A stretch of 64,000 nucleotides of DNA from a virus (lineage: Duplodnaviria; Heunggongvirae; Uroviricota; Caudoviricetes). Numbering within the stretch: position 1 is the first letter of the stretch; each line of letters begins with the position of its first letter. The notes beneath the pieces are model-generated. The model searched no databases. It was given only the letters and a program-made list of their open reading frames with translations, and was not told where the DNA came from. Below, in pieces: positions 1 through 64,000 of this stretch. Location: IMG/VR virus record IMGVR_UViG_3300025133_000019; one strand, written 5' to 3'. The position numbers and the translations under genes were made by a program.

Positions 1-77
1 AGCCTTATCTTTAGTGTCGCCTGATACTAGAATCGTTTGAGTTTCAACTGTTGTTTTCATAATGTCGATTGACCATA

Positions 78-197
78 TCATTCTAACTCCTCTGTGGCCA
101 TTGGCCTGTTTTTCTTTAACCTCTCAGACACAGTATCAAAATCTATTTCAACACTAAATCCTATTTCGTCATCGGTAGTTAATTTAAACGGTATCAT
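78..197 (-). CDS. small hypothetical protein (39 aa, MIPFKLTTDDEIGF...), not in ORF track
   Basis: ATG at 197 preceded by AACAAAGGAG SD and a promoter cassette; its stop overlaps (ATGA) the start of the next ORF, which runs off the window start. Confidence 0.6.
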   Translation of the reverse strand: MIPFKLTTDDEIGFSVEIDFDTVSERLKKNRPMATEELE

Positions 198-353
198 TCT
201 AGCTCCTTTGTTATATTTAATAGCCCGGATACTGGGTCAAGTGAGAATAACAGGGCGAATAAATATATATTCAAAATTCATGCTCACTTCCTTTCAGAAC
301 TAGTAACCGAGATAACAGGTCAAGTGGGAATAACCAAGTGAAAGCGGATATTT

Positions 354-1577
354 CTACCCGCTCAACTTAGTTTTAAACAGTTCAATTCTCTTCATCAAAA
401 GAATGTCCCCTATCTGTTTTCCCTTGTAGCCTAGTGCCACAATTTCGTCTCCACGGATTTCCTGCTCGGTTTCCTTGGCAAGTGAGTACAACCTCTTCAT
501 GTCAGCGTAAAGGTCAGCCTCTACTACCGGGTCGGCTCCATCTCTGTAAACAGCATCCAAAAAAGCTACTAGCATAAGGTCTTCGATATCCTTTTTTAGC
601 AGGTATTTAAGAGCTTTACCCGGCTTCATCTCCGGTACTTTCCTGAGTACTAGATGAAACTCGGAACACTGCTCACTAAATTTTCGGATACTAGAAGGAA
701 GACGGTTACGCAACCCGAACTCTCTGACTAGCTCGATTCCAAGTTTATCATGATTATAGTGGCTAGGATGATTTTCAGCAGGAGTTACCCCTTTGCCTAA
801 GTCATGCAACAACAAACCATAAAGAATCTTGAGGTCAAATCTACCTTTGGCACGATCCAACAAATTCATAACGTGCCTATAAGCCGTTCCGTCATGTTTA
901 TCTGGAACTAGCAAGGCTTGAATTTCAGGAAAATGCACATCCAAGCAATCAACTTCTAGCAAGAAGTCAAAGAACCTGGAAGGAAAAGGGCTCAAAAGAA
1001 CTTTGTCAAGCTCTTTAACAATTCGATCACCTGGAATCTCTGTTAGCATGGGTTTCATTTTCTTACAAAGATCTTTAGTTTCTTGGGAAACTTCAAAGCC
1101 TAGTTGAGCTGCGAACCTTCCAACTCTCAAGATTCTAAGTGGATCTTCTTGAAATGCTTGGGAAACATGACGCAGTTTTTTGCTTGCTAAATCTCTTTGA
1201 CCGTTAAAAGGGTCAATGATCTTGCGCCCGTCCCATGCCATAGCATTTATCGTCAAGTCTCTACGGCTTAAATCTTGCTCAAGAGTAACACCGTTAACCT
1301 CAACGCTGAAATCGTGGTAACCATCACCCAAAGATTTTTCAATCCTAGCCATAGCGAGTTCTCTGCTCTCTCCGTCTACATTAACCAAGAATACAGGAAA
1401 ATCATGGCCTACAGGCTCACCAAATTCTTTTGCTAGGGTTTGGGTCGCTACGCCTTCAACAACGTAATCTATGTCATTAAATGGACGGTTAAGCAGGGAG
1501 TCACGAACGCAACCGCCTACTTGATACAAACTACCGCCCAAGTTTTTGATTTGATCTTTAAGTTTTTGCTCGTTCAT
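354..1577 (-). CDS. cca: multifunctional CCA-adding tRNA nucleotidyltransferase with HD domain
   Basis: GGCVRD, DIDYVV, DLSRRDLTINAMA, EDPLRILR and HD motif LLHDLGK. Confidence 0.93.
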   Translation of the reverse strand: MNEQKLKDQIKNLGGSLYQVGGCVRDSLLNRPFNDIDYVVEGVATQTLAKEFGEPVGHDFPVFLVNVDGESRELAMARIEKSLGDGYHDFSVEVNGVTLEQDLSRRDLTINAMAWDGRKIIDPFNGQRDLASKKLRHVSQAFQEDPLRILRVGRFAAQLGFEVSQETKDLCKKMKPMLTEIPGDRIVKELDKVLLSPFPSRFFDFLLEVDCLDVHFPEIQALLVPDKHDGTAYRHVMNLLDRAKGRFDLKILYGLLLHDLGKGVTPAENHPSHYNHDKLGIELVREFGLRNRLPSSIRKFSEQCSEFHLVLRKVPEMKPGKALKYLLKKDIEDLMLVAFLDAVYRDGADPVVEADLYADMKRLYSLAKETEQEIRGDEIVALGYKGKQIGDILLMKRIELFKTKLSG

Positions 1578-1580
1578 AAC

Positions 1581-1832
1581 TCACCTTTCAGTTGCTTTAA
1601 TCAAATGGGCTTGGGCAGCCCTAACGGCATAACCCAAATTATCTCTGACGTTTGCATTGGCGTGTCGCCAATGCATTGGCTTCATTCTGGCAGCTCGATT
1701 TATTCCGGCAGCTTCAATAAATTCTTTTCCAAACATTACCTTATACCCGAACTTGTCGGTTATAAGGGAATAGCCTTTCTCTTCCAGGACACGGCTTGCT
1801 TTTTGAAGTTCTTTATATTCCCAATCTCTCAT
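1581..1832 (-). CDS. hypothetical protein
   Basis: Tightly packed in the - strand operon; GAGG SD. Confidence 0.7.
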   Translation of the reverse strand: MRDWEYKELQKASRVLEEKGYSLITDKFGYKVMFGKEFIEAAGINRAARMKPMHWRHANANVRDNLGYAVRAAQAHLIKATER

Positions 1833-1835
1833 TTT

Positions 1836-2027
1836 TTATTCCTCTCTCAACACTTCACACAAAGTAGATGACATTGACGAGAAAAGACTTGATAATTCTG
1901 TGTCAGACATAGTATCCAAGTCATACCCAGCAATATAATCTCCGTCCTGTGTCCAATGTTCAGAATGAACACCCCCATCATAAAATCTAATTGTGTAACC
2001 CAGCTTCAAGATTAAATCTTTTAACAT
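1836..2027 (-). CDS. hypothetical protein
   Basis: Operon packing; AAGGA SD. Confidence 0.65.
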   Translation of the reverse strand: MLKDLILKLGYTIRFYDGGVHSEHWTQDGDYIAGYDLDTMSDTELSSLFSSMSSTLCEVLREE

Positions 2028-2029
2028 GA

Positions 2030-2206
2030 TTATCTTTTCCTTGAGTTTTGGCCAGCTTTCATCTGAAAATACTGAATGCTAACGACTTTAGCCTCTTTAA
2101 TTAAAGGGCTAGTTAAATTGTCCCCAACTTTCAGGACTTCATGAATATTAGTTTGATCCACTTCGGAATCATCAAATTCTATTTGTACCGCAATTACAGC
2201 TTTCAT
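2030..2206 (-). CDS. small hypothetical protein (58 aa, MKAVIAVQIEFDDSEVD...), not in ORF track
   Basis: AAAGGAG SD directly after the promoter cassette at 2249; abuts the next gene. Confidence 0.7.
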   Translation of the reverse strand: MKAVIAVQIEFDDSEVDQTNIHEVLKVGDNLTSPLIKEAKVVSIQYFQMKAGQNSRKR

Positions 2207-2345
2207 ATTTTTCTCCTTTCATATATGGTAACCCAGATACCGGGTCAAGTGGGAATAACTTGTTGAAATAGAAATTATTTTTTAGATTTGTGGGGTATTA
2301 GTTGTGTTCATAGAGTAAGGAACTCCAACACAAGTTTTATATACA

Positions 2346-2372
2346 AAAGAAAAAAGCCGGTTTCCCGGCTTT
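2346..2372 (-). terminator. intrinsic terminator
   Basis: AAAGCCGG-TTTC-CCGGCTTT hairpin with U-tract on the - strand after 2387..2650. Confidence 0.7.
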
Positions 2373-2386
2373 ATGGTTGTTTAGAG

Positions 2387-2650
2387 TTAGGGCATTTCAT
2401 TAAGATATTCCATGCCAATTCTCTCGGCAGTAGTTTCTACTGCACCAACATAATCAACACCGTTAATACTGTATAACCAGTCATCCATTTCGCTTTCAGT
2501 TTTCTCGGTGGCAACATGGACTTGACTATAAAATTGATCTTCCCTATATTTTCCGCCGTCCCTAACTTCGATTGTACTGGCTAATTTACTAAGCCTTAGT
2601 CTCAAGAAACTTGCCGAATGAGTTTCTACATCAATAATTAAAAAATTCAT
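2387..2650 (-). CDS. hypothetical protein
   Basis: Promoter cassette plus AACAAAGGAG SD; followed by a terminator. Confidence 0.8.
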   Translation of the reverse strand: MNFLIIDVETHSASFLRLRLSKLASTIEVRDGGKYREDQFYSQVHVATEKTESEMDDWLYSINGVDYVGAVETTAERIGMEYLNEMP

Positions 2651-2722
2651 AATAACTCCTTTGTTATATTTAATAGCCCGGATACTGGGTCAAGTGAGAA
2701 TAACAGGGCGAATAAATTATTT

Positions 2723-3358
2723 CTAAGCTAAAAGTTCCTTAACCGTAAAAACTTCGTCTATAATCCTGATTGCTTTTAAACCGTTAAACTTCCTTGGCCC
2801 CAAGTAAACATCAAGATTTTCCCGAGTAGCTGACTCGTCTCTAGGGACTAGAAAATCTTTGTCGTTTATCAGTCCGGTTATTTTCCAATCCAAATCACAT
2901 ACATTCTTATTTAAAAAACGTAGTCCAATATTCTGCATCCCTTTATCCTTAGAAAAATATCCAACTTCTTCTCCGGGATGTCTGTCAGTATCAAACCACA
3001 GAGCATCAAAACGAGTGAGCTTAAAGATACGCTCGTTGTTCCATTTGCCGTCTGAACTGAAAATCACATAAACAGGATCTCCAGTTTCTTCGGATTCTCT
3101 TTCCAAAACTTTCATCCGTTTATAAGCATTATCAACTTTAGTGTTGATACCACGATAAATAGATTTGGCCCACTGACTAATAAAACACGACTTAGGGTCA
3201 TCTCGGTAATCCTGAGCCCTGTAATAGTCCTGCATTAAAAAGCCATACCGCATCATCCACACTTTTAACTTAGTGTCGCCTTGTTTAATCACTCTTGATT
3301 TATTCGTTAAGTGGTAAACCCAAACGCCCATATACCCTCCTATGAGTACAACGTACAT
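2723..3358 (-). CDS. hypothetical protein (true start may be the second Met, behind GAGGG)
   Basis: 211-aa ORF in operon orientation. Confidence 0.75.
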   Translation of the reverse strand: MYVVLIGGYMGVWVYHLTNKSRVIKQGDTKLKVWMMRYGFLMQDYYRAQDYRDDPKSCFISQWAKSIYRGINTKVDNAYKRMKVLERESEETGDPVYVIFSSDGKWNNERIFKLTRFDALWFDTDRHPGEEVGYFSKDKGMQNIGLRFLNKNVCDLDWKITGLINDKDFLVPRDESATRENLDVYLGPRKFNGLKAIRIIDEVFTVKELLA

Positions 3359-3847
3359 ACTATGATATCAAAATCTCGATTCCTGGACCCAAAAAAATTA
3401 TTTTTATTCTAAATTTAATCTCAGAATAAAATTTTGTGGCCTCACAAGCAATTAACTGCAAGCACGGCCCTAGACTCATGGACTCTGCAATCCATGTTCT
3501 CAAGGGCCAAAGTCTAGTTGAACCCCTGATGTTTCTCGTTTATAATATTCAAGATACTAGGTCAAGTGAGAATAACAAGGTGAACTAAGACTATTTTTTA
3601 AATTTTTATTAATAAGTCTCGATTTCTAGGTGTAAACATAAAAAATCGTTTGTAAATAAGGGTTTGAGAACCAGGGATTGACTAATTTGTTAAGTGTTTG
3701 GGCTAACTCTGTTGTAACTCCTTTTAATTCTCCTAGAAATTGGTCCCTTACTACTCCACAATAAATAGCGATACGTGTATATACATATCAAGGTCTGCTC
3801 AATTTGCATCAAATCCCTGTTTTCCTCAGGAGGTCTATAGGTGGTTT

Positions 3848-3969
3848 ATAGACTAATGTATTGGTGCCAGCGATTTCATAAAAAATAAATTTTTCGAGAA
3901 AAGCAGGTAGTTTTATTTGCTCATAGATTAATGTATTAACACAAATAATTTCATAAAAAATAAATTTTT
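3848..3969. repeat. two 47-bp imperfect direct repeats with a variable 10-nt centre
   Basis: ATAGAYTAATGTATT-N10-ATTTCATAAAAAATAAATTTTT at 3848 and 3923. Confidence 0.85.
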
Positions 3970-4056
3970 AGCAATCAAAATAATTTCTATTTCAACAAGT
4001 TATTCCCACTTGACCCGGTATTTTGAATACTAGATACGTAGGAACAAGGAGGAAAT

Positions 4057-4320
4057 ATGTTCACGCAGATTTTTACGCAGGACTTGGTGGATTTAAGCTC
4101 GAATCCACCGATGAAATCCCTTTTGCTAGGTGTTATACATGAGAGCGATTTTCCGCTTATCTATCAAGCCGGAGGACAGTTCGACGTGAGCTGTGGCAGA
4201 CTAGAAATAAGTTTGAAAAGGGCGACTGCTCTTTTTCAGGAAAAACCTGACCAAATTTTTTGGTCAAGCGAGTTTGTAAAACTCGTATCGAATAATTCTA
4301 GTTTCACTCGATTATTCTAA
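4057..4320 (+). CDS. hypothetical protein
   Basis: Promoter cassette plus AAGGAGG SD. Confidence 0.7.
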   Translation: MFTQIFTQDLVDLSSNPPMKSLLLGVIHESDFPLIYQAGGQFDVSCGRLEISLKRATALFQEKPDQIFWSSEFVKLVSNNSSFTRLF

Positions 4321-4398
4321 CTTGACCGGATATCTCGAACACTAAACACACAAGGGGATCGAGTCCGGTCCCCACAAAAATTAAACAGGAGTTTACTT

Positions 4399-4920
4399 AT
4401 GAATTGCTTATGTAAAGGGTGTGCATCACTCGTATTCAAAAAGATCGAAGATTTCATTCAGCATGGAGGTTTGTGTAGGCGATGCAAAGGCATCAACTAT
4501 CTATTCACCCTGGAATTGCGAAATTACCCCCAACATCTCCTGGGAAGCTACTACAGGAAGCACGTAGTAATTGCTTTCAACCGCAAAGAGCTTCTTGGTC
4601 TAGTGAACAAACTTCCTTTGGGCTATGAGTCCGACGGGAAATTTAATGCCGATGACTGGCAGATAACTCAAACTAGGGCAATCAGGAAGCCCGCTGGAAT
4701 CCTGGGCAATAAGTCCTTGCATTGTGGGGTAAATACCCGCTCCGCTCTTAGAGCATACGCAAAATCCCATGTGGCACCATATGTAGCCAATGGGTATGAC
4801 TGGATGCTCAATGACGCAGGAAATGCGATTGAAGTCTACAACGTCGCAGAATTTGAGGCGGTCAAAGCAAAAGATCGAAAGTCTTTTGAGTCCTCTACAG
4901 TGATTAAGGTCACGGGTTAA
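4399..4920 (+). CDS. hypothetical protein with N-terminal CxxC...CxxC zinc ribbon
   Basis: CKGC...CRRC; AGGAG SD; promoter cassette at 4321. Confidence 0.75.
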   Translation: MNCLCKGCASLVFKKIEDFIQHGGLCRRCKGINYLFTLELRNYPQHLLGSYYRKHVVIAFNRKELLGLVNKLPLGYESDGKFNADDWQITQTRAIRKPAGILGNKSLHCGVNTRSALRAYAKSHVAPYVANGYDWMLNDAGNAIEVYNVAEFEAVKAKDRKSFESSTVIKVTG

Positions 4921-4927
4921 GGGATTA

Positions 4928-4956
4928 GGGGAGAGGGCTTCGACCCTCTCCCCTTT
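4928..4956 (+). terminator. GC-rich hairpin (weak terminator or SD-sequestering stem)
   Basis: GGGGAGAGGG-CTTCGA-CCCTCTCCCC-TTT immediately before the ATG at 4960. Confidence 0.55.
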
Positions 4957-4959
4957 GAT

Positions 4960-5115
4960 ATGGCAAAACAAGCTATTTCAATCAGACTCGACAAAGAAAT
5001 CCTAGATTTCTTTAGTGGCCCTGGATACCAAACTAAAATTAATTTGGTTTTGCGTAGACATATCCAAAATCAAAAACCGCAGAGAACACGAAGAACACGA
5101 AGAATTATATTTTGA
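4960..5115 (+). CDS. BrnA-family antitoxin-like ribbon-helix-helix protein (51 aa), not in ORF track
   Basis: MAKQAISIRLDKEILDFFSGPGYQTKINLVLRRH matches the BrnA pattern SxRLDxDxxxxF...GxGYQTxINxxLR. Confidence 0.7.
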   Translation: MAKQAISIRLDKEILDFFSGPGYQTKINLVLRRHIQNQKPQRTRRTRRIIF

Positions 5116-5176
5116 CCGTGTTTTTCTCACTTGATCCCATATCTGGAATACTAGTTATGAAAGAGGGAGGAATCAA

Positions 5177-5419
5177 ATGAGTTTCTGGAAAAAAGTATTC
5201 AACTTCGGATACAGGTCACCTTCCTTCAAGGAAGTAATTGGCCTCACAAAACTTGAGCGAAAGCTCAAGAAAAAATCAGGTTACTATACAATCACCAAGC
5301 CTAATAGACTGGTGACTAACCTGAAAAAACGCCTCAAGCATCGAGTTGGATATTATTCCGCTCCTGTAAGGTTCTTACGACGTGGTGTCCCTGTAGTGAA
5401 AACTGTGGGACGTGACTAG
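5177..5419 (+). CDS. basic hypothetical protein
   Basis: Promoter cassette plus GGGAGG SD. Confidence 0.75.
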   Translation: MSFWKKVFNFGYRSPSFKEVIGLTKLERKLKKKSGYYTITKPNRLVTNLKKRLKHRVGYYSAPVRFLRRGVPVVKTVGRD

Positions 5420-5648
5420 GATGAGGAACCAGGAATTCTGAACCTGGAACCGAAATTCCGAAACCTAAAATGGCCCCCTGATTTTTATCAGTACGGGCCA
5501 TTTTTGGGTCAACTGAGTTTGGTCACTTGACACAGGATCTCGGTTATTATGTATGAGAACGGGTAAACAATTGAGGCAGGGTGCCTCGATCCTCCGTTCC
5601 TTTCGCAAGGGGAAACAACAATTCTGTTTCCCCTACAAAGGAGTGTGT

Positions 5649-5837
5649 ATGCAATTATTTAGTTTAGACGGTTTTTTCGCTGGCCTTAAAGAGGTCAACG
5701 GGGATTTGAGCACACAGGAGAAGCGAGAAGAGTTTTTCGCTTCCGTCCAGGAAAATACTGATCCAGAATTTTCTGGTCAGGTAGAAGAGAGTCTAGCGCA
5801 AGCCTGTGCAGACGGACTTTTTAACCAGGAGGAATGA
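5649..5837 (+). CDS. acidic hypothetical protein (start probably MQLFSLDG)
   Basis: ACAAAGGAG SD before the ATG at 5649; the upstream in-frame part is a structured leader. Confidence 0.65.
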   Translation: MQLFSLDGFFAGLKEVNGDLSTQEKREEFFASVQENTDPEFSGQVEESLAQACADGLFNQEE

Positions 5838-6025
5838 TGAGCCAGGAATTAGAAACGATCAAAAGCATATCCAAAATCACTAATCAAGTAATGAAAACTG
5901 GGAACCCTTTATCAACGGTTATCCCAAGTCAGCATAATCGAATCGCTTTCCGTTGGTTAGCACAACAAGAAGTGGAATTTACTGCTGTTGGTGGTGAAAC
6001 TTTAACTTCTTTAGAAATCCGGTAA
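5834..6025 (+). CDS. hypothetical protein
   Basis: AGGAGG SD; ATGA coupling. Confidence 0.7.
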   Translation: MMSQELETIKSISKITNQVMKTGNPLSTVIPSQHNRIAFRWLAQQEVEFTAVGGETLTSLEIR

Positions 6026-6093
6026 AACCCACACGATTTTTCTCACTTGACACAGCATCTTGAATCTTAGTTTTGAGGAAGGGAGGAACACAA

Positions 6094-6351
6094 ATGTTCC
6101 AGTCAATTTTTAGGTTTTTCAAGAAACACAAGACTCTGGTTGAGTCCGTGGGAATTTCGGTAATAATTCCAACATCTCAAGAAAGGACTTTGGCCCGACA
6201 GGTTATCAAGGACTTAAAGAAAGGTGAGCAGATTTCACTGATTCTCCCTGAAAACACAGGGATAGGCCAAGTGGTAGCGGAGCAAGGCTATCACGTAGCC
6301 AAGTTTAACGGGTCCAATCGAGGGCTTGCCGAATTTGCCTTTTGGAGATGA
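6094..6351 (+). CDS. hypothetical protein (start MFQSIF)
   Basis: Promoter at 6046; GGGAGG SD. Confidence 0.7.
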   Translation: MFQSIFRFFKKHKTLVESVGISVIIPTSQERTLARQVIKDLKKGEQISLILPENTGIGQVVAEQGYHVAKFNGSNRGLAEFAFWR

Positions 6352-6398
6352 GATAGAGTAAGATAGAAAGGGGTGGCCAAAAGGTTGCCCCCGAAAGG

Positions 6399-6638
6399 AT
6401 GCCAATGGAAATATTCATGATAGCCATGTTATTCTTCCCTCTTGATGCTCATGCGTTAGAGCACAAGATGGTTGCAGTGATATGTAGTTGTAGGACTAAC
6501 ATCCAGGTTCCCATTGAGTTTGCCGTGAAAGAAGGTGAACCGTCCAAGAGTTTTCGAGCTGATATACTGGCCAATAAAGTATTCAAAGGAATACGAATAG
6601 GCTTCCCGAAAATTCAGGCTATACGGGAATACGGATGA
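6399..6638 (+). CDS. hypothetical protein
   Basis: ORF in operon orientation followed by a terminator. Confidence 0.5.
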   Translation: MPMEIFMIAMLFFPLDAHALEHKMVAVICSCRTNIQVPIEFAVKEGEPSKSFRADILANKVFKGIRIGFPKIQAIREYG

Positions 6639-6681
6639 CCCCCATCGCTTAAAAGCAGTGGATAATAACAAGAAACGAAGT

Positions 6682-6715
6682 AGCCGGGGATTAATTTCCT
6701 CGGCTTTTTTTGTTT
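6682..6715 (+). terminator. intrinsic terminator
   Basis: AGCCGGGGA...TCCTCGGCT plus T-tract; related to the terminator at 7871. Confidence 0.8.
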
Positions 6716-6778
6716 TCTCACTTTTCCCACTTGACCGAGTATCCGGGCTATTAAGTATGAAGGAACAAAGGAGGAATT

Positions 6779-7057
6779 ATGTCCACAAAAGAAGGACTGC
6801 AAGAGGAATTCCTTGCTTACCCTAAGCAAGTTTTCAACGGAAATGTATTGAACTATCACGTAGGCAAAGAAGGAGAGCAGTGGTTTCTTACTGACAATAG
6901 AGGAAATCAGTCCACGTTCACCTGCTTTGATGACGTGTGGAGTTGGTACGTTGGCATGGCCTCGGGATTGATAGCCAGTACCGGAATTATAAACTCGGAA
7001 TTACTTAAATCTCTATCGCTAACTACTTACAGACTACAAAAATTCTGTATGGCATAA
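6779..7057 (+). CDS. hypothetical protein
   Basis: Promoter at 6730; AACAAAGGAGG SD. Confidence 0.8.
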   Translation: MSTKEGLQEEFLAYPKQVFNGNVLNYHVGKEGEQWFLTDNRGNQSTFTCFDDVWSWYVGMASGLIASTGIINSELLKSLSLTTYRLQKFCMA

Positions 7058-7070
7058 AGCAATAGATCTT

Positions 7071-7307
7071 TTGAGTATCAAACAACCTGACATAGATTTC
7101 AGGGATTATGACCTTAATTCTGTAAATCCATCTGCCAAAGATAAAGTAGCAGGATTTATGGTTGTATTTCAACACCTTAAAAATGGACACGATAAAAAGA
7201 TTTTTTTGTCTGACCTACAAATTTTAATGGGTGATGACGAGTGGCAAAAAGCTGTGGCCGAAAAACTTAAGGCTAACAAAAAAGAGGAAGCAGCTAATAA
7301 ATTATAG
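7071..7307 (+). CDS. hypothetical protein
   Basis: ORF in operon orientation; weak start. Confidence 0.5.
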   Translation: MSIKQPDIDFRDYDLNSVNPSAKDKVAGFMVVFQHLKNGHDKKIFLSDLQILMGDDEWQKAVAEKLKANKKEEAANKL

Positions 7308-7473
7308 GAAACCTTCGAAAGTTTCCATTCAATGTATCCCGAGGAAGCCAAAAACTGGCTGCAAGGTATCATGCCGAAAGTAACCCTGTTCACCTTACTT
7401 TTCTCACTTGATCCGGCATCTTGAATCCTATACGTATAGAACACATAAATTTAAATTTCCAGGAGGATTTACA

Positions 7474-7863
7474 ATGACCAATTTTACTTTTCCTGAATTC
7501 GGTATTATCTCTGATATGCACAAGGACGCATACGGGTTTCGGCCCAGGATTGCATGGTCGAATTATACCGATGAGCAAAAACAAGCTTATTGGGAAAACC
7601 TTCAAAAGTCTTGCGAACTAGAATTCGCAAGGCAAGAGGAAGACGAGGCACGAAGAATCAAAGCGTTTGAAGCCCTGATTCTTCGCACCATGGAGCATGG
7701 GGCTGAAAACAGGTCCACAGCTTTACGGTGGATTGCTGATGGGGAAATACAGGACAAAAGTTCTCAAGCACACTGCGAGCCTGGAAGCTATTTATGCTAT
7801 AGCTTCGGACTTCCTTACGGAACCTATAAAAAGGAAATTGACGACTCCTTTCGAGCAGCATAG
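7474..7863 (+). CDS. phage hypothetical protein with SDMHKDAYGFRPR motif (start MTNFTF)
   Basis: AGGAGG SD; I recall this motif from many phage early proteins. Confidence 0.75.
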   Translation: MTNFTFPEFGIISDMHKDAYGFRPRIAWSNYTDEQKQAYWENLQKSCELEFARQEEDEARRIKAFEALILRTMEHGAENRSTALRWIADGEIQDKSSQAHCEPGSYLCYSFGLPYGTYKKEIDDSFRAA

Positions 7864-7870
7864 CAAATTG

Positions 7871-7898
7871 GCCGGGGAGCTAATCCCCGGCTTTTTTT
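7871..7898 (+). terminator. intrinsic terminator
   Basis: GCCGGGGA-GCTAA-TCCCCGGC-TTTTTTT. Confidence 0.85.
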
Positions 7899-7963
7899 GT
7901 TTCTCGCCTCGATTTTCCCGCTTGATCGAATATTCGGAATACTAGTTTTGAAAGGATGGTGTT

Positions 7964-8290
7964 ATGAATACCAAGAGTTTTTTAATTAGTTTACATAAGA
8001 AGGCACACGGATACGTATGTTCCCCAAGATTCTGGGGACAGTTCTTAAACGCTAGCTTGCCTAGACAGCAAGTAATCATAGCAAGGCTTGCCGTGCAAGC
8101 CAAAAAAACCGAGGCGAATCGAGCTGAGTACGACTCAGAAAAGCGTCAAGAATTCAACGAGAAAATCATAAAAATAGTTGAACTAGGCGCAAAATCCAGA
8201 AAGCAAGCTATGAAGTGGCTAGCTGATTCCGAGGGGTTTGAATCTGTGGACTATATGCTCCACGCTTACAATATACCCGTCGTGGTATAA
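7964..8290 (+). CDS. diverged paralog of 7474..7863
   Basis: SLHKKAHGY vs DMHKDAYGF; GAKSRKQAMKWLAD vs GAENRSTALRWIAD; YMLHAYNIP vs YLCYSFGLP. Confidence 0.75.
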   Translation: MNTKSFLISLHKKAHGYVCSPRFWGQFLNASLPRQQVIIARLAVQAKKTEANRAEYDSEKRQEFNEKIIKIVELGAKSRKQAMKWLADSEGFESVDYMLHAYNIPVVV

Positions 8291-8303
8291 TTAAGGGGAA
8301 ACC

Positions 8304-8642
8304 ATGCTATACAAAGTTTTTCAAGTCAATTTAACTCAGGCAGAATCCGCCCTTGTAAATTCGGGTGTCAAGATTCCAAGGTTTGAATTTTACAAGCAGG
8401 TTGCTATGCCTATGAGCGACGAACCCGTAGGAGATTTAATCCGTAGAAACTGGAGCTATTTCGAGCACACAGCTAATATTGATGCCAATAGTCTGGAGGG
8501 AGTTTTTCAAGTAGGAAACATCGGTCCAGAAGACTCGATAACTAGACTCCAGCCGATGACTAGCGTGTCAGTCGGTAATGTGATTGAAGATCCACAAGGA
8601 TTCCGCTGGTACGTGGCTCCAACGGGATTCGAGGCGGTATGA
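8304..8642 (+). CDS. YodL-like domain protein
   Basis: LEGVFQVGN...SVSVGNVI...WYVAPTGF fits the YodL pattern LExxFxxxN...SxSVxDV...YVxxxGF. Confidence 0.6.
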   Translation: MLYKVFQVNLTQAESALVNSGVKIPRFEFYKQVAMPMSDEPVGDLIRRNWSYFEHTANIDANSLEGVFQVGNIGPEDSITRLQPMTSVSVGNVIEDPQGFRWYVAPTGFEAV

Positions 8643-8781
8643 TAGTACTTGAGGTTTTGGGCTTAATTATCCTTGGTATTCAGACTCTCAGAGCATATAT
8701 AACTCTGAGAGTCATATCTAGCTACTGCGCAATCTCGGCTCGTTGTCATGTTAAAATTTTGGAAGAATTGGAGAAACTGAA

Positions 8782-8958
8782 ATGAGCCAAAAAGTCTGCA
8801 GAATCATATATGGGCCTGACAAAGAAAACACAAGTTTATCGGGGATGGTCCTCGCTAAACACTTAACCAAGCATATCGCCGGGGCTTTGCATACGTTGCC
8901 TACAAAGAAACCGACGAGCAGTACTAAGGACATTGAAATTTTTAGGAAGGGGAAATGA
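8782..8958 (+). CDS. small hypothetical protein (58 aa, MSQKVCRIIYGPD...)
   Basis: GGAG SD; operon orientation. Confidence 0.5.
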   Translation: MSQKVCRIIYGPDKENTSLSGMVLAKHLTKHIAGALHTLPTKKPTSSTKDIEIFRKGK

Positions 8959-9063
8959 TGATCCACGATCATACAGAACTAGCAAAGGAATACTTGAGTA
9001 AGTCAGCCTCGATTTTCCCACTTGATCGAATATTCGGAATACTAGTTTTGAAAGGATGGTGTT

Positions 9064-9408
9064 ATGAATACTAAAACTCGCTTCGTGGTTACTGCTAATG
9101 AAAAATTTTTCATTAGAGAGGCCATGCTCCACAAACCGGAATTTAAAAGTGAAACCGTTATGTATCGAATCATCGAAGATTTTGATAATCAGTACCGAAT
9201 GATTATCGAGATTCCTAACGGTGACCCAGAAGAAAAGAGGGTCATTAATTTTTACTTGAAAAACTCCAGAATGGATATTGTTAACCAAGATCAAAAGGAT
9301 CTGGGGCCAATCGCTGGAGAATACAGCCTCACGCATAAAGGTGAGGTATACACAATTCGAGTCTTAGTTGGGCCTAACCAAGAAGAAGGAGGAAATCATG
9401 TTTACTAA
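9064..9408 (+). CDS. hypothetical protein
   Basis: Promoter cassette plus AAAGGATGG SD. Confidence 0.75.
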   Translation: MNTKTRFVVTANEKFFIREAMLHKPEFKSETVMYRIIEDFDNQYRMIIEIPNGDPEEKRVINFYLKNSRMDIVNQDQKDLGPIAGEYSLTHKGEVYTIRVLVGPNQEEGGNHVY

Positions 9409-9424
9409 CTTTTGACAACAAATA

Positions 9425-9897
9425 GGAGGGTCCGGTTCCTGCGATGAGTACGGAACCGGACCCTCCTCATATGTACAAAACTGAACTGATCTAGAGTTGT
9501 ACACACGTTCCTGGTAATGTACGTCCAGAACTAAGTACCCCCCTCTAGAGCAGTTTTTCCCTTTTTTTCGAAAAACATGTGGCTCGGGTCACATATATAA
9601 AATTTCGATTTTTCAAAAAAAGTAAATCCGGACTCTTAAAAGGTAGACAAATAATTAAATTCTACCGAGAAAAGAGTACTACTAATCCTGGTAACCCTGA
9701 TTCTACCGTTCTCTTACACCCACGCAAAATAACTGTTTTTCACGAAACCCCCGCAGAAATAACTCTTTTACCACTGAAATAACTGTTTTTCACGCCAACC
9801 TCCCTGTAATAACTATCCAAAAAATCCAGGCTATACAAATAATTAAATTCTATCGACATAACAGTACTATTAATCTCGGGAACCCTGATTCCACGGT
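9425..9897. repeat. non-coding repeat block: 15-bp perfect stem, ~60-bp imperfect direct repeat and four AATAACT units
   Basis: GGAGGGTCCGGTTCC...GGAACCGGACCCTCC; ACAAATAATTAAATTCTA...AGTACTA...AACCCTGATT at ~9647 and ~9835; AATAACTGTTTTTCACG at 9728 and 9778. Confidence 0.8.
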
Positions 9898-9927
9898 AAC
9901 CCCCAACCAGTTAATAAACACAGGGGC

Positions 9928-9956
9928 ATGACAACATCTGGATTATCTGTTATACT
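9928..9956 (+). promoter_or_regulatory. sigma70-type promoter, probably giving a leaderless mRNA at ATG 9963
   Basis: ATGACA-17-TATACT with extended TG; ATG 7 nt downstream, no SD. Confidence 0.6.
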
Positions 9957-9962
9957 TAGAGT

Positions 9963-10540
9963 ATGAAGACGACTGACCTAGACAAACTAACCGCTATTCA
10001 AAAAGCCGGGATACTTGCTAACCTGGAAACATCTGCTTATTCGAATGGTGGAGACGAACTTGTGAGTTTTGTTAACAATTTTGTTAACTTGTCTATAAAT
10101 AATGAATTCTGGTCTTCACAAGTTAATTTACATATTAAAATGTTTGGCGTAGAATTAGATATTCCTGAGAATACTAAACCTGAGCATTGGCCTTTTTACC
10201 GTGCATAGGGGATAAAATATTCATTACAAAAGGTGTAGCAAACCGTGGAGTAAAGGTTGCAGGAGTACGTCCTGAGCTTGATATGATTAATTTTAATCTG
10301 GGTGGTATAGCAGGTCATAAATTTTCTAAGGCAAACTGGATTAACTGCTTTTTTACCAAAGAATCTGGGAAACAAGACCTAGATACTGCTACGTATATTG
10401 TGGCTAGGGAACACGTGGTTTCCAAAGGAATCGAGGTTTTTTCCAGAACTCCCAGTAAACAGGATGCCCTGGATTACCGGGATGTTCTTAATAAAAATCA
10501 GGGTTCCGTGTTTAAGGTGTACCAGGAAATAAAGAGGTAG
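9963..10540 (+). pseudogene. single HWPF-domain gene split by a -1 frameshift at the T5 run 10193-10197 (or recoded)
   Basis: EHWPF (ORF 9963) joined to LPCIGDKIFI (ORF 10187) restores the HWPFxPCxGD domain seen twice in 11741..12859. Confidence 0.65.
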
Positions 10541-10542
10541 TA

Positions 10543-10875
10543 ATGAAGACTTGTCCATTTTGTGGTAGTAGTAAGGTTAAGCCCAGTTTTAACGAGTATG
10601 ATATGAATGTGATTCGGTGTACTGGGTGTCATGCCACCGGACCAATGTGCGATGGGGAATTACACGCCCAGGAAAAGTGGGATACTCGTGTAACATGGAA
10701 TACCTGCTTTAAAAATATAGGTAAAATAGAAGGTCCTATTTTAGTAAAAGATTCTAGTGACATACCATTTGTAGTACAACAAGTTGCTGTAGATCACGAA
10801 ACTTATCGCTGGAGTGATGGTTATAATTTTTATGAATTAACTCAGTTTAAAGCGTGGTCTTCCCTAGGAATATAG
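10543..10875 (+). CDS. Lar-family restriction-alleviation-like zinc-finger protein
   Basis: MKTCPFCGS...CTGCHATGP...AQEKWDTR. Confidence 0.7.
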   Translation: MKTCPFCGSSKVKPSFNEYDMNVIRCTGCHATGPMCDGELHAQEKWDTRVTWNTCFKNIGKIEGPILVKDSSDIPFVVQQVAVDHETYRWSDGYNFYELTQFKAWSSLGI

Positions 10876-11309
10876 TGATAAACGCAAATACCAAAAAAAC
10901 TAGTGTGTCAAACGAACACAAAAAAGTTTGTTGTATATGTGGAGTTACTATTACTAGTGAGGCTTGTTTATATGGTCTTAAGAACCGTAGTACTACGGTT
11001 TATGTTCACCGGGAATGCGCATATACTCCTTATACACATAGTTTACAAGCGTGTAAATATTGTGAGCAAATAATATCACCTTATGATCGCAGCGGACTAA
11101 TCTTCGAGGATTCTCTATTTCACTTGAACTGCTTAATAAGAAGTTCCTCTGTTCATAAGGTTTGTGATAAGTGTGAAGGTTTAATAACTCCGTATAATAA
11201 TGGATGTGCTTATGGGAGCCACTTTTTTCATTACAAATGCCTAGAAAAAAAGGAACTTGGTCATAACAATTCAGACAACAAGACATCTATAAAGGACCCG
11301 AAAAAGTAG
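10854..11309 (+). CDS. TP[YF] zinc-finger array protein, 3 fingers
   Basis: CCIC..HREC; CKYC.ISPY..HLNC; CDKC.ITPY..HYKC. Confidence 0.8.
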   Translation: MVFPRNIVINANTKKTSVSNEHKKVCCICGVTITSEACLYGLKNRSTTVYVHRECAYTPYTHSLQACKYCEQIISPYDRSGLIFEDSLFHLNCLIRSSSVHKVCDKCEGLITPYNNGCAYGSHFFHYKCLEKKELGHNNSDNKTSIKDPKK

Positions 11310-11315
11310 AGTGTT

Positions 11316-11744
11316 ATGTCTGTGTATGCCAAGAAAACTAGTATTCACTTTGATAACTCGGTCTGTTATTTATGTGGACGAGTTATTATTGGGCCACCAA
11401 GTTTATACGGAATACAAAACTCTATGGTACTAAAGTTTGTACACCAGGAATGTGAATTCATTGCGTATACAGATAACCTAGAAGTCTGTTGGATTTGCGA
11501 TGAGATAATAACTCCCTATAGTGACTCTATAATAAGACACGGATTAAAAATATCGCACAAAAAATGTGCGTTAGAGCAAATCCCTGTGCTAAGAAGTTGT
11601 AGAGAATGTGGTGGCCTGTTAACTCCTTATAATCCTGGGTACACAGGAATTCACGACTCGTGCGTCGGAAAAGACGTGCCAAACAACGGTCATAAAACTA
11701 ATGTGTTTCAACAAGATCCTAATAATAAGAAAGGTTTGATATGA
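11316..11744 (+). CDS. TP[YF] zinc-finger array protein, 3 fingers
   Basis: CYLC..HQEC; CWIC.ITPY..HKKC; CREC.LTPY..HDSC. Confidence 0.8.
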   Translation: MSVYAKKTSIHFDNSVCYLCGRVIIGPPSLYGIQNSMVLKFVHQECEFIAYTDNLEVCWICDEIITPYSDSIIRHGLKISHKKCALEQIPVLRSCRECGGLLTPYNPGYTGIHDSCVGKDVPNNGHKTNVFQQDPNNKKGLI

Positions 11745-12859
11745 CCGAAGAAGTTTGTAAAATATGTTCAGGAACTGGAGTTATGTATATCAACGAGGGG
11801 CACGGATGTAACTTGTCTCAAGAGAGTTTTCCATGTCCTATGTGTAATGAAGAAATAAGAAAAGTTGTGGAAGACTATACTACCGAGTTAACTAGCCATT
11901 GGCCATTTACCCCTTGTCCAGGTGACTATCTTAGGGTAAGCGGTCCTGATACTCAGGATTTTATAGCACAAGTTGCTAAAATCCTGTATCCCGGTATAAT
12001 AACATTTGAAGGTGAAAGCGAACTACTCAGTAATTTTAATAAAGAGTTCTGGGATTTAGGGTGGAGCTTTAAAAAAGTATGTGGCCCTGAGTCAAGCCTG
12101 GAATTCCAGGAAGACGGAGAAATCCTGCTATCTTTGCGATCTCGTGACGGGAACGAAGTGCAATTCCAAACACTAGGAAACGGAAAAGCTAGAATTGATA
12201 TTAGCACAGATGAGAGTTATGATATTGTCTATACTGATTTAAGCATACTTAAAGAATTTGTAGACGAAGCTACCGAGCCAGAAGAATATTCGATCCGTTT
12301 AATCGAGGGAGATCAAGAATGGGGAACGCCCCAAGATGTTGTAGAGATAAAGCCTAGTCTAGAGGATACTGAAGACTCTAAACACTGGCCCTTTATTCCT
12401 AGTGTAAATCAAAAAATTAGGATACAAGGTCCTGCCATGACAACTCAAGAAGTCGTGGTAATAGAGATTATTGATCCCATAACAATTAAATATGCAGACA
12501 AAAGAGGTGAGACTTCTCGCTGCGATTTTGATGCAGCAGGATGGGGAGTAGGATGGAAATTCGAAGCCATCGAAGAAAGCGGGGCTGACAAAATTCGCAG
12601 AGAATTTTCTAAAGAGAATTGTTTTTATTATATGGAAGAAGAAGTTTTTGATAAAGCAAGAGTTAGCAATAACCCTGTTTCCATATTCCTCGGTAGCCAG
12701 AATCTTGAGTTATGTGAAGTACTCTGGCTCATTCAAAAGGAAAAGTTTTTATTTGAAGACTTTGAGTGGTTAATGGGAGGTGCATCTAACTGGTACACTT
12801 TTCAATCGGAGTTCTCGATTTCTGCTCATAACAAGCACCCCTTTAGATTTAAGTGGTAA
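11741..12859 (+). CDS. hypothetical protein: N-terminal zinc ribbon plus two HWPF-repeat domains
   Basis: CKICSGTG...CPMC; HWPFTPCPGDYLRV...WDLGWSF and HWPFIPSVNQKIRI...WGVGWKF. Confidence 0.75.
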   Translation: MTEEVCKICSGTGVMYINEGHGCNLSQESFPCPMCNEEIRKVVEDYTTELTSHWPFTPCPGDYLRVSGPDTQDFIAQVAKILYPGIITFEGESELLSNFNKEFWDLGWSFKKVCGPESSLEFQEDGEILLSLRSRDGNEVQFQTLGNGKARIDISTDESYDIVYTDLSILKEFVDEATEPEEYSIRLIEGDQEWGTPQDVVEIKPSLEDTEDSKHWPFIPSVNQKIRIQGPAMTTQEVVVIEIIDPITIKYADKRGETSRCDFDAAGWGVGWKFEAIEESGADKIRREFSKENCFYYMEEEVFDKARVSNNPVSIFLGSQNLELCEVLWLIQKEKFLFEDFEWLMGGASNWYTFQSEFSISAHNKHPFRFKW

Positions 12860-12871
12860 CGAAGGATAACC

Positions 12872-13519
12872 ATGAAACTAGAGCATTTCGAAATAACATT
12901 TTTTGTAGACTCTGTGAATAGACGGATTATTATTGGCCGGGGAAGTTTTGAGGTCTACAATTTGTTAACCCTTGAATTCCGGGGGTCTCAAACCGAAATC
13001 ACTATTCATAAAAACAAGGCACCTGTTTTGCTAGGAAAAACTGTTGACATAGAAAAGATGTATTCCAAATGCGAATCCTACGAAGCAGCAATAGCCTTGA
13101 TGACTGACCTTTTAACCCGAGAAGCTGAGCGTATCGAACTAAAGAAAGACTCTCTTAATAACTACTACAAAAACGAAGGCGAGGCCCCGTGGTTAAATCC
13201 TGTTGAGTCTTTTGATAAAATAGAGTATATGTGTACTACTGATCTTTTGCTGAAAAAAGATATGACTCCAGGAGTTGTCTATTTAGCTCCAAAGGATGAT
13301 CCCAAATGGCTAGGACTTTTTTGTCCGTGTGGAGGGTGCAACCCTTTTAGAACCATAACACTAAATGTAAGTCCGGGGCATCCTAGTACTTATACTTATG
13401 AATTCAATGAAGCAGGTGAAATCAGTGTATCTCCAGAAATAAAAGAGATAAATTGTGACTCCCGGTTCACCATAACCAAAGGAAAAGTTGTGTGGCACAG
13501 TGACTCTCCTGAGAAATAG
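12872..13519 (+). CDS. hypothetical protein with C-terminal DUF6527-like metal-binding domain
   Basis: FCPCGGC...SVSPEI...CDSRFTITKGKVVW. Confidence 0.55.
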   Translation: MKLEHFEITFFVDSVNRRIIIGRGSFEVYNLLTLEFRGSQTEITIHKNKAPVLLGKTVDIEKMYSKCESYEAAIALMTDLLTREAERIELKKDSLNNYYKNEGEAPWLNPVESFDKIEYMCTTDLLLKKDMTPGVVYLAPKDDPKWLGLFCPCGGCNPFRTITLNVSPGHPSTYTYEFNEAGEISVSPEIKEINCDSRFTITKGKVVWHSDSPEK

Positions 13520-13588
13520 ATAACCAAGAACCTCAAAATATTCATAGAATAAAAAGAATTGCTTCCAACTTAAAGAAACACCGAATAA

Positions 13589-13984
13589 ATGAAAGCTACA
13601 GGTAACATAAACAGACAGTTAAACAAAGGAGAGAACGAATCCGTAAGCCTTGCTGAACATATAGTTTCGTCGGAACTGACTAAGTGTAAGTATTGCGGGG
13701 ACTTGCTAACTCCGTACTCCGAATACACTTATGATTACAGCCACGCAAAATCCCGCTTCAAATCTAAAGTTGCTCATGTGTATTGTATTTTCTCTGAAAA
13801 AAACGTGGGAAAACCTTGTATTGTTTGTAATCAAATTCTAACGCCTTACAATATGGGACAGTCAAAATCTATCTATCGAAGAGCCCCTGTTCATTTGAAC
13901 TGTCTACCCACTAAAGAAGAAATGGATAGAACTAGAAATTCAAAAGGAATTGAAGACCGCAAAACTAAAGTTAGGGATGACTAG
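13589..13984 (+). CDS. TP[YF] zinc-finger array protein, 2 fingers
   Basis: CKYC.LTPY..HVYC; CIVC.LTPY..HLNC. Confidence 0.8.
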   Translation: MKATGNINRQLNKGENESVSLAEHIVSSELTKCKYCGDLLTPYSEYTYDYSHAKSRFKSKVAHVYCIFSEKNVGKPCIVCNQILTPYNMGQSKSIYRRAPVHLNCLPTKEEMDRTRNSKGIEDRKTKVRDD

Positions 13985-13986
13985 TT

Positions 13987-14346
13987 ATGGCTGATATCTT
14001 CGATAATAAAACCTATGGTTTCATATTTATGGACTCCAACAAAAGCTTCGGGAGAGTACGTAAAAGTTTTGTGTATTGTTTTTACTGTAGCAAAAGATTA
14101 ACCCCTTACTCTAATTACAAGGTTTATTACACTCATAATACAGGAAACCAAGCTTTTCATGACGGGTGTTTTGTCCTGGTCAATAAAATAGGAGGGTCGT
14201 GTTCAATATGTGATAAACCAATCACTCCTTTTGAGGGTGAGGAGGTTATAGCAGGCCACCTTAACAATATCTATCATAGATCCTGTCTTTTCGATGAATC
14301 CGGGTCCATAGATGAAGGTGAGAACGATAATAAAGGCTTGGAATGA
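13987..14346 (+). CDS. TP[YF] zinc-finger array protein, 2 fingers
   Basis: CFYC.LTPY..HDGC; CSIC.ITPF..HRSC. Confidence 0.8.
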   Translation: MADIFDNKTYGFIFMDSNKSFGRVRKSFVYCFYCSKRLTPYSNYKVYYTHNTGNQAFHDGCFVLVNKIGGSCSICDKPITPFEGEEVIAGHLNNIYHRSCLFDESGSIDEGENDNKGLE

Positions 14347-14708
14347 AAGAGTTGGAAAACCGAAAAACTGATATAAATCTATACAGCCCTAATTCAAGGA
14401 AGCTAATAATTTCAGATCCTGTAGTCACAAAACACCAAGCTTGTGACCACTGCGGTGCAATTTTAACTCCGTACTCTAAATTTATTAAGAAATTTAAATA
14501 CCCTGATCGTTACGTGTCGGTTCATATCAAGTGTTTTGCGATAGTTGATATGTTAGGCAAGCACTGCGATATTTGTGGATACTTAATAACTCCTTATAAC
14601 AGAGAACAACTCTCCAGAGGGCGTGATGGAGTCGTATATCATATTTCTTGCTTAGAGGAGTCGTGGAAGGCTCTTTTCACTGTAAAAGATAGTAAGGTGT
14701 TAGAATGA
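14343..14708 (+). CDS. TP[YF] zinc-finger array protein, 2 fingers
   Basis: CDHC.LTPY..HIKC; CDIC.ITPY..HISC. Confidence 0.8.
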   Translation: MKELENRKTDINLYSPNSRKLIISDPVVTKHQACDHCGAILTPYSKFIKKFKYPDRYVSVHIKCFAIVDMLGKHCDICGYLITPYNREQLSRGRDGVVYHISCLEESWKALFTVKDSKVLE

Positions 14709-15088
14709 GTAAAGACGTTGTTCAACTGGATAGGGACATTAATAAACAAACCTCTTATATCTACGAAACAAGTAGGAAGACTGATGTTGACGTAAATATA
14801 AATATTATGGATTGTGTTTACTGTGGATACAGGCTGACTCCTTATTCTGGTATTACTGCTTACCATAATCACTCCAAAAGAGTTGCCAAAAGTCATCTTA
14901 AATGTTGGAATGATAGGTACAAGACAGGCACTCTATGTATACTCTGTAATGTCCTAATAACACCCTTCGATAACTTAGTGGTGTTTAAAATTAATGAATG
15001 CTTTTGTCATGAGGTCTGCTGGGAAGAGGATTCTGGAAAATCCGTGGCAAAAAGAAATGTTGATAAAAACGCAAATAAGACGTTATGA
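14705..15088 (+). CDS. TP[YF] zinc-finger array protein, 2 fingers
   Basis: CVYC.LTPY..HLKC; CILC.ITPF..HEVC. Confidence 0.8.
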   Translation: MSKDVVQLDRDINKQTSYIYETSRKTDVDVNINIMDCVYCGYRLTPYSGITAYHNHSKRVAKSHLKCWNDRYKTGTLCILCNVLITPFDNLVVFKINECFCHEVCWEEDSGKSVAKRNVDKNANKTL

Positions 15089-15489
15089 TAACAACTAGTA
15101 ATAAAACTTTAAGTCACGTTCCAAAAGACCGGAATAAATCACGTAATACTGCTTCTCCGAGACCTTGCCCGTATTGCGGAGAATTGATAACTCCTTACTC
15201 TGATTACGAGATTGATGGCATATACACATTCATAGATCCTCCTATTGATGGCATATACACATTCATAGATCCTCCTATTGCTCACTCTCACTGTAAAAGA
15301 TATAGGTTAACGGGAAAGTGTTGTACGATCTGCAAAGCTTTTATAACACCCTTCGGAGGTACTCAAGGTTTAGGAAATAAGGGGGCTTATCATTTGGCTT
15401 GCGTACAAGTAGATCATAGGGATTCTGTAATAAAGGGCTTACGCCCCGAAGAAATAAAGTTCTTACGAAAAGACAGGAGAACTCGATGA
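15085..15489 (+). CDS. TP[YF] zinc-finger array protein, 2 fingers, with an internal 33-bp duplication
   Basis: CPYC.ITPY..HSHC; CTIC.ITPF..HLAC. Confidence 0.8.
   Translation: MITTSNKTLSHVPKDRNKSRNTASPRPCPYCGELITPYSDYEIDGIYTFIDPPIDGIYTFIDPPIAHSHCKRYRLTGKCCTICKAFITPFGGTQGLGNKGAYHLACVQVDHRDSVIKGLRPEEIKFLRKDRRTR
15211..15276 (+). repeat. perfect 33-bp tandem duplication (IDGIYTFIDPP x2)
   Basis: attgatggcatatacacattcatagatcctcct twice. Confidence 0.95.
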
Positions 15490-15791
15490 TAACTAAATTC
15501 AAGTGTTGTGAAGAGTGCAAACGAATTCTAACTCCTTATTCCGAATACGGGGAATGGAGAGGAAGAGCCGTGCATCCCGAATGTGTTAGCGAACCAGAAA
15601 ACCGAGTTTGTCAAATCTGCCACAGATTTATGTCTTCCTTAATAAAAGAATCTTTATGCTTTTCTGGAAGACATATATACCATGCCTCTTGTTGGGATAG
15701 TGAACATCGCAAAGCAGACGAGCTTGACTATATACCGTCTAAAAAGACTAGGAGCACCCATGAAGTCCGATCTAAAAGACCAAGCAAATAA
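15486..15791 (+). CDS. TP[YF] zinc-finger array protein, 2 fingers
   Basis: CEEC.LTPY..HPEC; CQIC..HASC. Confidence 0.8.
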   Translation: MITKFKCCEECKRILTPYSEYGEWRGRAVHPECVSEPENRVCQICHRFMSSLIKESLCFSGRHIYHASCWDSEHRKADELDYIPSKKTRSTHEVRSKRPSK

Positions 15792-16146
15792 TTGGTGCGA
15801 GATATGCGGAGATCTGGTTACAAGCTCCGAATATATTTATGGTCATAAAAAGTGTTATAATACACCATTTCTACACGGCCAAAAACGAATAGAATGTGCG
15901 GTCTGTGGTCAAGTAATAACTCCCTTTGGCCCTGACTACACAGTATCACTAGGTAAAAAAATAATGCACTCCTGCTGTATAGAGACTGACCGAAGTAATA
16001 AGTTAAGAGAATGCACAGAATGCTTGGGACCCATAACTCCTTATAACCCCGCCCACTTTTTTGATACTAATACTCATGCAGGGTGTTTAGAATTCACGAT
16101 AAAGGAAGACAAGGACGAGAAAAAGACTAGGTATGAAAACTTCTAG
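15760..16146 (+). CDS. TP[YF] zinc-finger array protein, 3 fingers (start MKSDLK)
   Basis: AGGAG SD; CEIC..HKKC; CAVC.ITPF..HSCC; CTEC.ITPY..HAGC. Confidence 0.8.
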   Translation: MKSDLKDQANNWCEICGDLVTSSEYIYGHKKCYNTPFLHGQKRIECAVCGQVITPFGPDYTVSLGKKIMHSCCIETDRSNKLRECTECLGPITPYNPAHFFDTNTHAGCLEFTIKEDKDEKKTRYENF

Positions 16147-16426
16147 AAGAATTAAAAGATTTACTAAATTTACAAATTCTAACTGCAGCGTTAAAATTTG
16201 TAAAAACTGTGGTGAACTAATAACTCCATTTAGTAAAGGACACAGATTTTCATGTCACTCTTGTACTTTGGAGCCCTGCGCTTTTTGTAATAGAGTTATA
16301 ACCCCTTATACCCAGGAGTCTAGTACGCAATCCCTGTTCATATACCATGATTCCTGCCTTCATCAGTACGAGATTCACAGAATACATGTGAGGAACCAGA
16401 TGAGTAACGGTAAAACACGAGGCTAA
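16133..16426 (+). CDS. TP[YF] zinc-finger array protein, 2 fingers
   Basis: CKNC.ITPF..CHSC; CAFC.ITPY..HDSC. Confidence 0.78.
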   Translation: MKTSRRIKRFTKFTNSNCSVKICKNCGELITPFSKGHRFSCHSCTLEPCAFCNRVITPYTQESSTQSLFIYHDSCLHQYEIHRIHVRNQMSNGKTRG

Positions 16427-16439
16427 ACACGGAATTTCT

Positions 16440-16838
16440 ATGAGAAATCTTTTTTATTACAAATGCGGTGGAATCATTAAATCTGGTAACTACGATTACG
16501 TTAACAATAAGCCAGTCCATACGGAGTGTGAGGACATAGGATATCTACCTAAAAAGTCTTTTTGTATATGCTGCGGTAAATTAATTACTCCTTATGGCGA
16601 TAAATTAGCAGCTCTATCATATTCTATCATTCACGAGAATTGTCTTTTGTACGGGGTCTCTGAACCGACTAAATGTGTAGAGTGCGGAGGTTTACTGACT
16701 CCTTATAACCCCGGATTTTTAGGTCCGTATAAAAAACACATACATGTAGCTTGTTATTATACCAGCGTAATAGGAAGCCCTAAGGTCAAAAAAATAGATT
16801 CTACGCTCAATAAAACGGGACGGCACATTGGACGATGA
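16440..16838 (+). CDS. TP[YF] zinc-finger array protein, 3 fingers (first degenerate)
   Basis: YYKC..HTEC; CICC.ITPY..HENC; CVEC.LTPY..HVAC. Confidence 0.8.
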   Translation: MRNLFYYKCGGIIKSGNYDYVNNKPVHTECEDIGYLPKKSFCICCGKLITPYGDKLAALSYSIIHENCLLYGVSEPTKCVECGGLLTPYNPGFLGPYKKHIHVACYYTSVIGSPKVKKIDSTLNKTGRHIGR

Positions 16839-17142
16839 ATTTCTATTTTGCGAGGGTTGTAAACGCATGATAACTCCGTTCAGCGGGGATTATTTTGAAG
16901 ACCCTAGTGTGCATTGTGTATGTCTTTACTATCAAGGGTTAGACATCTTGAAATCATGTGTGGAATGCGATGGTATTCTAACTCCTTACAACCCTGGATG
17001 GTCGGACTTTGACGGACGCTTTGTGCATTATTCTTGTGATTCCTATGATTCAGAAGAGGATGTAGAAGATAACAAATATTTGTCCAGTCAAGACTTCTGT
17101 TGGGCTGACCGAAAAACTTGGGCTGACGATGAAAAAGATTAA
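16828..17142 (+). CDS. TP[YF] zinc-finger array protein, 2 fingers, acidic
   Basis: CEGC.ITPF..HCVC; CVEC.LTPY..HYSC. Confidence 0.78.
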   Translation: MDDEFLFCEGCKRMITPFSGDYFEDPSVHCVCLYYQGLDILKSCVECDGILTPYNPGWSDFDGRFVHYSCDSYDSEEDVEDNKYLSSQDFCWADRKTWADDEKD

Positions 17143-17265
17143 TTCAAATGTATGTTTTATTTGTTATGGGATAGCATTCTTTACCGTGGGATAAAAGCAT
17201 GCTATCATTGCGGAAAGACCGTATCTTGTTATAACCAAGGAGGGCTTAAGTACCGCAGAAAATAA
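17129..17265 (+). pseudogene. decayed zinc-finger gene remnant
   Basis: MKKINSNVCFICYG...stop in one frame, ACYHCGKTVSCYNQ in the -1 frame; no HxxC halves. Confidence 0.45.
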
Positions 17266-17274
17266 AAGTCTAAA

Positions 17275-17808
17275 ATGAGAAAGAACAAGTTAAAAATACG
17301 CACTAAAATCAAAAAATCTAGATATTCTGTTCGCAATCATAAATGCGGGATATGTTTTAGGATTATGTATGATGACAACGAGTTTTCTTTCTATTATCTT
17401 AACGGAAAAGAAAGTGTCCCAGTTCACGATGATTGCTATTTTTTGCCAGACTCCCTAGAAAGTTGTGTGGTCTGCGAAAGACCCATATCGTGGTACACAA
17501 CCGAGAGATTAGAATATGAAGGCAGAGCAGATGGAAGAGCTTTTTTTCATGAAGACTGTTATAACGTAAAACGTGCTGAATGCTTTATATGTAATAAGCC
17601 TCTTACATGCTTTGATACAGACGAGATCTGGTGGGATGAGGGAGATCCCGTTCACAGAATATGTTATGATGTTGTAAATAGTCTTGTGAATTCTAGAAGC
17701 CGTGATTTAGAATGTAGAATTTGCTGGGAAAGAATACGTCCTAATGAGACATATAAGATAGATCCCGATGGTAATACAATACACCCGGACTGTGAGTACT
17801 GGAGATAA
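17275..17808 (+). CDS. zinc-finger array protein, 4 fingers (variant motif ISWY/LTCF)
   Basis: CGIC..HDDC; CVVC..HEDC; CFIC..HRIC; CRIC..HPDC. Confidence 0.8.
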   Translation: MRKNKLKIRTKIKKSRYSVRNHKCGICFRIMYDDNEFSFYYLNGKESVPVHDDCYFLPDSLESCVVCERPISWYTTERLEYEGRADGRAFFHEDCYNVKRAECFICNKPLTCFDTDEIWWDEGDPVHRICYDVVNSLVNSRSRDLECRICWERIRPNETYKIDPDGNTIHPDCEYWR

Positions 17809-18181
17809 AGCTGTGTTTAAAAAATGTTATTGGTGCCAAGAAATAGTAACTCCTTTTACCAGATCTGTTGACCTAGTATCTGATATAGGTATTGGTATAG
17901 GACATGAACATTGCGCTGATAATTCTATACGAAATAGAACTTGCTATATATGCTATAGGTTTATTTCACCTTTAAATAAAGAAACGTTGTTATCAATGGG
18001 TAAAAAGAGGGTTTCTCACATTAACTGCCATAACTCACGTAAAACTTTCTTAAATAGAACCAAGCTGAGCAAATTTCTAGATACCTGTTCTATCTGTAAT
18101 CTACCGATAGATGAAAACGACAGGGTAGCAAGTAAATCTGGGCGGAAAATACACTTAGCATGCCAGATAGGATTGCGATGA
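17768..18181 (+). CDS. TP[YF] zinc-finger array protein, 3 fingers
   Basis: CYWC.VTPF..HEHC; CYIC.ISPL..HINC; CSIC..HLAC. Confidence 0.8.
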   Translation: MVIQYTRTVSTGDKAVFKKCYWCQEIVTPFTRSVDLVSDIGIGIGHEHCADNSIRNRTCYICYRFISPLNKETLLSMGKKRVSHINCHNSRKTFLNRTKLSKFLDTCSICNLPIDENDRVASKSGRKIHLACQIGLR

Positions 18182-18543
18182 ACCACAGGAAAAACTATAG
18201 TGGCCACCCCAAAAATTTAAACGACGGGAAGTCTTATTCACATCCCGAAGAAGACGAGTCCCCCAGATTCGGGGAGTACCACCCAGAGCCTTTGACGTGC
18301 ATGTACTGTGATCAAGCCTTAACTCCGTATGCAGAGTATGATATTCTAGATGATGAGGGATACCACACAGACTGCGAAGTTTTTGACGAGTCAGTAGGAA
18401 CAACCTGCGGAGTATGCGAAAGATTTATATCTCCATTTGGGGATACAGATTTTTATTATACATCCATAGGAGTAATACATGATTCGTGTTGGACAGAACA
18501 CATAAACCGAAGAGAAATCAACAGTCTAAAAAGAAAATGGTAA
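18178..18543 (+). CDS. TP[YF] zinc-finger array protein, 2 fingers
   Basis: CMYC.LTPY..HTDC; CGVC.ISPF..HDSC; ATGA coupling. Confidence 0.8.
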   Translation: MNHRKNYSGHPKNLNDGKSYSHPEEDESPRFGEYHPEPLTCMYCDQALTPYAEYDILDDEGYHTDCEVFDESVGTTCGVCERFISPFGDTDFYYTSIGVIHDSCWTEHINRREINSLKRKW

Positions 18544-18908
18544 AAGACCCAGATAATTCAAATAAAGCTCCGTTATTCCTAGGCTTTTCAGATGTTCTAT
18601 TAAGGTCCTGTTATAAATGCGGGTATATTATATCTCCTTTTGATATGTCAGAGAGTTTTATTTCACTATACGGATCTTACCACAAAGATTGTGCAACACT
18701 ACTAGATACCAAAAGGGAGAGCTGTAGTTTTTGTAATAAAATCCTTACCCCCTTTGATGAAGACAGAGAACACTTTGAATGTTATATGGCCGATTCTCAG
18801 CCTAAACCAGGATGCTCTAAATGCGGGGAAGCCTATACTCCCTATAGTGATACAGATCACTATGACTGTGATACCGATCCTAAGCATGAAAGAAAAGTTT
18901 TGAAGTGA
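18537..18908 (+). CDS. TP[YF] zinc-finger array protein, 3 fingers (short loops)
   Basis: CYKC.ISPF..HKDC; CSFC.LTPF..HFEC; CSKC.YTPY..HYDC. Confidence 0.8.
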   Translation: MVKDPDNSNKAPLFLGFSDVLLRSCYKCGYIISPFDMSESFISLYGSYHKDCATLLDTKRESCSFCNKILTPFDEDREHFECYMADSQPKPGCSKCGEAYTPYSDTDHYDCDTDPKHERKVLK

Positions 18909-19237
18909 GAAAAAATAAGATTAATGCAGAAGGATCTAAGATTCTTACTTGCGGAATTTGCCGTAGAATATCTAGCCCTTACGATAACAAAGGGATGACT
19001 TTCTCCAAAATCTTAGGGATTGTTCATATATCTTGCTTTGCAACCGGAAGTGCTAACACAACTGAGTACTGCCCCTTTTGTGAACGAGCTATAACTCCGT
19101 ATAGCGGACTTTTATCTGAAGCCTGGAATGGCTATAGATACCATAAATCTTGCCGTGCCTATTTCATAAATTCTCTAAAAAAAAGAAAAGAGGATAGAAG
19201 TACCGCCAACAAAACTAGATATCATGAGAGACACTAA
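18905..19237 (+). CDS. TP[YF] zinc-finger array protein, 2 fingers
   Basis: CGIC.SSPY..HISC; CPFC.ITPY..HKSC. Confidence 0.8.
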   Translation: MRKNKINAEGSKILTCGICRRISSPYDNKGMTFSKILGIVHISCFATGSANTTEYCPFCERAITPYSGLLSEAWNGYRYHKSCRAYFINSLKKRKEDRSTANKTRYHERH

Positions 19238-19643
19238 AGAAAATAGGATAAAAGATATTCAAAGACATTCTAGGTTTGATGATGATAAGTCTATTCCGGT
19301 TTGTGGGTTTTGTGGCCTTCGTATGAGCCCTTTTGATACTTATGAATATTCTGGTAGAGCTAACTTCTACTATCATATCAATTGCTTTCTCTGGTCTAAA
19401 GAGACTGTAGAAAGGTGTGAAGTATGTTTAGGGATGCTCAGTCCATTCGGAGAAAGTTACTATAACAACATTCACCGATCTTGCTCCTATTCTAATATGG
19501 TTTCCAAAAAATCTTGCGGGATTTGTGGTTATAAGTTTAGCCCTTTTGGTTCAGAGGTCATACTTCACTCTTCTAGCAGCGGAGGCAGGACATCTTTAGT
19601 GCATGAGCTATGTTGTATAACTCGTAAAAACCGGGTAAAATAA
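19224..19643 (+). CDS. TP[YF] zinc-finger array protein, 3 fingers
   Basis: CGFC.MSPF..HINC; CEVC.LSPF..HRSC; CGIC.FSPF..HELC. Confidence 0.8.
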   Translation: MRDTKENRIKDIQRHSRFDDDKSIPVCGFCGLRMSPFDTYEYSGRANFYYHINCFLWSKETVERCEVCLGMLSPFGESYYNNIHRSCSYSNMVSKKSCGICGYKFSPFGSEVILHSSSSGGRTSLVHELCCITRKNRVK

Positions 19644-19645
19644 CT

Positions 19646-19984
19646 ATGGATCTTAGCCACAGAAAAAGACTTCGAGGTAACAGTAGATCTCCTAGCTATA
19701 CATGTTCGATCTGTGGCAGTGTTATCAGCCCTTATTCGGATGAGATATGCGTAATAACAGACCATGAAGGCAGTTTCATTAAGATGCAGCACGAAAACTG
19801 CTACTTATATCACCATGATAGACTAGAAGTCTGTCAAGAGTGTGGGCTAGTAGTAAACTCTCCCTACAACCGGGAAAGATGTTTATTCTACAAATATAGC
19901 TATATTCATCAGAGCTGCTTGGAATTTAAAATAGATAGCAAATGTCAGGATAATCTTATCAAGTACAATAAGAACTTGAAATAA
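19646..19984 (+). CDS. TP[YF] zinc-finger array protein, 2 fingers
   Basis: CSIC.ISPY..HENC; CQEC.NSPY..HQSC. Confidence 0.8.
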   Translation: MDLSHRKRLRGNSRSPSYTCSICGSVISPYSDEICVITDHEGSFIKMQHENCYLYHHDRLEVCQECGLVVNSPYNRERCLFYKYSYIHQSCLEFKIDSKCQDNLIKYNKNLK

Positions 19985-20006
19985 ATATTTTGTTTTCCAT
20001 TACAAC

Positions 20007-20231
20007 GTGGAGCATAAAGTTTGTAGTTACTGTAGAAAAGTGATAACCCCGTTTGATTTACAAAAAATAACTACTATATCTGAGGATACTTTTTGTCACT
20101 CTTCTTGTGAGGAGAACATAATAGAAAAGTGGATAAACTATTGCTCTTTTTTCATACAAAACAACTCTAGCCGTCCTAAAACAAAACCCTCCACGGACAC
20201 AGATTCCAAGAAAAACTCTTACTATTCATAA
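20007..20231 (+). CDS. TP[YF] zinc-finger array protein, 1 finger
   Basis: CSYC.ITPF..HSSC. Confidence 0.7.
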   Translation: MEHKVCSYCRKVITPFDLQKITTISEDTFCHSSCEENIIEKWINYCSFFIQNNSSRPKTKPSTDTDSKKNSYYS

Positions 20232-20273
20232 ATAACTCTTTGAATATTAAACCGTTTACTGTATTATATTGCT

Positions 20274-20579
20274 ATGAGAGCTGACCCGGACAAGGGCTTT
20301 AACAAAAGTACCGGATTCATCCTTAGGAATAAGGGTTGTAATTGGTGTAACCAGCCCTGTGTTACTTTGTACTGCTCTTGGCTATGTTATATATCATACA
20401 ACGGGCAAGTTTTTACTCATTGTATAGAATGTCTTAAAAGGATTACTCCTTACGACAAAAACATATCCCCTGTGTCTAGTATGTCTTTGGGAACGATCCT
20501 TAAAAAAGGAGTGGTCCACGACCACTGTAAAAAAGAATCATACGAAAAACGCTCTGGTTCTATTGATTTCTCCAGATAA
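20274..20579 (+). CDS. TP[YF] zinc-finger array protein (terminal member)
   Basis: CNWC..CSWLC; CIEC.ITPY..HDHC. Confidence 0.72.
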   Translation: MRADPDKGFNKSTGFILRNKGCNWCNQPCVTLYCSWLCYISYNGQVFTHCIECLKRITPYDKNISPVSSMSLGTILKKGVVHDHCKKESYEKRSGSIDFSR

Positions 20580-21098
20580 AAATCTTTTAAATCTCTTTGT
20601 TTCGTTCTCACGGTCCTTTTTTAGTAGGTCCAAACAGCTAGGTATTTCGTCTCTTTCATGGTTTTTGATAGCTAACCACACTAACTCTCTAGAAACCTCT
20701 CTAATATCACGTAATTCGCCCCCTGCCATACACAATGGCTCTAAGGTTGCCCCCCTAGTTTCCAAGTAATTAGATAAATCCCTAGAAACCGAGTCTGTAT
20801 TTAGCTTTCCTCCAGCTCCCTTGTGCTCGAAAAAGTCGTCGTTTTCAAAGAAAGAGCCTCTCACTATCACATAAAGCTCCATTTTTGAGGCCCCGGATAC
20901 TCTGTGGTATTCAGCTTTAACATCTGACAACACTGAAAAATCTAAGAGACCCTTCGAAGTTCTTATTTTAATGACGTTATCACTTGTATTAATCCGGCAA
21001 TCGCAAAATCTAGAGAAAAAGTCTTCCATCCCTCGGATAATTTCAGAGGACAAAGTAACAAAGTTAGAAAACTTAAAGTCCTCTTTATTCAGAAGCAT
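20538..21098 (-). CDS. hypothetical protein
   Basis: 186-aa ORF with GGAGG SD, convergent on the array. Confidence 0.7.
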   Translation of the reverse strand: MLLNKEDFKFSNFVTLSSEIIRGMEDFFSRFCDCRINTSDNVIKIRTSKGLLDFSVLSDVKAEYHRVSGASKMELYVIVRGSFFENDDFFEHKGAGGKLNTDSVSRDLSNYLETRGATLEPLCMAGGELRDIREVSRELVWLAIKNHERDEIPSCLDLLKKDRENETKRFKRFLSGEINRTRAFFV

Positions 21099-21261
21099 CT
21101 TTTGTATTCAGAGCCTCCACCTCTTCCTCAGTAAATTCCCGTTTAGCCGTTTGCTTAAGCTTTTCCGTCAATTCCGCAACTTTCTTTTTAAGTTCAGAAT
21201 TCTCCTTCTCCAGACTTTGTACGGTTCTCATTAATTCTGCATCTTCTTTTATTGAGCGCAT
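21085..21261 (-). CDS. small coiled-coil protein (58 aa, MRSIKEDAELMRTVQSLEKENSELKKKVAEL...)
   Basis: AAAGGCAGG SD; heptad pattern; not in ORF track. Confidence 0.65.
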   Translation of the reverse strand: MRSIKEDAELMRTVQSLEKENSELKKKVAELTEKLKQTAKREFTEEEVEALNTKDASE

Positions 21262-21682
21262 AATTCCTGCCTTTCAAAGTATACTCAATTGTATACTTTA
21301 GATTCTTGCTTCACAGAATCAGTTTCACTTGGAATAGTTGGTAACAACCACTCAAAGCCAGAGCTGATTTCTCCGCAAGCTTAAAGTTCCGCATGGCCTG
21401 CGGTATTTATACTTATTTTTTGTAGTTTTCTAAGATAACTTGGTTCTCGTTACTTAAAAGACTGTGGTAATAGTATAAACTGAATCTTTGTGTTTGTCAA
21501 TATTTATAGTGTTAGTATTATAAACACCTTTGAAAATACTTAAGCACAATTATGTTGCCTGAGTATTACTCCTTTTGACAATAGTAGTTCGAAACCTTAG
21601 TTATGTCAATCTATTTTAATTCTTTTTTTGATCCATATTAGACCAACTTGATAAAGTGTCCGGTATGCTGTAGTATATAACC

Positions 21683-21852
21683 ATACGAAAACATGAAAGT
21701 TATTGACACAAGTTATTAAACTTGTTGTAGATAACGGGTAGAGTAAAGCCCTTGTAAGTCGAGACTTGCTAAAAAGTGATAGTATCACTTAATACTCAAA
21801 TTAACCTCCTTTGTTTTCCTGGACTCGGTCTACACAGACCGAGTCCTTTTTT
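21683..21852 (+). ncRNA. candidate ~170-nt structured small RNA with exposed anti-SD tract
   Basis: TTGATA-17-TAGTAT promoter (21648-21676), several hairpins, CCTCCTTTGTT at 21805-21815, strong terminator, no substantial + strand ORF. Confidence 0.55.
21821..21852 (+). terminator. intrinsic terminator
   Basis: GGACTCGGTC-TACACA-GACCGAGTCC-TTTTTT. Confidence 0.9.
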
Positions 21853-21861
21853 AGTCCCTAA

Positions 21862-21890
21862 TTGATCAAAAGAATCTTAATCTATATAAT
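21862..21890 (+). promoter_or_regulatory. sigma70-type promoter for dNK
   Basis: TTGATC-17-TATAAT. Confidence 0.75.
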
Positions 21891-21910
21891 AAAGTTACTA
21901 TTATTTACCA

Positions 21911-22564
21911 ATGGAGAAGCTTATGAATTTATTTAAGATTTATGGAGTAATGGGGTGCGGTAAAAGCACTTTAACCGAAGCTCTTGCAAAAGAATTTAAT
22001 GCCTCGTTATGGATAGAACCTTTTAAGGAGAACCCCTTTTTACCCCTTTTTTACAAAGAAATGTCCGAAATACCCAATAATTCATATAATAAGTACGGTT
22101 TGCCCCTCCAATTATTTTTTCTTACTTCTTATATGAGACAGAATTCCGATATACTAGAGAACACTGGGAATATTAACATACAGGACGGAGGAGCTTTTAG
22201 TGGGTTTGCTTTTACAAAGACTCAATATCGAAGTGGTATGATAAGCAAGTTTGAGTACGAGTACTTTACTTCTCTTTTTAAAAATCTAAAATCTAGATTA
22301 GATATAAATTACTATACCTTTTATCTAGATTTAGACGTAAAAGAATCTTACCGGAGGGTTCTTAAACGTGCTAAAGAAGATCCTAGCCGGTCTCAGGAAA
22401 CCAGTGCTCCTATAGAATATCTAGAAATGCTGGACGAATGTTATAAAGAAGCTTTTGAGGAGTTAGAAATACCAGTAGAATATGTGGATGTTAACGGGTT
22501 AAGTATTGAAGAAGGGTCAGAAATGTTTTCTGGCCGAATAGAGACTTTAGTAAAGAGACTTTAA
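21911..22564 (+). CDS. deoxynucleoside kinase
   Basis: P-loop GVMGCGKST, EP...NPFLPLFY, LQLFFL, RVLKR, EYLEML. Confidence 0.88.
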   Translation: MEKLMNLFKIYGVMGCGKSTLTEALAKEFNASLWIEPFKENPFLPLFYKEMSEIPNNSYNKYGLPLQLFFLTSYMRQNSDILENTGNINIQDGGAFSGFAFTKTQYRSGMISKFEYEYFTSLFKNLKSRLDINYYTFYLDLDVKESYRRVLKRAKEDPSRSQETSAPIEYLEMLDECYKEAFEELEIPVEYVDVNGLSIEEGSEMFSGRIETLVKRL

Positions 22565-23113
22565 TTTGGAGACGTAGTTACTTACTGTTTTGTTTAAGCT
22601 TTCTTTTGAAGAGATCGTTACTTTGGCTTCTTCTCTGTCCCCGTCTTCAAGATAAATAGATCCCGCTAGCCTATGGTCGCCACAAAATACTGTTCCAGTG
22701 GTGATAGAGAAAGTGTATTTCTCTGGGAAGCTAAGCTTAACTTTAATTTCGCAGTTACTGCTGGAAAGTTTTCCAGAAATAAGAGTCCCGTGTTTAGCTA
22801 GTTCCCTAATTAACTCGGAAACACCGTCTGGAAGTTTAGAAGTGAAATGTTTAGTGGTTTCGTTAATACCACTTATAAACGCATTGAAAAGACCTTCGTT
22901 CCACTCTTTCTGGGTTTGGGATATAACTGAAGACTCTCCTAATACTTTACATCGGTACTCGTCACTGCTATAGCTTATAAAAACTATGATATCGTTAATG
23001 CAGCACACCCAGCATCCTCTATCTTGGATAATGTCAGCCCCGTAAGAAACAAGGGAAGTTCTGATTATTGAAGATTCAACTGATGCCATAACCTGTTCTT
23101 CAAAGAAATACAA
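22547..23113 (-). CDS. hypothetical protein
   Basis: 188-aa ORF. Confidence 0.6.
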   Translation of the reverse strand: MYFFEEQVMASVESSIIRTSLVSYGADIIQDRGCWVCCINDIIVFISYSSDEYRCKVLGESSVISQTQKEWNEGLFNAFISGINETTKHFTSKLPDGVSELIRELAKHGTLISGKLSSSNCEIKVKLSFPEKYTFSITTGTVFCGDHRLAGSIYLEDGDREEAKVTISSKESLNKTVSNYVSKLKSLY

Positions 23114-23197
23114 AATCGGTAATCCGAAGAAAGGAGTAAATTTAAGGTGAAATAAGACATTTTGTTATAACAACGCTAAAACAGCATAGTAATCTTA

Positions 23198-23395
23198 TCA
23201 ATTATCCGTGGGTGAAAAGTATAAGTCAACCTCTTTCTTTAAGGATTCCCATTTACCTTGATCTAAACAAAATCTAGGTAACGACCCGTTAAACACAAGT
23301 CTGGAATCCTCAGAACACACAGAGACAGCGACAATAAGTTCCTCGTCCCAACAATCCTTTAGTCGGAGAATCTCATCTCCCTCTCTGTATTCCAC
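23198..23395 (-). CDS. hypothetical protein
   Basis: 65-aa ORF filling the gap between neighbours. Confidence 0.45.
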   Translation of the reverse strand: MEYREGDEILRLKDCWDEELIVAVSVCSEDSRLVFNGSLPRFCLDQGKWESLKKEVDLYFSPTDN

Positions 23396-23496
23396 TAATC
23401 CAATATAGCAAAGTGTTGATCCAAATGCAACTGTTCGTTATCATATAGATATTTATTAAAAATAATTATTTGGTTTCTGTTTGAAATAGGAGAGCT

Positions 23497-24279
23497 ATGA
23501 ATTCAGAAGATTTGAAATACCTAGAAGAGTACAGGACATCAATAGCCGAAAAGGACTTTGATAAAAATAACCCAGGAATCAGTTGTCCAGAGATACTGAA
23601 GTTTCTATCTTTGTGCTGCTCCTCTTTTCTAGTGGGCTATACCTTTACCTCCTTCATGCTGCTATCAATTTTCGGAGCAAGTATACCTATGTTAATAGCT
23701 AGCTTAGCTGCTACCTCCCTATCAATCCACTTCGCTACGTCAAACACTCTTTATCACGGAGCGGTAGAGCCGTTTTTATTTTGGGCGAACAAAAAATTAT
23801 TTGTAAAAGCTAGGCTAAAAAAAGATCCTGATATAACGGAAATCATGGACTTCAGTAAGACCAGAATTAAAGAAGAATATAATAAAGTTCTCTCTAAATC
23901 TTTTAGAATACTAGATCAACTCCAAGAATCCGCAGATAATTTAGAGGATATTTATCATGAATCCCTCGGATTACCCGATATAAACAGCAGAACAAAAAAT
24001 CAGATTCTTGATTTAGACGAGAAAATTAAGAACGTTGAAATTAGAATAGAAAGACTAACTTCAAAAAGAGACTTATTACTGAAGAATATTGATACTTCTA
24101 AAAAATGGCTACAAGAAGAAAGAAACCTGGATAGAATAAATAAAGAACTAGAGTCCCTACAAAACCCAGAACTAATAGACTTTGACAAAGACTCCCCAGT
24201 AAGTATTGAAGGATTGACCGAAAAAATAGATGAAGATGTTCAATACTTCTTGGACTATAAAGAGGAATTGGATAACTAA
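23497..24279 (+). CDS. membrane protein with C-terminal coiled coil
   Basis: Two hydrophobic segments at aa ~35-80; AGGAG SD; TTGATC-17-TATCAT promoter at 23416-23444. Confidence 0.75.
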   Translation: MNSEDLKYLEEYRTSIAEKDFDKNNPGISCPEILKFLSLCCSSFLVGYTFTSFMLLSIFGASIPMLIASLAATSLSIHFATSNTLYHGAVEPFLFWANKKLFVKARLKKDPDITEIMDFSKTRIKEEYNKVLSKSFRILDQLQESADNLEDIYHESLGLPDINSRTKNQILDLDEKIKNVEIRIERLTSKRDLLLKNIDTSKKWLQEERNLDRINKELESLQNPELIDFDKDSPVSIEGLTEKIDEDVQYFLDYKEELDN

Positions 24280-24605
24280 TGCCCGAAGTACTCTTGTATA
24301 TAGTACTATCTTTAGCATCTTATTTATACCTATTAAAAGTATACCTTCCCTTCTTATCCGGTTCAACTAGATTAAACAGAAAAGGCGGGATTCCATTTCC
24401 CCTTCTTAGCTATCTGAAAACACAGAAAACTCTCCTTTTAACCGTCAAGAGAAGCTTTTTACATACAAAAATAATAGCCCTCTGTTTTGGAGGGCTATTA
24501 TTTTTGTGGGCTTTAGCCAGTGTGTTTTATATTATACAATGTAAGCTAGTCGTTAGAACCTCCAAGAAGGGAGAGAAGGTGTATGAACAGATTAAGGAAG
24601 TCTAA
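24279..24605 (+). CDS. small membrane protein
   Basis: Two hydrophobic segments; TAATG coupling. Confidence 0.6.
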   Translation: MPEVLLYIVLSLASYLYLLKVYLPFLSGSTRLNRKGGIPFPLLSYLKTQKTLLLTVKRSFLHTKIIALCFGGLLFLWALASVFYIIQCKLVVRTSKKGEKVYEQIKEV

Positions 24606-25229
24606 GTATATGTCTAAGGCTCCTCTTAAAGCTAATTTCAAGCCTTCCTGAGTTTCCTCAATTCCTGGTCTGTAGGATTGCTTTGTCCTTTGTGTGTCGT
24701 AAGATATTAAACCTGTAAAAAGAAATACTGCAAAACAAGATATCAACACCGAGAAGCTAGAACTCATAATAAAGATATTGGCTACCATTACTACAATGAG
24801 ACCTATTAAAGATGCCAAGAAGAAATTACCAAGGCCACCAAAATCTTTTTTCGTGAAAAAGCCTACCACACTCATAATGACAACCGTCGAAGTGGTTAAA
24901 ATAAATGCTGTCGCTATACTCTCACCCGTATAATACATAAGGAGAGGTGTTAAGGTAGCCCCATTGAGAATGCTAAACAAGGCAAATATAGACCCCAATC
25001 TTGTGAAGGTCATGCTATTTAGAGAGGAGGCCATTCTAAACACTAAATAGAACTCCGCTATTATTAAAGATATAAAAATCCAAGGAGTGGAGACGGCAGT
25101 TAGTATCTCCGGCACACTGGAAATAGTATAAGAGGTTAAAGCTGTCGTAGCCAAGCCGAGAGACAAGAAAGCGTATACATGAGACATGAAAGTAGAAACA
25201 CTCCCCTGCCTAACTTTTGATTGAGACAT
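24546..25229 (-). CDS. Bax inhibitor-1/YccA (YbhL-like) membrane protein
   Basis: About 7 TM segments; SYDTQR and GALDIYLDFLNLF signature. Confidence 0.9.
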   Translation of the reverse strand: MSQSKVRQGSVSTFMSHVYAFLSLGLATTALTSYTISSVPEILTAVSTPWIFISLIIAEFYLVFRMASSLNSMTFTRLGSIFALFSILNGATLTPLLMYYTGESIATAFILTTSTVVIMSVVGFFTKKDFGGLGNFFLASLIGLIVVMVANIFIMSSSFSVLISCFAVFLFTGLISYDTQRTKQSYRPGIEETQEGLKLALRGALDIYLDFLNLFIHLLSLLGGSND

Positions 25230-25277
25230 GAATTCTCCTGTTATATTAAATGAATTTTTATATATTATAGAACAAAG

Positions 25278-25901
25278 ATGACAAAAAGTAAACTGCTAAA
25301 TATTTATATAGATGTTATATCTGAGTATGACCCTTCTTTAAATTACGATAAAACTCAATACAAAAAACTTAGAGAAGAAAAGTTAATGCAGATCTTGAAT
25401 ACAAGCGGATTCAATGATTTTGTTGACATAGTAGACGAAATAGAAAGACCGTCACAATCCTTACAAGACTTCATCCTTAGTAAATGGGGAGGAAAAGGAT
25501 TCCCTTATATCAATGAACCAAGTGTTCAAACAGTTCAAAGAGGAGTTGAGGAAGACCCGGATAACTACTTATACGTTATCAACCCTCCCGAGGAAATATC
25601 TCTAGACTACATAAAAAAAGACGCATCCGAAGAAGGCATAAGAAACATTCATGTTCTACAAGCTCTAGGATTCATACCTAGTGACAAGTTACAATTAGAA
25701 ATGGTTAGGAATAATCCGTTCATTATCGAAACATTTTTTAAGGCTGACAAAGAATATATGCCTAAAGATGTTATACTGTTAGCTGCTGTGAATAAATCCA
25801 AAGGAAAGATTTATCCTTTACTAAAGGAATACTTACAGGAAATTCCAGAACTAATAGAGCTAGCCTCTTTTAAACTGGACCCAGCAAATAGAGAGGTTTG
25901 A
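25278..25901 (+). CDS. hypothetical protein with short helical PSxxxQLxxV-like repeats
   Basis: PSVQTVQRGV, PSDKLQLEMV, PKDVILLAAV. Confidence 0.6.
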   Translation: MTKSKLLNIYIDVISEYDPSLNYDKTQYKKLREEKLMQILNTSGFNDFVDIVDEIERPSQSLQDFILSKWGGKGFPYINEPSVQTVQRGVEEDPDNYLYVINPPEEISLDYIKKDASEEGIRNIHVLQALGFIPSDKLQLEMVRNNPFIIETFFKADKEYMPKDVILLAAVNKSKGKIYPLLKEYLQEIPELIELASFKLDPANREV

Positions 25902-25902
25902 T

Positions 25903-26205
25903 ATGGAATATTATATTTTATTCGGGGCTGCGTGGGCATCTTGTTTCATAGGCATGTATTTTAATGCGTGGGTATCAGGCAGTTTTAACAAGATAGACGA
26001 CAAGTCTGCTTTAGAAATGACCACCCGTGACCACATAGTTCAATTCAAGAAGCTTGATAAGCTAATAAATTTTTATGGGGACCTCAATTTAAAAGAAAAA
26101 ATTATATGTGTTTCTTTTGGATTTGGCCTCTTTATTTTCGCAACAGTCTATGGCTTATACTGGTATTTAAAGTATTTAGCCCATAGATATTTTTTCTCCC
26201 GATAA
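25903..26205 (+). CDS. small membrane protein
   Basis: Two hydrophobic segments; GAGG SD. Confidence 0.65.
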   Translation: MEYYILFGAAWASCFIGMYFNAWVSGSFNKIDDKSALEMTTRDHIVQFKKLDKLINFYGDLNLKEKIICVSFGFGLFIFATVYGLYWYLKYLAHRYFFSR

Positions 26206-26266
26206 ACTTGGCATATTTCTTGTAATAGTGTTAATGTAAATTAACTTTATTAGCAAGGAGAAAACG

Positions 26267-26656
26267 ATGCTTATAAATATGTTCGACAGTTCAACTATTA
26301 GAAGTTTGCTAGACATAACCAGAAACGATTGGCTCTTATCTGATGACAAAAGAGCTAGATATGCGAAACAGGATTTCAAATCTGTAGCTAGCTCAGACAA
26401 AGTAGTAATGGCTATTCCGACACCAGGATTTGGAGTAGATGACCTAAAGGTTCACGTAGAAAACTCTGTTCTGATAATAGAAGGGGAATCTGAGCACGAA
26501 ATTTTAGGGGAATCTGTTATAAATCAGAAATACACTGTTCCAAGAGACATAGATATAGAGAAGATAGAGTCTTCTATGAAAGATGGAGTTCTTACCATAA
26601 CTCTACCAAGAAAAGAAGTTTCTAAAAAATACCTTACTATCAAAACAGACAATTAA
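26267..26656 (+). CDS. Hsp20/alpha-crystallin small heat-shock protein
   Basis: PGFGVDDLKVHVENSVLIIEG...DIEKIESSMKDGVLTITLP. Confidence 0.9.
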   Translation: MLINMFDSSTIRSLLDITRNDWLLSDDKRARYAKQDFKSVASSDKVVMAIPTPGFGVDDLKVHVENSVLIIEGESEHEILGESVINQKYTVPRDIDIEKIESSMKDGVLTITLPRKEVSKKYLTIKTDN

Positions 26657-27243
26657 GGTAAATACACAAAAAAGTTCTCGGTCTCTTTGGTGACTGGGAA
26701 CTTTTTATTAAAAGCGTCGTCAGTTAAATATTGTCTTAGCACGTAAGACATTCTGTGTCCCCAATTCTTCATTAAATTCTTATAGAAATCTTTTATTTCT
26801 TGGTGACTAGGAGTTCTGCCAATCCCTATTTTATCGAACTGAAATTGGTGGTTAGTTTCTATCCTGCTCTTTAGCTTTTCGTGAACATCCCTTTTATCAA
26901 ACAGGGCAACACTTTTAGTATTGGTTAATTTAAGAAACCTCTTGAAAAAATTACGACTGGGGGATATCCAGCTATCTGCCAAATTCCTAAGAACTTCTTG
27001 GTTACTAATTTCCTCTTTGAGATTAGATTTCTTAAGAACCTCTAAAACCTCTTGAAATTTAGAATCTCTAATAACAGCAGCGAGGGCTAAAAAATCTTTA
27101 AGAGCTTTGTTAGCATCCTCTATAAATTTAGGGTCTAGGCTGTCTTCATTATGAACCATTAAAGAATTGAACCTTGACTGAAATTTATTGAAGTCAGACA
27201 AGGTCCACATCACAGGTATCTCTTCGTAATGTAAATTATCCAT
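26653..27243 (-). CDS. hypothetical protein
   Basis: 196-aa ORF. Confidence 0.65.
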   Translation of the reverse strand: MDNLHYEEIPVMWTLSDFNKFQSRFNSLMVHNEDSLDPKFIEDANKALKDFLALAAVIRDSKFQEVLEVLKKSNLKEEISNQEVLRNLADSWISPSRNFFKRFLKLTNTKSVALFDKRDVHEKLKSRIETNHQFQFDKIGIGRTPSHQEIKDFYKNLMKNWGHRMSYVLRQYLTDDAFNKKFPVTKETENFFVYLP

Positions 27244-27266
27244 CTACATTACTTAAAATGAAAACA

Positions 27267-27758
27267 CTATTGTCCAGTAACTCCCCACCCACCTCTGCTC
27301 TGGTCTTCTGGATCGAACTCAGTAACATCTGCTATTCGTATAGTAGGCATTACCATTAATTGGCAGACTCTGGTTCCTCTGGGTATAAATAAATTTCTTT
27401 CTTTACGCAGGGTATCATAAATACAAAACCCTAAGTAATCGTCTTTTCCACAATAATCGTTATCAATTAAACCTATACTATTTCCTTGCTGTATTCCAAA
27501 TTTCTTAAAAGTGGAACTTCTAGGTAATAGAATACTGTGAAAACCAGCAGGAAGTTTTATTACCACTCCGAGCTTGGCCATAATTAAAGGAGTGTTCTCG
27601 TCTCCATTAATATCTTCTACGGTCACCAGATCAAATCCAGCAGACCCATCTGTCTGAACTCCAGAGTTTTTGTACAGCTCTTTTACCTCTTCGTCTCTGT
27701 AGTGAATTCTTAATTTTACTTCGTTGCTAGAATCAAACGTATCTAATATAACGTCCAT
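27267..27758 (-). CDS. dut: trimeric dUTPase
   Basis: SAGFDL, PRSS, GLIDNDYCG, RVCQL, RGGWGVTG. Confidence 0.92.
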   Translation of the reverse strand: MDVILDTFDSSNEVKLRIHYRDEEVKELYKNSGVQTDGSAGFDLVTVEDINGDENTPLIMAKLGVVIKLPAGFHSILLPRSSTFKKFGIQQGNSIGLIDNDYCGKDDYLGFCIYDTLRKERNLFIPRGTRVCQLMVMPTIRIADVTEFDPEDQSRGGWGVTGQ

Positions 27759-27803
27759 AACGGTGTCTCCTTAAATAATAATTTTTTATACGGTATTAAC
27801 GAT

Positions 27804-28109
27804 ATGTCTTCTATATTAGCACAACTATACAGAATAAAAAAGATGAGTAATCTTTTTGATATAGATAAAGCTAATAACGATCATCAAACAGACTTCAGAA
27901 ATAACTCCCCTGAGGGTATATATGAACCTATATATCAGGACGATGTAGTTCCAGAACAGGAAGATACTAGAAGAATTCCGGTTGAAAAGTATTATAATGA
28001 TACACCCGTATTTGATGAAGAGATACTCAAAAACTTTGAGAACGAGATAGAAGTTGTCGAGGAAATAAAGTCCAAGGACTCTAATTTAGTCCTAAAAGTA
28101 GTCAAATAG
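27804..28109 (+). CDS. acidic hypothetical protein
   Basis: ORF upstream of the phosphoesterase. Confidence 0.55.
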   Translation: MSSILAQLYRIKKMSNLFDIDKANNDHQTDFRNNSPEGIYEPIYQDDVVPEQEDTRRIPVEKYYNDTPVFDEEILKNFENEIEVVEEIKSKDSNLVLKVVK

Positions 28110-28173
28110 TAGCTTTTTACTAACACATCAGTTATACTAATAAAACTTACTCAGTTTAAAAAGGTGATATTAT

Positions 28174-30576
28174 ATGTTACAAGAAATACTTAAATCCATT
28201 ATAGACCTCAGAGAAAAAGAGTGGGGAGAGCGGAGAATAGCACAACACTTTAAAGAAAAGGGCTTTTCTTTTATGACTCGTTACAAGGTGAACGAGTTAA
28301 TTAATGGTCTGGATAATTTCAACCTGGAATTCTACCAAGGAAAAACTTTAGAAGAGGTTTTTCCTAGCATAGCTGTCCAGAACAAAAGAATCACTGAGAA
28401 CAGTATTGAAGAAGACAGGAAACTCAAAAAAGTCAAGTCTGAGAGGGACTCGTACAAGAAGAAGTACGACCAGCTAATGAAGGAAAACAAAGACCTTCAA
28501 GAAAGACAAGATCTTTTAGATGATGTGGAAAGAAACTTTGATGTTAGTAAAGTAACTAAAAGTATCCCTGTTACACCTAAGAACTCCAAAAACATGGACC
28601 GGGCTACTGCGTTTATGATAGCTAGCGATTGGCATATTGAGGAGAGGGTAGACCCGGCGACCATTAACGGGTTAAACGAGTATAATTTGTCTATCTCTGA
28701 GGCGAGATCAAGAGAGTTTTTTAGAAACGGAGTAGACCTTTTAAATAACATGTCTACTTTCCATCAGATAGATACTCTAGTTTTAGGATTACTCGGGGAC
28801 ATGATAACTGGGTATATACACGAAGAGCTAATGGAAAGCAATGAATGCTCTCCAACTCTGGCAATGCTAAGAGCCCAAGAGTATATTACATGGGGTATTG
28901 AATACATCCTTAAAAATACTGAACTAAATGAGATTATTATCCCTTGTTGTTTCGGAAACCACGGACGAACAACCCAGAAAAGAAGGATAAGTACTGGTTA
29001 CTCTAATTCTTTTGAGTGGGCTATGTATAAAAACTTGGAAAAAATGTATGAGGATCACGAGCAGATAGAGTTCATCGTAGCTACCGGGTCTCACATATAT
29101 TTAGAAATCTTTGAAAACTTTACAGTAAGATTCCATCACGGAGATGATATTAGATATCTTGGCGGTGTAGGAGGATTAACTATTCCTCTTAATAAAGCTA
29201 TAGCTGGGTGGGACACCGTAAAAAAGGCAGACTTAACAGTCATTGGTCACTTTCATCAACTCACTGATACAGGAAACGCTGTTGTTAACGGATGCTTCAC
29301 GGAAGACATGCTAATAACTATGGAAAACGGCACTAGAAAATCTATTGCTGAAGTCCAGATTGGTGAGAAAGTTTTAACAAGAACTGGAGAATCTCATAGG
29401 GTTGTTAATACGTTAAAGAGGCCCCACAACGATAGATTACTCAATATAAGGTTCCAAGGCAAACAAAACGATATTAGGTGTACTCCTAACCACGAATTTT
29501 GGGCCATAAAAAACAATAGGACTTCTCAAACCTTAAGGCCGAGAGGAACTAAGGATTACACAAGAACTCCTGAATTTTTAGAGGCTGAGTGGATACCCGC
29601 CGAGTGTCTGAACAAGGGTGACTTAATACAAATTCCTTGGGACAAAGAGATTGTTGATGATCCTAATCTGGACTTAGACTTCTGTAGATTACTGGGATTT
29701 TACTTGGCAGAAGGTTCCATATCAAGACGTTATACTAAAAAAGAAAAAGTTGAAAAACTAAACCAAATAAATTTTACATTTCATATAGATGAAGTAGAAT
29801 ATTCTGACTTTGTTGAAAAAACTTTGAAAGATAGATTTGATTGCCATATAGGTCTCTCAGTTAGAGACGAAAAAACTACACGAGCTGTAGTTGTTAGTAG
29901 AGAACATATTTCAAATAGATTTTATGAGCTATGTGGTAAAGGCTCCCACAACAAAATAATGAGTGAAGTCTTGATGAAGCTACCGCCCGAGAAGCAGGAA
30001 CAAATTCTCATGGGATGGATTCAAGGGGACGGGCATGTTAACAAGGGCAACTCTGCCAAGGGAAGATTCAGAAACGTGTCGGGAGCGACTGTTAGTTTTG
30101 ATTTAGCTTGTCAAATGTACATTTTAGCTCTTAGATGCGGTCTCAAGCCGAGGCTATACTCCCAACAAGCTAATTCGCAAAGAAAAAGTAATTGTTATGC
30201 CATCCACTTCGGAAAAGAAGATTACCATAAAATTCTTGAGGAAATGGACGATGGAAAAATAAAAGCCGAATTTAGGCAAAGTTCCCAGTTCAGAAAGACC
30301 GATATAGGAATGAGAGAGGTTGACGGAGACCTATTCGTACCTATAGAAAATATTTGGTCCGAAGATTTTAACGGATCTGTTTATGATCTACAAGTAGAAA
30401 ATGAACATTCCTATGTGGTAAATGGAATAGGAGTTCACAACTCTTTAATTGGTTTTGGGCCTTACGCATTGTCAATAAAGGCTTCGTATGAGCCTGCTCA
30501 GCAAGCGTTTTTCTTAGTTCATGAGACTCATGGAAAAACTATATTCTCGCCCATTCAAGTAATGGTTGAAGATTAA
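28174..30576 (+). CDS. calcineurin-like metallophosphoesterase with N-terminal HTH/coiled coil, interrupted by an intein
   Basis: SDWH, GDMITG, GNHGR, HHGD, GHFH, and NG|SL after splicing. Confidence 0.85.
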   Translation: MLQEILKSIIDLREKEWGERRIAQHFKEKGFSFMTRYKVNELINGLDNFNLEFYQGKTLEEVFPSIAVQNKRITENSIEEDRKLKKVKSERDSYKKKYDQLMKENKDLQERQDLLDDVERNFDVSKVTKSIPVTPKNSKNMDRATAFMIASDWHIEERVDPATINGLNEYNLSISEARSREFFRNGVDLLNNMSTFHQIDTLVLGLLGDMITGYIHEELMESNECSPTLAMLRAQEYITWGIEYILKNTELNEIIIPCCFGNHGRTTQKRRISTGYSNSFEWAMYKNLEKMYEDHEQIEFIVATGSHIYLEIFENFTVRFHHGDDIRYLGGVGGLTIPLNKAIAGWDTVKKADLTVIGHFHQLTDTGNAVVNGCFTEDMLITMENGTRKSIAEVQIGEKVLTRTGESHRVVNTLKRPHNDRLLNIRFQGKQNDIRCTPNHEFWAIKNNRTSQTLRPRGTKDYTRTPEFLEAEWIPAECLNKGDLIQIPWDKEIVDDPNLDLDFCRLLGFYLAEGSISRRYTKKEKVEKLNQINFTFHIDEVEYSDFVEKTLKDRFDCHIGLSVRDEKTTRAVVVSREHISNRFYELCGKGSHNKIMSEVLMKLPPEKQEQILMGWIQGDGHVNKGNSAKGRFRNVSGATVSFDLACQMYILALRCGLKPRLYSQQANSQRKSNCYAIHFGKEDYHKILEEMDDGKIKAEFRQSSQFRKTDIGMREVDGDLFVPIENIWSEDFNGSVYDLQVENEHSYVVNGIGVHNSLIGFGPYALSIKASYEPAQQAFFLVHETHGKTIFSPIQVMVED
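29293..30441 (+). mobile_element. intein (383 aa) with LAGLIDADG homing endonuclease
   Basis: Starts CFTEDMLIT; block B TPNHEF; LLGFYLAEG and LMGWIQGDG; ends VYDLQVENEHSYVVNGIGVHN|S. Confidence 0.93.
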
Positions 30577-30577
30577 G

Positions 30578-30871
30578 TTACTTAGAAGATTCAAGACGGG
30601 ATTCAATATCTTTTAGAATTTGGTCCCGTTCTTTCTCTAAAGTATCTTTGTCAGTTTCCCAAGACTTCTCAGCTTTCTGCCATTCCAAAGTCTTGTATTC
30701 CTTATCCATCTTCTTATCAGAATAGACACCTTCATGCATTTCATCTATATATGCAGCTTCTATGCTTATAAGAGAATCTATAATAGAATCCACTTTAGCT
30801 TTGACTTTTATATGTGATAAAGGTAGTTTTGACATTCTAATATGATGCCAAAATAAACAATTATTTTTCAA
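30578..30871 (-). CDS. hypothetical protein
   Basis: ORF in the - strand operon. Confidence 0.55.
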   Translation of the reverse strand: MKNNCLFWHHIRMSKLPLSHIKVKAKVDSIIDSLISIEAAYIDEMHEGVYSDKKMDKEYKTLEWQKAEKSWETDKDTLEKERDQILKDIESRLESSK

Positions 30872-31934
30872 TTCCGTGCGGAATATTCAAAACATTGACA
30901 TTGGGAGTTATTTTGTGGGCTCTACATTCCCTAAGTTGTGAAATGTTGCTGGCCCCTCCGTAAGAAAAAGCTGACCCCATACCAGAAATTATTTCTCTGA
31001 TAATAGGAACTGCGCTGCCTTTGAATTCTTTGTAGGTACTCACGCCTTCTGGAGCTGTTTCTTGGCCATTATCCATATGCAAGGACTTCCTGGCCTGCAA
31101 AGAAGCCATCCCCCTGTATTCTTTATAAAATACATCTTCTATTTCTACTAGGTCTCCGGGAGTTTCTATGGTAGCAGAAAGAATCCCGCCAAGCATAACC
31201 GAATCCGCTCCAGCCCAAAGAGCTTTGACGATATCACCACACACCCTGTGTCCCCCGTCTGCTATAATGGGAATCCCAAAATTAGTAGATGGTATAAAGC
31301 AACTTTCTATGGCTGTCACCATAGGAACACCAAACCCAGTAACTACTCTGGTCTGGCACATACTTCCTCCTCCTATACCTACTTTTACTGAATCTACCCC
31401 GACATCAGCAACAAAATTAAAAGCCTCGGGAGTACAAACATTTCCAGCTACAACCTCGGTGCTAGAAAAATTCTTTTTGATAAAGTCAACAGTCCTTTTT
31501 AGTTTGTCGCTGAAACCGTGAGCTATGTCAACTACGATAGCATTAACCCCAGCATTAACTAATTCATGACATCTCTCTTGGTAATCTGAATTAACTCCCA
31601 CGCTAGCTATAACGGGATAATCAGAACAGATTTTAGAATCCTTCTTCAAAAAGTCCCTGTGTGATTTAACAATATCAACTTGCTCTCTGATGGTGTTATT
31701 CCTATGAAGGATACCTATAGCTCCTAAATAAGCCATTGTATTCATCATTTCTAGCTCAGTTACAGTATCCATGTTGGCGGATACTAGCGGTATTTTTAAG
31801 CTTATTTTTTTGGTGATTTTTCCGGTAAGATCAGCGGTAGTTCGGCTTTCCAGACTTTTTCTTGGTATCAAGAGGATATCGTCATAAGTGACGGCTTCGG
31901 AAACAATCCTGCTTCCAGGAGTGATAAATGGCAT
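30861..31934 (-). CDS. IMPDH/GMP-reductase family enzyme without CBS domains
   Basis: SANMDTVTE, DIAHG, AGNV, GIGGGSMCQTR, IADGG, YRGMAS, PEG. Confidence 0.9.
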   Translation of the reverse strand: MPFITPGSRIVSEAVTYDDILLIPRKSLESRTTADLTGKITKKISLKIPLVSANMDTVTELEMMNTMAYLGAIGILHRNNTIREQVDIVKSHRDFLKKDSKICSDYPVIASVGVNSDYQERCHELVNAGVNAIVVDIAHGFSDKLKRTVDFIKKNFSSTEVVAGNVCTPEAFNFVADVGVDSVKVGIGGGSMCQTRVVTGFGVPMVTAIESCFIPSTNFGIPIIADGGHRVCGDIVKALWAGADSVMLGGILSATIETPGDLVEIEDVFYKEYRGMASLQARKSLHMDNGQETAPEGVSTYKEFKGSAVPIIREIISGMGSAFSYGGASNISQLRECRAHKITPNVNVLNIPHGIEK

Positions 31935-31959
31935 AGCGCCTTCCTTATAAATAACTAAT

Positions 31960-32376
31960 TTAGTCGATTGGATCGAATTCGTCGTCTTCTAGCTCTTCAT
32001 CTACAGCAGAAGCTTCTTTGCTCTCTTTCTTTTCTAGGGCTAATATGTATTCTTCACCCTCTATTAAGGATATATGGAACTTAATGCACTTGTTTAAGCA
32101 ATCATGCAACGCTTCTATAGGATCTTTAATAGGAGAACCCCAGATATAGTCTGTGGGAGCTGTGTTGGTGTCTCTATTTACTTGGCACACCCTAGCTCCG
32201 TCGAGGATATCAAGGTTAAACATCCAATTACTACCCATTTCTGCGTAATGGTCAGTGACATTCTCGCTATATGAAGAAGGGTTCCTGTGAAGGACGTTCA
32301 TCTTGCTAAGAAGCCTAAATTTGTCCTCTAGAGACAAAGTCTTATAATCCTTTAGAAGTATTTTTTTTCTGCTCAT
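31960..32376 (-). CDS. hypothetical protein
   Basis: GGAAGGG SD. Confidence 0.65.
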   Translation of the reverse strand: MSRKKILLKDYKTLSLEDKFRLLSKMNVLHRNPSSYSENVTDHYAEMGSNWMFNLDILDGARVCQVNRDTNTAPTDYIWGSPIKDPIEALHDCLNKCIKFHISLIEGEEYILALEKKESKEASAVDEELEDDEFDPID

Positions 32377-32433
32377 ATCCCTTCCAATCGCTGGTTATAT
32401 ATTACTACAAAAGTCCTCGTTTATCAAGAATTT

Positions 32434-32919
32434 CTAGAGAAAGGACTTTAACTGTTTGTAGTGTGGTATGAATTTCTCTGGGTTCCGAAAAACGAATTGA
32501 TACACGCTCTTTCCCTGTCCTGGTAATACCTTTTTTACCATGAATCTCAGGTCAGAGAACGGGATAGCTAGCTTTTTACCTTTTACGGTTATCTTGGTAT
32601 CATCGGGCTCTGTTTGATAAGAAATAACCTCTACTTCCTTACTTCCTATCAAAGATATGTATCCAGAAATTAGTCTACCTTTTTTAAAGTCTTCCTCGGA
32701 TTTATAGATCTCTATCCTATTAGTGAGGTTAAAAGGGAATTCTTCGTTTTTATCTTGTGTAGGAACAGTTAAATTGAAGTTTGTGGTTTTAGGCTTTCCC
32801 CTAGGAACCCCTGGAATAGCTTTAAAAACTTTAGAAAACTGGGTCTTAGGTTTTGATAGGTCTTTTACTTGGGAAACTTGCTCCCCTAGAATCACGTTAT
32901 TTTGGCTTTTCAGTTTCAT
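32434..32919 (-). CDS. hypothetical protein
   Basis: - strand operon. Confidence 0.65.
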   Translation of the reverse strand: MKLKSQNNVILGEQVSQVKDLSKPKTQFSKVFKAIPGVPRGKPKTTNFNLTVPTQDKNEEFPFNLTNRIEIYKSEEDFKKGRLISGYISLIGSKEVEVISYQTEPDDTKITVKGKKLAIPFSDLRFMVKKVLPGQGKSVYQFVFRNPEKFIPHYKQLKSFL

Positions 32920-33298
32920 CTTTTTTTAATAGATGTGATAAGAGTAATTCGTGAAAATTATTCTTCCCGTCCTCAAAATATATGAAGTGACGATTGTTAT
33001 CTATCTCCACTAGAAACCCATTATTAAATGAGAAACTAGCTTTTCCCGAAACAGTCTTTTCGTTTCTGGTGATAGTGAAGGTAACAGTGTCTCCTATTTG
33101 AGTGCTAGAAATGTTATCTTTAATATAGGTTAACCACTCCGGATTAGCCTCTAAAGTTTCTTGATCCACCCAAGCGTGATTTCTACAATCTTCAGCCTTT
33201 TCTGAGATATTGTGACCTACAACGTGGCCCTGAGACCTAAATTTTATCATTTTTTCATCTTTAGGGCTGACTTTATAAAATCTTGAGTAGTTATACAT
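32897..33298 (-). CDS. hypothetical protein (start probably MIKFRSQ at 33250)
   Basis: - strand operon. Confidence 0.6.
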   Translation of the reverse strand: MYNYSRFYKVSPKDEKMIKFRSQGHVVGHNISEKAEDCRNHAWVDQETLEANPEWLTYIKDNISSTQIGDTVTFTITRNEKTVSGKASFSFNNGFLVEIDNNRHFIYFEDGKNNFHELLLSHLLKKDETEKPK

Positions 33299-33663
33299 AC
33301 AAAGTCACTAGAAATATTCTTAGGAGTAAATACCTCTCCTAAAACTACGAAACTATGTTTAGGTAGGAATACAAAACAGCTTTTGTAGATATGATCCTCG
33401 TTAGACTCAAAAAACTCTTTAAACTCTGGAAGGAAAGATCTAATAAATTGTATGGAATATTTTTTATTATTAGTATCTCGTAAAGATTTAACCAAGTATA
33501 AAAATACTAAGTCCACTAAAGAGTAGAGCCTAACTTTTAAGTTAGTGCCTATGGAAGGTTTTATTAGATCGGTTTTATCCCAGTACTCTAGTTGCTTATA
33601 AGTAATGTCAACAAGGTTACGAATATCCTTGGGAGTAAAAACGTAATCAGTAGTTCGTCCCAT
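33247..33663 (-). CDS. MerR-family HTH regulator
   Basis: FTPKDIRNLVDITYKQLEYWDKTDLIKPS...RLYSLVDL. Confidence 0.82.
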   Translation of the reverse strand: MGRTTDYVFTPKDIRNLVDITYKQLEYWDKTDLIKPSIGTNLKVRLYSLVDLVFLYLVKSLRDTNNKKYSIQFIRSFLPEFKEFFESNEDHIYKSCFVFLPKHSFVVLGEVFTPKNISSDFVCITTQDFIKSALKMKK

Positions 33664-33677
33664 CTGGAACTTCCCTG

Positions 33678-34085
33678 TTATTTGTTAAAAGGGCTGATAA
33701 CAAATTCTTGAACTACTTCTTTTCCGTCAGAAATATCTTGTTCTCCGGAATCTAGCCTAACTAGTTCATCAATCTCCGCTCCCAATTCATCAGGAGTTTC
33801 GTGTGGACATCCACAATCACCTTGAGAGTCTTTGCCCTCTTCTTCTACAATAGAGGTTGTACCAGGAGCATATCCTTGAGTTTCTTTAGGATCTATTTCA
33901 CTGGGAATAGGTGCGTAACCCTCTCCCCCAGATCCGATTTCCTCTGGATCTTGGAAAATAGCGTTCTCCTCGTATTCAGGATGCTCTTCATAAGAGTCAT
34001 CTCGGGAATCTTCTTCCACATACATATCAATGAGTTCCGCTATTTTTTTGATTGATTTTTCGTTATCAAATTTAGTTTTCGACAT
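33678..34085 (-). CDS. acidic hypothetical protein
   Basis: - strand operon; GGAG SD. Confidence 0.65.
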   Translation of the reverse strand: MSKTKFDNEKSIKKIAELIDMYVEEDSRDDSYEEHPEYEENAIFQDPEEIGSGGEGYAPIPSEIDPKETQGYAPGTTSIVEEEGKDSQGDCGCPHETPDELGAEIDELVRLDSGEQDISDGKEVVQEFVISPFNK

Positions 34086-34089
34086 AGCT

Positions 34090-34395
34090 CTATCTCCCAG
34101 ACACTTTAAGAGTATTGAATCCCTTAGCTGTAAGTTGGTATAAATCGGGGAATTTTCTGTTTAAATTCGGAACTTCTACAAGAAGTCCCTCCACCAAAAG
34201 ATTTTGTAAAGATATAGCCTCTTTTTGTCTGCCTGCTCTAAAAGAGAAGAGTCCTTGAGAGTGTTTAAGCCCTAAGGATAGTATATGCTTAGAGAACCGA
34301 TCTAAATTTTTAGATCCGCAAGTTTTAATAGAATTTACTTCTTCTACCTCTGTGCTGGCCTCAAAGTCAAATGTAACGCCGTCGTTTAAATCCAT
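34090..34395 (-). CDS. hypothetical protein, possibly winged-helix-like
   Basis: LQNLLVEGLL...YQLTAKG; GAGG SD. Confidence 0.55.
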   Translation of the reverse strand: MDLNDGVTFDFEASTEVEEVNSIKTCGSKNLDRFSKHILSLGLKHSQGLFSFRAGRQKEAISLQNLLVEGLLVEVPNLNRKFPDLYQLTAKGFNTLKVSGR

Positions 34396-34517
34396 GGTAA
34401 TTTCCTCGAAAAATACATTGTGAAATCAACCAAATACTAATTAAATATAAAATACGCTCCGCATAATCATTTTTTATTACTATATAATAAGAAACCCGTT
34501 TAATAGGACAATTTACC

Positions 34518-34901
34518 ATGACTGAACCAAATACCATAGATTTTGACGCTGTAGACAAATTAATTGACGACCAGATTAAGAAAGAAGCAAGCACAGAGAA
34601 ATACTTTAAAAATGTGCAAGATTTCCAAAAGAAATTGGGGGACGCTTTAGAAGCTATACGTATTGTAAAAGACCATAGCTTCGGATTAGTTAATACCGAT
34701 AAATATAGAGGTAAAATCCAAAATATCTTAGATGATATGATTGATCTTCTTAGGGAAACAGAGACAGAAAGAGATGGCTTAAATAAGAAAAGATTTAATC
34801 CCATTGAAGTTGAAGATAATACTCCTAAGGAAAGTGGAGGGGAGAGATCTCCTCAAGAAATTTCTGAATCAGGAAAAGTGGCTCCCTTAGAGAAACTCTA
34901 A
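34518..34901 (+). CDS. hypothetical protein
   Basis: AGGA SD. Confidence 0.7.
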   Translation: MTEPNTIDFDAVDKLIDDQIKKEASTEKYFKNVQDFQKKLGDALEAIRIVKDHSFGLVNTDKYRGKIQNILDDMIDLLRETETERDGLNKKRFNPIEVEDNTPKESGGERSPQEISESGKVAPLEKL

Positions 34902-34916
34902 GAGCCCAACTTATAT

Positions 34917-36767
34917 ATGGTTGTTAAGTCTAATACAAATCAACTTCCTGTACACAAAAAACAGGAAGTCCTGTCTTTTAACCCCATTAAAAAAGTCATA
35001 GAGCGTGGTGTTGATACCGCTGTCGGACTTTCAAGAGGGATGACAGGTATTTTGAGAAATAAAGACGCAAAAAGACGGGTTAGTCAAATAAATACCTTGA
35101 TTACCAAGCTAGAAAAAATGGTAATATTTGCCAGAAAAAGAGGGGAGGACCTTAAAGATAATACAGAACTGGAAGACTCCTTAATAACAGAAATAAACAA
35201 ATTAAGACCGTCTTTACTAGAAAAGAGGTACATTAAAACTAAGTTGGACGGGTTTTTTGAAGAGGTCTCTCTAAACGATTACGACTTAGAGAATTACATC
35301 TCTAAAAAGATAAAAGAGAGTTTCGAAAAGGACATCAACTTGCTAGGAGACACGGGTGCCCAAGAAACTCTAATAAAAGATATTTTATCCAGAGGAAACT
35401 TCGAGAAAGAGTTCGTAAAACGAAACCTACTAGAAATTTTAAATCATTCTGCTGACTATGCGAGTATAGCCATAGACTCCCTGGACATAATCCTCGAAGA
35501 ACTCGAAAAATATAAAACTAATTCTAGGGATTTTGAATACCTAAAAAAGATAAAATTTTATGATGATATTGAAAGAATGATTGAGGCAGGAGAGGAGATT
35601 AAACAAGAAATATTTACTTATATATCTGGTGGAGCTGTAAAAAAGATACTGACTTGGATGGGAGAAATCAAGGGTTCTAGCTGGTCTCAAGAGGGGGAGG
35701 GCTCTGTAACGCACTTCACCGATAAAGCACATTTTATTAGAGACCAAGCAGAAAGTCTCTTGGGTCTTAGGGACGGAAGAGAAGCCTTAGAAAAGTTCAT
35801 CTCTACAGAAAACGGAATCCTTAAAAGAAGACTGGAAGAAGTAGAACTAATGCTTGGAGGAGTAGAGAGGCTCCAAGAAAAACATCACGAGCTTGGAGCC
35901 GACTTGGTTAAGTTCAAGCAGGCCGGAAAAGACTTATACGAGTGGATACAAAAAACCCCCGCTAATGAAATAGATGGTCAAGATATAATGGATGCTGCAA
36001 ACGAGGTAGATGCTATTATGGAAGTCCTAGATGAAGTAGAAGCTACTCTAGAAGAAGACGAAAAGAAAGAGGAGGATGGATTTTTTGACTTAATTAATAA
36101 CTCTAAAAAAGTTGTAGACGGTTCTAAATATTTGGTAAAAATGCGGGAAAGCCTAGAAAATAAAATACAGTTATCTATAGGCATAATTACCGGAATGTTA
36201 AAGGACCTGCATCCTGAAGAGCCTGAAAGCCTTAAGGATAGAAAATACGTAGAAGGTCTAAAAGACCTTCTACGTACTCTAAAAGAAATAGAAATAAACG
36301 AGTACACTCTAAGAATTACTTATTTTGAAGACGAATCTAGCAAAGATATTTATATCTCTAACCTATCTTTTGACAAAAGAATAAAGCGTTTGAGCAAAAA
36401 ACTTAAAGTCCTGGAGAACAAGTTCAACTCCCTAGTCACAAACGACACCTCTGAAGTTTTAGCAAGGCAAATAGGATTTATAGTTCAAAGCTTGAGTGTA
36501 CAAGTTTTTAGCTATTTCCTAGCATCTAAGTTTGAAAAAAGAACTGAAAAATTGTTTATAGATTATAAAAACTTAAACAAAATGGTTAGAGCATCCGGAG
36601 GAAGGTCTCTAGTAGGTATATTGTCTACTCTCAAACGTCAGGGTATACAATTATCTAGAGTAAAAGAACTCTTTTCTGTTGCCGAGGATTCCGAGTTAGA
36701 AGAACGAGAGTTAGTTCTGGTAGAAAAAACCGACAGACTCAGGATAATTAAAAACCTAAAGGGCTAA
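34917..36767 (+). CDS. large helical hypothetical protein
   Basis: 616-aa ORF, coiled-coil rich. Confidence 0.75.
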   Translation: MVVKSNTNQLPVHKKQEVLSFNPIKKVIERGVDTAVGLSRGMTGILRNKDAKRRVSQINTLITKLEKMVIFARKRGEDLKDNTELEDSLITEINKLRPSLLEKRYIKTKLDGFFEEVSLNDYDLENYISKKIKESFEKDINLLGDTGAQETLIKDILSRGNFEKEFVKRNLLEILNHSADYASIAIDSLDIILEELEKYKTNSRDFEYLKKIKFYDDIERMIEAGEEIKQEIFTYISGGAVKKILTWMGEIKGSSWSQEGEGSVTHFTDKAHFIRDQAESLLGLRDGREALEKFISTENGILKRRLEEVELMLGGVERLQEKHHELGADLVKFKQAGKDLYEWIQKTPANEIDGQDIMDAANEVDAIMEVLDEVEATLEEDEKKEEDGFFDLINNSKKVVDGSKYLVKMRESLENKIQLSIGIITGMLKDLHPEEPESLKDRKYVEGLKDLLRTLKEIEINEYTLRITYFEDESSKDIYISNLSFDKRIKRLSKKLKVLENKFNSLVTNDTSEVLARQIGFIVQSLSVQVFSYFLASKFEKRTEKLFIDYKNLNKMVRASGGRSLVGILSTLKRQGIQLSRVKELFSVAEDSELEERELVLVEKTDRLRIIKNLKG

Positions 36768-39700
36768 TTTAAGTCTATAGCCATATCACCTAAATAGTGG
36801 TATGGAATATCATCAGTAATACTTTGGTCCTTAATTTCCTCGTCTTCTTTTAAAGCGTTCTCAATTAAGTCTTCTTCCTCATTCTCTATAAAATTCTCTT
36901 TTATAACAGAATCTACACTCTTTTCAATTCGAGAGGAAGTTTTGAAGTGCTCCGGAAACTCCTCTTGTATAGCCAAGAAGGTCTGATTAAATCCTCTTTC
37001 ACTTATAAGCCTACTGAGATAACTAATAACCCTGGATTTAGCCTCGTTAACTTTCTTCTCAAAATTATACTTATTATCGAGATTCATATTCATAACCTCA
37101 AATTCAGCTTTGTACTCTTCCCTTATAAGTTTCTTGATCAAGATTCCCAATTGAATAACTGGATTTATAATTTCGAATCTTGCTAAACTCTCTGCTAAAT
37201 CGTTTTTATTCTCTTCCTCTAAATCTGGAAAAGCCCTTGATAACAAGTCTTGGAAAAAAGGAACGCTCACATAAAGGTTCATGATCTCTCTTGGAGAAAC
37301 TAACGAAGTTTCCGTTATTTCCTTTTTCTTTCGTTTTTGGTTTAACTCTTGGACCAAGGCTCGATTAACCTGAGGCTTGATATTTTTCAGGAGATCAATC
37401 CAAGTTTTATAGATTAAGTCTTTTAATGCAGAAGGAGAAATATCTGCGTTGGATATTCTACTTTTTATTTTCCTATTTAAAATAGTTCGGTAAGAAGGTA
37501 TATTGGCCAAATCTAATCCTAATTGATTGTTCAAATTGGACTTTAGAAACTTAGGCAGTAATTTCTTTTCAATACTGGTTATCCTGTTCTGATAGTCTTC
37601 TTCTGTTTCACTCTCTTCTTGTTGTAGCAGAGAACCCTCTTGCTGAGATTTTATCCAGCCAGCTAGCTCTTCCAGCTTAGTATCTATAAACTTGCCGTTG
37701 TCTAGTTCATCTATATTTAAATACTGGTCACTCAAGGAAGTTAAATCTTGCATCGTCATTTTTAGTTGACCTAGCTGCTGATCTCTTTCTTTTTCATAAT
37801 TAGGGTTTTTAAATAAGAAGACTTCTCTAGATTCTTCTGGAAGACTGCTTAAATCGGGCTTAATAGTTCTCAAGTTATGCTGCATAACAGCTAATTTATC
37901 TTTGGCTGTTTGCTGAGCTTCATCGGCTATGTAATGCTTGTACCACTGATATTCTATAGAAACTTCTCCGTACTTATCCTTAATAGCCTTACTAAAAGGG
38001 CCACTAAGCATGTCGAAAATGTTTTCGAACTCATTTTTAAAGTGTTCTATTTTTTGAATATACGCATAGTTTTCTTTCTGAGGATCATTAATCCTGGTGT
38101 TGGTTTTATCTAAAGAAACGAATAGTAATTTATTTTTAGCTTGGTCTCTTCTATCCATACCAGTATCTGCTATTGACCCCTCGGAATCTTTGTTTATAAG
38201 AACTCCGTTGGGGGTCATTTCGACTCTGGTGAAATTATTAGCTTCATTCTTAAATACGGTAAGAAAAAAGGCTTCGAAATTAGTGTTATTAATTGTTTCC
38301 CCGTTAACGGTTCTTTTTCTAGATATTGCTCCGCTAGATGTTATTAGCTGATCAAAAAACATGTCTACAACACTTTTACTAGATCTATGTAAATTATGAA
38401 GCTCTTCTAGTGTGCTTGAATATTCTTCATCTCCGGTATTAGATGTTCTATACCCGTAAATAAGATAAGGGAACAAATACATCTCAGCCCATCCAGCGAT
38501 ATCTCCATAAGTATCCTGTATAATTCGGCCTTCGCTGTCTTTTGCAGGGCTTTTAAACCTTTGTGTAACATATTTTTTAGCGCTCATAACAGGTTTCTGT
38601 GTATTAAACCAGTTCTCTCTTTCTGCTAAAGCGGTTAGTAGTTTATATGGAGAAGACGTATCTATTTTTGTGTCGTTCAAATAAAACCCCAAGGAACTAT
38701 TCCTCAGTTCCTCAGTCCAACTAGTTTTATCCCTTCCAAGTAAAGAATCAGTAAGCTTGTTTACATACCCGCCTCTTTTGTGAAAAGTCTTATTAATAGA
38801 ATTAATAGATTTCCCCCAATCGAAATTCTTACCCTCTTTCACGTATTTACTCATTAGAGTAAGATTTTTACCGATGGAAGACTTACTTTTTCTTGAAAGG
38901 CTGTCTAATAATTTTAAAGCCTTGTTCCACTTTCTGTACCCTATTTGGTGATGTTCCTCTAATTTCGAGAATAGCTCATAGCCTAAATCTTTTACCATTC
39001 TATTTAAAGCGTACAAGAAAGTTTTCCAGTATTTATCTGTTGCTTTACTATTTATAAACTGGGAGATAAGGTCTTCTGACTCATTTTGCAGAATTCGCAC
39101 TCCTCTCGTAAAAGTTTCTTGAACTCTTTTCTTATCTTCATTGGACTTAAATTTAGAGCTGTCAGATAGCAGGGTTTCCAGGTAGGTTAAACCGAACGCC
39201 TCTTTGCCGGACTTCCCAAAGAATATTGTGTTGTTAATCTTTTTTAGCTGTGCAAGCCTGACTTTCTTTATTTTAAGTTTTAGTTCCCTGCTTTCGGGGT
39301 CTTTAGTTTTTGACCCTAGAGTGTAAGTTGTAGCATAATTTTCTTCTATCAAAGTCTCTATGTCTACTTTATAGTCAGCCAAAAATTTCAACAAAGTCTT
39401 GAGCTGACCACCCCATGTCAACTGATTCTTATGGTAATTAGAAATTCCCAGAGACTTTCTTTTGAGCTTGTCAATAAAAATGGGCCAACTGGAACTAGAT
39501 ATTTTATCTCTGTATTTATCAAGGACGAATCTGAGGCCAGCTTTATAACTTTCCAGAGTAAGATTCAATTCCTGCTTAGTCATTAAGTTATCTAGATCAT
39601 TAATCTTGTCCCAAGAACTCTTCCTCACTTTCTTGAATTCCACTTTTATTTTTTGAATTATATCTGTAATGGAGTCGTCACTTAAAGTCTCTAGTACTTC

Positions 39701-40345
39701 ATCTAGATCTAAAGACTCTGTGAACTCGATTAACTGTTCTCGTTGGGCGAAATTTTTACGGTGTAGCTCATCAAGAAGAAACTTAAGATTAACTTCGACT
39801 TCTTCGTGTATACTGGTTATAATTTTTTTAGCTTTTTGAGCATTACTTTTCTTTTCCTCTTCTACTAGATTTGCTGTAGTTTGGTCAGTTTGGTCCCTTA
39901 TACCAGAATCACTTTGATATAGAGCTTGCCTTATATTATCAATAGCCACAAGCTTTTCTTGGGGAGTACCAGCTCCTAGAGACGTACCAAGCACTTTTCT
40001 CATGTCTTGATAATTATTTTTTTCAATGCCTTTCAGAGATAATATGGAATGCTCCCAATCAGGAACCCTTTCTAAGTCATTCTTATACAGATCTATTCTA
40101 GCTTTTATTTGCTTTCCTAGATCAACGGACATAGAGACTAGGTCGTCGTGGCCTAAGCTACTATGGACTTGGACGGCATTGCCAGATTCCTCATCGTCTA
40201 AAGTATCAACTACCACGGAAGAAATCTCTGTATCTAAGGCATAGTCAGTTTCTGGTATTATGTTTTCTCCGTCCTCAGATTCTTCTCGTAACTTTTGTTC
40301 GAGAGACTTCTTCAGAGTAGAAAGAAGAGTGTGTCGGGAAGCCAT
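36764..40345 (-). CDS. very large helical hypothetical protein
   Basis: 1193-aa ORF; GGAG SD. Confidence 0.8.
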   Translation of the reverse strand: MASRHTLLSTLKKSLEQKLREESEDGENIIPETDYALDTEISSVVVDTLDDEESGNAVQVHSSLGHDDLVSMSVDLGKQIKARIDLYKNDLERVPDWEHSILSLKGIEKNNYQDMRKVLGTSLGAGTPQEKLVAIDNIRQALYQSDSGIRDQTDQTTANLVEEEKKSNAQKAKKIITSIHEEVEVNLKFLLDELHRKNFAQREQLIEFTESLDLDEVLETLSDDSITDIIQKIKVEFKKVRKSSWDKINDLDNLMTKQELNLTLESYKAGLRFVLDKYRDKISSSSWPIFIDKLKRKSLGISNYHKNQLTWGGQLKTLLKFLADYKVDIETLIEENYATTYTLGSKTKDPESRELKLKIKKVRLAQLKKINNTIFFGKSGKEAFGLTYLETLLSDSSKFKSNEDKKRVQETFTRGVRILQNESEDLISQFINSKATDKYWKTFLYALNRMVKDLGYELFSKLEEHHQIGYRKWNKALKLLDSLSRKSKSSIGKNLTLMSKYVKEGKNFDWGKSINSINKTFHKRGGYVNKLTDSLLGRDKTSWTEELRNSSLGFYLNDTKIDTSSPYKLLTALAERENWFNTQKPVMSAKKYVTQRFKSPAKDSEGRIIQDTYGDIAGWAEMYLFPYLIYGYRTSNTGDEEYSSTLEELHNLHRSSKSVVDMFFDQLITSSGAISRKRTVNGETINNTNFEAFFLTVFKNEANNFTRVEMTPNGVLINKDSEGSIADTGMDRRDQAKNKLLFVSLDKTNTRINDPQKENYAYIQKIEHFKNEFENIFDMLSGPFSKAIKDKYGEVSIEYQWYKHYIADEAQQTAKDKLAVMQHNLRTIKPDLSSLPEESREVFLFKNPNYEKERDQQLGQLKMTMQDLTSLSDQYLNIDELDNGKFIDTKLEELAGWIKSQQEGSLLQQEESETEEDYQNRITSIEKKLLPKFLKSNLNNQLGLDLANIPSYRTILNRKIKSRISNADISPSALKDLIYKTWIDLLKNIKPQVNRALVQELNQKRKKKEITETSLVSPREIMNLYVSVPFFQDLLSRAFPDLEEENKNDLAESLARFEIINPVIQLGILIKKLIREEYKAEFEVMNMNLDNKYNFEKKVNEAKSRVISYLSRLISERGFNQTFLAIQEEFPEHFKTSSRIEKSVDSVIKENFIENEEEDLIENALKEDEEIKDQSITDDIPYHYLGDMAIDLN

Positions 40346-40346
40346 T

Positions 40347-40718
40347 TTACTCCACTAAGTCTAAAAATTTTGTTAAAACGTTTTTTAAATCTTTAGTTTC
40401 ATTTAATCTAGCAAACTTAAGACTTGACAAATATTTCTCGGAGCTAAGGTCTTTAGCTTTAGCTATTGCCATAATATTTTCAAATTCTCCGGTACTAAAA
40501 TCCACGCTTACCCTGCTTGTTACTTCCACTCGATCCTCTGTTTTCGAAGCATTCCTAACCTTAGAAAGGTCTAGATGAATGTCTGCATTCAAAGCCAAAG
40601 TTCTAATGAATTCTGAAATACTCATGTTATATTGAGCAGCTCGTCTAGCAATGTCGTCATGCTCAGCTTCAGTAAGCCAAAAGTTAATTCTTTTATCTCG
40701 TAATCTATTATCAGCCAT
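40347..40718 (-). CDS. tandem ribbon-helix-helix (MobC-like) DNA-binding protein
   Basis: RDKRINFWLTEAEHDDIARRAAQYNMSISEFIR and a second unit RVSVDFSTGEFENIMAIAKAKDLSSEKYL. Confidence 0.72.
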   Translation of the reverse strand: MADNRLRDKRINFWLTEAEHDDIARRAAQYNMSISEFIRTLALNADIHLDLSKVRNASKTEDRVEVTSRVSVDFSTGEFENIMAIAKAKDLSSEKYLSSLKFARLNETKDLKNVLTKFLDLVE

Positions 40719-40728
40719 TATGTTATCC

Positions 40729-41265
40729 TCAACTAATTAACAACTTCCCTATACTATCTAGAAGTCGTATAATTTCTTTTCTATTAGAAAAAGAAAATTC
40801 CTCGTTATTTAACTCGTATTTTTCATAAATAACGTTTAATGCTTGCCCAAGTTTCTGGAAAAAGAGTCTAAATCTATCGTCATCAATATGTTTTATCTTA
40901 GCTCCGATTCTGACTGCCTTCCCACCAATAACCATGTCTAAAAAGTAATTCCCATTTGTATCTTCTTTAAGGCCAACCTTCAATTCATGAGGGTTTTGGC
41001 TTCTAAATCTGAATTTTATGTTTACTTTATTCCCAGATTTTCTTATGTCTACAAAATGTAAAGCCCCTTTGTGGGCAATTGACTTTCTTATCAGAGACTC
41101 AATATCTAACCCCAAAAAGTGGGACCTGTCTTTATTTTTTATATCTAATGGAATATTTTCGTTATCTAAAAATAACTCCGAAAATCTTTTTATAGAGGCT
41201 TCTAGTTGGTTATTGTTTATCATACAAAAATTCCCAAATATTAAAAAACTATCCAGAAATATCAC
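40729..41265 (-). CDS. hypothetical protein
   Basis: - strand operon. Confidence 0.6.
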   Translation of the reverse strand: MIFLDSFLIFGNFCMINNNQLEASIKRFSELFLDNENIPLDIKNKDRSHFLGLDIESLIRKSIAHKGALHFVDIRKSGNKVNIKFRFRSQNPHELKVGLKEDTNGNYFLDMVIGGKAVRIGAKIKHIDDDRFRLFFQKLGQALNVIYEKYELNNEEFSFSNRKEIIRLLDSIGKLLIS

Positions 41266-41342
41266 AAACCCCTTGATTTACTGGAGTAAGCATGTTATTA
41301 TATGGAATATAAGTACTTTATATAACAACTAAGGAAATTACT

Positions 41343-41636
41343 ATGAATAAGAAAGATCTAATTAGAGCAATATCAGACCGAGCTACTGTTTCGGCTGGTC
41401 AGGAAGTCTCTCAAGCTACTGTAGCCAGTGTTATTGATAGCTTTTGGGAAGTAGTTAGCGAAGCAGCTTCTACTAGTGGTCATATCAAAGCTTGGAATAT
41501 GTTGGATATTAAGCGTGTCCAAACTAAAGAGCGACAAGGTTATAACCCTAAAACTAGGGAGCCCATCACTATTCCAGCGGGAGAAACTGTAAAAGTTAAG
41601 CCGATGGCTAGACTGAAGCAAACAGTTTTATCGTAA
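41343..41636 (+). CDS. HU/IHF-family DNA-binding protein
   Basis: MNKKDLI...RQGYNPKTREPITIPA; TTGATT-17-TATTAT promoter at 41273. Confidence 0.9.
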   Translation: MNKKDLIRAISDRATVSAGQEVSQATVASVIDSFWEVVSEAASTSGHIKAWNMLDIKRVQTKERQGYNPKTREPITIPAGETVKVKPMARLKQTVLS

Positions 41637-41655
41637 CATAAAAGCTTCACGTTTT

Positions 41656-41689
41656 AAAGAGCCTCGGTTTAGCCGAGGCTCTTTTTTTT
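41656..41689 (+). terminator. intrinsic terminator
   Basis: AGAGCCTCGG-TTTAG-CCGAGGCTCT-TTTTTTT. Confidence 0.88.
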
Positions 41690-41720
41690 ATTTGCTATTC
41701 ATTATATTAAAGGTTGAATT

Positions 41721-42965
41721 ATGGTTAAAAAAAGCACTACCAAGTCTCCTGTTATAATAGATACTAACGTACTCTTAACAGATCCCTACATCTTAAATAA
41801 GTTCTCAAACAGAGAAATACTAATGCCTGTGGCGATTCTAAAAGAGCTGGACACCTTCAAGAAAGGGGCCTCTCTTATAAACAAGAACTCCAGAACAGTT
41901 ATAAGATTATTCGAGAAGATAAGAAAGACTCCTGTGGAACAAAGAAATGTTACATTCATGTCTGCCTCAGAGTACGACATAAAAAATCCTGTGGATGACA
42001 TAATTATAGAAATAGCCAAAAACCGGGGAGCTAAAATTATATCTAATGATATAAATGTAAGAGTCAGTGCTACTTGTGAAAATATAGACGCAGAAGATTA
42101 TAAACCACATAAAAATTTGGAAAGACACTCTCCCCAGTTATATAAAGGGCATACCCTACTCAGGAAAAACCCTTTTAGCAGACCTGAAAACTTGAGAAAG
42201 ACTCCTAATCACTATTTTGTATATGACGATGATAAGAACAACAAAAAAATATGTAAGTTTGTTAACGGAACTCTAAATCTTATAAAGTACCAGAGAATCC
42301 AACATATAGAAGGAATTGCCCCTTTAAATATATACCAGCAGATGGCTATGGACGCTCTGATGTCCCCTGAAATAGAAGTTGTTTCTTTAATAGGGAATGC
42401 TGGTACAGGTAAAACTTTGTTAGCTCTTGCTTGTGGTATTCAACAATGTAAATCATCATCCAACCCAAAATATTTAAGTGTATCAGTGGGACGAGCTATT
42501 GTTCCTATCGGAAGGGATATAGGAGCGCTGCCAGGAGACCTTGAAGATAAGATAAAACCTTATTTGTCTCCAGTATATGATAATTTAGAAGTTTTAGCAG
42601 AAGTAAACGGAGACCCTTACGATCAAACTTATTCAAATGATTTGTTTGACTCCCATATACTGTCTATCCAAGCTTTCTCTTTTATGAGAGGTAGAAGTAT
42701 AAGTAAGAAATACCTTATCATAGACGAAGCTCAAAACTTAACTCATCATGAAATTAAGACTATTGTAACTCGTGCTGGAAAAGGTACAAAGATAGTGTTT
42801 GTAGGTGACCCACAACAAATAGACATACCAGAATTAAATTCTGAAAATAACGGTTTAACTTACCTAACAGAAGCTTTCACGGGTCAAAAATGCTTTGCTA
42901 CCGTGACTCTAGAAAAAGTAGAGAGATCTGGATTAGCTGACTTGGCGGTAAAAATTCTAAAATAA
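41721..42965 (+). CDS. phoH: PIN-PhoH (PhoH2/YlaK-like) protein
   Basis: IIDTNVLL PIN motif; GNAGTGKT, GALPGDLEDK, MRGRS, IIDEAQN, GDPQQID. Confidence 0.92.
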   Translation: MVKKSTTKSPVIIDTNVLLTDPYILNKFSNREILMPVAILKELDTFKKGASLINKNSRTVIRLFEKIRKTPVEQRNVTFMSASEYDIKNPVDDIIIEIAKNRGAKIISNDINVRVSATCENIDAEDYKPHKNLERHSPQLYKGHTLLRKNPFSRPENLRKTPNHYFVYDDDKNNKKICKFVNGTLNLIKYQRIQHIEGIAPLNIYQQMAMDALMSPEIEVVSLIGNAGTGKTLLALACGIQQCKSSSNPKYLSVSVGRAIVPIGRDIGALPGDLEDKIKPYLSPVYDNLEVLAEVNGDPYDQTYSNDLFDSHILSIQAFSFMRGRSISKKYLIIDEAQNLTHHEIKTIVTRAGKGTKIVFVGDPQQIDIPELNSENNGLTYLTEAFTGQKCFATVTLEKVERSGLADLAVKILK

Positions 42966-43040
42966 AGTATTGTGCATAAACACGTTACTGTGCTATATTT
43001 ATTCTGTTGACGTAAAACATTAAACAGGAGAAAGACGAGC

Positions 43041-43865
43041 ATGGCTTTAACATCTTTATCACAAAACCTTCTTCAAAGGGCTGGAGTACACACCTCCGCA
43101 CCAACAGAAGTAGTGACCCCCGAACCTGAAGTTGCTCCAGAGGTAGAGCAGCCCGTACAAGTGGAAGCCGTAACTCCGGCTTTTCAAGCTGTCTGTAATG
43201 ACAGAGATATTAACACTCAAGAAAATCTTACGACTTACGCTCTGAATTTGGAGAGGTATTCCGATAGTGGTAACTTCTTCACTCTAAGTTACAACGCAGA
43301 CCTAGGTTTTATCAGGATAGCTGTCACAGACGTTCCTGATAACGCAAAACAGATAGGAGCCACTCACAAAGTTAAGCTTAATAGCTTGATTAAAACATTT
43401 CTAGGTGTTACCGCTCCTTTTAACGCTCAGCAATACTGGTACAGCTCAAAACCAGTTGTAGACGTATTCTTTAGTCATGACAACTTCCCTTTGGTGGATG
43501 AAGTGGATTTGACTCTTGCTGATCTATCTACCCCAGGAGCTGTTTTAACAAGAGCTGCTAGAGGTTCTAAAAACACTTCGGTGAATCTGTTCTTAAGCTC
43601 TAAAATCACAGAACAACTCGTCAATCCTAATAGACCTTACGTAAGGGTTTATTACAACACAGCGTTACGATCTATGAAGCTAGAGACTTTGGTAGATGAA
43701 GCTCCGGGTTTGTACAACTTTTACTTGAATGCTTCCGAAGAGCTTGCGATTACAAGTATGCAAGTACCTAACAATATAGCTGAGACATTCTTTGTTAGTG
43801 ATGACTCAGTTACTTCACAGAGAGTGCAAAACCAAACTGCAACCTCTGTGGTCCTCTCCTTTTAA
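43041..43865 (+). CDS. hypothetical protein
   Basis: AGGAG SD; followed by a bidirectional terminator. Confidence 0.75.
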   Translation: MALTSLSQNLLQRAGVHTSAPTEVVTPEPEVAPEVEQPVQVEAVTPAFQAVCNDRDINTQENLTTYALNLERYSDSGNFFTLSYNADLGFIRIAVTDVPDNAKQIGATHKVKLNSLIKTFLGVTAPFNAQQYWYSSKPVVDVFFSHDNFPLVDEVDLTLADLSTPGAVLTRAARGSKNTSVNLFLSSKITEQLVNPNRPYVRVYYNTALRSMKLETLVDEAPGLYNFYLNASEELAITSMQVPNNIAETFFVSDDSVTSQRVQNQTATSVVLSF

Positions 43866-43883
43866 CACCTACTACTCTCGCAC

Positions 43884-43912
43884 AAAAGCCTCAGATTCGT
43901 CTGGGGCTTTTT
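43884..43912. terminator. bidirectional terminator
   Basis: AAAAGCCTCAGA-TTCG-TCTGGGGCTTTTT between convergent genes. Confidence 0.8.
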
Positions 43913-44472
43913 CATTCCTCCCAGAGATGGTCATCGTAATAATCAAAGTCATAGTCTACTAGATATCCTCTAGACCCACTCCAATCACTATACATATACT
44001 CATCTCTAGGATAATCCCAGAAAGTTGCCGGAGACCCAGAACCTTCTCCCTCTGGATAATCAGAACCGCTTTGTTGGTTGTCCCACTCTCTAAGCAGGGA
44101 GCTGTCTGGATCATTTAAATAGGTGTAATTAAGATTCTGCATGAATTTCTTTCTTCCGAAAGACACCATGTTTCCGGAAACCTCTATGCTAACTCGGTAT
44201 ACGCCTCTCCTTATAACACCTTTAAGGTCATTATAAGCAGCCTTTACAAGCATCTCTGATCCATTAAGTTGGTTTGCCAAGCTTTTTATATCAAAGGTTA
44301 GCAGATCTTCAGGGCTTAATACCCCGGATTGTAATAAAAGACGGTGCAAATAAATTTTTATAGTTTTAAATGTTTCTATGTCTTCTAGGGATTGGAGATA
44401 GATTATTTTTCCGAGATACCTTAAAACCTGGAGTTTAACAGTATCTTTATTTTGATCTCCGTAGTCGGCCAT
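43912..44472 (-). CDS. hypothetical protein
   Basis: TAATG coupling. Confidence 0.7.
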   Translation of the reverse strand: MADYGDQNKDTVKLQVLRYLGKIIYLQSLEDIETFKTIKIYLHRLLLQSGVLSPEDLLTFDIKSLANQLNGSEMLVKAAYNDLKGVIRRGVYRVSIEVSGNMVSFGRKKFMQNLNYTYLNDPDSSLLREWDNQQSGSDYPEGEGSGSPATFWDYPRDEYMYSDWSGSRGYLVDYDFDYYDDHLWEE

Positions 44473-45302
44473 TACTTAATTTTTTTGATAATCTGGTCCA
44501 TCTCTTCGCTGAATGGCCCATCGCTCTTGAGCTTCACGTAGTCCTCACGATAATATGATCCTAGTTCAGCTAAAAGATCATCAAACTTATCTTCCAAGTT
44601 TTCTCTACTCTCAACTTCTATATTTAAAGAATTTATAAGGAATCTATGAAATCTGTGATCCCCTTTTTTCATGGAAAAACTGGGGGGAGAATAATTATAA
44701 GCTGAGTCGGATATTCCAGCTTCTTCTAAGGCATGTTGAATATCTGTTTTTATATTAGCGTCCTCAAACATTATTAAAAGTCTTCCTATATTGTAATTTT
44801 GAGTTTCTTTTTCAGGCTCTACTTCTTCCATAGGAGCTGGCTCTTCCGTATCTTCTTCCCCGGAGCTTTCCTCTCCTTCACCAGGAAGCTCTTCGGTATC
44901 CCCAGATTCTTCTGAGGTATCTTTAACAGAATCCTCTCCATAAAATTCCCTCATTTCTTCTTCGGTCAAAGCGTTTTCATGGGTCTCGTACTCTTCTTCT
45001 TTAGGTTGATCGGCCTCTTCTGGAGCAGTTTCTTCGGTCATAGTCTTTTTAACTTCTTTAGCCAACATCACATTAACTGTCTCTAAAAGTTTTGAAGCTT
45101 GCTCCCCGGTTTTGGAAGACACAAACTTGTTTATAACTTCTTCAGGAGTAACGTCTGTTTTAGACAGTTCTTTGTTAAGGGTGTCCATATCTAAAAGAAA
45201 CACGTCTTCTAACCCATCTTGTCTAGGTTCGTAGTTAGCGTAAGGAGCTTGGTTCTGTATTAAAGTGGAATCATCTATTCTAGAAAGTTTAGGATTTTTC
45301 AT
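44472..45302 (-). CDS. acidic hypothetical protein
   Basis: Glu-rich central region. Confidence 0.7.
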   Translation of the reverse strand: MKNPKLSRIDDSTLIQNQAPYANYEPRQDGLEDVFLLDMDTLNKELSKTDVTPEEVINKFVSSKTGEQASKLLETVNVMLAKEVKKTMTEETAPEEADQPKEEEYETHENALTEEEMREFYGEDSVKDTSEESGDTEELPGEGEESSGEEDTEEPAPMEEVEPEKETQNYNIGRLLIMFEDANIKTDIQHALEEAGISDSAYNYSPPSFSMKKGDHRFHRFLINSLNIEVESRENLEDKFDDLLAELGSYYREDYVKLKSDGPFSEEMDQIIKKIK

Positions 45303-45573
45303 TTTTTATCTTCTTCTTCACAATAGTGGATGGTATAGAGCAATGAGGACAGCATTGTTCATTAATAAATTCTTGCCATAAAGTAGGTTTAGATAGAAAA
45401 GGCTCTAAGCAGAACTCACATTTAAACAGTTTAAATAGCTCTACTTTGGATTCCTTCTGTAAACCAAAGAAATCTTCGTGAAGCTCTATACTAGAAGTTG
45501 AGGTGGTATAGTCGTCTGTATTCTCGAAAGCAGTATCTTTTAGTAGTTCATCTATTTCAGCGTTAGTTAACAT
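45289..45573 (-). CDS. zinc-ribbon protein
   Basis: CEFC...CPHC. Confidence 0.65.
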   Translation of the reverse strand: MLTNAEIDELLKDTAFENTDDYTTSTSSIELHEDFFGLQKESKVELFKLFKCEFCLEPFLSKPTLWQEFINEQCCPHCSIPSTIVKKKIKNEKS

Positions 45574-45575
45574 AA

Positions 45576-45977
45576 TTAGCCCCTCCAGAAATTAGGATCT
45601 CCGGCAGTGAACTTATAAATTTTCCTACCCAGGATAATCACATCCTTTTCAAAATGAATATCCGCTCTAATAATACCATAACTAACAGTAAGCTCTGTGG
45701 GAAACTTCCCTATTGTCTTAACAACTTTACCTTCTAACTCTTTTTTTAAGTCTTCTTCCTTAATATTAAGAAGCTTTATCCCGTTTTCTTTAAGGAATTG
45801 AGATAATAGTTTAGGTTTTATGGCGCTGGCAGGAGGGCGATAAAAGTCCTTTACCTTGTTTCCTGTGAAAGCTGTTCTAGAAAATCCCACATAAATAGCG
45901 GATAGAACATCCTTCATTTCTTTGTCTTTTGAGGAATATATTTTCAAAAAGTTGTTTACAGAATCTTGTAGCGCCAT
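45576..45977 (-). CDS. hypothetical protein
   Basis: First gene of the leftward operon. Confidence 0.65.
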   Translation of the reverse strand: MALQDSVNNFLKIYSSKDKEMKDVLSAIYVGFSRTAFTGNKVKDFYRPPASAIKPKLLSQFLKENGIKLLNIKEEDLKKELEGKVVKTIGKFPTELTVSYGIIRADIHFEKDVIILGRKIYKFTAGDPNFWRG

Positions 45978-46067
45978 AAAATAACCTAGATAATAAAAAA
46001 CTAGTTTTCCTTTAAAACACGGATTTTAAGATTCCTTTATTCATGCGGGTTTGGATTAGGTTGGAGT

Positions 46068-46758
46068 ATATATATAATATAAGTAACTATAATTTTAATA
46101 TAAAATTGAGTTTCTTATTATATAGAGATAAATAATATATTCTTTTCTTTCTTTAGAAAAGATAAATCTTTTCAATAAAAGTAATATATATCTATAATAT
46201 ATTATATAGATCAGAGAAGAATTTTAGAAAAAGATAAAACAAAAATTTTATTCGGAAAACTTCTTGTTCAAAAGAAAGAAGATCTAAACTCCTTATTCAG
46301 AAAAGTTTCCCAGTTTCTTATCTAGAAAAAGAAATAAAAGCTGTTTATCTAGGAAATTGTTCTTAAAGCTTATATTAAGCAAAATAGAGGGGGTAAAAAT
46401 TTTTAGACAGCCCAACCTATTAAAAATCAGAGAAAACCTTGAGAATACCCTTTAATTTTGTTTAAACTGGGTTATCCTTGGTATGAATGGGGTTATTATT
46501 CTGGATTAACGCTAAGTAAAAGCAATTTAAATTCTTTTCTTGACTTTATTTTGTAAGGTGTGTTAGTATAGTTGTGCTGATAACGCCTCCCTCTTGGACC
46601 AGCCAGCACTAAGCTCTGAGCCCTAGCATTATGACTAGGAGTGTACGAGCGGAAACAGGAGTTTGGGACTACCGCAAAGATCAGTCAGAACCACCAAAAA
46701 TAACAAGCAAAATATATATAATATAAGTAACTATAATTTTAATATAAAATTGAGTTTC
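46068..46758. repeat. 47-bp perfect AT-rich direct repeat (46068-46114, 46712-46758)
   Basis: atatatataatataagtaactataattttaatataaaattgagtttc twice; contains the AATTTTA-ATA-TAAAATT palindrome. Confidence 0.95.
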
Positions 46759-46770
46759 AAAAATATCAGC
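46575..46770 (+). ncRNA. candidate structured RNA (may extend to ~47000)
   Basis: TTGACT-18-TAGTAT promoter at 46540-46569; GCTGATA/TATCAGC closing stem; CCTAG/CTAGG hairpin; GC-richer than flanks; no ORF in track. Confidence 0.4.
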
Positions 46771-47207
46771 TTAAAACAACGACAGGCAACCTAGATGGCC
46801 TCAGGTAAGCTAGTGAAGAATTTGGCCGGAGACCGACTCCAAAAAAACGTTAACATCAAGCGTCCTTGACTAAGACGTGTTTAGTATTAAGTCGCAGTTT
46901 AATAAAATTAAGACAATGTAGTATCCAATAGGGTATTCATGCAGATACACAAGCTGTCATAACAGGTTCGTGTTGACGCTGTATTCTAGAGGATATGTTG
47001 ATTGTTTTATAACAGAATCTTTATTGGTTAGGTTAGTCATACAATTTTTTCGTCAAGAGAATATTGTTTAGCTACGCTTATGTCATAAAGATTTAAAGAC
47101 ATTCAAATATTAACCTAAAGAGTACGAGTTTAGGCATTTTTCAGCGTTATACTCATTTATAATTCTTTGTTTTATTGTTTTAAATAGCATTGAAACAGGA
47201 GAGAATT

Positions 47208-47486
47208 TTTATGGCTATATCAGGAATAGGAGCTAAAACTTTTTTTGAAGGGTTGAGCGACGGCAATTTGTTCTATATTCAACAGAGTGACGGAACAGTT
47301 TTAACTTGCTCCTTTAAAGAACTTAAGCCTAGTAACGCAGGTTTGGGATTTTCGGTTTATGGCGTAAGTATATTCCCCCACTCCGTTGATTACATGGTGA
47401 CCTATCTCAATTTGGACAGTATAGGGTCGAGTAATAGTCTTATAGTAGACATATCTGCCGACAAAAATTCTCTGTCTTTCTCTTAA
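47208..47486 (+). CDS. small protein paralogous to the N-terminus of the next gene
   Basis: DGTV.xC.F and G.SI.P...VTYLNLDS.GS shared; AGGAG SD. Confidence 0.75.
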   Translation, partial: FMAISGIGAKTFFEGLSDGNLFYIQQSDGTVLTCSFKELKPSNAGLGFSVYGVSIFPHSVDYMVTYLNLDSIGSSNSLIVDISADKNSLSFS

Positions 47487-47498
47487 GGAATTATAAAT

Positions 47499-48758
47499 AT
47501 GGCTATTACTAAATCACAGGCTGTTACATTTTTTACAAGTCGTACCAAAGGGGACGGATTTTGGGCGCAAAAGGCTGACGGAACCGTAGTTAGATGCGGA
47601 TTTTCCGTGTTTGACCCTGATGATGTAAACACTCCTACAACAGGTATTGTTACATTCGGCATAAGCATTTATCCTATATCTGCTGATTTTGAGGTTACGT
47701 ATCTCAATTTGGATAGTTTGGGGTCTGCGGATTCCGTTTTTATAGATTTCCAGTTAGACCTAGCTGACATTACCTTCTCTACTTTGTTTGGAGGGGGAGG
47801 TGCTTTAGCAACTTCCGTCAAAGCTCCCGTATTAGTAGCTACTACAGCTCTCTTAACGGCTACGGCTAGTGGATCTGGGGTTGGTAAAACGTTAACTGGA
47901 GATACTAGTGCTCTAACTATTGATGGAATTTTGTTAACTGTGGATAAGCGTGTTTTGGTAAAAGACCAAACCACTCTCAAAGATAACGGAATTTATACGT
48001 TAACACAACAAGGAAACGGAGTAGTTCCCTGGATACTAACAAGAGCTATTGATTTTGACGAGGAAGGGGAAGTTGTAGGAGGAGTTTCTGTAGCTATTCA
48101 AACAGGAACTGCTTTAGATGACACTTCTTGGGTTCTTTCTAATATAACGGGTACTGCTAGTATAGACACTGATGATTTAGTCTTTACCCTTTATCCAACT
48201 AAGATATTAGAGGATGTTAAATCCCAGGAAATAACTCTTTCGTTGTCTGGGCAAGCTACGTATGATTTTAGTGTTACAATGAATACTAGTTCACCAAAGA
48301 TATTGTCTACTCGATTGTTTTTATCAACAGTTGAATTAGGGTTTGATAAAAATGTGGATTTAACTTTTTATAGCTCAGTAGCTAGGAAGGGTTCCCAAGC
48401 TATCCAAAGATTTGAAGGGACTTTATCACAAGTAGAGACGGACGGAGCTGTGAGTATTAATGATACCTCAGTAACTGTTGATGATGTGCTATCTGTACAT
48501 CCGAATCAATTGTTATATAGTATACAATCCGCAGAGTTTATGCGAGTTTCTGGAGTAGATACTCCTAGTAAAGAATTGAGCCTTGAGGATGCTTTGGCAA
48601 GTGGTATTTCCACGGGAACCGGGCTTTCTAAAGTGATGGAAGTAGCAGGATTCTCTGTTTATGATGAGACCAACAACAATATGGTTTACATGAGAATTAA
48701 GTTTCCGGAAGTAGTTACAGAAGACTTTAAACTAGTAATGGTTTACACGGAGTTTTAA
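47499..48758 (+). CDS. virion structural/fibre-associated protein
   Basis: RVLVKDQT...NGIY...W.LTRA.DFD motif typical of phage fibre/decoration proteins. Confidence 0.7.
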   Translation: MAITKSQAVTFFTSRTKGDGFWAQKADGTVVRCGFSVFDPDDVNTPTTGIVTFGISIYPISADFEVTYLNLDSLGSADSVFIDFQLDLADITFSTLFGGGGALATSVKAPVLVATTALLTATASGSGVGKTLTGDTSALTIDGILLTVDKRVLVKDQTTLKDNGIYTLTQQGNGVVPWILTRAIDFDEEGEVVGGVSVAIQTGTALDDTSWVLSNITGTASIDTDDLVFTLYPTKILEDVKSQEITLSLSGQATYDFSVTMNTSSPKILSTRLFLSTVELGFDKNVDLTFYSSVARKGSQAIQRFEGTLSQVETDGAVSINDTSVTVDDVLSVHPNQLLYSIQSAEFMRVSGVDTPSKELSLEDALASGISTGTGLSKVMEVAGFSVYDETNNNMVYMRIKFPEVVTEDFKLVMVYTEF

Positions 48759-49234
48759 TGAAATTTGATTTACCTGAAAAAACATCTGAAAAGGTGGAAC
48801 GGCTTTTAAACAGTATTTCTGAGTCCAGAAATTCTTTGTACGAAAAAACAAAGAGTGTAGTAAAGCTGAAAGATAATATATTTGCTATCAACAAGACTCT
48901 AGAGGAAATGCTAGAAAACAAAAAAGAGACTGATGATTTTATTAAGAACAAGGAAGTTGAGCTTTCTTTGGTGGTGACAGAGTTTGTTAGATCTATTATT
49001 GAAACCGTGGTAGAGCAAGATTTTATAGCACCAGAAATAAAAGAGAAGCTGAAAGCAAAGATATTAGAGGCTGTGACTACAGGAAAATATGACGTTTCTT
49101 TGACAACCGGGAAGATTAGGATAGACGGTTTGGATAAAGAGACTGAGGAATTACTGACCGAACCAGAAGAGGATTTCCCCGAGTTTGAGCTTCACCAAGA
49201 AGATTCTTGGGTTGAGCTAAAAAACACAGAGTAG
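48758..49234 (+). CDS. coiled-coil hypothetical protein
   Basis: TAATG coupling; heptads. Confidence 0.7.
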   Translation: MKFDLPEKTSEKVERLLNSISESRNSLYEKTKSVVKLKDNIFAINKTLEEMLENKKETDDFIKNKEVELSLVVTEFVRSIIETVVEQDFIAPEIKEKLKAKILEAVTTGKYDVSLTTGKIRIDGLDKETEELLTEPEEDFPEFELHQEDSWVELKNTE

Positions 49235-49297
49235 ATTTTTAGTTATTTTGTTTGTGTTTGTAAATAGCATTAATATTATAACATAAAATTTATTCCT

Positions 49298-51976
49298 ATG
49301 TCAAAAATAAATCCTGATAATTTTGATTCAAAATCCATTTTCGATGACGATTCGCAAGATAACCTCAAGAGGGGTTGGAGCGGTACAAAACTAAAAGTTC
49401 TTTTTGACGCTCTTCTTAGAGAGGTTTCTGGATCTAGCAGTTTAATAGCTCCCTTTTTCGAGAGTATTTCTTTAACTATAAATTCCACTGACGAGACTCT
49501 CGAATTAGACGTAACTCCTCACGCCGGAATTCTGAACGGTTTTGATAAAACTAAGATAGTCCTTCTTGATGGGGAGACAAACATCCTCACCGAGGACTCT
49601 GTGTTTACTATTGATAACGGTGGGGGCAGGAGTTATGTCACTATAAATTTCCCTGTGATGGCTCCTAATAAAACTTACGTTTTAAAATTTAATATAGGTG
49701 CTTTATACAATGGAGTGACCCCAAACATACTTCATACTTACAACTTGACTACAGAAATAGTTGAGGTAAAGCCTGTTTTCGGTACTCCTGTTTTGACTCC
49801 TAGTGATGGAAACCATAACACTCTTAGTAACATAGCTGTTCCTGTGACTTCTTTTCACGGAGGCCGAAATTTGACTTTCACGGCATCTGCTAATGTAACT
49901 GGAGGAGCCATAACTACTGGTGCTCTTACTTTTGATCAGGAAACTCTTACTTTAAATATACCTGTTACCGCTTCTAACCCTAGTATTACTTATGATGTAA
50001 ATATTTCTCAAGATACTTTGGTAGATATAAGTACAGGAAGTGACCCAGTTGTTAAACAGTTTGTTACTCCTGATGAGGTCAAACCTAGTTTTGTGGATGT
50101 TACAACAGATTCAGGAACTAATAAATCGTTTGATATCACTAAATTGTATATTAACATAACCAGTGCTTCTTATTTAAATTTAGGAAGAGGAGAAGGTACT
50201 TTAAGTATAGGTATTAACGGGGGAGCTACTGTTGATCCAGCTCCTTATACTGAGGATTTTGGTAATGACAGGTTAGTAGTGGATTTGACGGATTCTGAGC
50301 TAAACACTATAACGTCTAATGATAAACTGATAGAGAATACTCAATACGATATTTCTATGACAGCCGATTTATTAAAAGACGGTAGCTTATCTAGTGACCT
50401 GGAGAGTTTAAATTCTATTACTACAGATAATGAGAATATTCCGGGGTTGAGTGGGCTAACTTCCGATACTGGAACACTTGCTTACGGAGTCACTCAGTTT
50501 GAAATAGATGTTACTGGGGGGCCTTTTTTGTATATTGTTAGCGATAACAATTTTACTACAGATTTTTCTGGAGTGGAAATAAATAGTGGAGTGACTAATA
50601 TAAATGGCGGACCAGGAGCTATAACAACTCAAGATAATGCCGGACAATTAACTAAAATAATCATACCAGTTCAAAATATTAGTGAGGGTACCGCCTATAC
50701 AGTTGAAATACCTGCTGATTCGGTAAAAGATGGATCTAGGGGAAACGTGTTATTTAGTAGTATTCATACTACAGATACTGAAGTTAAGCCAACTTTGGAT
50801 TTAGCTAACTGCGTTCCTGTGGACGCTGTTAGTAATGTGGATTTCACTTCTATTAGTGAGATAGATATTAAGCTGTCCGACCTAGCTTATACGGCATTAC
50901 GGGCCGTGGATTTAAGTTTAATTACTGCGGTAGGTAGTGTTCAAGGGAACCTTAGTTTTAGTTCTAGATCGCTTGATATTAATAACAAGAAAATTGATCT
51001 CACTTTATCAACCAGTCTCACTGAATTAGAAACAGTTACTTTTACTATACCGCAAGGAACTATTGCTGACGGGTCTACTTTGAATGACGCTAGTAATGGA
51101 GATTATGCATTTATTACTAGAGCTAAGTCAGATACCAAGCCCACTTTCAATTTTACTGGTTCAGCTCCTGCTAACGATGCTAATGATGTGTCTCAACAGG
51201 TGACACAAATAACTATACCTATAAACTCTTCTCACGAAATAGCTCTGAATACTAATGATAATCTAGATGCCAGTGATATCTTCGTTATAAAAGACGGGGG
51301 ATCTGATATTTCTGGAACTCCTAGTATTTCGGGAACTAATTTAATTATTCCAGTAACCTTAGTTAATGGTAGCTCTTATGAAGTATCTTTATTACAAGGG
51401 TCTTTGTATGATGGAGCACTATTAAGTGATGCTACCACAGCAGGTCAATATGACTTCGTTGTGAATACTCCAGTACCTACAGCCACGAATAGATGGAGTT
51501 TTGTATTACCTGCTAATAATGATGAGGTATCAGGAACTGTATTTATGGATTCTGGAACAAGAGATTTAGCGAATGCAGGTTCAGGAGTTGTTACTGGGAA
51601 TCTCTATGATGATAGCATGTCTGCTTCTCCTATATGGTGGATGAAGAATTTCTCTCCGCAAGCCTCCCGTAGAATATGGATTTTTGAAGTCAAACCAGAC
51701 TCAGCAACTTCTATACCTTTATATGGTGGTGGAGTATCAGCAGACAAGGCCAGAGTTTTAGATAGTGATTTGTTGAGTCTTAGTAACGCCACTTCTTCTA
51801 ACAATAGTTCTATTTTTAGTATTTTTAATTTTGATTCAGGAAACACTTTGAACTGGAGTCAAGCGGGGCCTTCTTCGTTGTACCTAGAGTTTGTGGAGTT
51901 TGATAGCGAAGTAAATATTACAATAGCCCAAGAATGGTCCAATAGCCAAGATTGGTCTGTTCATGCTGGAGTTTAA
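49298..51976 (+). CDS. putative virion protein with tandem Ig-like domains
   Basis: Repeated KPxF/KPT...Y.V.I....DG beta-rich units. Confidence 0.65.
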   Translation: MSKINPDNFDSKSIFDDDSQDNLKRGWSGTKLKVLFDALLREVSGSSSLIAPFFESISLTINSTDETLELDVTPHAGILNGFDKTKIVLLDGETNILTEDSVFTIDNGGGRSYVTINFPVMAPNKTYVLKFNIGALYNGVTPNILHTYNLTTEIVEVKPVFGTPVLTPSDGNHNTLSNIAVPVTSFHGGRNLTFTASANVTGGAITTGALTFDQETLTLNIPVTASNPSITYDVNISQDTLVDISTGSDPVVKQFVTPDEVKPSFVDVTTDSGTNKSFDITKLYINITSASYLNLGRGEGTLSIGINGGATVDPAPYTEDFGNDRLVVDLTDSELNTITSNDKLIENTQYDISMTADLLKDGSLSSDLESLNSITTDNENIPGLSGLTSDTGTLAYGVTQFEIDVTGGPFLYIVSDNNFTTDFSGVEINSGVTNINGGPGAITTQDNAGQLTKIIIPVQNISEGTAYTVEIPADSVKDGSRGNVLFSSIHTTDTEVKPTLDLANCVPVDAVSNVDFTSISEIDIKLSDLAYTALRAVDLSLITAVGSVQGNLSFSSRSLDINNKKIDLTLSTSLTELETVTFTIPQGTIADGSTLNDASNGDYAFITRAKSDTKPTFNFTGSAPANDANDVSQQVTQITIPINSSHEIALNTNDNLDASDIFVIKDGGSDISGTPSISGTNLIIPVTLVNGSSYEVSLLQGSLYDGALLSDATTAGQYDFVVNTPVPTATNRWSFVLPANNDEVSGTVFMDSGTRDLANAGSGVVTGNLYDDSMSASPIWWMKNFSPQASRRIWIFEVKPDSATSIPLYGGGVSADKARVLDSDLLSLSNATSSNNSSIFSIFNFDSGNTLNWSQAGPSSLYLEFVEFDSEVNITIAQEWSNSQDWSVHAGV

Positions 51977-51978
51977 TA

Positions 51979-53199
51979 ATGTCTAATTTAACAGGCCAAG
52001 ATTTAGTTGATAGATTGTCAGATTTGTTGTTAGCTGATGTCAGAGATAATTTAGAACTAGCTTTCGAGATAACCAAGTTTGAGATGCCTTCTGGCGCTAC
52101 CGTAGATGTAGGAGATTACTTTACTTTCGACAGCTCTACTACACAATACTATGTTTATTACGAGAAAGACGGGTCTACTGGAAATGACCCCGCTCCTGGA
52201 GGTAGAACTGGTATAAAGGTTGATATTTTGGAGGCTGATACCAGTGGGGATGTAGCCACTAAAACAGTTAGTGCTGTGGACATTGGTTCATCAGAGCTTA
52301 CTAGTATTACAAATTCTGTTAATATTATTACTTTAATTAGTGATAGTCATACTAACATAACTCAATTAGCGGATAATAATGTAGGCTTAACCGATATTAC
52401 AGTTACAGATCCAAAAGGACAGTTTGATCCTAACCATCTGTCTAATGTTAACATTCCGGATGGATATGATAAGATTCTATCCAAGAGTATAGCTAAAAAA
52501 TCAATAATAGAAGCTATCAACAAAATAATTTTGGACGCTAAGGTTTTAGAAAATACTGTTTCTAATAATTTAACCAAGCAATTTGGTGTTATTGGGGATT
52601 TTGTTTCTGATCCCAGCAAGAAAACTGATTTAGAATTAATAGCTGGTGACTTACTTTTAGCGGTAGCTAAAATATATAAAGAGTTGCACGGGTCGGATCT
52701 AAATGCCCCTGATAGAGTGGGTTCTGTATTCCCTATTACCTCTTCAGATCTAGGGATAGACGCTGGTTTAGACATGAATAGTACTAGTATAACTGAGTTG
52801 GCTAGTGGCGGGGCCGTTGGATCGAGTGCAGCCAATATAGATGACACTAATTCTAGGAAAACCAAAACAAAAAAACATGTTATAACGGAAGCGGAAGAGA
52901 CTCAAGGTTATATAGATGCTGTTACAACTTTGTCCATACCAAGTATTAACAGGGATACCGCCACTATTTATATTGATGGTGGGGTTCTACAACATTCTGA
53001 TGTAATTTTTCCTCTTGACTACGATTACTCAGTAGGAAGCTCTACAAGTAGAATATATATCAACGGCAATGCCACTGTAGATGTAAACGATGTATCCGGG
53101 GGAACTGATGCAAATCTAACTAATCTAGTTCAACCGGCTCCAGATGGAGAGCAACTGGTAGAGAATGATGTGATTGTCTTACTTTATACTGAGAAATAA
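51979..53199 (+). CDS. putative structural protein (start MSNLTG)
   Basis: GGAG SD; composition typical of structural proteins. Confidence 0.65.
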   Translation: MSNLTGQDLVDRLSDLLLADVRDNLELAFEITKFEMPSGATVDVGDYFTFDSSTTQYYVYYEKDGSTGNDPAPGGRTGIKVDILEADTSGDVATKTVSAVDIGSSELTSITNSVNIITLISDSHTNITQLADNNVGLTDITVTDPKGQFDPNHLSNVNIPDGYDKILSKSIAKKSIIEAINKIILDAKVLENTVSNNLTKQFGVIGDFVSDPSKKTDLELIAGDLLLAVAKIYKELHGSDLNAPDRVGSVFPITSSDLGIDAGLDMNSTSITELASGGAVGSSAANIDDTNSRKTKTKKHVITEAEETQGYIDAVTTLSIPSINRDTATIYIDGGVLQHSDVIFPLDYDYSVGSSTSRIYINGNATVDVNDVSGGTDANLTNLVQPAPDGEQLVENDVIVLLYTEK

Positions 53200-55256
53200 T
53201 GGGAAGAAAAGTAGACTTAAATCAGGTTTTGGTGCCCTCTACTTTCATTTATGTAGACCCCAATAGAACAGATGATTACATAGAAGAAGGGTCTTATTTA
53301 AGACCTTTTAAAAGTTTGCACGGAGCTGTAAGCGATCCTAATGGTTACACCTCTTTCTTTCTTAACCCAGGAAATTATGTTGGTGATGATGTCACTTTAA
53401 ATAATGGGGATTCAGTGCTACATGGATCAGGCAGGGATTCGGTTATTCTTAACTTTGGTGTAAAGTCTGGGACTGGGTCTTTCTCAGGGACTGGATTTTC
53501 TATGGGTTTCGAATCTACACCGGATCAAAATGCTCCTTCAGCTTTGTCAAAGCAAGGTTTGGATTTACAGTTATCCAACGGAGGAGTTCTGTTAACTGAC
53601 TTGAAAATTTCTTACAGGACAGTACATCTGGCAACCGATTCCATAGTAGATAAGTGTGTTTTCCACCATAACAACGATTTTGATCCTTGTTTGTCTGTAG
53701 GAGTTGGAACAGTAAGGGTAACGTCTTCCACTTTCACAAAGAGCGGAGTTAAAACTTTAGTGTCTCAATATGGCGGGTCCCTTTCTATCAATGGATGCTC
53801 TTTATCAGGGGAATCTAGCGTTGGACAATATATAGTAACCTCCGTTTCAAGTGTTGCTAACACTACTCTTAGCATTAAAGATACCAGCATACTTAGCACC
53901 TATACCACCCCCCTAGGGATAGTTTATACTAATGCAGCCCCCGCTTCTTCCCCCAACGTGCTAGAGACTAGCGTTGTAGTAGGTCAAATAAGAACTAATG
54001 ATGTATCGGCTGTTCCCTCTTATCTAAGAGTTTTTGGTTCTACTTTTGGCTCACCAATTATAGGTACTGATGGAATAAGTCCTTCTACTTCTTTGTTATA
54101 TGAGTCTTCTGATAATATCAAAGATGACTCTGACTTAGATTCCGGTTCTGTATCGGACGCTGTTAACTCCTTAAATACTTCACTCCTCGCTCTTAAATTT
54201 ACGGATTTAACAGATACTCCGAATACTATAGCTCAATCCAATGCGTATAGACCGTTTGTAAGAGGTAATGAGCTGCCCTCTACTGTTATTCAAACTAACT
54301 ACACTTTGCCCCTGGATGGTGGTAATCCCGGAGAAGTCCTAACAACTAATGGGGGATCTATATCTACGTGGGCAGCAGCCCCAGGAGGGGGCTCCACAAC
54401 TTTTGTTGGGTTGACAGATACTCCCGCTACTTTTGGAAATGCGGGAGAATTTTTTAAATATACTGGGACTGCTTCGGTCTGGTCCAAGATAAATCTTAAT
54501 GATATTGTAGAGTTTCCAGAGGGCCTAGGGGGCGTTCAGGGAAAGTTTCTTACCGCAGGAGCTTCTACCACTGCTTGGGAGAGTATAACAATATCTGATA
54601 TCACTAGTTTTCCAAGTAATCTAGGCAATGATAAACAGATTTTAACATCTACTAACGGAACTTCTGTTTCGTGGACTACATTAAGTCCTTCTATCACGTT
54701 ATCAGGAAATGTTTCCGGCTCCGGCACTCTTACCAATTTAGGGGATGCTTTTATCACAACCACAGTAGCCAATGATTCCCACAACCACACTACAGCAACA
54801 TTAACAGGAGTGAGTCCTTCTATCACGTTATCAGGAAATGTTTCCGGCTCCGGCACTCTTACCAATTTAGGGGATGCTTTTATCACAACCACAGTAGCCA
54901 ATGATTCCCACAACCATACTGTTGCCACACTACCAGTTGTGGATGATTTTATATCGGGTTTAATTGAAATTCCCGAAAATGGTACTTACCTTATAACTCC
55001 TTATTCGTGGCACAAGGCTAAATATAGCAAGTTCCACTATAAAACAGAGAGTGGAACTTGCTCTTTGGATGTTAAAGTGAATGGAATCACTGTTTTACCC
55101 TCACCTCCTGTTCCTGCCGATAGTTCTTTACGTTTTAAAGATATATCTATTGTCACGGTTTATGCTGTCGGCCATACCATTGAGTTAGTGGTCTCTAACT
55201 CGTCTTCTCCAGTAAGGCTTTCTTTCACCTTGGCATATAATAGAACTTTCACTTAA
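53199..55256 (+). CDS. tail fibre/spike-like protein with beta-helix N-terminus
   Basis: YVDP...GS..RPFKSL..A beta-helix cap, LTDTP fibre repeats, internal duplication. Confidence 0.72.
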   Translation: MGRKVDLNQVLVPSTFIYVDPNRTDDYIEEGSYLRPFKSLHGAVSDPNGYTSFFLNPGNYVGDDVTLNNGDSVLHGSGRDSVILNFGVKSGTGSFSGTGFSMGFESTPDQNAPSALSKQGLDLQLSNGGVLLTDLKISYRTVHLATDSIVDKCVFHHNNDFDPCLSVGVGTVRVTSSTFTKSGVKTLVSQYGGSLSINGCSLSGESSVGQYIVTSVSSVANTTLSIKDTSILSTYTTPLGIVYTNAAPASSPNVLETSVVVGQIRTNDVSAVPSYLRVFGSTFGSPIIGTDGISPSTSLLYESSDNIKDDSDLDSGSVSDAVNSLNTSLLALKFTDLTDTPNTIAQSNAYRPFVRGNELPSTVIQTNYTLPLDGGNPGEVLTTNGGSISTWAAAPGGGSTTFVGLTDTPATFGNAGEFFKYTGTASVWSKINLNDIVEFPEGLGGVQGKFLTAGASTTAWESITISDITSFPSNLGNDKQILTSTNGTSVSWTTLSPSITLSGNVSGSGTLTNLGDAFITTTVANDSHNHTTATLTGVSPSITLSGNVSGSGTLTNLGDAFITTTVANDSHNHTVATLPVVDDFISGLIEIPENGTYLITPYSWHKAKYSKFHYKTESGTCSLDVKVNGITVLPSPPVPADSSLRFKDISIVTVYAVGHTIELVVSNSSSPVRLSFTLAYNRTFT
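54684..54916 (+). repeat. 104-bp identical tandem units, period 129 bp (43 aa)
   Basis: SPSITLSGNVSGSGTLTNLGDAFITTTVANDSHNH encoded twice with identical DNA (54684-54787, 54813-54916). Confidence 0.95.
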
Positions 55257-55266
55257 AAAATTATAT

Positions 55267-56493
55267 TTAAGGTAACGTATAAGACATTTTAGTGAAGGAG
55301 CTTCTCTGGGAATTGTCTCCCAAACCTAGCTCAAAACTGCTATTCTTTCCGGTTGACCACGCTACAGAACTAGAATCTACTGCTATGGTGAAGTCGTTTC
55401 CGCACCCTACGTCTGAAAAAACATGAGAGGGGTTGCTGATTTGGTAATTATTCAAAGTTGGGGTTGAGAGAGTTGTTATATTAAATCCGGTACTGAGTTG
55501 ACCTGAACCCCCGTTACCGGCTAGGTATATATTACCAGAGCTGCTTAATAAAGCAAGGTGATCGTGCCCCACTCCAATTTTTGAAATAGTTCCAATAGGC
55601 TCATTCCCAGATCCATTGTTTACAGTCGTTATTTGAGTGAACTGGTCTCGGGAGTTCGTGTCTCCTAGACCCAGCCTTCCATATGTGCCTCTACCGCAAG
55701 CCCAAACTTTTCCGTTTTCAGTAAGGACAAAGGTAGTGTCGTCTCCGCATTCTATTTGTTTGGGGTTACTGAATCCGAAGAGAGTAGCGGTTCCTGGCAC
55801 GAGAGCGGGTTCCGCAACAGGAGATGTTGTATGATTTAAACCCAGTTGACCGTAATTATTTTTACCGAAGGTGTAAATTTCGTTAGCTCCTACTATAGCT
55901 ATAGAGTGATTAGATCCTCCAGAGAATTTATGGGACAGTGCTAATTGAGAATCAAATTCTACAGGAGATGTTATTTGTATAAAGCTTTCGGAATTTCCCG
56001 TTCTACCTAAGCTAGAAAAGGAGTTATTACCTGAAGTAAAGAGTCGGAGTCCGTTAGAACCTCCCCCCCAAGCGGAGGAAATCAAGGAATGATTGAATCC
56101 CGCTCCGAATTGTTCTATATTTCCGTTTGAAAATAGGGCCACAGGGTTTTGGTATTGAAGGGTGGTATTATCGAATCCCAGTTGCCCTAAGTGGTTTCTA
56201 CCGAATCCATATATTTTAGAATCCGTGGTTAATGTGTATAAGCAATGAGATTCTCCCATTTTTACCACATCTATGGAAACCGCAGACAAAGCAGTGTGTT
56301 TTGTTGGAGTCTGTCCAGTGCTTGTGCCCCCGTTTCCCAGTTGACCGTAGTTATTTAGGCCCCATACATATATATCCCCCCATTGGTCTTTAGCTAGGCA
56401 GGATGACCCTCCTACTGATAGATAGGAAATTTTAAAATCTTGGGTTCCGGGTAGGGGTCCGGACGCTGGAATGTAAATGAAAGTAGGACTCAT
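55267..56493 (-). CDS. RCC1/BLIP-II repeat beta-propeller protein
   Basis: About seven repeats of the form WGxNxxGQLG...xGxxH. Confidence 0.88.
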   Translation of the reverse strand: MSPTFIYIPASGPLPGTQDFKISYLSVGGSSCLAKDQWGDIYVWGLNNYGQLGNGGTSTGQTPTKHTALSAVSIDVVKMGESHCLYTLTTDSKIYGFGRNHLGQLGFDNTTLQYQNPVALFSNGNIEQFGAGFNHSLISSAWGGGSNGLRLFTSGNNSFSSLGRTGNSESFIQITSPVEFDSQLALSHKFSGGSNHSIAIVGANEIYTFGKNNYGQLGLNHTTSPVAEPALVPGTATLFGFSNPKQIECGDDTTFVLTENGKVWACGRGTYGRLGLGDTNSRDQFTQITTVNNGSGNEPIGTISKIGVGHDHLALLSSSGNIYLAGNGGSGQLSTGFNITTLSTPTLNNYQISNPSHVFSDVGCGNDFTIAVDSSSVAWSTGKNSSFELGLGDNSQRSSFTKMSYTLP

Positions 56494-56572
56494 TATTAAC
56501 CTTTTCGTAAAGTAGATATAAAAATACTATTTTAATATTTTTAAGTTTTATAGAGTCTGGAGGCTGTTTAGA

Positions 56573-59500
56573 ATGGGAAGAAAAGTAGATTTAAATCAAG
56601 TAAAAGTTCCGTCTACCTTAGTTTATGTCGATCCTAATAGAGAATTAGAGGATTACATAGAAGATGGGTCTTATATTAGACCTTATTACACTCTCCAGGC
56701 TGCTGTTGAAAAGGGTAGCAGAGCCATTTTTTTAAATCCAGGGGCGTATGTTGGGGGAGATGTGGCTTTTCCTTCAGGAAACGTAGTTTTATACGGGGTG
56801 GGTAGAGATTCAGTTTCCTTAGATTTTTCTTTGAGTACTAGTTCTGGATTTTTCTCTGGTTCTGGCTTCACGCTTATTTCGGGTAATAATTTTGATCTCT
56901 CTAATTCTTTATCTGGTATTTTTTTAGATCATATATCAATAGCTGGGGGCTTATTAACAGTAAATAGCGGAGCAGTGGTAAGAAACTGTCAAGTTTCCAA
57001 TACTAATGTTACTTGTGTCCAAGTAAATTCTGGAGAAGTGGAGCTGTCTTCCTGCTCATTAACCCAACTTGGAAACAGTTCTGCACTAAATCATGTGGCA
57101 GGAAGACTTTCTTTGTACGGATGTAAAATAACGGGATCAGCTCCTTCTGGTTTAGTCAGTTCTATTAGTGATTTAAGTTCCGGAAACGGGAGTGTTCTGA
57201 TAAATGGGGGTATCATAAGTAACCTGGGAGGAGAGTCTTTACAGATGTCGAATCAGACTCCTGTTACGTCTCCTAATACAGTTCAAAATTGTATTATTGT
57301 TGGGAGTGTTACTTTAGGAGCAGCTTTTACTAAATGGTTAGGGGTAACTACAAGTTCTTCGGTAACAGGTTTAAGTATAATAACAGAACCTTCCGATTAT
57401 ATATTAGATAAGTCTTCAGTGACTGGTGGAGGGACCCTAACACAGGCTCTTGAGTCGTTAAAAGCCACGCAGGGTAGTAGTACCTTGTCTAACTTACCAG
57501 ACGTGGCTTTTCCAGAGGGAAAGCCTTACGGAGACCCTAATGATATATTAATATCTGACGGAACAACTGGAGTTACGTTTACCAGTGCTAATCCGTTAAT
57601 AAGTGGAGTAATAGCTGGTACGCCCATAACCTCCTTGGCAGACGTAACAGGTACTCCTAATGATGGTAATATTCTTATTTATAGTACGGAAGGTACTCCT
57701 GGGTCAGCTTGGACAGATCCAACGGCCACGATAGACGGAAGAATAGCTAGTGCTTCACTACAGGATTTGTCTGGAACTCCAAGTGACTTCCTACAGGAGG
57801 ATTCAAGGGATATAGGGTTTTCTCCAGTAGCTCTTATTTCCGTAGGTTTTGTTAACCCAGAAAACGCTGTGGACACCAAAAATGTTGGTACATACACAGA
57901 ATCAAGTACTAATACAGGCAGTATAGATGTTGATTTTGATGAAGAAGTGGCGATAAATTCGATCTCTTTATATGATAGTGCTTTTGATGGAATAAAAGGC
58001 TTTGTCATTACTGGTTCCGACCAATCTAATTTTACAGGCGGAACTACCGCTGTTTTATATGACTCTTCTGTTTCTACGGAGAAGGGACAGAATGGAGAAG
58101 AGTCTTTTGCTTTATCAACTGATACTAAGTATCAATATTATAGAGTAGAGGTTACTTCCACATATGTCGGTAACGCTAGAATTACGGATATTGAATTTAG
58201 GAAAGCCAGTGACCAGTTTTTATTTATTGATGATAACGGTACAGATGTAGCTAACAGATCATTGATAGGGACGGATTTAAGATCCGCCTCTATTTTAGGG
58301 CTATCAGACACTCCTAGTGACTATGGCTCTAGCGGAGAAGTCCTGACTACAAATGGGAGTAATGGATTCTCATTATTACCCTCAGTTACCAGTCTTCTTA
58401 ATTTAACAGATGTTGTTGAGTTTTCAGAAGAAGATCCTTATGGAGAAGCAAATGATATATTAATATCTGATGGATCAACTGGAGTCTCATTTACCAGTTC
58501 TAGTACGTTAATAGACGGGAGAATAGCTAGCGCTTCACTAGAAGATTTAGCTAATACTCCTTCTTCTCTATCTGTAGTCAATTTAATATTAGATGAAAGC
58601 TATGGGTCTGATTCTGGGTCCATTACAGGAGCCCCGGTTTTGATTAACGGCTCTGTATCACATTGGTCGGTGGTAAACCCAGATTTTTCTACAGGAAACG
58701 AGCCTTGGTACGATGTTACATATCCTTCTTTAGCTATTTGCCGAGGTTTAAGTTTCTGGCGAGAAGATCCAGCGTCTGATCCAGATCCAGAAACAATTAA
58801 AGATTTTGAGGTATTCGGAGAAGTTACCCCTGGAGTTAGCGGGTTAGTTTCCTTGGGCACCTTTACCTATATAAATGATGATACTAAGCAATATTTCTTT
58901 TTTGATAACGAGACTTCGTATAAAAAGTACCGAATAAAATTTTTGAGCAATTATGGAAATGGTAGCCTTCTAGGAGTTACTCATTTAGAGATGTACCAGG
59001 AGAGAGGAAAGTTCTTGGCCACAACTTTTGGGTCTAATGTCATTTTTACTAGCGTCTTATCCAAGGACATTTTGGATTTTGATGAAAGTCTTGCAGCTTC
59101 TAGTGTAACTCAATTCTCCGATTTTCCGGTTGGATGGGGAGATGCTGGAGATTTCTTGATTACCAATGGGTCTGGTATGGCCTGGACTGATCCCACCGCA
59201 ACAATAGACGGAAGAATAGCTGCCACTCCTATAACTGGTCTGTCGGATACTGCTACTGAGTTTGGCAATGATTTAAGGGACTTAGGGGTGACTCCTGCTA
59301 TTGAACCAAATGCAACATCTTTTACAACTAATCCGGAGTATGCGATAGAGGTTGACGCATTATCTACAGTATCTATCACAACTTCTGGAAACATAGACGT
59401 GGATTTAGGTTCAGCTCAATTTGTAAACTCTATTATAGTTCATGATGATGCCGGGGATGGAATACAGAATTTTACTTTACAGGGGTCCAGTAATAGTGAT

Positions 59501-61822
59501 TTTACAGGAGCAACAGGATTGATTGATGATATTAAATTAAATGATCCAAATCCCGAGACTTTTTCCATAGCCTCCCCTAATTATTATAGATATTACAGGT
59601 TCAATATAGAGGATACTTATTCAGGGAATGCCAGAATTACTGATTTAGCCTTCATACGATCTGGGAAGCAGGTTATAACAACTAATGATTCTGGCACTGC
59701 TGTTATTTATAGACCTCTGGTGGATCTTGATCTAAAGAATCTCTCATTCGCAGCTTTATCCGACGTAGGAATCACCCTAGCCGGTGGAGCTAATAAATTA
59801 GTTAGGATTAATGCCAGTAATAATGGACTAGATCAAACAACATTCACTGTTCCAACAGCGTCTGGGACCGAGGGAGAGGTTTTAACTGCGGATGCTAGTG
59901 GGGACGTAGTTTGGGCAGCAGCTTCTGGAGGCGTTTCTAATTTTAGCGGGTTAAGCGACACCCCCAGCAGTTTTAATGATGATGGAGTTAGAACAGATAT
60001 TTTTTCCTTTTCTGGAACTCCTGGAGGAGTGGGCTCCGGAGCTGGGGTATCTTCTACCAATCCCTTCAATGCTTTTAACGATAATCTTGGTAATTATTGG
60101 GACGCAGAGGATGACGGCTCAGGAGCATATCTTGCCTTTTATAATATAACGGGAGCTTCGTCTCTTATTATATCGGGATTGAGCTTGTACACCACAGGAA
60201 CAGACGCTAACATAGGATCTTTTAGTTTTTATGGGAATGAGACGGCTGGTATTAGTTCTAAGACTCATGCAGGCTGGGATCTTTTAACCACGGGCGATAA
60301 TAGCGCTATAGATGTTACTCAGTATTTTTTCTTCGATAATAGTACCGCATATCAATCTTTTAAGTTAGAATTTACTAAAACAGGGGTTGTCCAGTTGTCC
60401 AACCTGGAATTATTTCAGAAGCCGGATAATAAAATATCCTTGTTAGACTCAACTAGCGACAATATAATTTTTAGGTCGATTGAAGACTTATTAGACTCCT
60501 ACATACAGAATTCGTCTACTTACGATACAACATCAGACATAAGCCATGGAGATTACGTGGTGTTCTCTAACCCTACTTCTGGGATCACATTAACACTACC
60601 GTCCCCTGTGGTTTATCCAGGGGCTAGGTACGTAGTTAAAAACATTACAACAGGAGTTTCAAAAGCCACTTTATCTAGTTCTGGGGGGAATATAGACGGG
60701 GGAACTGTAACTTTGTACGGAGGAGATTCAGTAGTTGTGCAGAGTGATGGGTCTAATTATAAAGTTATAGCTAAGGATTATCCTATTAAGAATACTACTA
60801 TTACTTCTGATGCTACTACTCTGGACTCTAAGTATAATCTTGTTTTTGCTAACCCTCCATCAAGTGATATAACCATAAATTTACCTTCTATAAGTTCTTT
60901 TGTAGATAAGTCTTTAGTAACTATAAAAAATATAAGTGATACTTATAATGTGACGCTTGACCCAAATGGAAATATAGATGGAGTTCCTACTAATATAGTG
61001 TTAGCTCCTTTGGGGGTTGCGAAATTGAGAAGGAGTGGCAACTTTCTTTGGAACGAATCTCTTCCTTACTCGGGAGTTCCAGATTTTTTAGGATTGACAG
61101 ATACACCTTCTAACTTCAGTTCTTCAGAAGATAAGTTTTTGAGGGTTAATAGTGCAGGCAATGCGGTGGAGTTCACTGGCTCTTTACTAACGGAGGAGAG
61201 AACGGTTTCATCATCTACGGCCACAGTTCTGTCTTCTGACCACACTATTTTTTGTAATACTACTTCAACTGACATTTTGGTTACTTTACCTTTACCATCT
61301 GGTAATGCGGGACAAGAATTTGTTATCAAGAAAGTGGCTAATACTTATGCGGTTACTGTTGATGTAGCTTCTGGTGGGACCATTGATACCAAAACCTCTT
61401 ATGTCTTGGATCTTCTTGGGTCTTCTATTACTGTAATGTCGAATGGTACAGAATATAAGATAATCTGTTTAAACAACGAGTCCCCTCAGTATGGGCAGGT
61501 CCGGACAGAAACTGTGCCATCTGGGGACAGCTCGGTATCTGTAAGCGAGGCAGACTACATAGTTTTAATTGACTGTAGTAACTTGAGCACGAGTGACACG
61601 GTCACTGTAGACTTGTCTGCTGGACAAAAGGGGCGTTTATACGTTATTAAAAAATTTAACTCAGCTAATAATAATGATACTTCAGGCAAACTTACCATAG
61701 ATCCTGATGGAACTGAGTTTATTGACGGAGATTCTACAAAAGACATAAATAAAAATAATGCTGTAGAAATTGTGTTTGATGGCGATAATTGGTGGACAAT
61801 ACGATTTAGCGGTATTGATTGA
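56573..61822 (+). CDS. long multi-domain tail fibre: beta-helix, fibre repeats, ~4 discoidin (F5/8C)-like domains, 4 C-terminal repeats
   Basis: N-terminus shared with 53199; YRYYR-type motifs; TLP...IDG...DG repeats. Confidence 0.78.
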   Translation: MGRKVDLNQVKVPSTLVYVDPNRELEDYIEDGSYIRPYYTLQAAVEKGSRAIFLNPGAYVGGDVAFPSGNVVLYGVGRDSVSLDFSLSTSSGFFSGSGFTLISGNNFDLSNSLSGIFLDHISIAGGLLTVNSGAVVRNCQVSNTNVTCVQVNSGEVELSSCSLTQLGNSSALNHVAGRLSLYGCKITGSAPSGLVSSISDLSSGNGSVLINGGIISNLGGESLQMSNQTPVTSPNTVQNCIIVGSVTLGAAFTKWLGVTTSSSVTGLSIITEPSDYILDKSSVTGGGTLTQALESLKATQGSSTLSNLPDVAFPEGKPYGDPNDILISDGTTGVTFTSANPLISGVIAGTPITSLADVTGTPNDGNILIYSTEGTPGSAWTDPTATIDGRIASASLQDLSGTPSDFLQEDSRDIGFSPVALISVGFVNPENAVDTKNVGTYTESSTNTGSIDVDFDEEVAINSISLYDSAFDGIKGFVITGSDQSNFTGGTTAVLYDSSVSTEKGQNGEESFALSTDTKYQYYRVEVTSTYVGNARITDIEFRKASDQFLFIDDNGTDVANRSLIGTDLRSASILGLSDTPSDYGSSGEVLTTNGSNGFSLLPSVTSLLNLTDVVEFSEEDPYGEANDILISDGSTGVSFTSSSTLIDGRIASASLEDLANTPSSLSVVNLILDESYGSDSGSITGAPVLINGSVSHWSVVNPDFSTGNEPWYDVTYPSLAICRGLSFWREDPASDPDPETIKDFEVFGEVTPGVSGLVSLGTFTYINDDTKQYFFFDNETSYKKYRIKFLSNYGNGSLLGVTHLEMYQERGKFLATTFGSNVIFTSVLSKDILDFDESLAASSVTQFSDFPVGWGDAGDFLITNGSGMAWTDPTATIDGRIAATPITGLSDTATEFGNDLRDLGVTPAIEPNATSFTTNPEYAIEVDALSTVSITTSGNIDVDLGSAQFVNSIIVHDDAGDGIQNFTLQGSSNSDFTGATGLIDDIKLNDPNPETFSIASPNYYRYYRFNIEDTYSGNARITDLAFIRSGKQVITTNDSGTAVIYRPLVDLDLKNLSFAALSDVGITLAGGANKLVRINASNNGLDQTTFTVPTASGTEGEVLTADASGDVVWAAASGGVSNFSGLSDTPSSFNDDGVRTDIFSFSGTPGGVGSGAGVSSTNPFNAFNDNLGNYWDAEDDGSGAYLAFYNITGASSLIISGLSLYTTGTDANIGSFSFYGNETAGISSKTHAGWDLLTTGDNSAIDVTQYFFFDNSTAYQSFKLEFTKTGVVQLSNLELFQKPDNKISLLDSTSDNIIFRSIEDLLDSYIQNSSTYDTTSDISHGDYVVFSNPTSGITLTLPSPVVYPGARYVVKNITTGVSKATLSSSGGNIDGGTVTLYGGDSVVVQSDGSNYKVIAKDYPIKNTTITSDATTLDSKYNLVFANPPSSDITINLPSISSFVDKSLVTIKNISDTYNVTLDPNGNIDGVPTNIVLAPLGVAKLRRSGNFLWNESLPYSGVPDFLGLTDTPSNFSSSEDKFLRVNSAGNAVEFTGSLLTEERTVSSSTATVLSSDHTIFCNTTSTDILVTLPLPSGNAGQEFVIKKVANTYAVTVDVASGGTIDTKTSYVLDLLGSSITVMSNGTEYKIICLNNESPQYGQVRTETVPSGDSSVSVSEADYIVLIDCSNLSTSDTVTVDLSAGQKGRLYVIKKFNSANNNDTSGKLTIDPDGTEFIDGDSTKDINKNNAVEIVFDGDNWWTIRFSGID

Positions 61823-61989
61823 TCCTAAAATTTAGGGTTAAATTTAAAAGATTTTGTTGCTAAAATTAGAAATAAGTGTATAATATATTAAGAGTATTTC
61901 TATTAATTATTACACTGAAGTGGTCGAGCTAATTAAAGAATTATTAGGTCTCATTCTACTTAATTTGTGTTCGTAGTTAATAGGATATT

Positions 61990-62514
61990 ATGAGAGAGAT
62001 AAAGTTTTCTGAGCCAGCAGATATTAAAAAATTGGCAGGTACTTATTTGATGTTTTCTGCTGTTGTTGACAAAGATGTACAAAGCAAGATAAACCAGTAC
62101 TTGTTCCAAGTGTTTAATGCTAATGCTAGTTTAGAATTCGAGCCTCAAGATTACCCGCATGTTACGTTGTTTGCCAGTCCTGATGATATAGGATACTCTC
62201 ACAAGTTAGAGCTTATATCGTTTGTTCGAAATGTTTTACCTCCATCAAATAAACTTATTGATGTCGAGGTAACAGGGACTGAATTATTTTCTGATGACAA
62301 ACAAACTTTAGTGGTTAGATTAGGCTCGAATAAATTAGATGAGTTAAATAAAAAGATCTGTGACTTTATGTCTAACAGAGGTTTTAAAATGAGCGAGTAT
62401 AGCTTTAACCCACACATAACTTTAGGGAGGGTTTCTAGAAGTGATATTTACTTACCCCCTATTGAAGATATGGGTATTATATTTAAAAATCTTACTGTTA
62501 GCATAGGCTACTGA
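61990..62514 (+). CDS. 2H phosphoesterase (LigT/Acb1-like)
   Basis: Two HxT motifs: PHVTL and PHITL. Confidence 0.85.
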   Translation: MREIKFSEPADIKKLAGTYLMFSAVVDKDVQSKINQYLFQVFNANASLEFEPQDYPHVTLFASPDDIGYSHKLELISFVRNVLPPSNKLIDVEVTGTELFSDDKQTLVVRLGSNKLDELNKKICDFMSNRGFKMSEYSFNPHITLGRVSRSDIYLPPIEDMGIIFKNLTVSIGY

Positions 62515-62599
62515 CCCGGAAATTTCTAGGTCTCTCAATTCAATTAAATAAGGTTAAAGTTAAGGGTTTCCTTTACTAAAAAAATTTGTGGAGAGTGGT

Positions 62600-64000
62600 A
62601 TGTCGGAGAGTTGGTTATCGTTTAAATTAGATGACAAGTTTGTTAAAGGGTATGAAGGTACTAGACCTAGTTTTGGGTTTGGAGGACTAGGAGAATTAGT
62701 ATTTTACAGAACTTATAGTAGAGTTAAGGAGAGTGGAGGTAAGGAGAGTTTTGCAGAAGTAATTAGAAGGTGTGTAGAGGGTTCGTATACTCTACAGAAA
62801 GATCATATACTAACACACAAATTGGGTTGGGACGAGAAAAAAGCTCAGGAGTCTGCCCAAACTATGTACGATCATATGTTTAATATGAGATTCCTCCCGC
62901 CGGGACGAGGTCTATGGATGATGGGCACTGAATATGCCCACACTAAAACGCCCATGGGAATGTTTAACTGTTTTGCGGGAGAAACGGAAGTTCTTACCAA
63001 GCAAGGGTATAGACCCATATCTGATATAGCTGGCACCACGCAAACTGTTTTGACTTCTCACGGTGGGTGGGTAGAGGCTCCTATCAAGTCTTACGGTAAG
63101 GATAGCCTTTATAAATTAACGCTTACTAGAGCCCGTAAAGAGAAAGAGATATTTGTCACAAGAAATCATATCTGGTTTGCTAAGAATAAAGCGAGTAAAT
63201 GGACTAGTTACGGGGAAAAGACTACCTTGCAGTTAGAGCCCGGTAACTATCTTCGTTCTTGTTATTCGTTGGATTCTAAAAAGAACTGTAGTAGCGAGGG
63301 ATTATGGAGAGTTAAATCGGTAGATAGCACAAATAGAGTAGAAGAGGTTTTTTGTGCGGAAGTAGATAAATTTAAATCTTTTGTTATAGAAGGAGATATT
63401 CTAACTCATAATTGCAGCTTTATATCCACAAAAGATATTGTTTCGGATTTGTCTTTCCCGTTCCGTTTTTTAATGGATGTATCCATGTTAGGAGTTGGGT
63501 GCGGATTTGATACTAAAGGAGCTGGTCAAGTTACTATTAACAATCCAGGACCTGATAGCGTTTCCTTTATTATTCCAGATTCGAGAGAGGGATGGGTAGA
63601 GAGTGTAGGAAAGCTGATTGATTCGTACCTTCTGGAGAATTCTCCAGTTATTAATTTTGACTACAGTGGAATAAGATTAGCGGGGTCCTCTATAAAAGGA
63701 TTCGGAGGAGTCTCCTCGGGTCCAGGGCATTTGACTTCTCTTCATGAGAATATAGTAGAAATTTTTGAGGCCAAGTTAAAAACTGATAGTCCAGTTGTCG
63801 ATTCTAGGGTCATCGTGGACATAATGAATTTAATCGGGGAGTGTGTGGTAGCAGGTAATATTAGAAGATGTCTCGTTGGGGAAACCCCAGTTCACACAGA
63901 TAAAGGAAAGGTCCCAATTGAAGATATAAAGGAAGGGGACAATGTCCTCACCTCTAAGGGATACCACAAGGTTACAGAGCACATTAAGCAAGGTGTGCAG
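62600..64000 (+). CDS. nrdJ: class II (B12-dependent) ribonucleotide reductase, partial, with inteins; not in ORF track
   Basis: Manual translation: FYRTYSR, FLPPGRGLW, FN|C, MLGVGCGF, PDSREGW, IKGFGGVSSGP, CVVAGNIRR. Confidence 0.92.
   Translation, partial: MSESWLSFKLDDKFVKGYEGTRPSFGFGGLGELVFYRTYSRVKESGGKESFAEVIRRCVEGSYTLQKDHILTHKLGWDEKKAQESAQTMYDHMFNMRFLPPGRGLWMMGTEYAHTKTPMGMFNCFAGETEVLTKQGYRPISDIAGTTQTVLTSHGGWVEAPIKSYGKDSLYKLTLTRARKEKEIFVTRNHIWFAKNKASKWTSYGEKTTLQLEPGNYLRSCYSLDSKKNCSSEGLWRVKSVDSTNRVEEVFCAEVDKFKSFVIEGDILTHNCSFISTKDIVSDLSFPFRFLMDVSMLGVGCGFDTKGAGQVTINNPGPDSVSFIIPDSREGWVESVGKLIDSYLLENSPVINFDYSGIRLAGSSIKGFGGVSSGPGHLTSLHENIVEIFEAKLKTDSPVVDSRVIVDIMNLIGECVVAGNIRRCLVGETPVHTDKGKVPIEDIKEGDNVLTSKGYHKVTEHIKQGVQ
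62969..63412 (+). mobile_element. mini-intein (148 aa), no endonuclease
   Basis: CFAGETEVLT...TRNHIWF...VFCAEV...ILTHN|C. Confidence 0.9.
63869..64000 (+). mobile_element. second intein, truncated by the window end
   Basis: GNIRR|CLVGETPVHTDKGKVPIEDIKEGDNVLT. Confidence 0.85.

Follow-up and report, generated by a model that had tools for sequence, protein, structure and literature searches.

Here, we ask why an uncultivated jumbo phage, with a contig of up to 374 kb, carries a tandem array of small zinc-finger genes. The stretch of DNA analysed comprises 64,000 nucleotides and is called the window in the following. Based on the ORF list and a regular expression scan, the array consists of 21 co-directional plus-strand genes of 74 to 177 aa at 10854-20579, which lie back-to-back, occupy approximately 8 kb and are split by two non-family genes at 11741-13519. 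Each gene carries one to four C2HC fingers (C-x2-C...[H/C]-x2-C), 48 in total. This agrees well with a previous sequence-only reading, which had estimated about 21 co-directional genes of this size and some 50 fingers. The strict pattern C..C...[ILMVFA][TS][PS][YFW] is matched by 35 of the 48 fingers; all 35 strict motifs are located on the plus strand at 11052-20421 within frame-consistent ORFs, and none was found outside the array in the six frames of the whole window. The ORFs of the array region are small and co-directional, and no structural genes lie among them. The members are given below, their starts compared with public gene calls on the same contig.

10854..11309, plus strand: g1, 151 aa; three fingers, one degenerate and two strict, the last of TPYN type
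GTG 10875, plus strand: start of g1 in the public gene calls, 144 aa
11316..11744, plus strand: g2, 142 aa; three fingers, one degenerate and two strict, the last of TPYNPG type
13589..13984, plus strand: g3, 131 aa; two strict fingers
13987..14346, plus strand: g4, 119 aa; two strict fingers; member chosen for the AF2 model
14343..14708, plus strand: g5, 121 aa; two strict fingers; ATGA overlap with g4
14705..15088, plus strand: g6, 127 aa; two strict fingers; ATGA overlap
15085..15489, plus strand: g7, 134 aa; two strict fingers
15486..15791, plus strand: g8, 101 aa; one strict and one degenerate finger
15682..16146, plus strand: g9, 154 aa as longest ORF; one degenerate and two strict fingers
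15760, plus strand: start of g9 in the public calls, 128 aa
16133..16426, plus strand: g10, 97 aa; two strict fingers; uncalled on public contigs; tree partner L014_1966
16440..16838, plus strand: g11, 132 aa; N-terminal degenerate finger and two strict ones
16828..17142, plus strand: g12, 104 aa from TTG; two strict fingers; very acidic, pI 4.1; the public start 16867 would truncate finger 1
17275..17808, plus strand: g13, 177 aa; four degenerate fingers without TP[YF]
17768..18181, plus strand: g14, 137 aa; one strict and two degenerate fingers; within the strain-variable cassette
18160..18543, plus strand: g15, 127 aa; two strict fingers; acidic, pI 4.8; within the strain-variable cassette
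18486..18908, plus strand: g16, 140 aa; two strict and one degenerate finger; N-terminal half within the strain-variable cassette
18905..19237, plus strand: g17, 110 aa; GTG start, 4-nt overlap; one degenerate and one strict finger; uncalled on public contigs
19224..19643, plus strand: g18, 139 aa; three strict fingers of SPF type
19646..19984, plus strand: g19, 112 aa; one strict and one degenerate finger
20007..20231, plus strand: g20, 74 aa, GTG; single strict finger; least certain gene of the array; tree partner L014_9832
20274..20579, plus strand: g21, 101 aa; Cys-rich N-terminal part and one strict finger; last array gene, its 3' end overlapping a convergent gene (20538-21098); positional counterpart in lineage 2 is L008_10050 (30% identity)

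The frequent ATGA coupling described previously exists, but true 4-nt ATGA/GTGA overlaps occur at only five junctions, the others being different overlaps or short gaps. Four members (g10, g17, g20 and g21) have intact fingers, yet are missed by automatic gene calls on the public contig copies.

Within the fingers, the ligands C, C, H and C are invariant, with H in 46 of 48. Position 8 is I/L in 38, position 9 T/S in 42, position 10 P in 38 and position 11 Y/F in 38 of the 48 fingers. The codons at conserved residues vary (Cys TGT 26/TGC 9, Pro with all four codons, Ser with AGY and TCN), and the 33-nt finger cores show a mean nucleotide identity of 57%. Conservation thus acts at the protein level, in line with the synonymous variation noted before at the ligands and TP[YF]. 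The spacer between the ligand pairs measures 11-35 residues (mode 19-21); the longest, in finger A of g7, results from a perfect 33-nt tandem duplication at 15211-15276. According to the member alignment and the finger statistics, conservation is limited to structural residues while surface loops and tails are variable, and array members are mutually 15-33% identical, which bears out the picture of a fixed zinc scaffold with a variable loop and tails. An NK[ST] motif, enriched 2.7-fold over shuffled tails, is located 11-13 or 23-25 residues ahead of the first Cys in most members and is also present in C-terminal tails.

Does this family correspond to a known one? A comparison with characterised families, as had been proposed, revealed none matching the array members in Pfam, PHROG or PADLOC, and a tblastn search with two TP[YF] members found no relative in 50,697 GenBank phage records. 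As far as such sequence searches reach, the finger family is undescribed. The AF2 model of g4 (pLDDT 79 overall, 82-93 over the fingers) predicts knuckle, hairpin and helix, each finger forming an independent treble clef. The closest folds, all weak structural neighbours, are the LIM, RING, PHD, C1 and ZZ treble clefs. Top Foldseek matches in the PDB are LIM domains (E 4e-3 to 5e-2, probability up to 0.98), and PARP zinc fingers, including PARP-1 Zn1/Zn2, match weakly (Z 3.1-3.2); the LIM/PARP resemblance suspected earlier is therefore real, but weak.

The likeness to the first C2HC finger of LIM (Pfam PF00412) comprises C-x2-C-x(16-23)-H-x2-C and a hydrophobic residue four after the knuckle. 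Pfam LIM aligns over positions 1-27 of 58 (E 0.0027), and its 18.4 bits stay below the cut-off of 22.9; hhalign of the family against true LIM gives only 64% probability. The members do not qualify as LIM domains. In LIM, two fingers are always paired through a 2-residue link and the second is of C2C[C/H/D] type, whereas each array finger is C2HC, the link is approximately 10 residues, single-finger genes occur, and the TP[YF] motif is absent from LIM. In RING-H2, PHD, C1 and ZZ, zinc site 1 superposes on one array finger (Z 3.1-4.5, rmsd 1.4-3.2 A, 36-43 residues), scores in a range that is common for unrelated small folds with this tool, but the array lacks the cross-brace and the second interleaved site. 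RING membership was likewise rejected: with sequential fingers and no C-x-H ligand pair, a cross-brace is not formed.

The best non-phage profile matches are SAM-domain proteins of the diplonemids Flectonema neradi, Diplonema japonicum and Lacrimia lanifica in EukProt (E 2e-29, 8 repeats). In hhalign, one of their two-finger C2HC units matches that of the phage over its full length (probability 91%, E 1e-6, 'FTSY' opposite 'ITPY'), and both share the order of a long-loop finger, a link of approximately 10-12 residues and a shorter finger. In contrast to the phage members, these eukaryotic proteins are 360-880 aa long, carry a SAM domain at the N-terminus as well as S/P-rich linkers, and lack strict TP[YF] and the NK[ST] tail. 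As they are also uncharacterised, they provide no functional lead.

More can be learned from the evolution of the array. At least three related lineages of uncultivated jumbo phages carry the family. In three lineages the array locus is constant, just upstream of the dNK/Bax1-I neighbourhood, and instead of one conserved copy we find arrays with lineage-specific content. No 1:1 orthologs exist between lineages (best cross-lineage identity 27-39%), while flanking proteins between the same lineages are 30-69% identical. On the tree, members group by phage lineage (18 label changes vs 35.4 in shuffles), and lineage-specific expansions were found. Some strains possess a 4-finger gene that others lack. 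Together with the 33-nt loop duplication, this supports the gene-accordion behaviour proposed earlier. Strains also differ in one exchanged segment, whose identity was measured per 150 nt:

17750..18800, no strand: allelic cassette of approximately 1 kb, 53-90% identical to strains L011/L012, both flanks 100% identical

The cassette alleles of g14-g16 differ from those of L011/L012 with dN/dS of 0.14-0.19 at dS 0.55-1.15 (g14 0.14; g15 0.19 at dS 1.15; g16 0.17), and the genes are therefore translated and constrained. The array consists of genuine genes maintained by purifying selection; neutral evolution, which had been named as a refuting outcome, does not fit these data. Diversifying selection on the loops does not appear in the comparable alleles: in this one cassette, the loops (omega 0.19-0.33) are under purifying selection, loops and tails (0.31) are relaxed without positive selection, and tails diverge more than loops.

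The genomic context provides further hints.

9928..9956, plus strand: candidate sigma-70-like promoter, best match upstream of the operon (10/12, extended -10 TG); the gene at 9963 follows closely
10543..10875, plus strand: Lar-like restriction-alleviation zinc-ribbon gene, immediately upstream of the array in the same gene string
11741..12859, plus strand: 372-aa non-family insert; CxxC...CxxC knuckle pair at the N-terminus, and a repeat opening with HWPFxP that occurs twice internally
12872..13519, plus strand: DUF6527/BubE-like non-family insert, 215 aa, domain at residues 145-208

The region has no more promoter-like sites than expected from shuffled sequence, so the one listed is a candidate only. 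The Lar-like gene had been recognised before; it is real (phrog_599, E 1.1e-6), but its Pfam match is weak (PF14354, E 9.3e-6, 26.2 bits, below the cut-off of 28.6). A Lar-like gene also adjoins the lineage-3 array, with 33.8 bits above the cut-off. For the 372-aa insert, no family was assigned beyond a sub-threshold DnaJ_CXXCXGXG match (E 0.052). The BubE-like insert matches Pfam PF20137 (E 9.7e-8, 32.2 bits, above the cut-off of 23.6). Both inserts are absent from the loci of the other lineages at hand, so neither is an obligatory component.

As the most likely function, we tentatively propose that the proteins form a diversifying repertoire of small binders serving host takeover or counter-defence. 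The array represents a tandem, lineage-specifically expanded small zinc-finger family in the non-structural part of a jumbo phage. Zinc would be held by the CxxC knuckle, followed by [IL]-[TS]-P-[YF], and by a helix starting at HxxC, with the beta-hairpin between knuckle and helix (11-35 residues) as the variable part. The ancestral unit presumably had two fingers 10 residues apart, variable charged tails on both sides and NK[ST] before finger 1. The array is probably transcribed as one long string, partly translationally coupled, and its position suggests early expression. Its content turns over as genes are duplicated, lost and gained, loops acquire indels and allelic cassettes are exchanged by recombination, while the genomic position stays. 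Each protein would recognise a different host (or competitor) macromolecule via loops and tails, and the shared NK[ST] tail motif may link all members to one common partner. A counter-defence or adaptor role is suggested by the evolutionary pattern and by context, the latter comprising the Lar-like neighbours here and in lineage 3 and the embedded BubE-like gene. The cassette loops without positive selection and the lack of any match to PADLOC and the anti-defence PHROGs count against such binders.

The members could instead bind nucleic acids, either to regulate transcription or translation in a phage-specific manner or to coat DNA or RNA, which we consider unlikely but worth weighing. PARP, GATA and FCS treble-clef fingers bind nucleic acids, PARP-1 Zn1/Zn2 are among the weak fold matches, and some lineage-2 C-terminal fingers end in an FCS/TRASH-like [FY]CSxxC. 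The same proposal was made for the zinc-ribbon expansion of phage G (PMC7824862). Pointing the same way, 14 of the 21 members have a pI above 8 and their tails are rich in K/R; this basic character also counts against a repertoire of diverse binders. However, pI ranges from 4.1 to 9.7 with several strongly acidic members (4.1, 4.8, 5.8), which favours diverse targets over one nucleic-acid ligand. No basic surface position is common to the members in the alignment and finger statistics, and their full turnover, at 30-69% identity of other genes, ill fits regulators of conserved promoters.

BubE, encoded in bacterial ubiquitination-like Bub operons, is a Ser-His peptidase that removes Ubl conjugates (bioRxiv 10.1101/2024.11.21.623953). 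The embedded homologue raises the idea, in our view improbable, that the array modulates host defences based on ubiquitin-like conjugation (Bub, Bil, type II CBASS), the RING/LIM-like fingers serving as decoys that bind E2/E1 or as substrate adaptors in concert with the BubE-like protein. Among PDB sequences, the family profile matches RLIM RING-H2 best (E 8e-4), and this match and RING among the top folds fit the idea, but all similarity scores are weak, the RING cross-brace is missing and the other lineages' arrays lack the peptidase-like gene. Moreover, its catalytic His appears replaced (C-D-S-R vs C-x-x-H, judged by spacing to published residue numbers).

Very improbable is a set of virion-packaged internal or ejected proteins with NK[ST] as capsid-targeting or processing signal. 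Jumbo phages do package many small internal proteins, and a short N-terminal motif is conserved at fixed distance in most members, but NK[ST] occurs in C-terminal tails too, and the window's structural genes are distant, with oppositely oriented genes in between. Functionless or selfish amplification of neutrally drifting ORFs, despite the extreme divergence of the copies and the members missed by gene finders, is largely refuted by the selection data, by zinc ligands intact in 46-48 of 48 fingers and by retention of the same locus across three diverged lineages, and hardly deserves further consideration.

The binder repertoire for host takeover or counter-defence, our preferred reading, also has conceptual parallels. 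The ankyrin-F-box, BTB-Kelch and RING arrays of poxviruses and giant viruses are tandem, fast-turnover paralogs that counter host defences, built of small interaction modules and sharing a docking motif; this likeness is by analogy only, as folds and hosts are unrelated to the array. Large expansions of small zinc-binding proteins in jumbo phages also have a precedent, since Bacillus phage G has approximately 35 zinc-ribbon copies (Iyer et al. 2021, PMC7824862). There, too, a small zinc-binding module has multiplied on a very large scale in a lineage-specific manner; by its published description, however, the zinc ribbon with two knuckles belongs to another fold class, and tblastn of two TP[YF] members against the GenBank phage records finds no sequence relation. 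Selection keeps this family, yet its members are wholly reshuffled from one related phage to the next, as would fit binding proteins that evolve rapidly as a set.

The array occupies positions 10854-20579 of the window on the + strand and belongs to a longer string of genes. According to the ORF list for 9000-22500, this string is unbroken on the + strand, and its 3' end abuts a convergent gene. The elements follow each other in this order:

Elements of the gene string that carries the array
9928: promoter-like site
9963-10208 and 10187-10540, +: two small ORFs
10543-10875, +: Lar-like gene, just 5' of the first array gene
10854-20579, +: array of 21 zinc-finger genes (g1-g21), 74-177 aa each, with the next two genes between g2 and g3
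11741-12859, +: gene for a protein of 372 aa, not of the family
12872-13519, +: DUF6527/BubE-like gene, not of the family

Searching the 64-kb window in each of its six reading frames with the regular expression C..C...[ILMVFA][TS][PS][YFW] yields 35 matches, all of them on the + strand and within 11052-20421, and zero matches elsewhere. A looser ligand pattern collects 48 fingers over the 21 genes, one to four in each. The sequence-only reading, which had proposed about 21 co-directional genes with some 50 fingers, is thus borne out. Two further points of that reading hold in part: the tandem array is indeed one co-directional string, but it is broken by the two unrelated genes, and ATGA coupling is present at five junctions (4-nt ATGA/GTGA overlaps) but not at the remaining ones. 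Array coding DNA amounts to approximately 8 kb in the window; in a sister lineage it exceeds 11 kb. Four members (g10, g17, g20 and g21) were missed by automatic gene calls on public contig copies.

The ligands of each finger are C, C, H and C, where H is found in 46 of 48 fingers and the others are invariant. Past the knuckle, the residues [IL], [TS], P and [YF] occur in 38, 42, 38 and 38 of the 48 fingers, respectively. The spacer between the ligand pairs covers 11-35 residues with a mode of 19-21, the maximum being reached by one finger only, while the link between two fingers has its mode at 10 residues (13 of 27 cases; range 4-19). Codons vary at the conserved residues: the first Cys is encoded by TGT in 26 and by TGC in nine cases, Pro by all four codons, and Ser by both AGY and TCN. 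Since, in addition, the 33-nt motif cores share a mean identity of just 57%, the fingers are conserved at the protein level, as had been claimed for ligands and TP[YF] motif alike. A fresh case of loop-length change is seen in g7, the member with the longest spacer, where a perfect 33-nt tandem duplication (15211-15276) adds 11 residues to the loop of finger A. Apart from this duplication and the motif cores, the region 10500-20700 contains no long near-identical direct repeats. DGR-like hypermutation was rejected, as there is no template/variable repeat pair in the same region.

Selection could be measured in a single part of the array. Six related loci (L001-L006) are 99.9-100% identical to the window and too alike for dN/dS to be informative, which leaves the cassette of g14-g16 (approximately 17750-18800). 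In L011 and L012, two strains of the species to which the window belongs, both flanks of this cassette are 100% identical to the window, whereas the interior of about 1 kb shows 53-90% identity with dS of 0.55-1.15. Identical flanks around a diverged interior indicate a recombinational allele swap. Within the cassette, dN/dS per gene is 0.14-0.19, and g14-g16 are therefore translated and constrained; neutral evolution of untranslated ORFs, which would have undone the sequence-only reading, is not seen. By region, dN/dS is 0.11-0.13 in the scaffold, 0.19-0.33 in the loops and 0.31-0.32 in the tails. The loops are relaxed, although no positive selection is measurable in them, and the tails are the fastest-changing part.

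Several environmental metagenomes, which we take to be marine from their JGI sample numbers, contain the window DNA at 99.9-100% identity, and the protein of g4 occurs on contigs of up to 374 kb. The 1193-aa structural ORF has no match among GenBank phages. The window PhoH shows approximately 35% identity to assorted phages and no better. Contig size, the copies in metagenomes and the missing GenBank match make the source an uncultivated jumbo phage without close isolate. Besides a deoxynucleoside kinase and several large ORFs whose products contain Ig-like and galactose-binding domains, the window encodes the features listed below; tRNA genes were not found in it by ARAGORN.

Further features of the window
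354-1577: CCA-adding/poly(A) polymerase-like enzyme with HD domain
28174-30576: exonuclease (phrog_284) split by an intein with LAGLIDADG (Pfam Intein_splicing 9e-12, LAGLIDADG_3 5e-7)
41721-42965: PIN-PhoH fusion, PhoH2-type

Related arrays were found in two further lineages of uncultivated jumbo phages, the window's phage being lineage 1. Lineage 2 (L007-L010, L017, L018) carries approximately 27 genes with about 60 strict fingers, i.e., fingers with a TP[YF]-type motif, and lineage 3 (L014, L015, a 62-kb JGI contig) at least 29 strict fingers. Locus L013 has 11 strict fingers, and L016, a distant relative, has a single copy. In all three lineages the array lies directly upstream of the common dNK ... 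Bax1-I neighbourhood. The flanks of lineages 1 and 2 encode proteins with 30-69% identity and align at 66-68% on the DNA level; between the arrays of these lineages no DNA-level alignment is obtained. The best identity of members across lineages is 27-39%, which does not exceed the paralog level, and hence there are no 1:1 orthologs between lineages. Members group by lineage, with 18 label changes against 35.4 in shuffles, and none of 200 shuffles gave a value that low. Resolution of the underlying member tree is poor, with 40 out of 69 inner branches left open and the careful search unfinished, and the tree served for this clustering statistic only. It contains lineage-specific clades, e.g., the window's five-member TPYNPG group, and few cross-lineage pairs. 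A four-finger gene (similar to the database protein P0057) is complete in L018 (953-1300) and present as a remnant in L009 (95-320) and L017 (8852-9076). In the three lineages, the comparison of copy number reveals multi-gene arrays with lineage-specific clades instead of one conserved copy. We conclude that the array is a real and selected zinc-finger multigene family, whose locus is fixed within one clade of jumbo phages while its genes undergo rapid birth and death.

When ten or six members were scanned, no Pfam, PHROG or PADLOC family exceeded its threshold, the best Pfam match being the first half of LIM (E 0.0027). Around a two-finger core, paralogs are 15-33% identical. An AlphaFold2 model of g4, computed with a 43-sequence alignment as input, reaches pLDDT 82-93 across both fingers. 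Both fingers of this model are treble clefs, made up of the knuckle, a beta-hairpin and a helix with HxxC at its start. The structural comparison with LIM, PARP and C1 folds that had been proposed gave weak neighbours only. Foldseek against PDB places LIM domains on top (best E 4e-3, not significant), VIA-align wide gives a tie of RING, PHD, C1, ZZ and PARP fingers (Z 3-4.5, best 4.5, not significant), and Foldseek against the viral structures of BFVD yields a best E of 6e-3, again not significant. With the family profile against PDB sequences, the RING-H2 of RLIM comes first (E 8e-4), followed by PCF11 and LIM.

Four known classes were considered and rejected. For LIM (PF00412), the top member scores 18.4 bits, below the gathering threshold of 22.9, and covers profile positions 1-27 of 58 only; moreover, LIM needs a 2-residue link and a C2C[C/H/D] second finger, whereas here the link has a mode of 10 and both fingers are C2HC. 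RING domains (C3HC4 or C3H2C3) require an eight-ligand cross-brace, in which a C-x-H pair directly precedes the H/C-x2-C pair. In our alignments a C-x-H before HxxC is not conserved, and the modelled fingers of g4 are sequential and self-contained, with no RING-like cross-brace. PARP-type fingers (C-x2-C-x28-30-H-x2-C) have a longer spacer than the mode of 19-21 observed here, the fold match reaches a Z of 3.1-3.2 only, and zf-PARP gives no Pfam match at E up to 1. The likeness to first LIM fingers and PARP fingers stated earlier is present, but weak, and the PARP spacing differs from that seen here. FCS, MYM and TRASH fingers are expected to have [FY]-C-S-x2-C as second pair, whereas 46 of the 48 window fingers end in H-x2-C; matches to zf-FCS and zf-FLZ are sub-threshold. 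Only in some lineage-2 proteins (P0031, P0053, P0057, P0062 and P0092, among others) does the C-terminal finger end in [FY]-C-S-x2-C, the signature of FCS, MYM and TRASH fingers, which hints at a connection between these treble-clef classes. As the defining features of LIM, RING and PARP are missing, the array fingers resemble those families without belonging to them. We define the family by C-x2-C-x3-[ILMV]-[TS]-[PS]-[YF] ... H-x2-C, usually two per protein approximately 10 residues apart, in tandem arrays. The window array, with its 35 strict fingers, falls under this TP[YF] two-finger definition.

A search of 1.84 billion representatives with the family profile gave 121 matches, namely 13 window proteins, 38 other short TP[YF] proteins and 70 long ones without TP[YF]. 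The TP[YF] motif occurs in 51 representative clusters (50% identity). Among the long matches are true LIM proteins as well as SAM-domain proteins with repeated two-finger units. The latter (P0002, P0012, P0020; EukProt transcriptomes) stem from diplonemid protists and contain five to eight two-finger C2HC repeats each. One of their two-finger units aligns end-to-end with the phage unit at an hhalign probability of 91%, compared to 64% for true LIM, and by this measure the diplonemid SAM proteins are the nearest non-phage relatives of the array family. The diplonemid repeat family appears to be unnamed. Among 50,697 GenBank phage records, neither the array nor a 20-kb flank has a megablast match, and tblastn of two array members finds none; a word-based homology search with g4 returned nothing besides g4. 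The array family itself is undescribed, as the sequence-only reading had suspected.

The sole conserved non-structural feature of the family is N-K-[ST] in the N-terminal tails. It is present in all lineages and in 66 out of the 134 sequences, whereas shuffled tails would give 24.6. The first Cys follows the motif after 11-13 residues in lineages 1 and 2; in lineage 3 this distance is 23-25. Several C-terminal tails carry it too. It is a protein motif, because codon usage varies; we dismissed its reading as a signal in the DNA or for the RBS, given that Ser is encoded by AGY and TCN, that the motif persists where the lineages' DNA is unalignable, and that its distance to Cys is fixed in residues. 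We know of no motif that matches it.

Upstream of g1, the Lar-like gene scores 26.2 bits against Lar (PF14354; gathering threshold 28.6) and E 1.1e-6 against phrog_599; the neighbour of the lineage-3 array is Lar-like as well (33.8 bits, PF14354). The gene at 12872-13519 matches DUF6527/BubE (PF20137) with 32.2 bits, above the threshold of 23.6, over profile positions 1-62 of 63. The Bub operons of bacteria are ubiquitination-like and suspected to serve in defence, and BubE is their Ser-His peptidase; the Citrobacter enzyme has an invariant dyad, S92 and H102, and a C4 zinc site, C57/59/61/99 (bioRxiv 10.1101/2024.11.21.623953). Measured by spacing against the Citrobacter residues, the Cys cluster (CPCGGC ... 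C) is present in the phage protein, a Ser lies as far from it as expected, and, by spacing alone, an Arg takes the position of the catalytic His, three past the last Cys (C-D-S-R). The protein may be an inactive decoy, or the His-to-Arg reading may be a misalignment. In an index of 5.8 billion proteins it has no close relatives save a near-identical self copy (P0122, 96-99% identity), and neither this gene nor the 372-aa gene was found at the loci of the other lineages. The embedded gene is among the first hints of Bub peptidase homologues in phages.

A T5 run (CCTTTTTAC) lies in the overlap of the ORFs 9963-10208 and 10187-10540. With a -1 shift, 9963-10540 reads through to give HWPF-LPCIGDKIFITKG, which resembles the two HWPFxPxxGDxxxxxG repeats of the 372-aa protein. 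That both ORFs form one frameshifted or slippage-dependent relative of this protein is only suggestive (BLAST E 0.17). Secondary blastn matches also disclosed two intergenic direct-repeat pairs 5' of the array, 7906-7974 / 9006-9074 (69 nt, 97%) and 9644-9709 / 9832-9897 (66 nt, 83%), which could serve in the early region as regulatory elements that occur more than once.

As to function, we tentatively prefer, at a little less than even confidence, a repertoire of small binding proteins that would serve in host takeover or in counter-defence, because the core residues alone are conserved, surfaces and charges vary widely (pI 4.1-9.7), and restriction-alleviation and deconjugation homologues lie nearby. 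Binding of nucleic acids is possible, although rather unlikely; it has been suggested for the approximately 35-copy zinc-ribbon expansion of Bacillus phage G (PMC7824862), the precedent for a large expansion of small zinc proteins. An "immune-evasion gene accordion" is doubtful. Here, loops and tails would seize different host defence or housekeeping proteins, N-K-[ST] would dock all of them to one effector, and the family would be the phage counterpart of poxvirus and giant-virus adaptor families. The common effector could be, e.g., a protease, or else the embedded homologue of the BubE peptidase, which would then target ubiquitin-like conjugation defences. If this were true, the distant diplonemid kinship would indicate an ancient zinc-finger class without a name that marine protists and phages have in common. 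A tie of the array proteins to ubiquitin-like defences is improbable in our view, their packaging into the virion quite improbable, and neutral junk, which dN/dS contradicts, hardly credible.

Seen alongside phage G, the array suggests that mini zinc proteins recurrently undergo tandem expansion in jumbo phages, a so far unexplained feature. Its family is without match in Pfam, PHROG and PADLOC scans or in 50,697 phage records, yet under clear purifying selection. Rapid gene turnover at a fixed locus marks host-interaction arsenals in large eukaryotic viruses. If this pattern holds for the proposed binder repertoire, the array would be a library of approximately 50 small zinc-stabilised binding modules, and from the targets of these modules one could trace host factors or defence systems in the uncultivated, presumably marine host.

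Follow-up and report, generated by a model that had tools for sequence, protein, structure and literature searches.

A conserved anti-Shine-Dalgarno tract and terminator mark a candidate small RNA upstream of a deoxynucleoside kinase gene in a jumbo phage

What occupies the 650-nt gap without genes (positions 21262-21910) that precedes the deoxynucleoside kinase gene of the virus recorded as IMGVR_UViG_3300025133_000019, and on which strand would it act? The window analyzed here, a stretch of 64,000 nt, is part of a 374,268-bp metagenomic contig, which makes this phage a jumbo phage, and to our knowledge very few regulatory RNAs have been described from lytic and jumbo phages. A sequence-only reading of the gap had proposed a later-expressed antisense RNA with a multibranch body, a single-stranded anti-Shine-Dalgarno (anti-SD) tract and a terminator, which would mask the ribosome-binding sites (RBSs) of early genes. 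We find that, as judged from sequence, the comparison of three lineages agrees best with a plus-strand non-coding RNA that exposes an anti-SD tract; the tract and terminator form a conserved module, and the body structure, the timing and the specific targeting of early genes in that proposal are not well supported.

The gap lies between two syntenic anchors. Upstream is a divergent gene for a 58-aa coiled-coil protein (21085..21261, minus strand), and to its left a second minus-strand gene encodes a 186-aa protein (20538-21098) that matched only itself in a protein search; downstream is the deoxynucleoside kinase (dNK) gene (21911..22564, plus strand; PF01712, E 4e-25). Two sigma70-like promoters on the minus strand, TTGACA-17-TACTAT (21581..21609; 10/12 match) and a second at 21500..21472 (11/12), point away from the putative small RNA and would drive the 58-aa and 186-aa genes, and the dNK gene has a separate promoter-like site of its own, TTGATC-17-TATAAT (21862..21890, plus strand; 10/12). 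A search for tRNA and tmRNA found none, the gene caller placed no ORF in the gap of the identical JGI contig, and comparison of the three lineages introduced below gave no conserved ORF in the gap on either strand. An operator-like palindrome, AAAGTATAC-TCAATT-GTATACTTT (21297-21320), is present just upstream of the RBS of the 58-aa gene.

On its plus strand the gap carries the pyrimidine tract AACCTCCTTTGTT (21803..21815), whose core, ACCTCCTTT (21804-21812) or ACCUCCUUU as RNA, we take to be the canonical 3' tail of 16S rRNA, that is, the anti-SD sequence. This core is the sole occurrence of ACCTCCTTT/AAAGGAGGT within the 64-kb window. Downstream of it is an intrinsic terminator (21821..21852, plus strand) of the form GGACTCGGTCT-ACAC-AGACCGAGTCC followed by T6, an 11-bp perfect stem with an ACAC loop, just as the sequence-only reading had described it. 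The terminator is expected to act on the plus strand only, because on the minus strand the hairpin has A6 before it and no U after it.

The window has no close relative by blastn among 50,697 phage records; an exact 19-mer had no match in the IMG/VR collection scanned, which does not include the window's phage, and the dNK likewise had none there in either a single-protein or a profile search. A dNK profile search gave high-scoring matches in two further lineages only, both from metagenomes only: lineage A (L003, L005-L009, L013, L015) and lineage B (L004, L010-L012, L014, L016, L137-L144), which we compare with the window's own lineage, W. Their kinases are 62% identical to the dNK of W, their small coiled-coil proteins (62 aa in A, 88 aa in B) are 33-40% identical to the 58-aa protein, and the second gene of B encodes a 175-aa protein that is 30% identical to the 186-aa protein of W. 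Both keep the same synteny, with the small gene running leftwards, a gap of ~250 nt and then the kinase. The small coiled-coil genes (window 21085-21261; L006 2570-2758; L010 2476-2742; minus strand) are always divergent from the sRNA-like element, and their products of 58, 62 and 88 aa share the conserved C-terminal motif KLKQTAKRELTxEEVxALN; this protein may regulate the element or be one of its targets.

The gaps themselves cannot be aligned across the three lineages except for one island, ACCTCCTTT(G/T)TT (window 21804-21815; L006 2886-2897; L010 2877-2888), the pattern of a seed that is kept as the rest drifts. In W, A and B alike a plus-strand terminator begins 6-8 nt after this island, and its stem differs in sequence each time (GGACTCGGTCT in W, GAACCCGGATC in A, GGGACTAG in B). 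MAFFT did not align the three stems in register, and three lineages allow no real covariation test beyond the terminator. The structures upstream of the island in A and B are different hairpins from those of W, and the variants within lineage B provide two SNPs in the gap, too few to inform. At the locus of a more distant dNK, P0021, recovered by exhaustive HMMER search, the neighbors are different, the gap is 96 nt long and the element is absent. A loose pattern scan of IMG/VR for the tract with a downstream T-run returned 119 loci, seven of them with a stable hairpin after the tract, and none of these loci resembled the window locus by sequence or layout.

Accessibility of the tract is predicted to be conserved along with its sequence. 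In W the segment AAUACUCAAAUUAACCUCCUU (21791-21811) is predicted to be open, with a probability of being unpaired of 0.75-0.99, and for CCUCCUU this probability is 0.75-1.0 in each of W, A and B, for the long and the short version of the RNA alike. The 3' part of the tract, UGUUUUC, is predicted to be paired as a result of the GAAAACA/UGUUUUC closure of the fold described below.

Hfq-binding modules consist of a U-rich stretch that runs into a terminator hairpin ending in a U-tail, and by sequence this layout, with a U-tail of at least six, is found in all three lineages: UUUGUUUU, stem and U6 in W; UUUUUU, stem and U7 in A; and UUUGUU, stem and U6 in B. It lends itself to an alternative reading, which we consider unlikely, in which the terminator ends, or insulates against, plus-strand read-through from the upstream zinc-finger gene array, or ends a short RNA. 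The tract would then be a platform for protein binding, for instance by Hfq (as the U-rich half of its binding module), by ribosomal protein S1 or by another pyrimidine binder, and not an SD-pairing seed. Besides the Hfq-like layout, no plus-strand terminator was found between the end of the last plus-strand gene (20579) and 21821, and in lineage A the last plus-strand gene abuts the small minus-strand gene with no terminator between them. However, the invariant part of the tract is CCUCC plus UUU, more than a run of U; binding by Hfq or S1 would not need a 9-nt anti-SD identity in three lineages; and read-through would need to pass strong promoters, and genes, of the opposite orientation. Even if the tract were a protein-binding site or decoy, it would still be a conserved non-coding element in a poorly known phage group.

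A promoter-like site, TTGATA-17-TAGTAT (21648..21676, plus strand), does stand where a sigma70-type promoter had been claimed, but as the putative promoter of the small RNA it matches at only 9/12 positions and by itself is not above chance; promoter-like sites are not enriched in the region, with 11 found vs 8.8 expected from shuffled sequence. Plus-strand promoter candidates in A and B reach 8-9/12 only and overlap the -10 boxes of the minus-strand promoters. The 170-nt plus-strand RNA of W (21683-21852) folds to -54.2 kcal/mol (z -6.4). Without the terminator, the putative body (21683..21820) has a fold z of -4.06 on the plus strand vs -2.83 on the minus strand, and it ranks 43rd among 2130 GC-corrected windows of the same length taken across the whole window as controls. 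Hairpins 1, 2 and 3 each contain one G.U pair that would be an A-C mismatch on the minus strand.

The body is predicted to form a five-way junction closed by P1, in which GAAAACA (21687-21693) pairs with UGUUUUC (21812-21818). All four hairpins named in the sequence-only reading (21699-21735, 21736-21751, 21754-21769 and 21774-21790, plus strand) appear in the minimum-energy fold, but the GAGUA/UACUC closure that it had proposed is 3.7 kcal/mol worse than GAAAACA/UGUUUUC. The body sequence is identical in L001, has no counterpart by sequence in lineages A or B, and shows no similarity to anything else in the window or in the loci; the multibranch body is specific to the window's lineage. We also considered and dropped a conserved closing helix between a 5' AAACA and the 3' flank of the tract, which is near-isoenergetic with the best fold in A and costs 5 kcal/mol in B. 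The whole window gave no match to Rfam 15 at gathering scores; at E up to 10, the region 21200-21950 gave only a terminator-level match to ncr1241 (28 bits vs a cut-off of 60), and the covariance models of Cuckoo/ar14, RsaE/RoxS and other curated Rfam families did not recognize the element.

The position of the element immediately upstream of dNK is constant in the three lineages, and its order of structured body, terminator and gene resembles that of a riboswitch. The RNA starting from 21648 might on this account be a leader or attenuator of dNK, its transcription either ending at the terminator or continuing into the gene, with the tract taking part in a switch or masking the SD of dNK. We regard such a cis-acting role as very unlikely: the body is not a conserved, aptamer-like one and matches no Rfam family, reading the sequence suggested no convincing antiterminator pairing, the dNK SDs match the tract over 4-5 nt only, and a promoter-like site lies between the terminator and dNK in each lineage (TTGCAT-17-TACACT in A and TGTATAAT in B, in addition to the site in W). 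Because a separate dNK promoter follows the terminator in all three lineages, the unit may be self-contained. The sequence TCCC right after the T-run of the terminator is also conserved (window 21853-21867; L006 2941-2959; L010 2927-2935); in W and A only 3 nt separate it from the -35 box of the kinase promoter, an arrangement resembling the TTCCCAC-TTGAC upstream box of the early promoters.

The similar distance between the island and the dNK promoter in the three lineages could instead reflect a DNA site. The 9-11 bp, which precede the dNK -35 box by ~50-60 bp, would then serve for example as an operator or to bind an activator, and the likeness to the anti-SD sequence would be coincidental. 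This we hold to be highly unlikely, as the site has neither a dyad nor a repeat partner, a terminator of lineage-specific sequence occupies the DNA in between, and an exact 9-nt identity to the anti-SD sequence is unlikely to be a coincidence.

The strand on which the tract would act must be weighed with care, because its reverse complement is a perfect SD, is the only copy in the window and resembles the early RBSs. Read on the minus strand (21785..21815), the tract becomes AACAAAGGAGG, followed after 5 nt by TTG AGT ATT AAG TGA, a mini-ORF of 4 codons that starts at 21799 and encodes MSIK-stop. The tract could then be a real SD, either for a mini-ORF that encodes MSIK in W and MKS in B or for ribosomes that reinitiate at the GTG of a 60-codon ORF (21788..21606) in W, an account we judge to be quite unlikely. 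It would have in its favor the best SD in the window, a geometry near that of the early cassettes (AACAAAGGAG and 6 nt to TTG, vs 5 nt to ATG), the overlap between the TGA of the mini-ORF and the GTG of the non-conserved 60-codon ORF, and the presence of another strong SD with a 5-codon ORF at 9383-9416. Against this, no start codon (ATG, GTG or TTG) occurs within 12 nt of the minus-strand SD in lineage A; in lineage B the SD is followed by ATG AAA AGC TAG, 3 codons encoding MKS; and neither the mini-ORFs nor the 60-codon ORF is conserved. Longer minus-strand ORFs span 60 codons in W and 34-38 in A and are absent from B, and those of W and A share no similarity. The outcome that the sequence-only reading had named as fatal to it, a translated minus-strand gene with the tract as its SD, is disfavored by the three lineages: A lacks a start codon at SD spacing, and the reading frames of W and B stop after 4 and 3 codons.

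Promoters and termination point the same way. The strong minus-strand promoters (11/12 in A, 10/12 in B, 10/12 and 11/12 in W) lie between the tract and the small gene, so the tract would not be in that mRNA, and no credible minus-strand promoter was found upstream of the tract in any lineage; the adjoining hairpin, moreover, terminates on the plus strand only. A plus-strand RNA is favored because of this one-sided terminator, the fold bias towards the plus strand and the lack of a credible minus-strand gene, or of a credible minus-strand promoter upstream of the tract. A type I toxin-antitoxin or cis-antisense arrangement was rejected separately: the 60-codon ORF has no counterpart in B, is unlike the ORF of A and has no Pfam match.

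We give about even credence to the reading that the gap encodes an independent plus-strand small non-coding RNA whose conserved, unpaired ACCUCCUUU before the terminator could block ribosome-binding sites. Such an RNA would be ~170 nt long in W and either 55-70 nt or ~157 nt in the relatives, depending on an uncertain 5' end, and would end in a 3' module of upstream structure, single-stranded ACCUCCUUU(G/U)UU and an intrinsic terminator 6-8 nt further on. From the three lineages, the minimal functional module may be narrowed to single-stranded ACCUCCUUU, a spacer of 6-8 nt and the terminator. Since the tract equals the anti-SD tail of the ribosome, the RNA would be expected to pair with strong SD sites (AAAGGAGGU), and in the simplest mechanism pairing with AAAGGAGG-type SD sites would block ribosome loading. 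Transcription of the RNA, its base-pairing to mRNAs, the identity of its targets and its timing are what we infer from these features. If correct, this would be a simple way for a phage to switch off early or host genes at the level of translation.

Candidate targets within the window were sought among the complements of the tract. The sequence AACAAAGGAG occurs at 203(-), 2656(-), 6764(+), 13622(+) and 21806(-), five matches vs 0.19 expected, and ACAAAGGAG additionally at 5635. The sequence-only reading had identified the complement of the tract as the RBS of the genes at 197, 2650, 6779 and 5649, and the starts of these genes do follow the sites; the further occurrence that it noted at 13621 in the zinc-finger block corresponds to the match at 13622(+). 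Three of these sites trace to one early promoter-RBS cassette, ...TTCTCACTTGACCCAGTATCCGGGCTATTAAATAT-AACAAAGGAG: those at 203 and 2656 lie in identical copies of it, and the one at 6764 lies in a closely related variant. As three RBS matches fall in copies of one cassette, the matches are not independent.

Between 240 and 9022, on both strands, 14 near-identical early promoters make up one family, with the consensus TTCYCAC-TTGAYC-nrGTATCYnGR-TAYTAR, a TAYTAR box only 12 nt after the TTGAC box and an RBS almost at once after it; a profile built from 12 of them recovered two more, at 4322 and 7922. Outside the family, the site at 21648 scores highest against its -35/spacer profile, at 7 bits vs at least 26 for members, and it is without the -10-type downstream box that members have. 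Later expression of the RNA, as had been proposed, has no support; its promoter is weak and if anything nearest to the -35/spacer profile of the early promoters.

Predicted duplexes between the tract and 196 candidate translation-start regions in the window put early-cassette genes in six of the eight best places, setting aside the tract's own antisense and one duplicated row. The gene at 6779 leads at -20.1 kcal/mol, followed by those at 4057, 5649, 2650, 197 and 5177, and when all 40-nt windows are considered the energy of the 6779 duplex is not separated from a continuous tail of matches. The strongest SD sites of the phage are those of its early promoter-RBS cassettes, which would make them the best target candidates within the window; early genes are enriched among the predicted targets mostly because their SDs are the strongest, and a perfect anti-SD seed would be promiscuous. 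The 10-11-nt matches to early RBSs are largely one duplicated cassette in three copies together with generic SD complementarity and do not show specific targeting; shut-off of early or host translation would be a possible consequence of the pairing. In ~22 kb of lineage B DNA there was no other AAAGGAGG and no early cassette. If early RBSs in lineage A were to read AAAAAAGGAGG, as against AACAAAGGAGG in W and B, then seed and targets would co-vary.

By analogy with known systems, the best reading is a phage-carried sRNA with an anti-SD seed, similar to the cuckoo/CcsR and RoxS/RsaE RNAs and apparently outside the curated families. The cuckoo/alpha-r14 sRNAs, which include CcsR1-4 of Rhodobacter and NfeR1 of Sinorhizobium, carry CCUCCUCCC anti-SD motifs (PMC4615179, PMC8034643, PMC10746234). 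The candidate resembles them as a short RNA of freely varying sequence with an exposed CCUCC-type motif, an intrinsic terminator and presumed pairing with RBSs. It differs in being phage-borne, in having no Rfam match and in placing a single copy of the motif in a single-stranded linker before the terminator, where the cuckoo RNAs have a hairpin-loop motif that is usually repeated. In low-GC Gram-positives, RoxS/RsaE, RNAIII of S. aureus and the Rsa RNAs present CCCC/UCCC loop seeds, and such C-rich seeds complement the SD core and block ribosome loading on several mRNAs. The tract shares with RoxS/RsaE-type RNAs a seed complementary to the SD core; unlike them it has 9 nt identical to the 16S tail (ACCUCCUUU), and Rfam indicates no homology.

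Antisense RNAs that mask an RBS are also known from phages, namely c4 of P1/P7 and sar of P22, which have long, specific complementarity to one neighbor. Like them the candidate would be a phage-encoded small RNA that is proposed to block RBSs, but its conserved part is a generic anti-SD sequence. For the proposed early shut-off a functional analogy, and no closer one, can be drawn with the RegB endoribonuclease of T4, which cuts the GGAG of early-gene SDs and so silences early mRNAs (PMC1702504, PMC3014915). RegB is itself a protein, a nuclease assisted by ribosomal protein S1, whereas the agent here would be an RNA masking the site. A bolder and, in our view, rather doubtful extension is that a phage copy of the 16S rRNA 3' tail acts broadly as a "Shine-Dalgarno sponge" that would vie with ribosomes for the strongest SDs and so reprogram translation during infection. 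Both the early cassettes of the phage and host mRNAs with strong SDs would then be affected, and the element would be the RNA equivalent of T4 RegB, kept across a clade of marine jumbo phages.

Several features elsewhere in the window were recorded in passing. Between 9383 and 9465, a 5-codon ORF (ATG TTT ACT AAC TTT TGA) has a strong SD (AAGAAGGAGG) before it and a perfect 15-bp hairpin, GGAGGGTCCGGTTCC / GGAACCGGACCCTCC, after it; this hairpin is the most stable local fold of the window at -5 SD in a GC-corrected scan. The non-coding stretch at 9560-9930 contains three to four iteron-like copies of AAATAACT(G/C)TTTT(T/A)CAC (~9728-9815) and two direct repeats of ~60 nt beginning CAAATAATTAAATTCTA (~9648 and ~9837), and looks like an origin or regulatory region. 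The 800-aa protein encoded at 28174-30576 on the plus strand contains an intein that includes a LAGLIDADG endonuclease domain (Pfam Intein_splicing, LAGLIDADG_3 and Hint); the N-terminal part of the protein is 31-37% identical to cyanophage and Bacteroides-phage proteins, of which one is annotated as a DNA repair exonuclease and all others as hypothetical.
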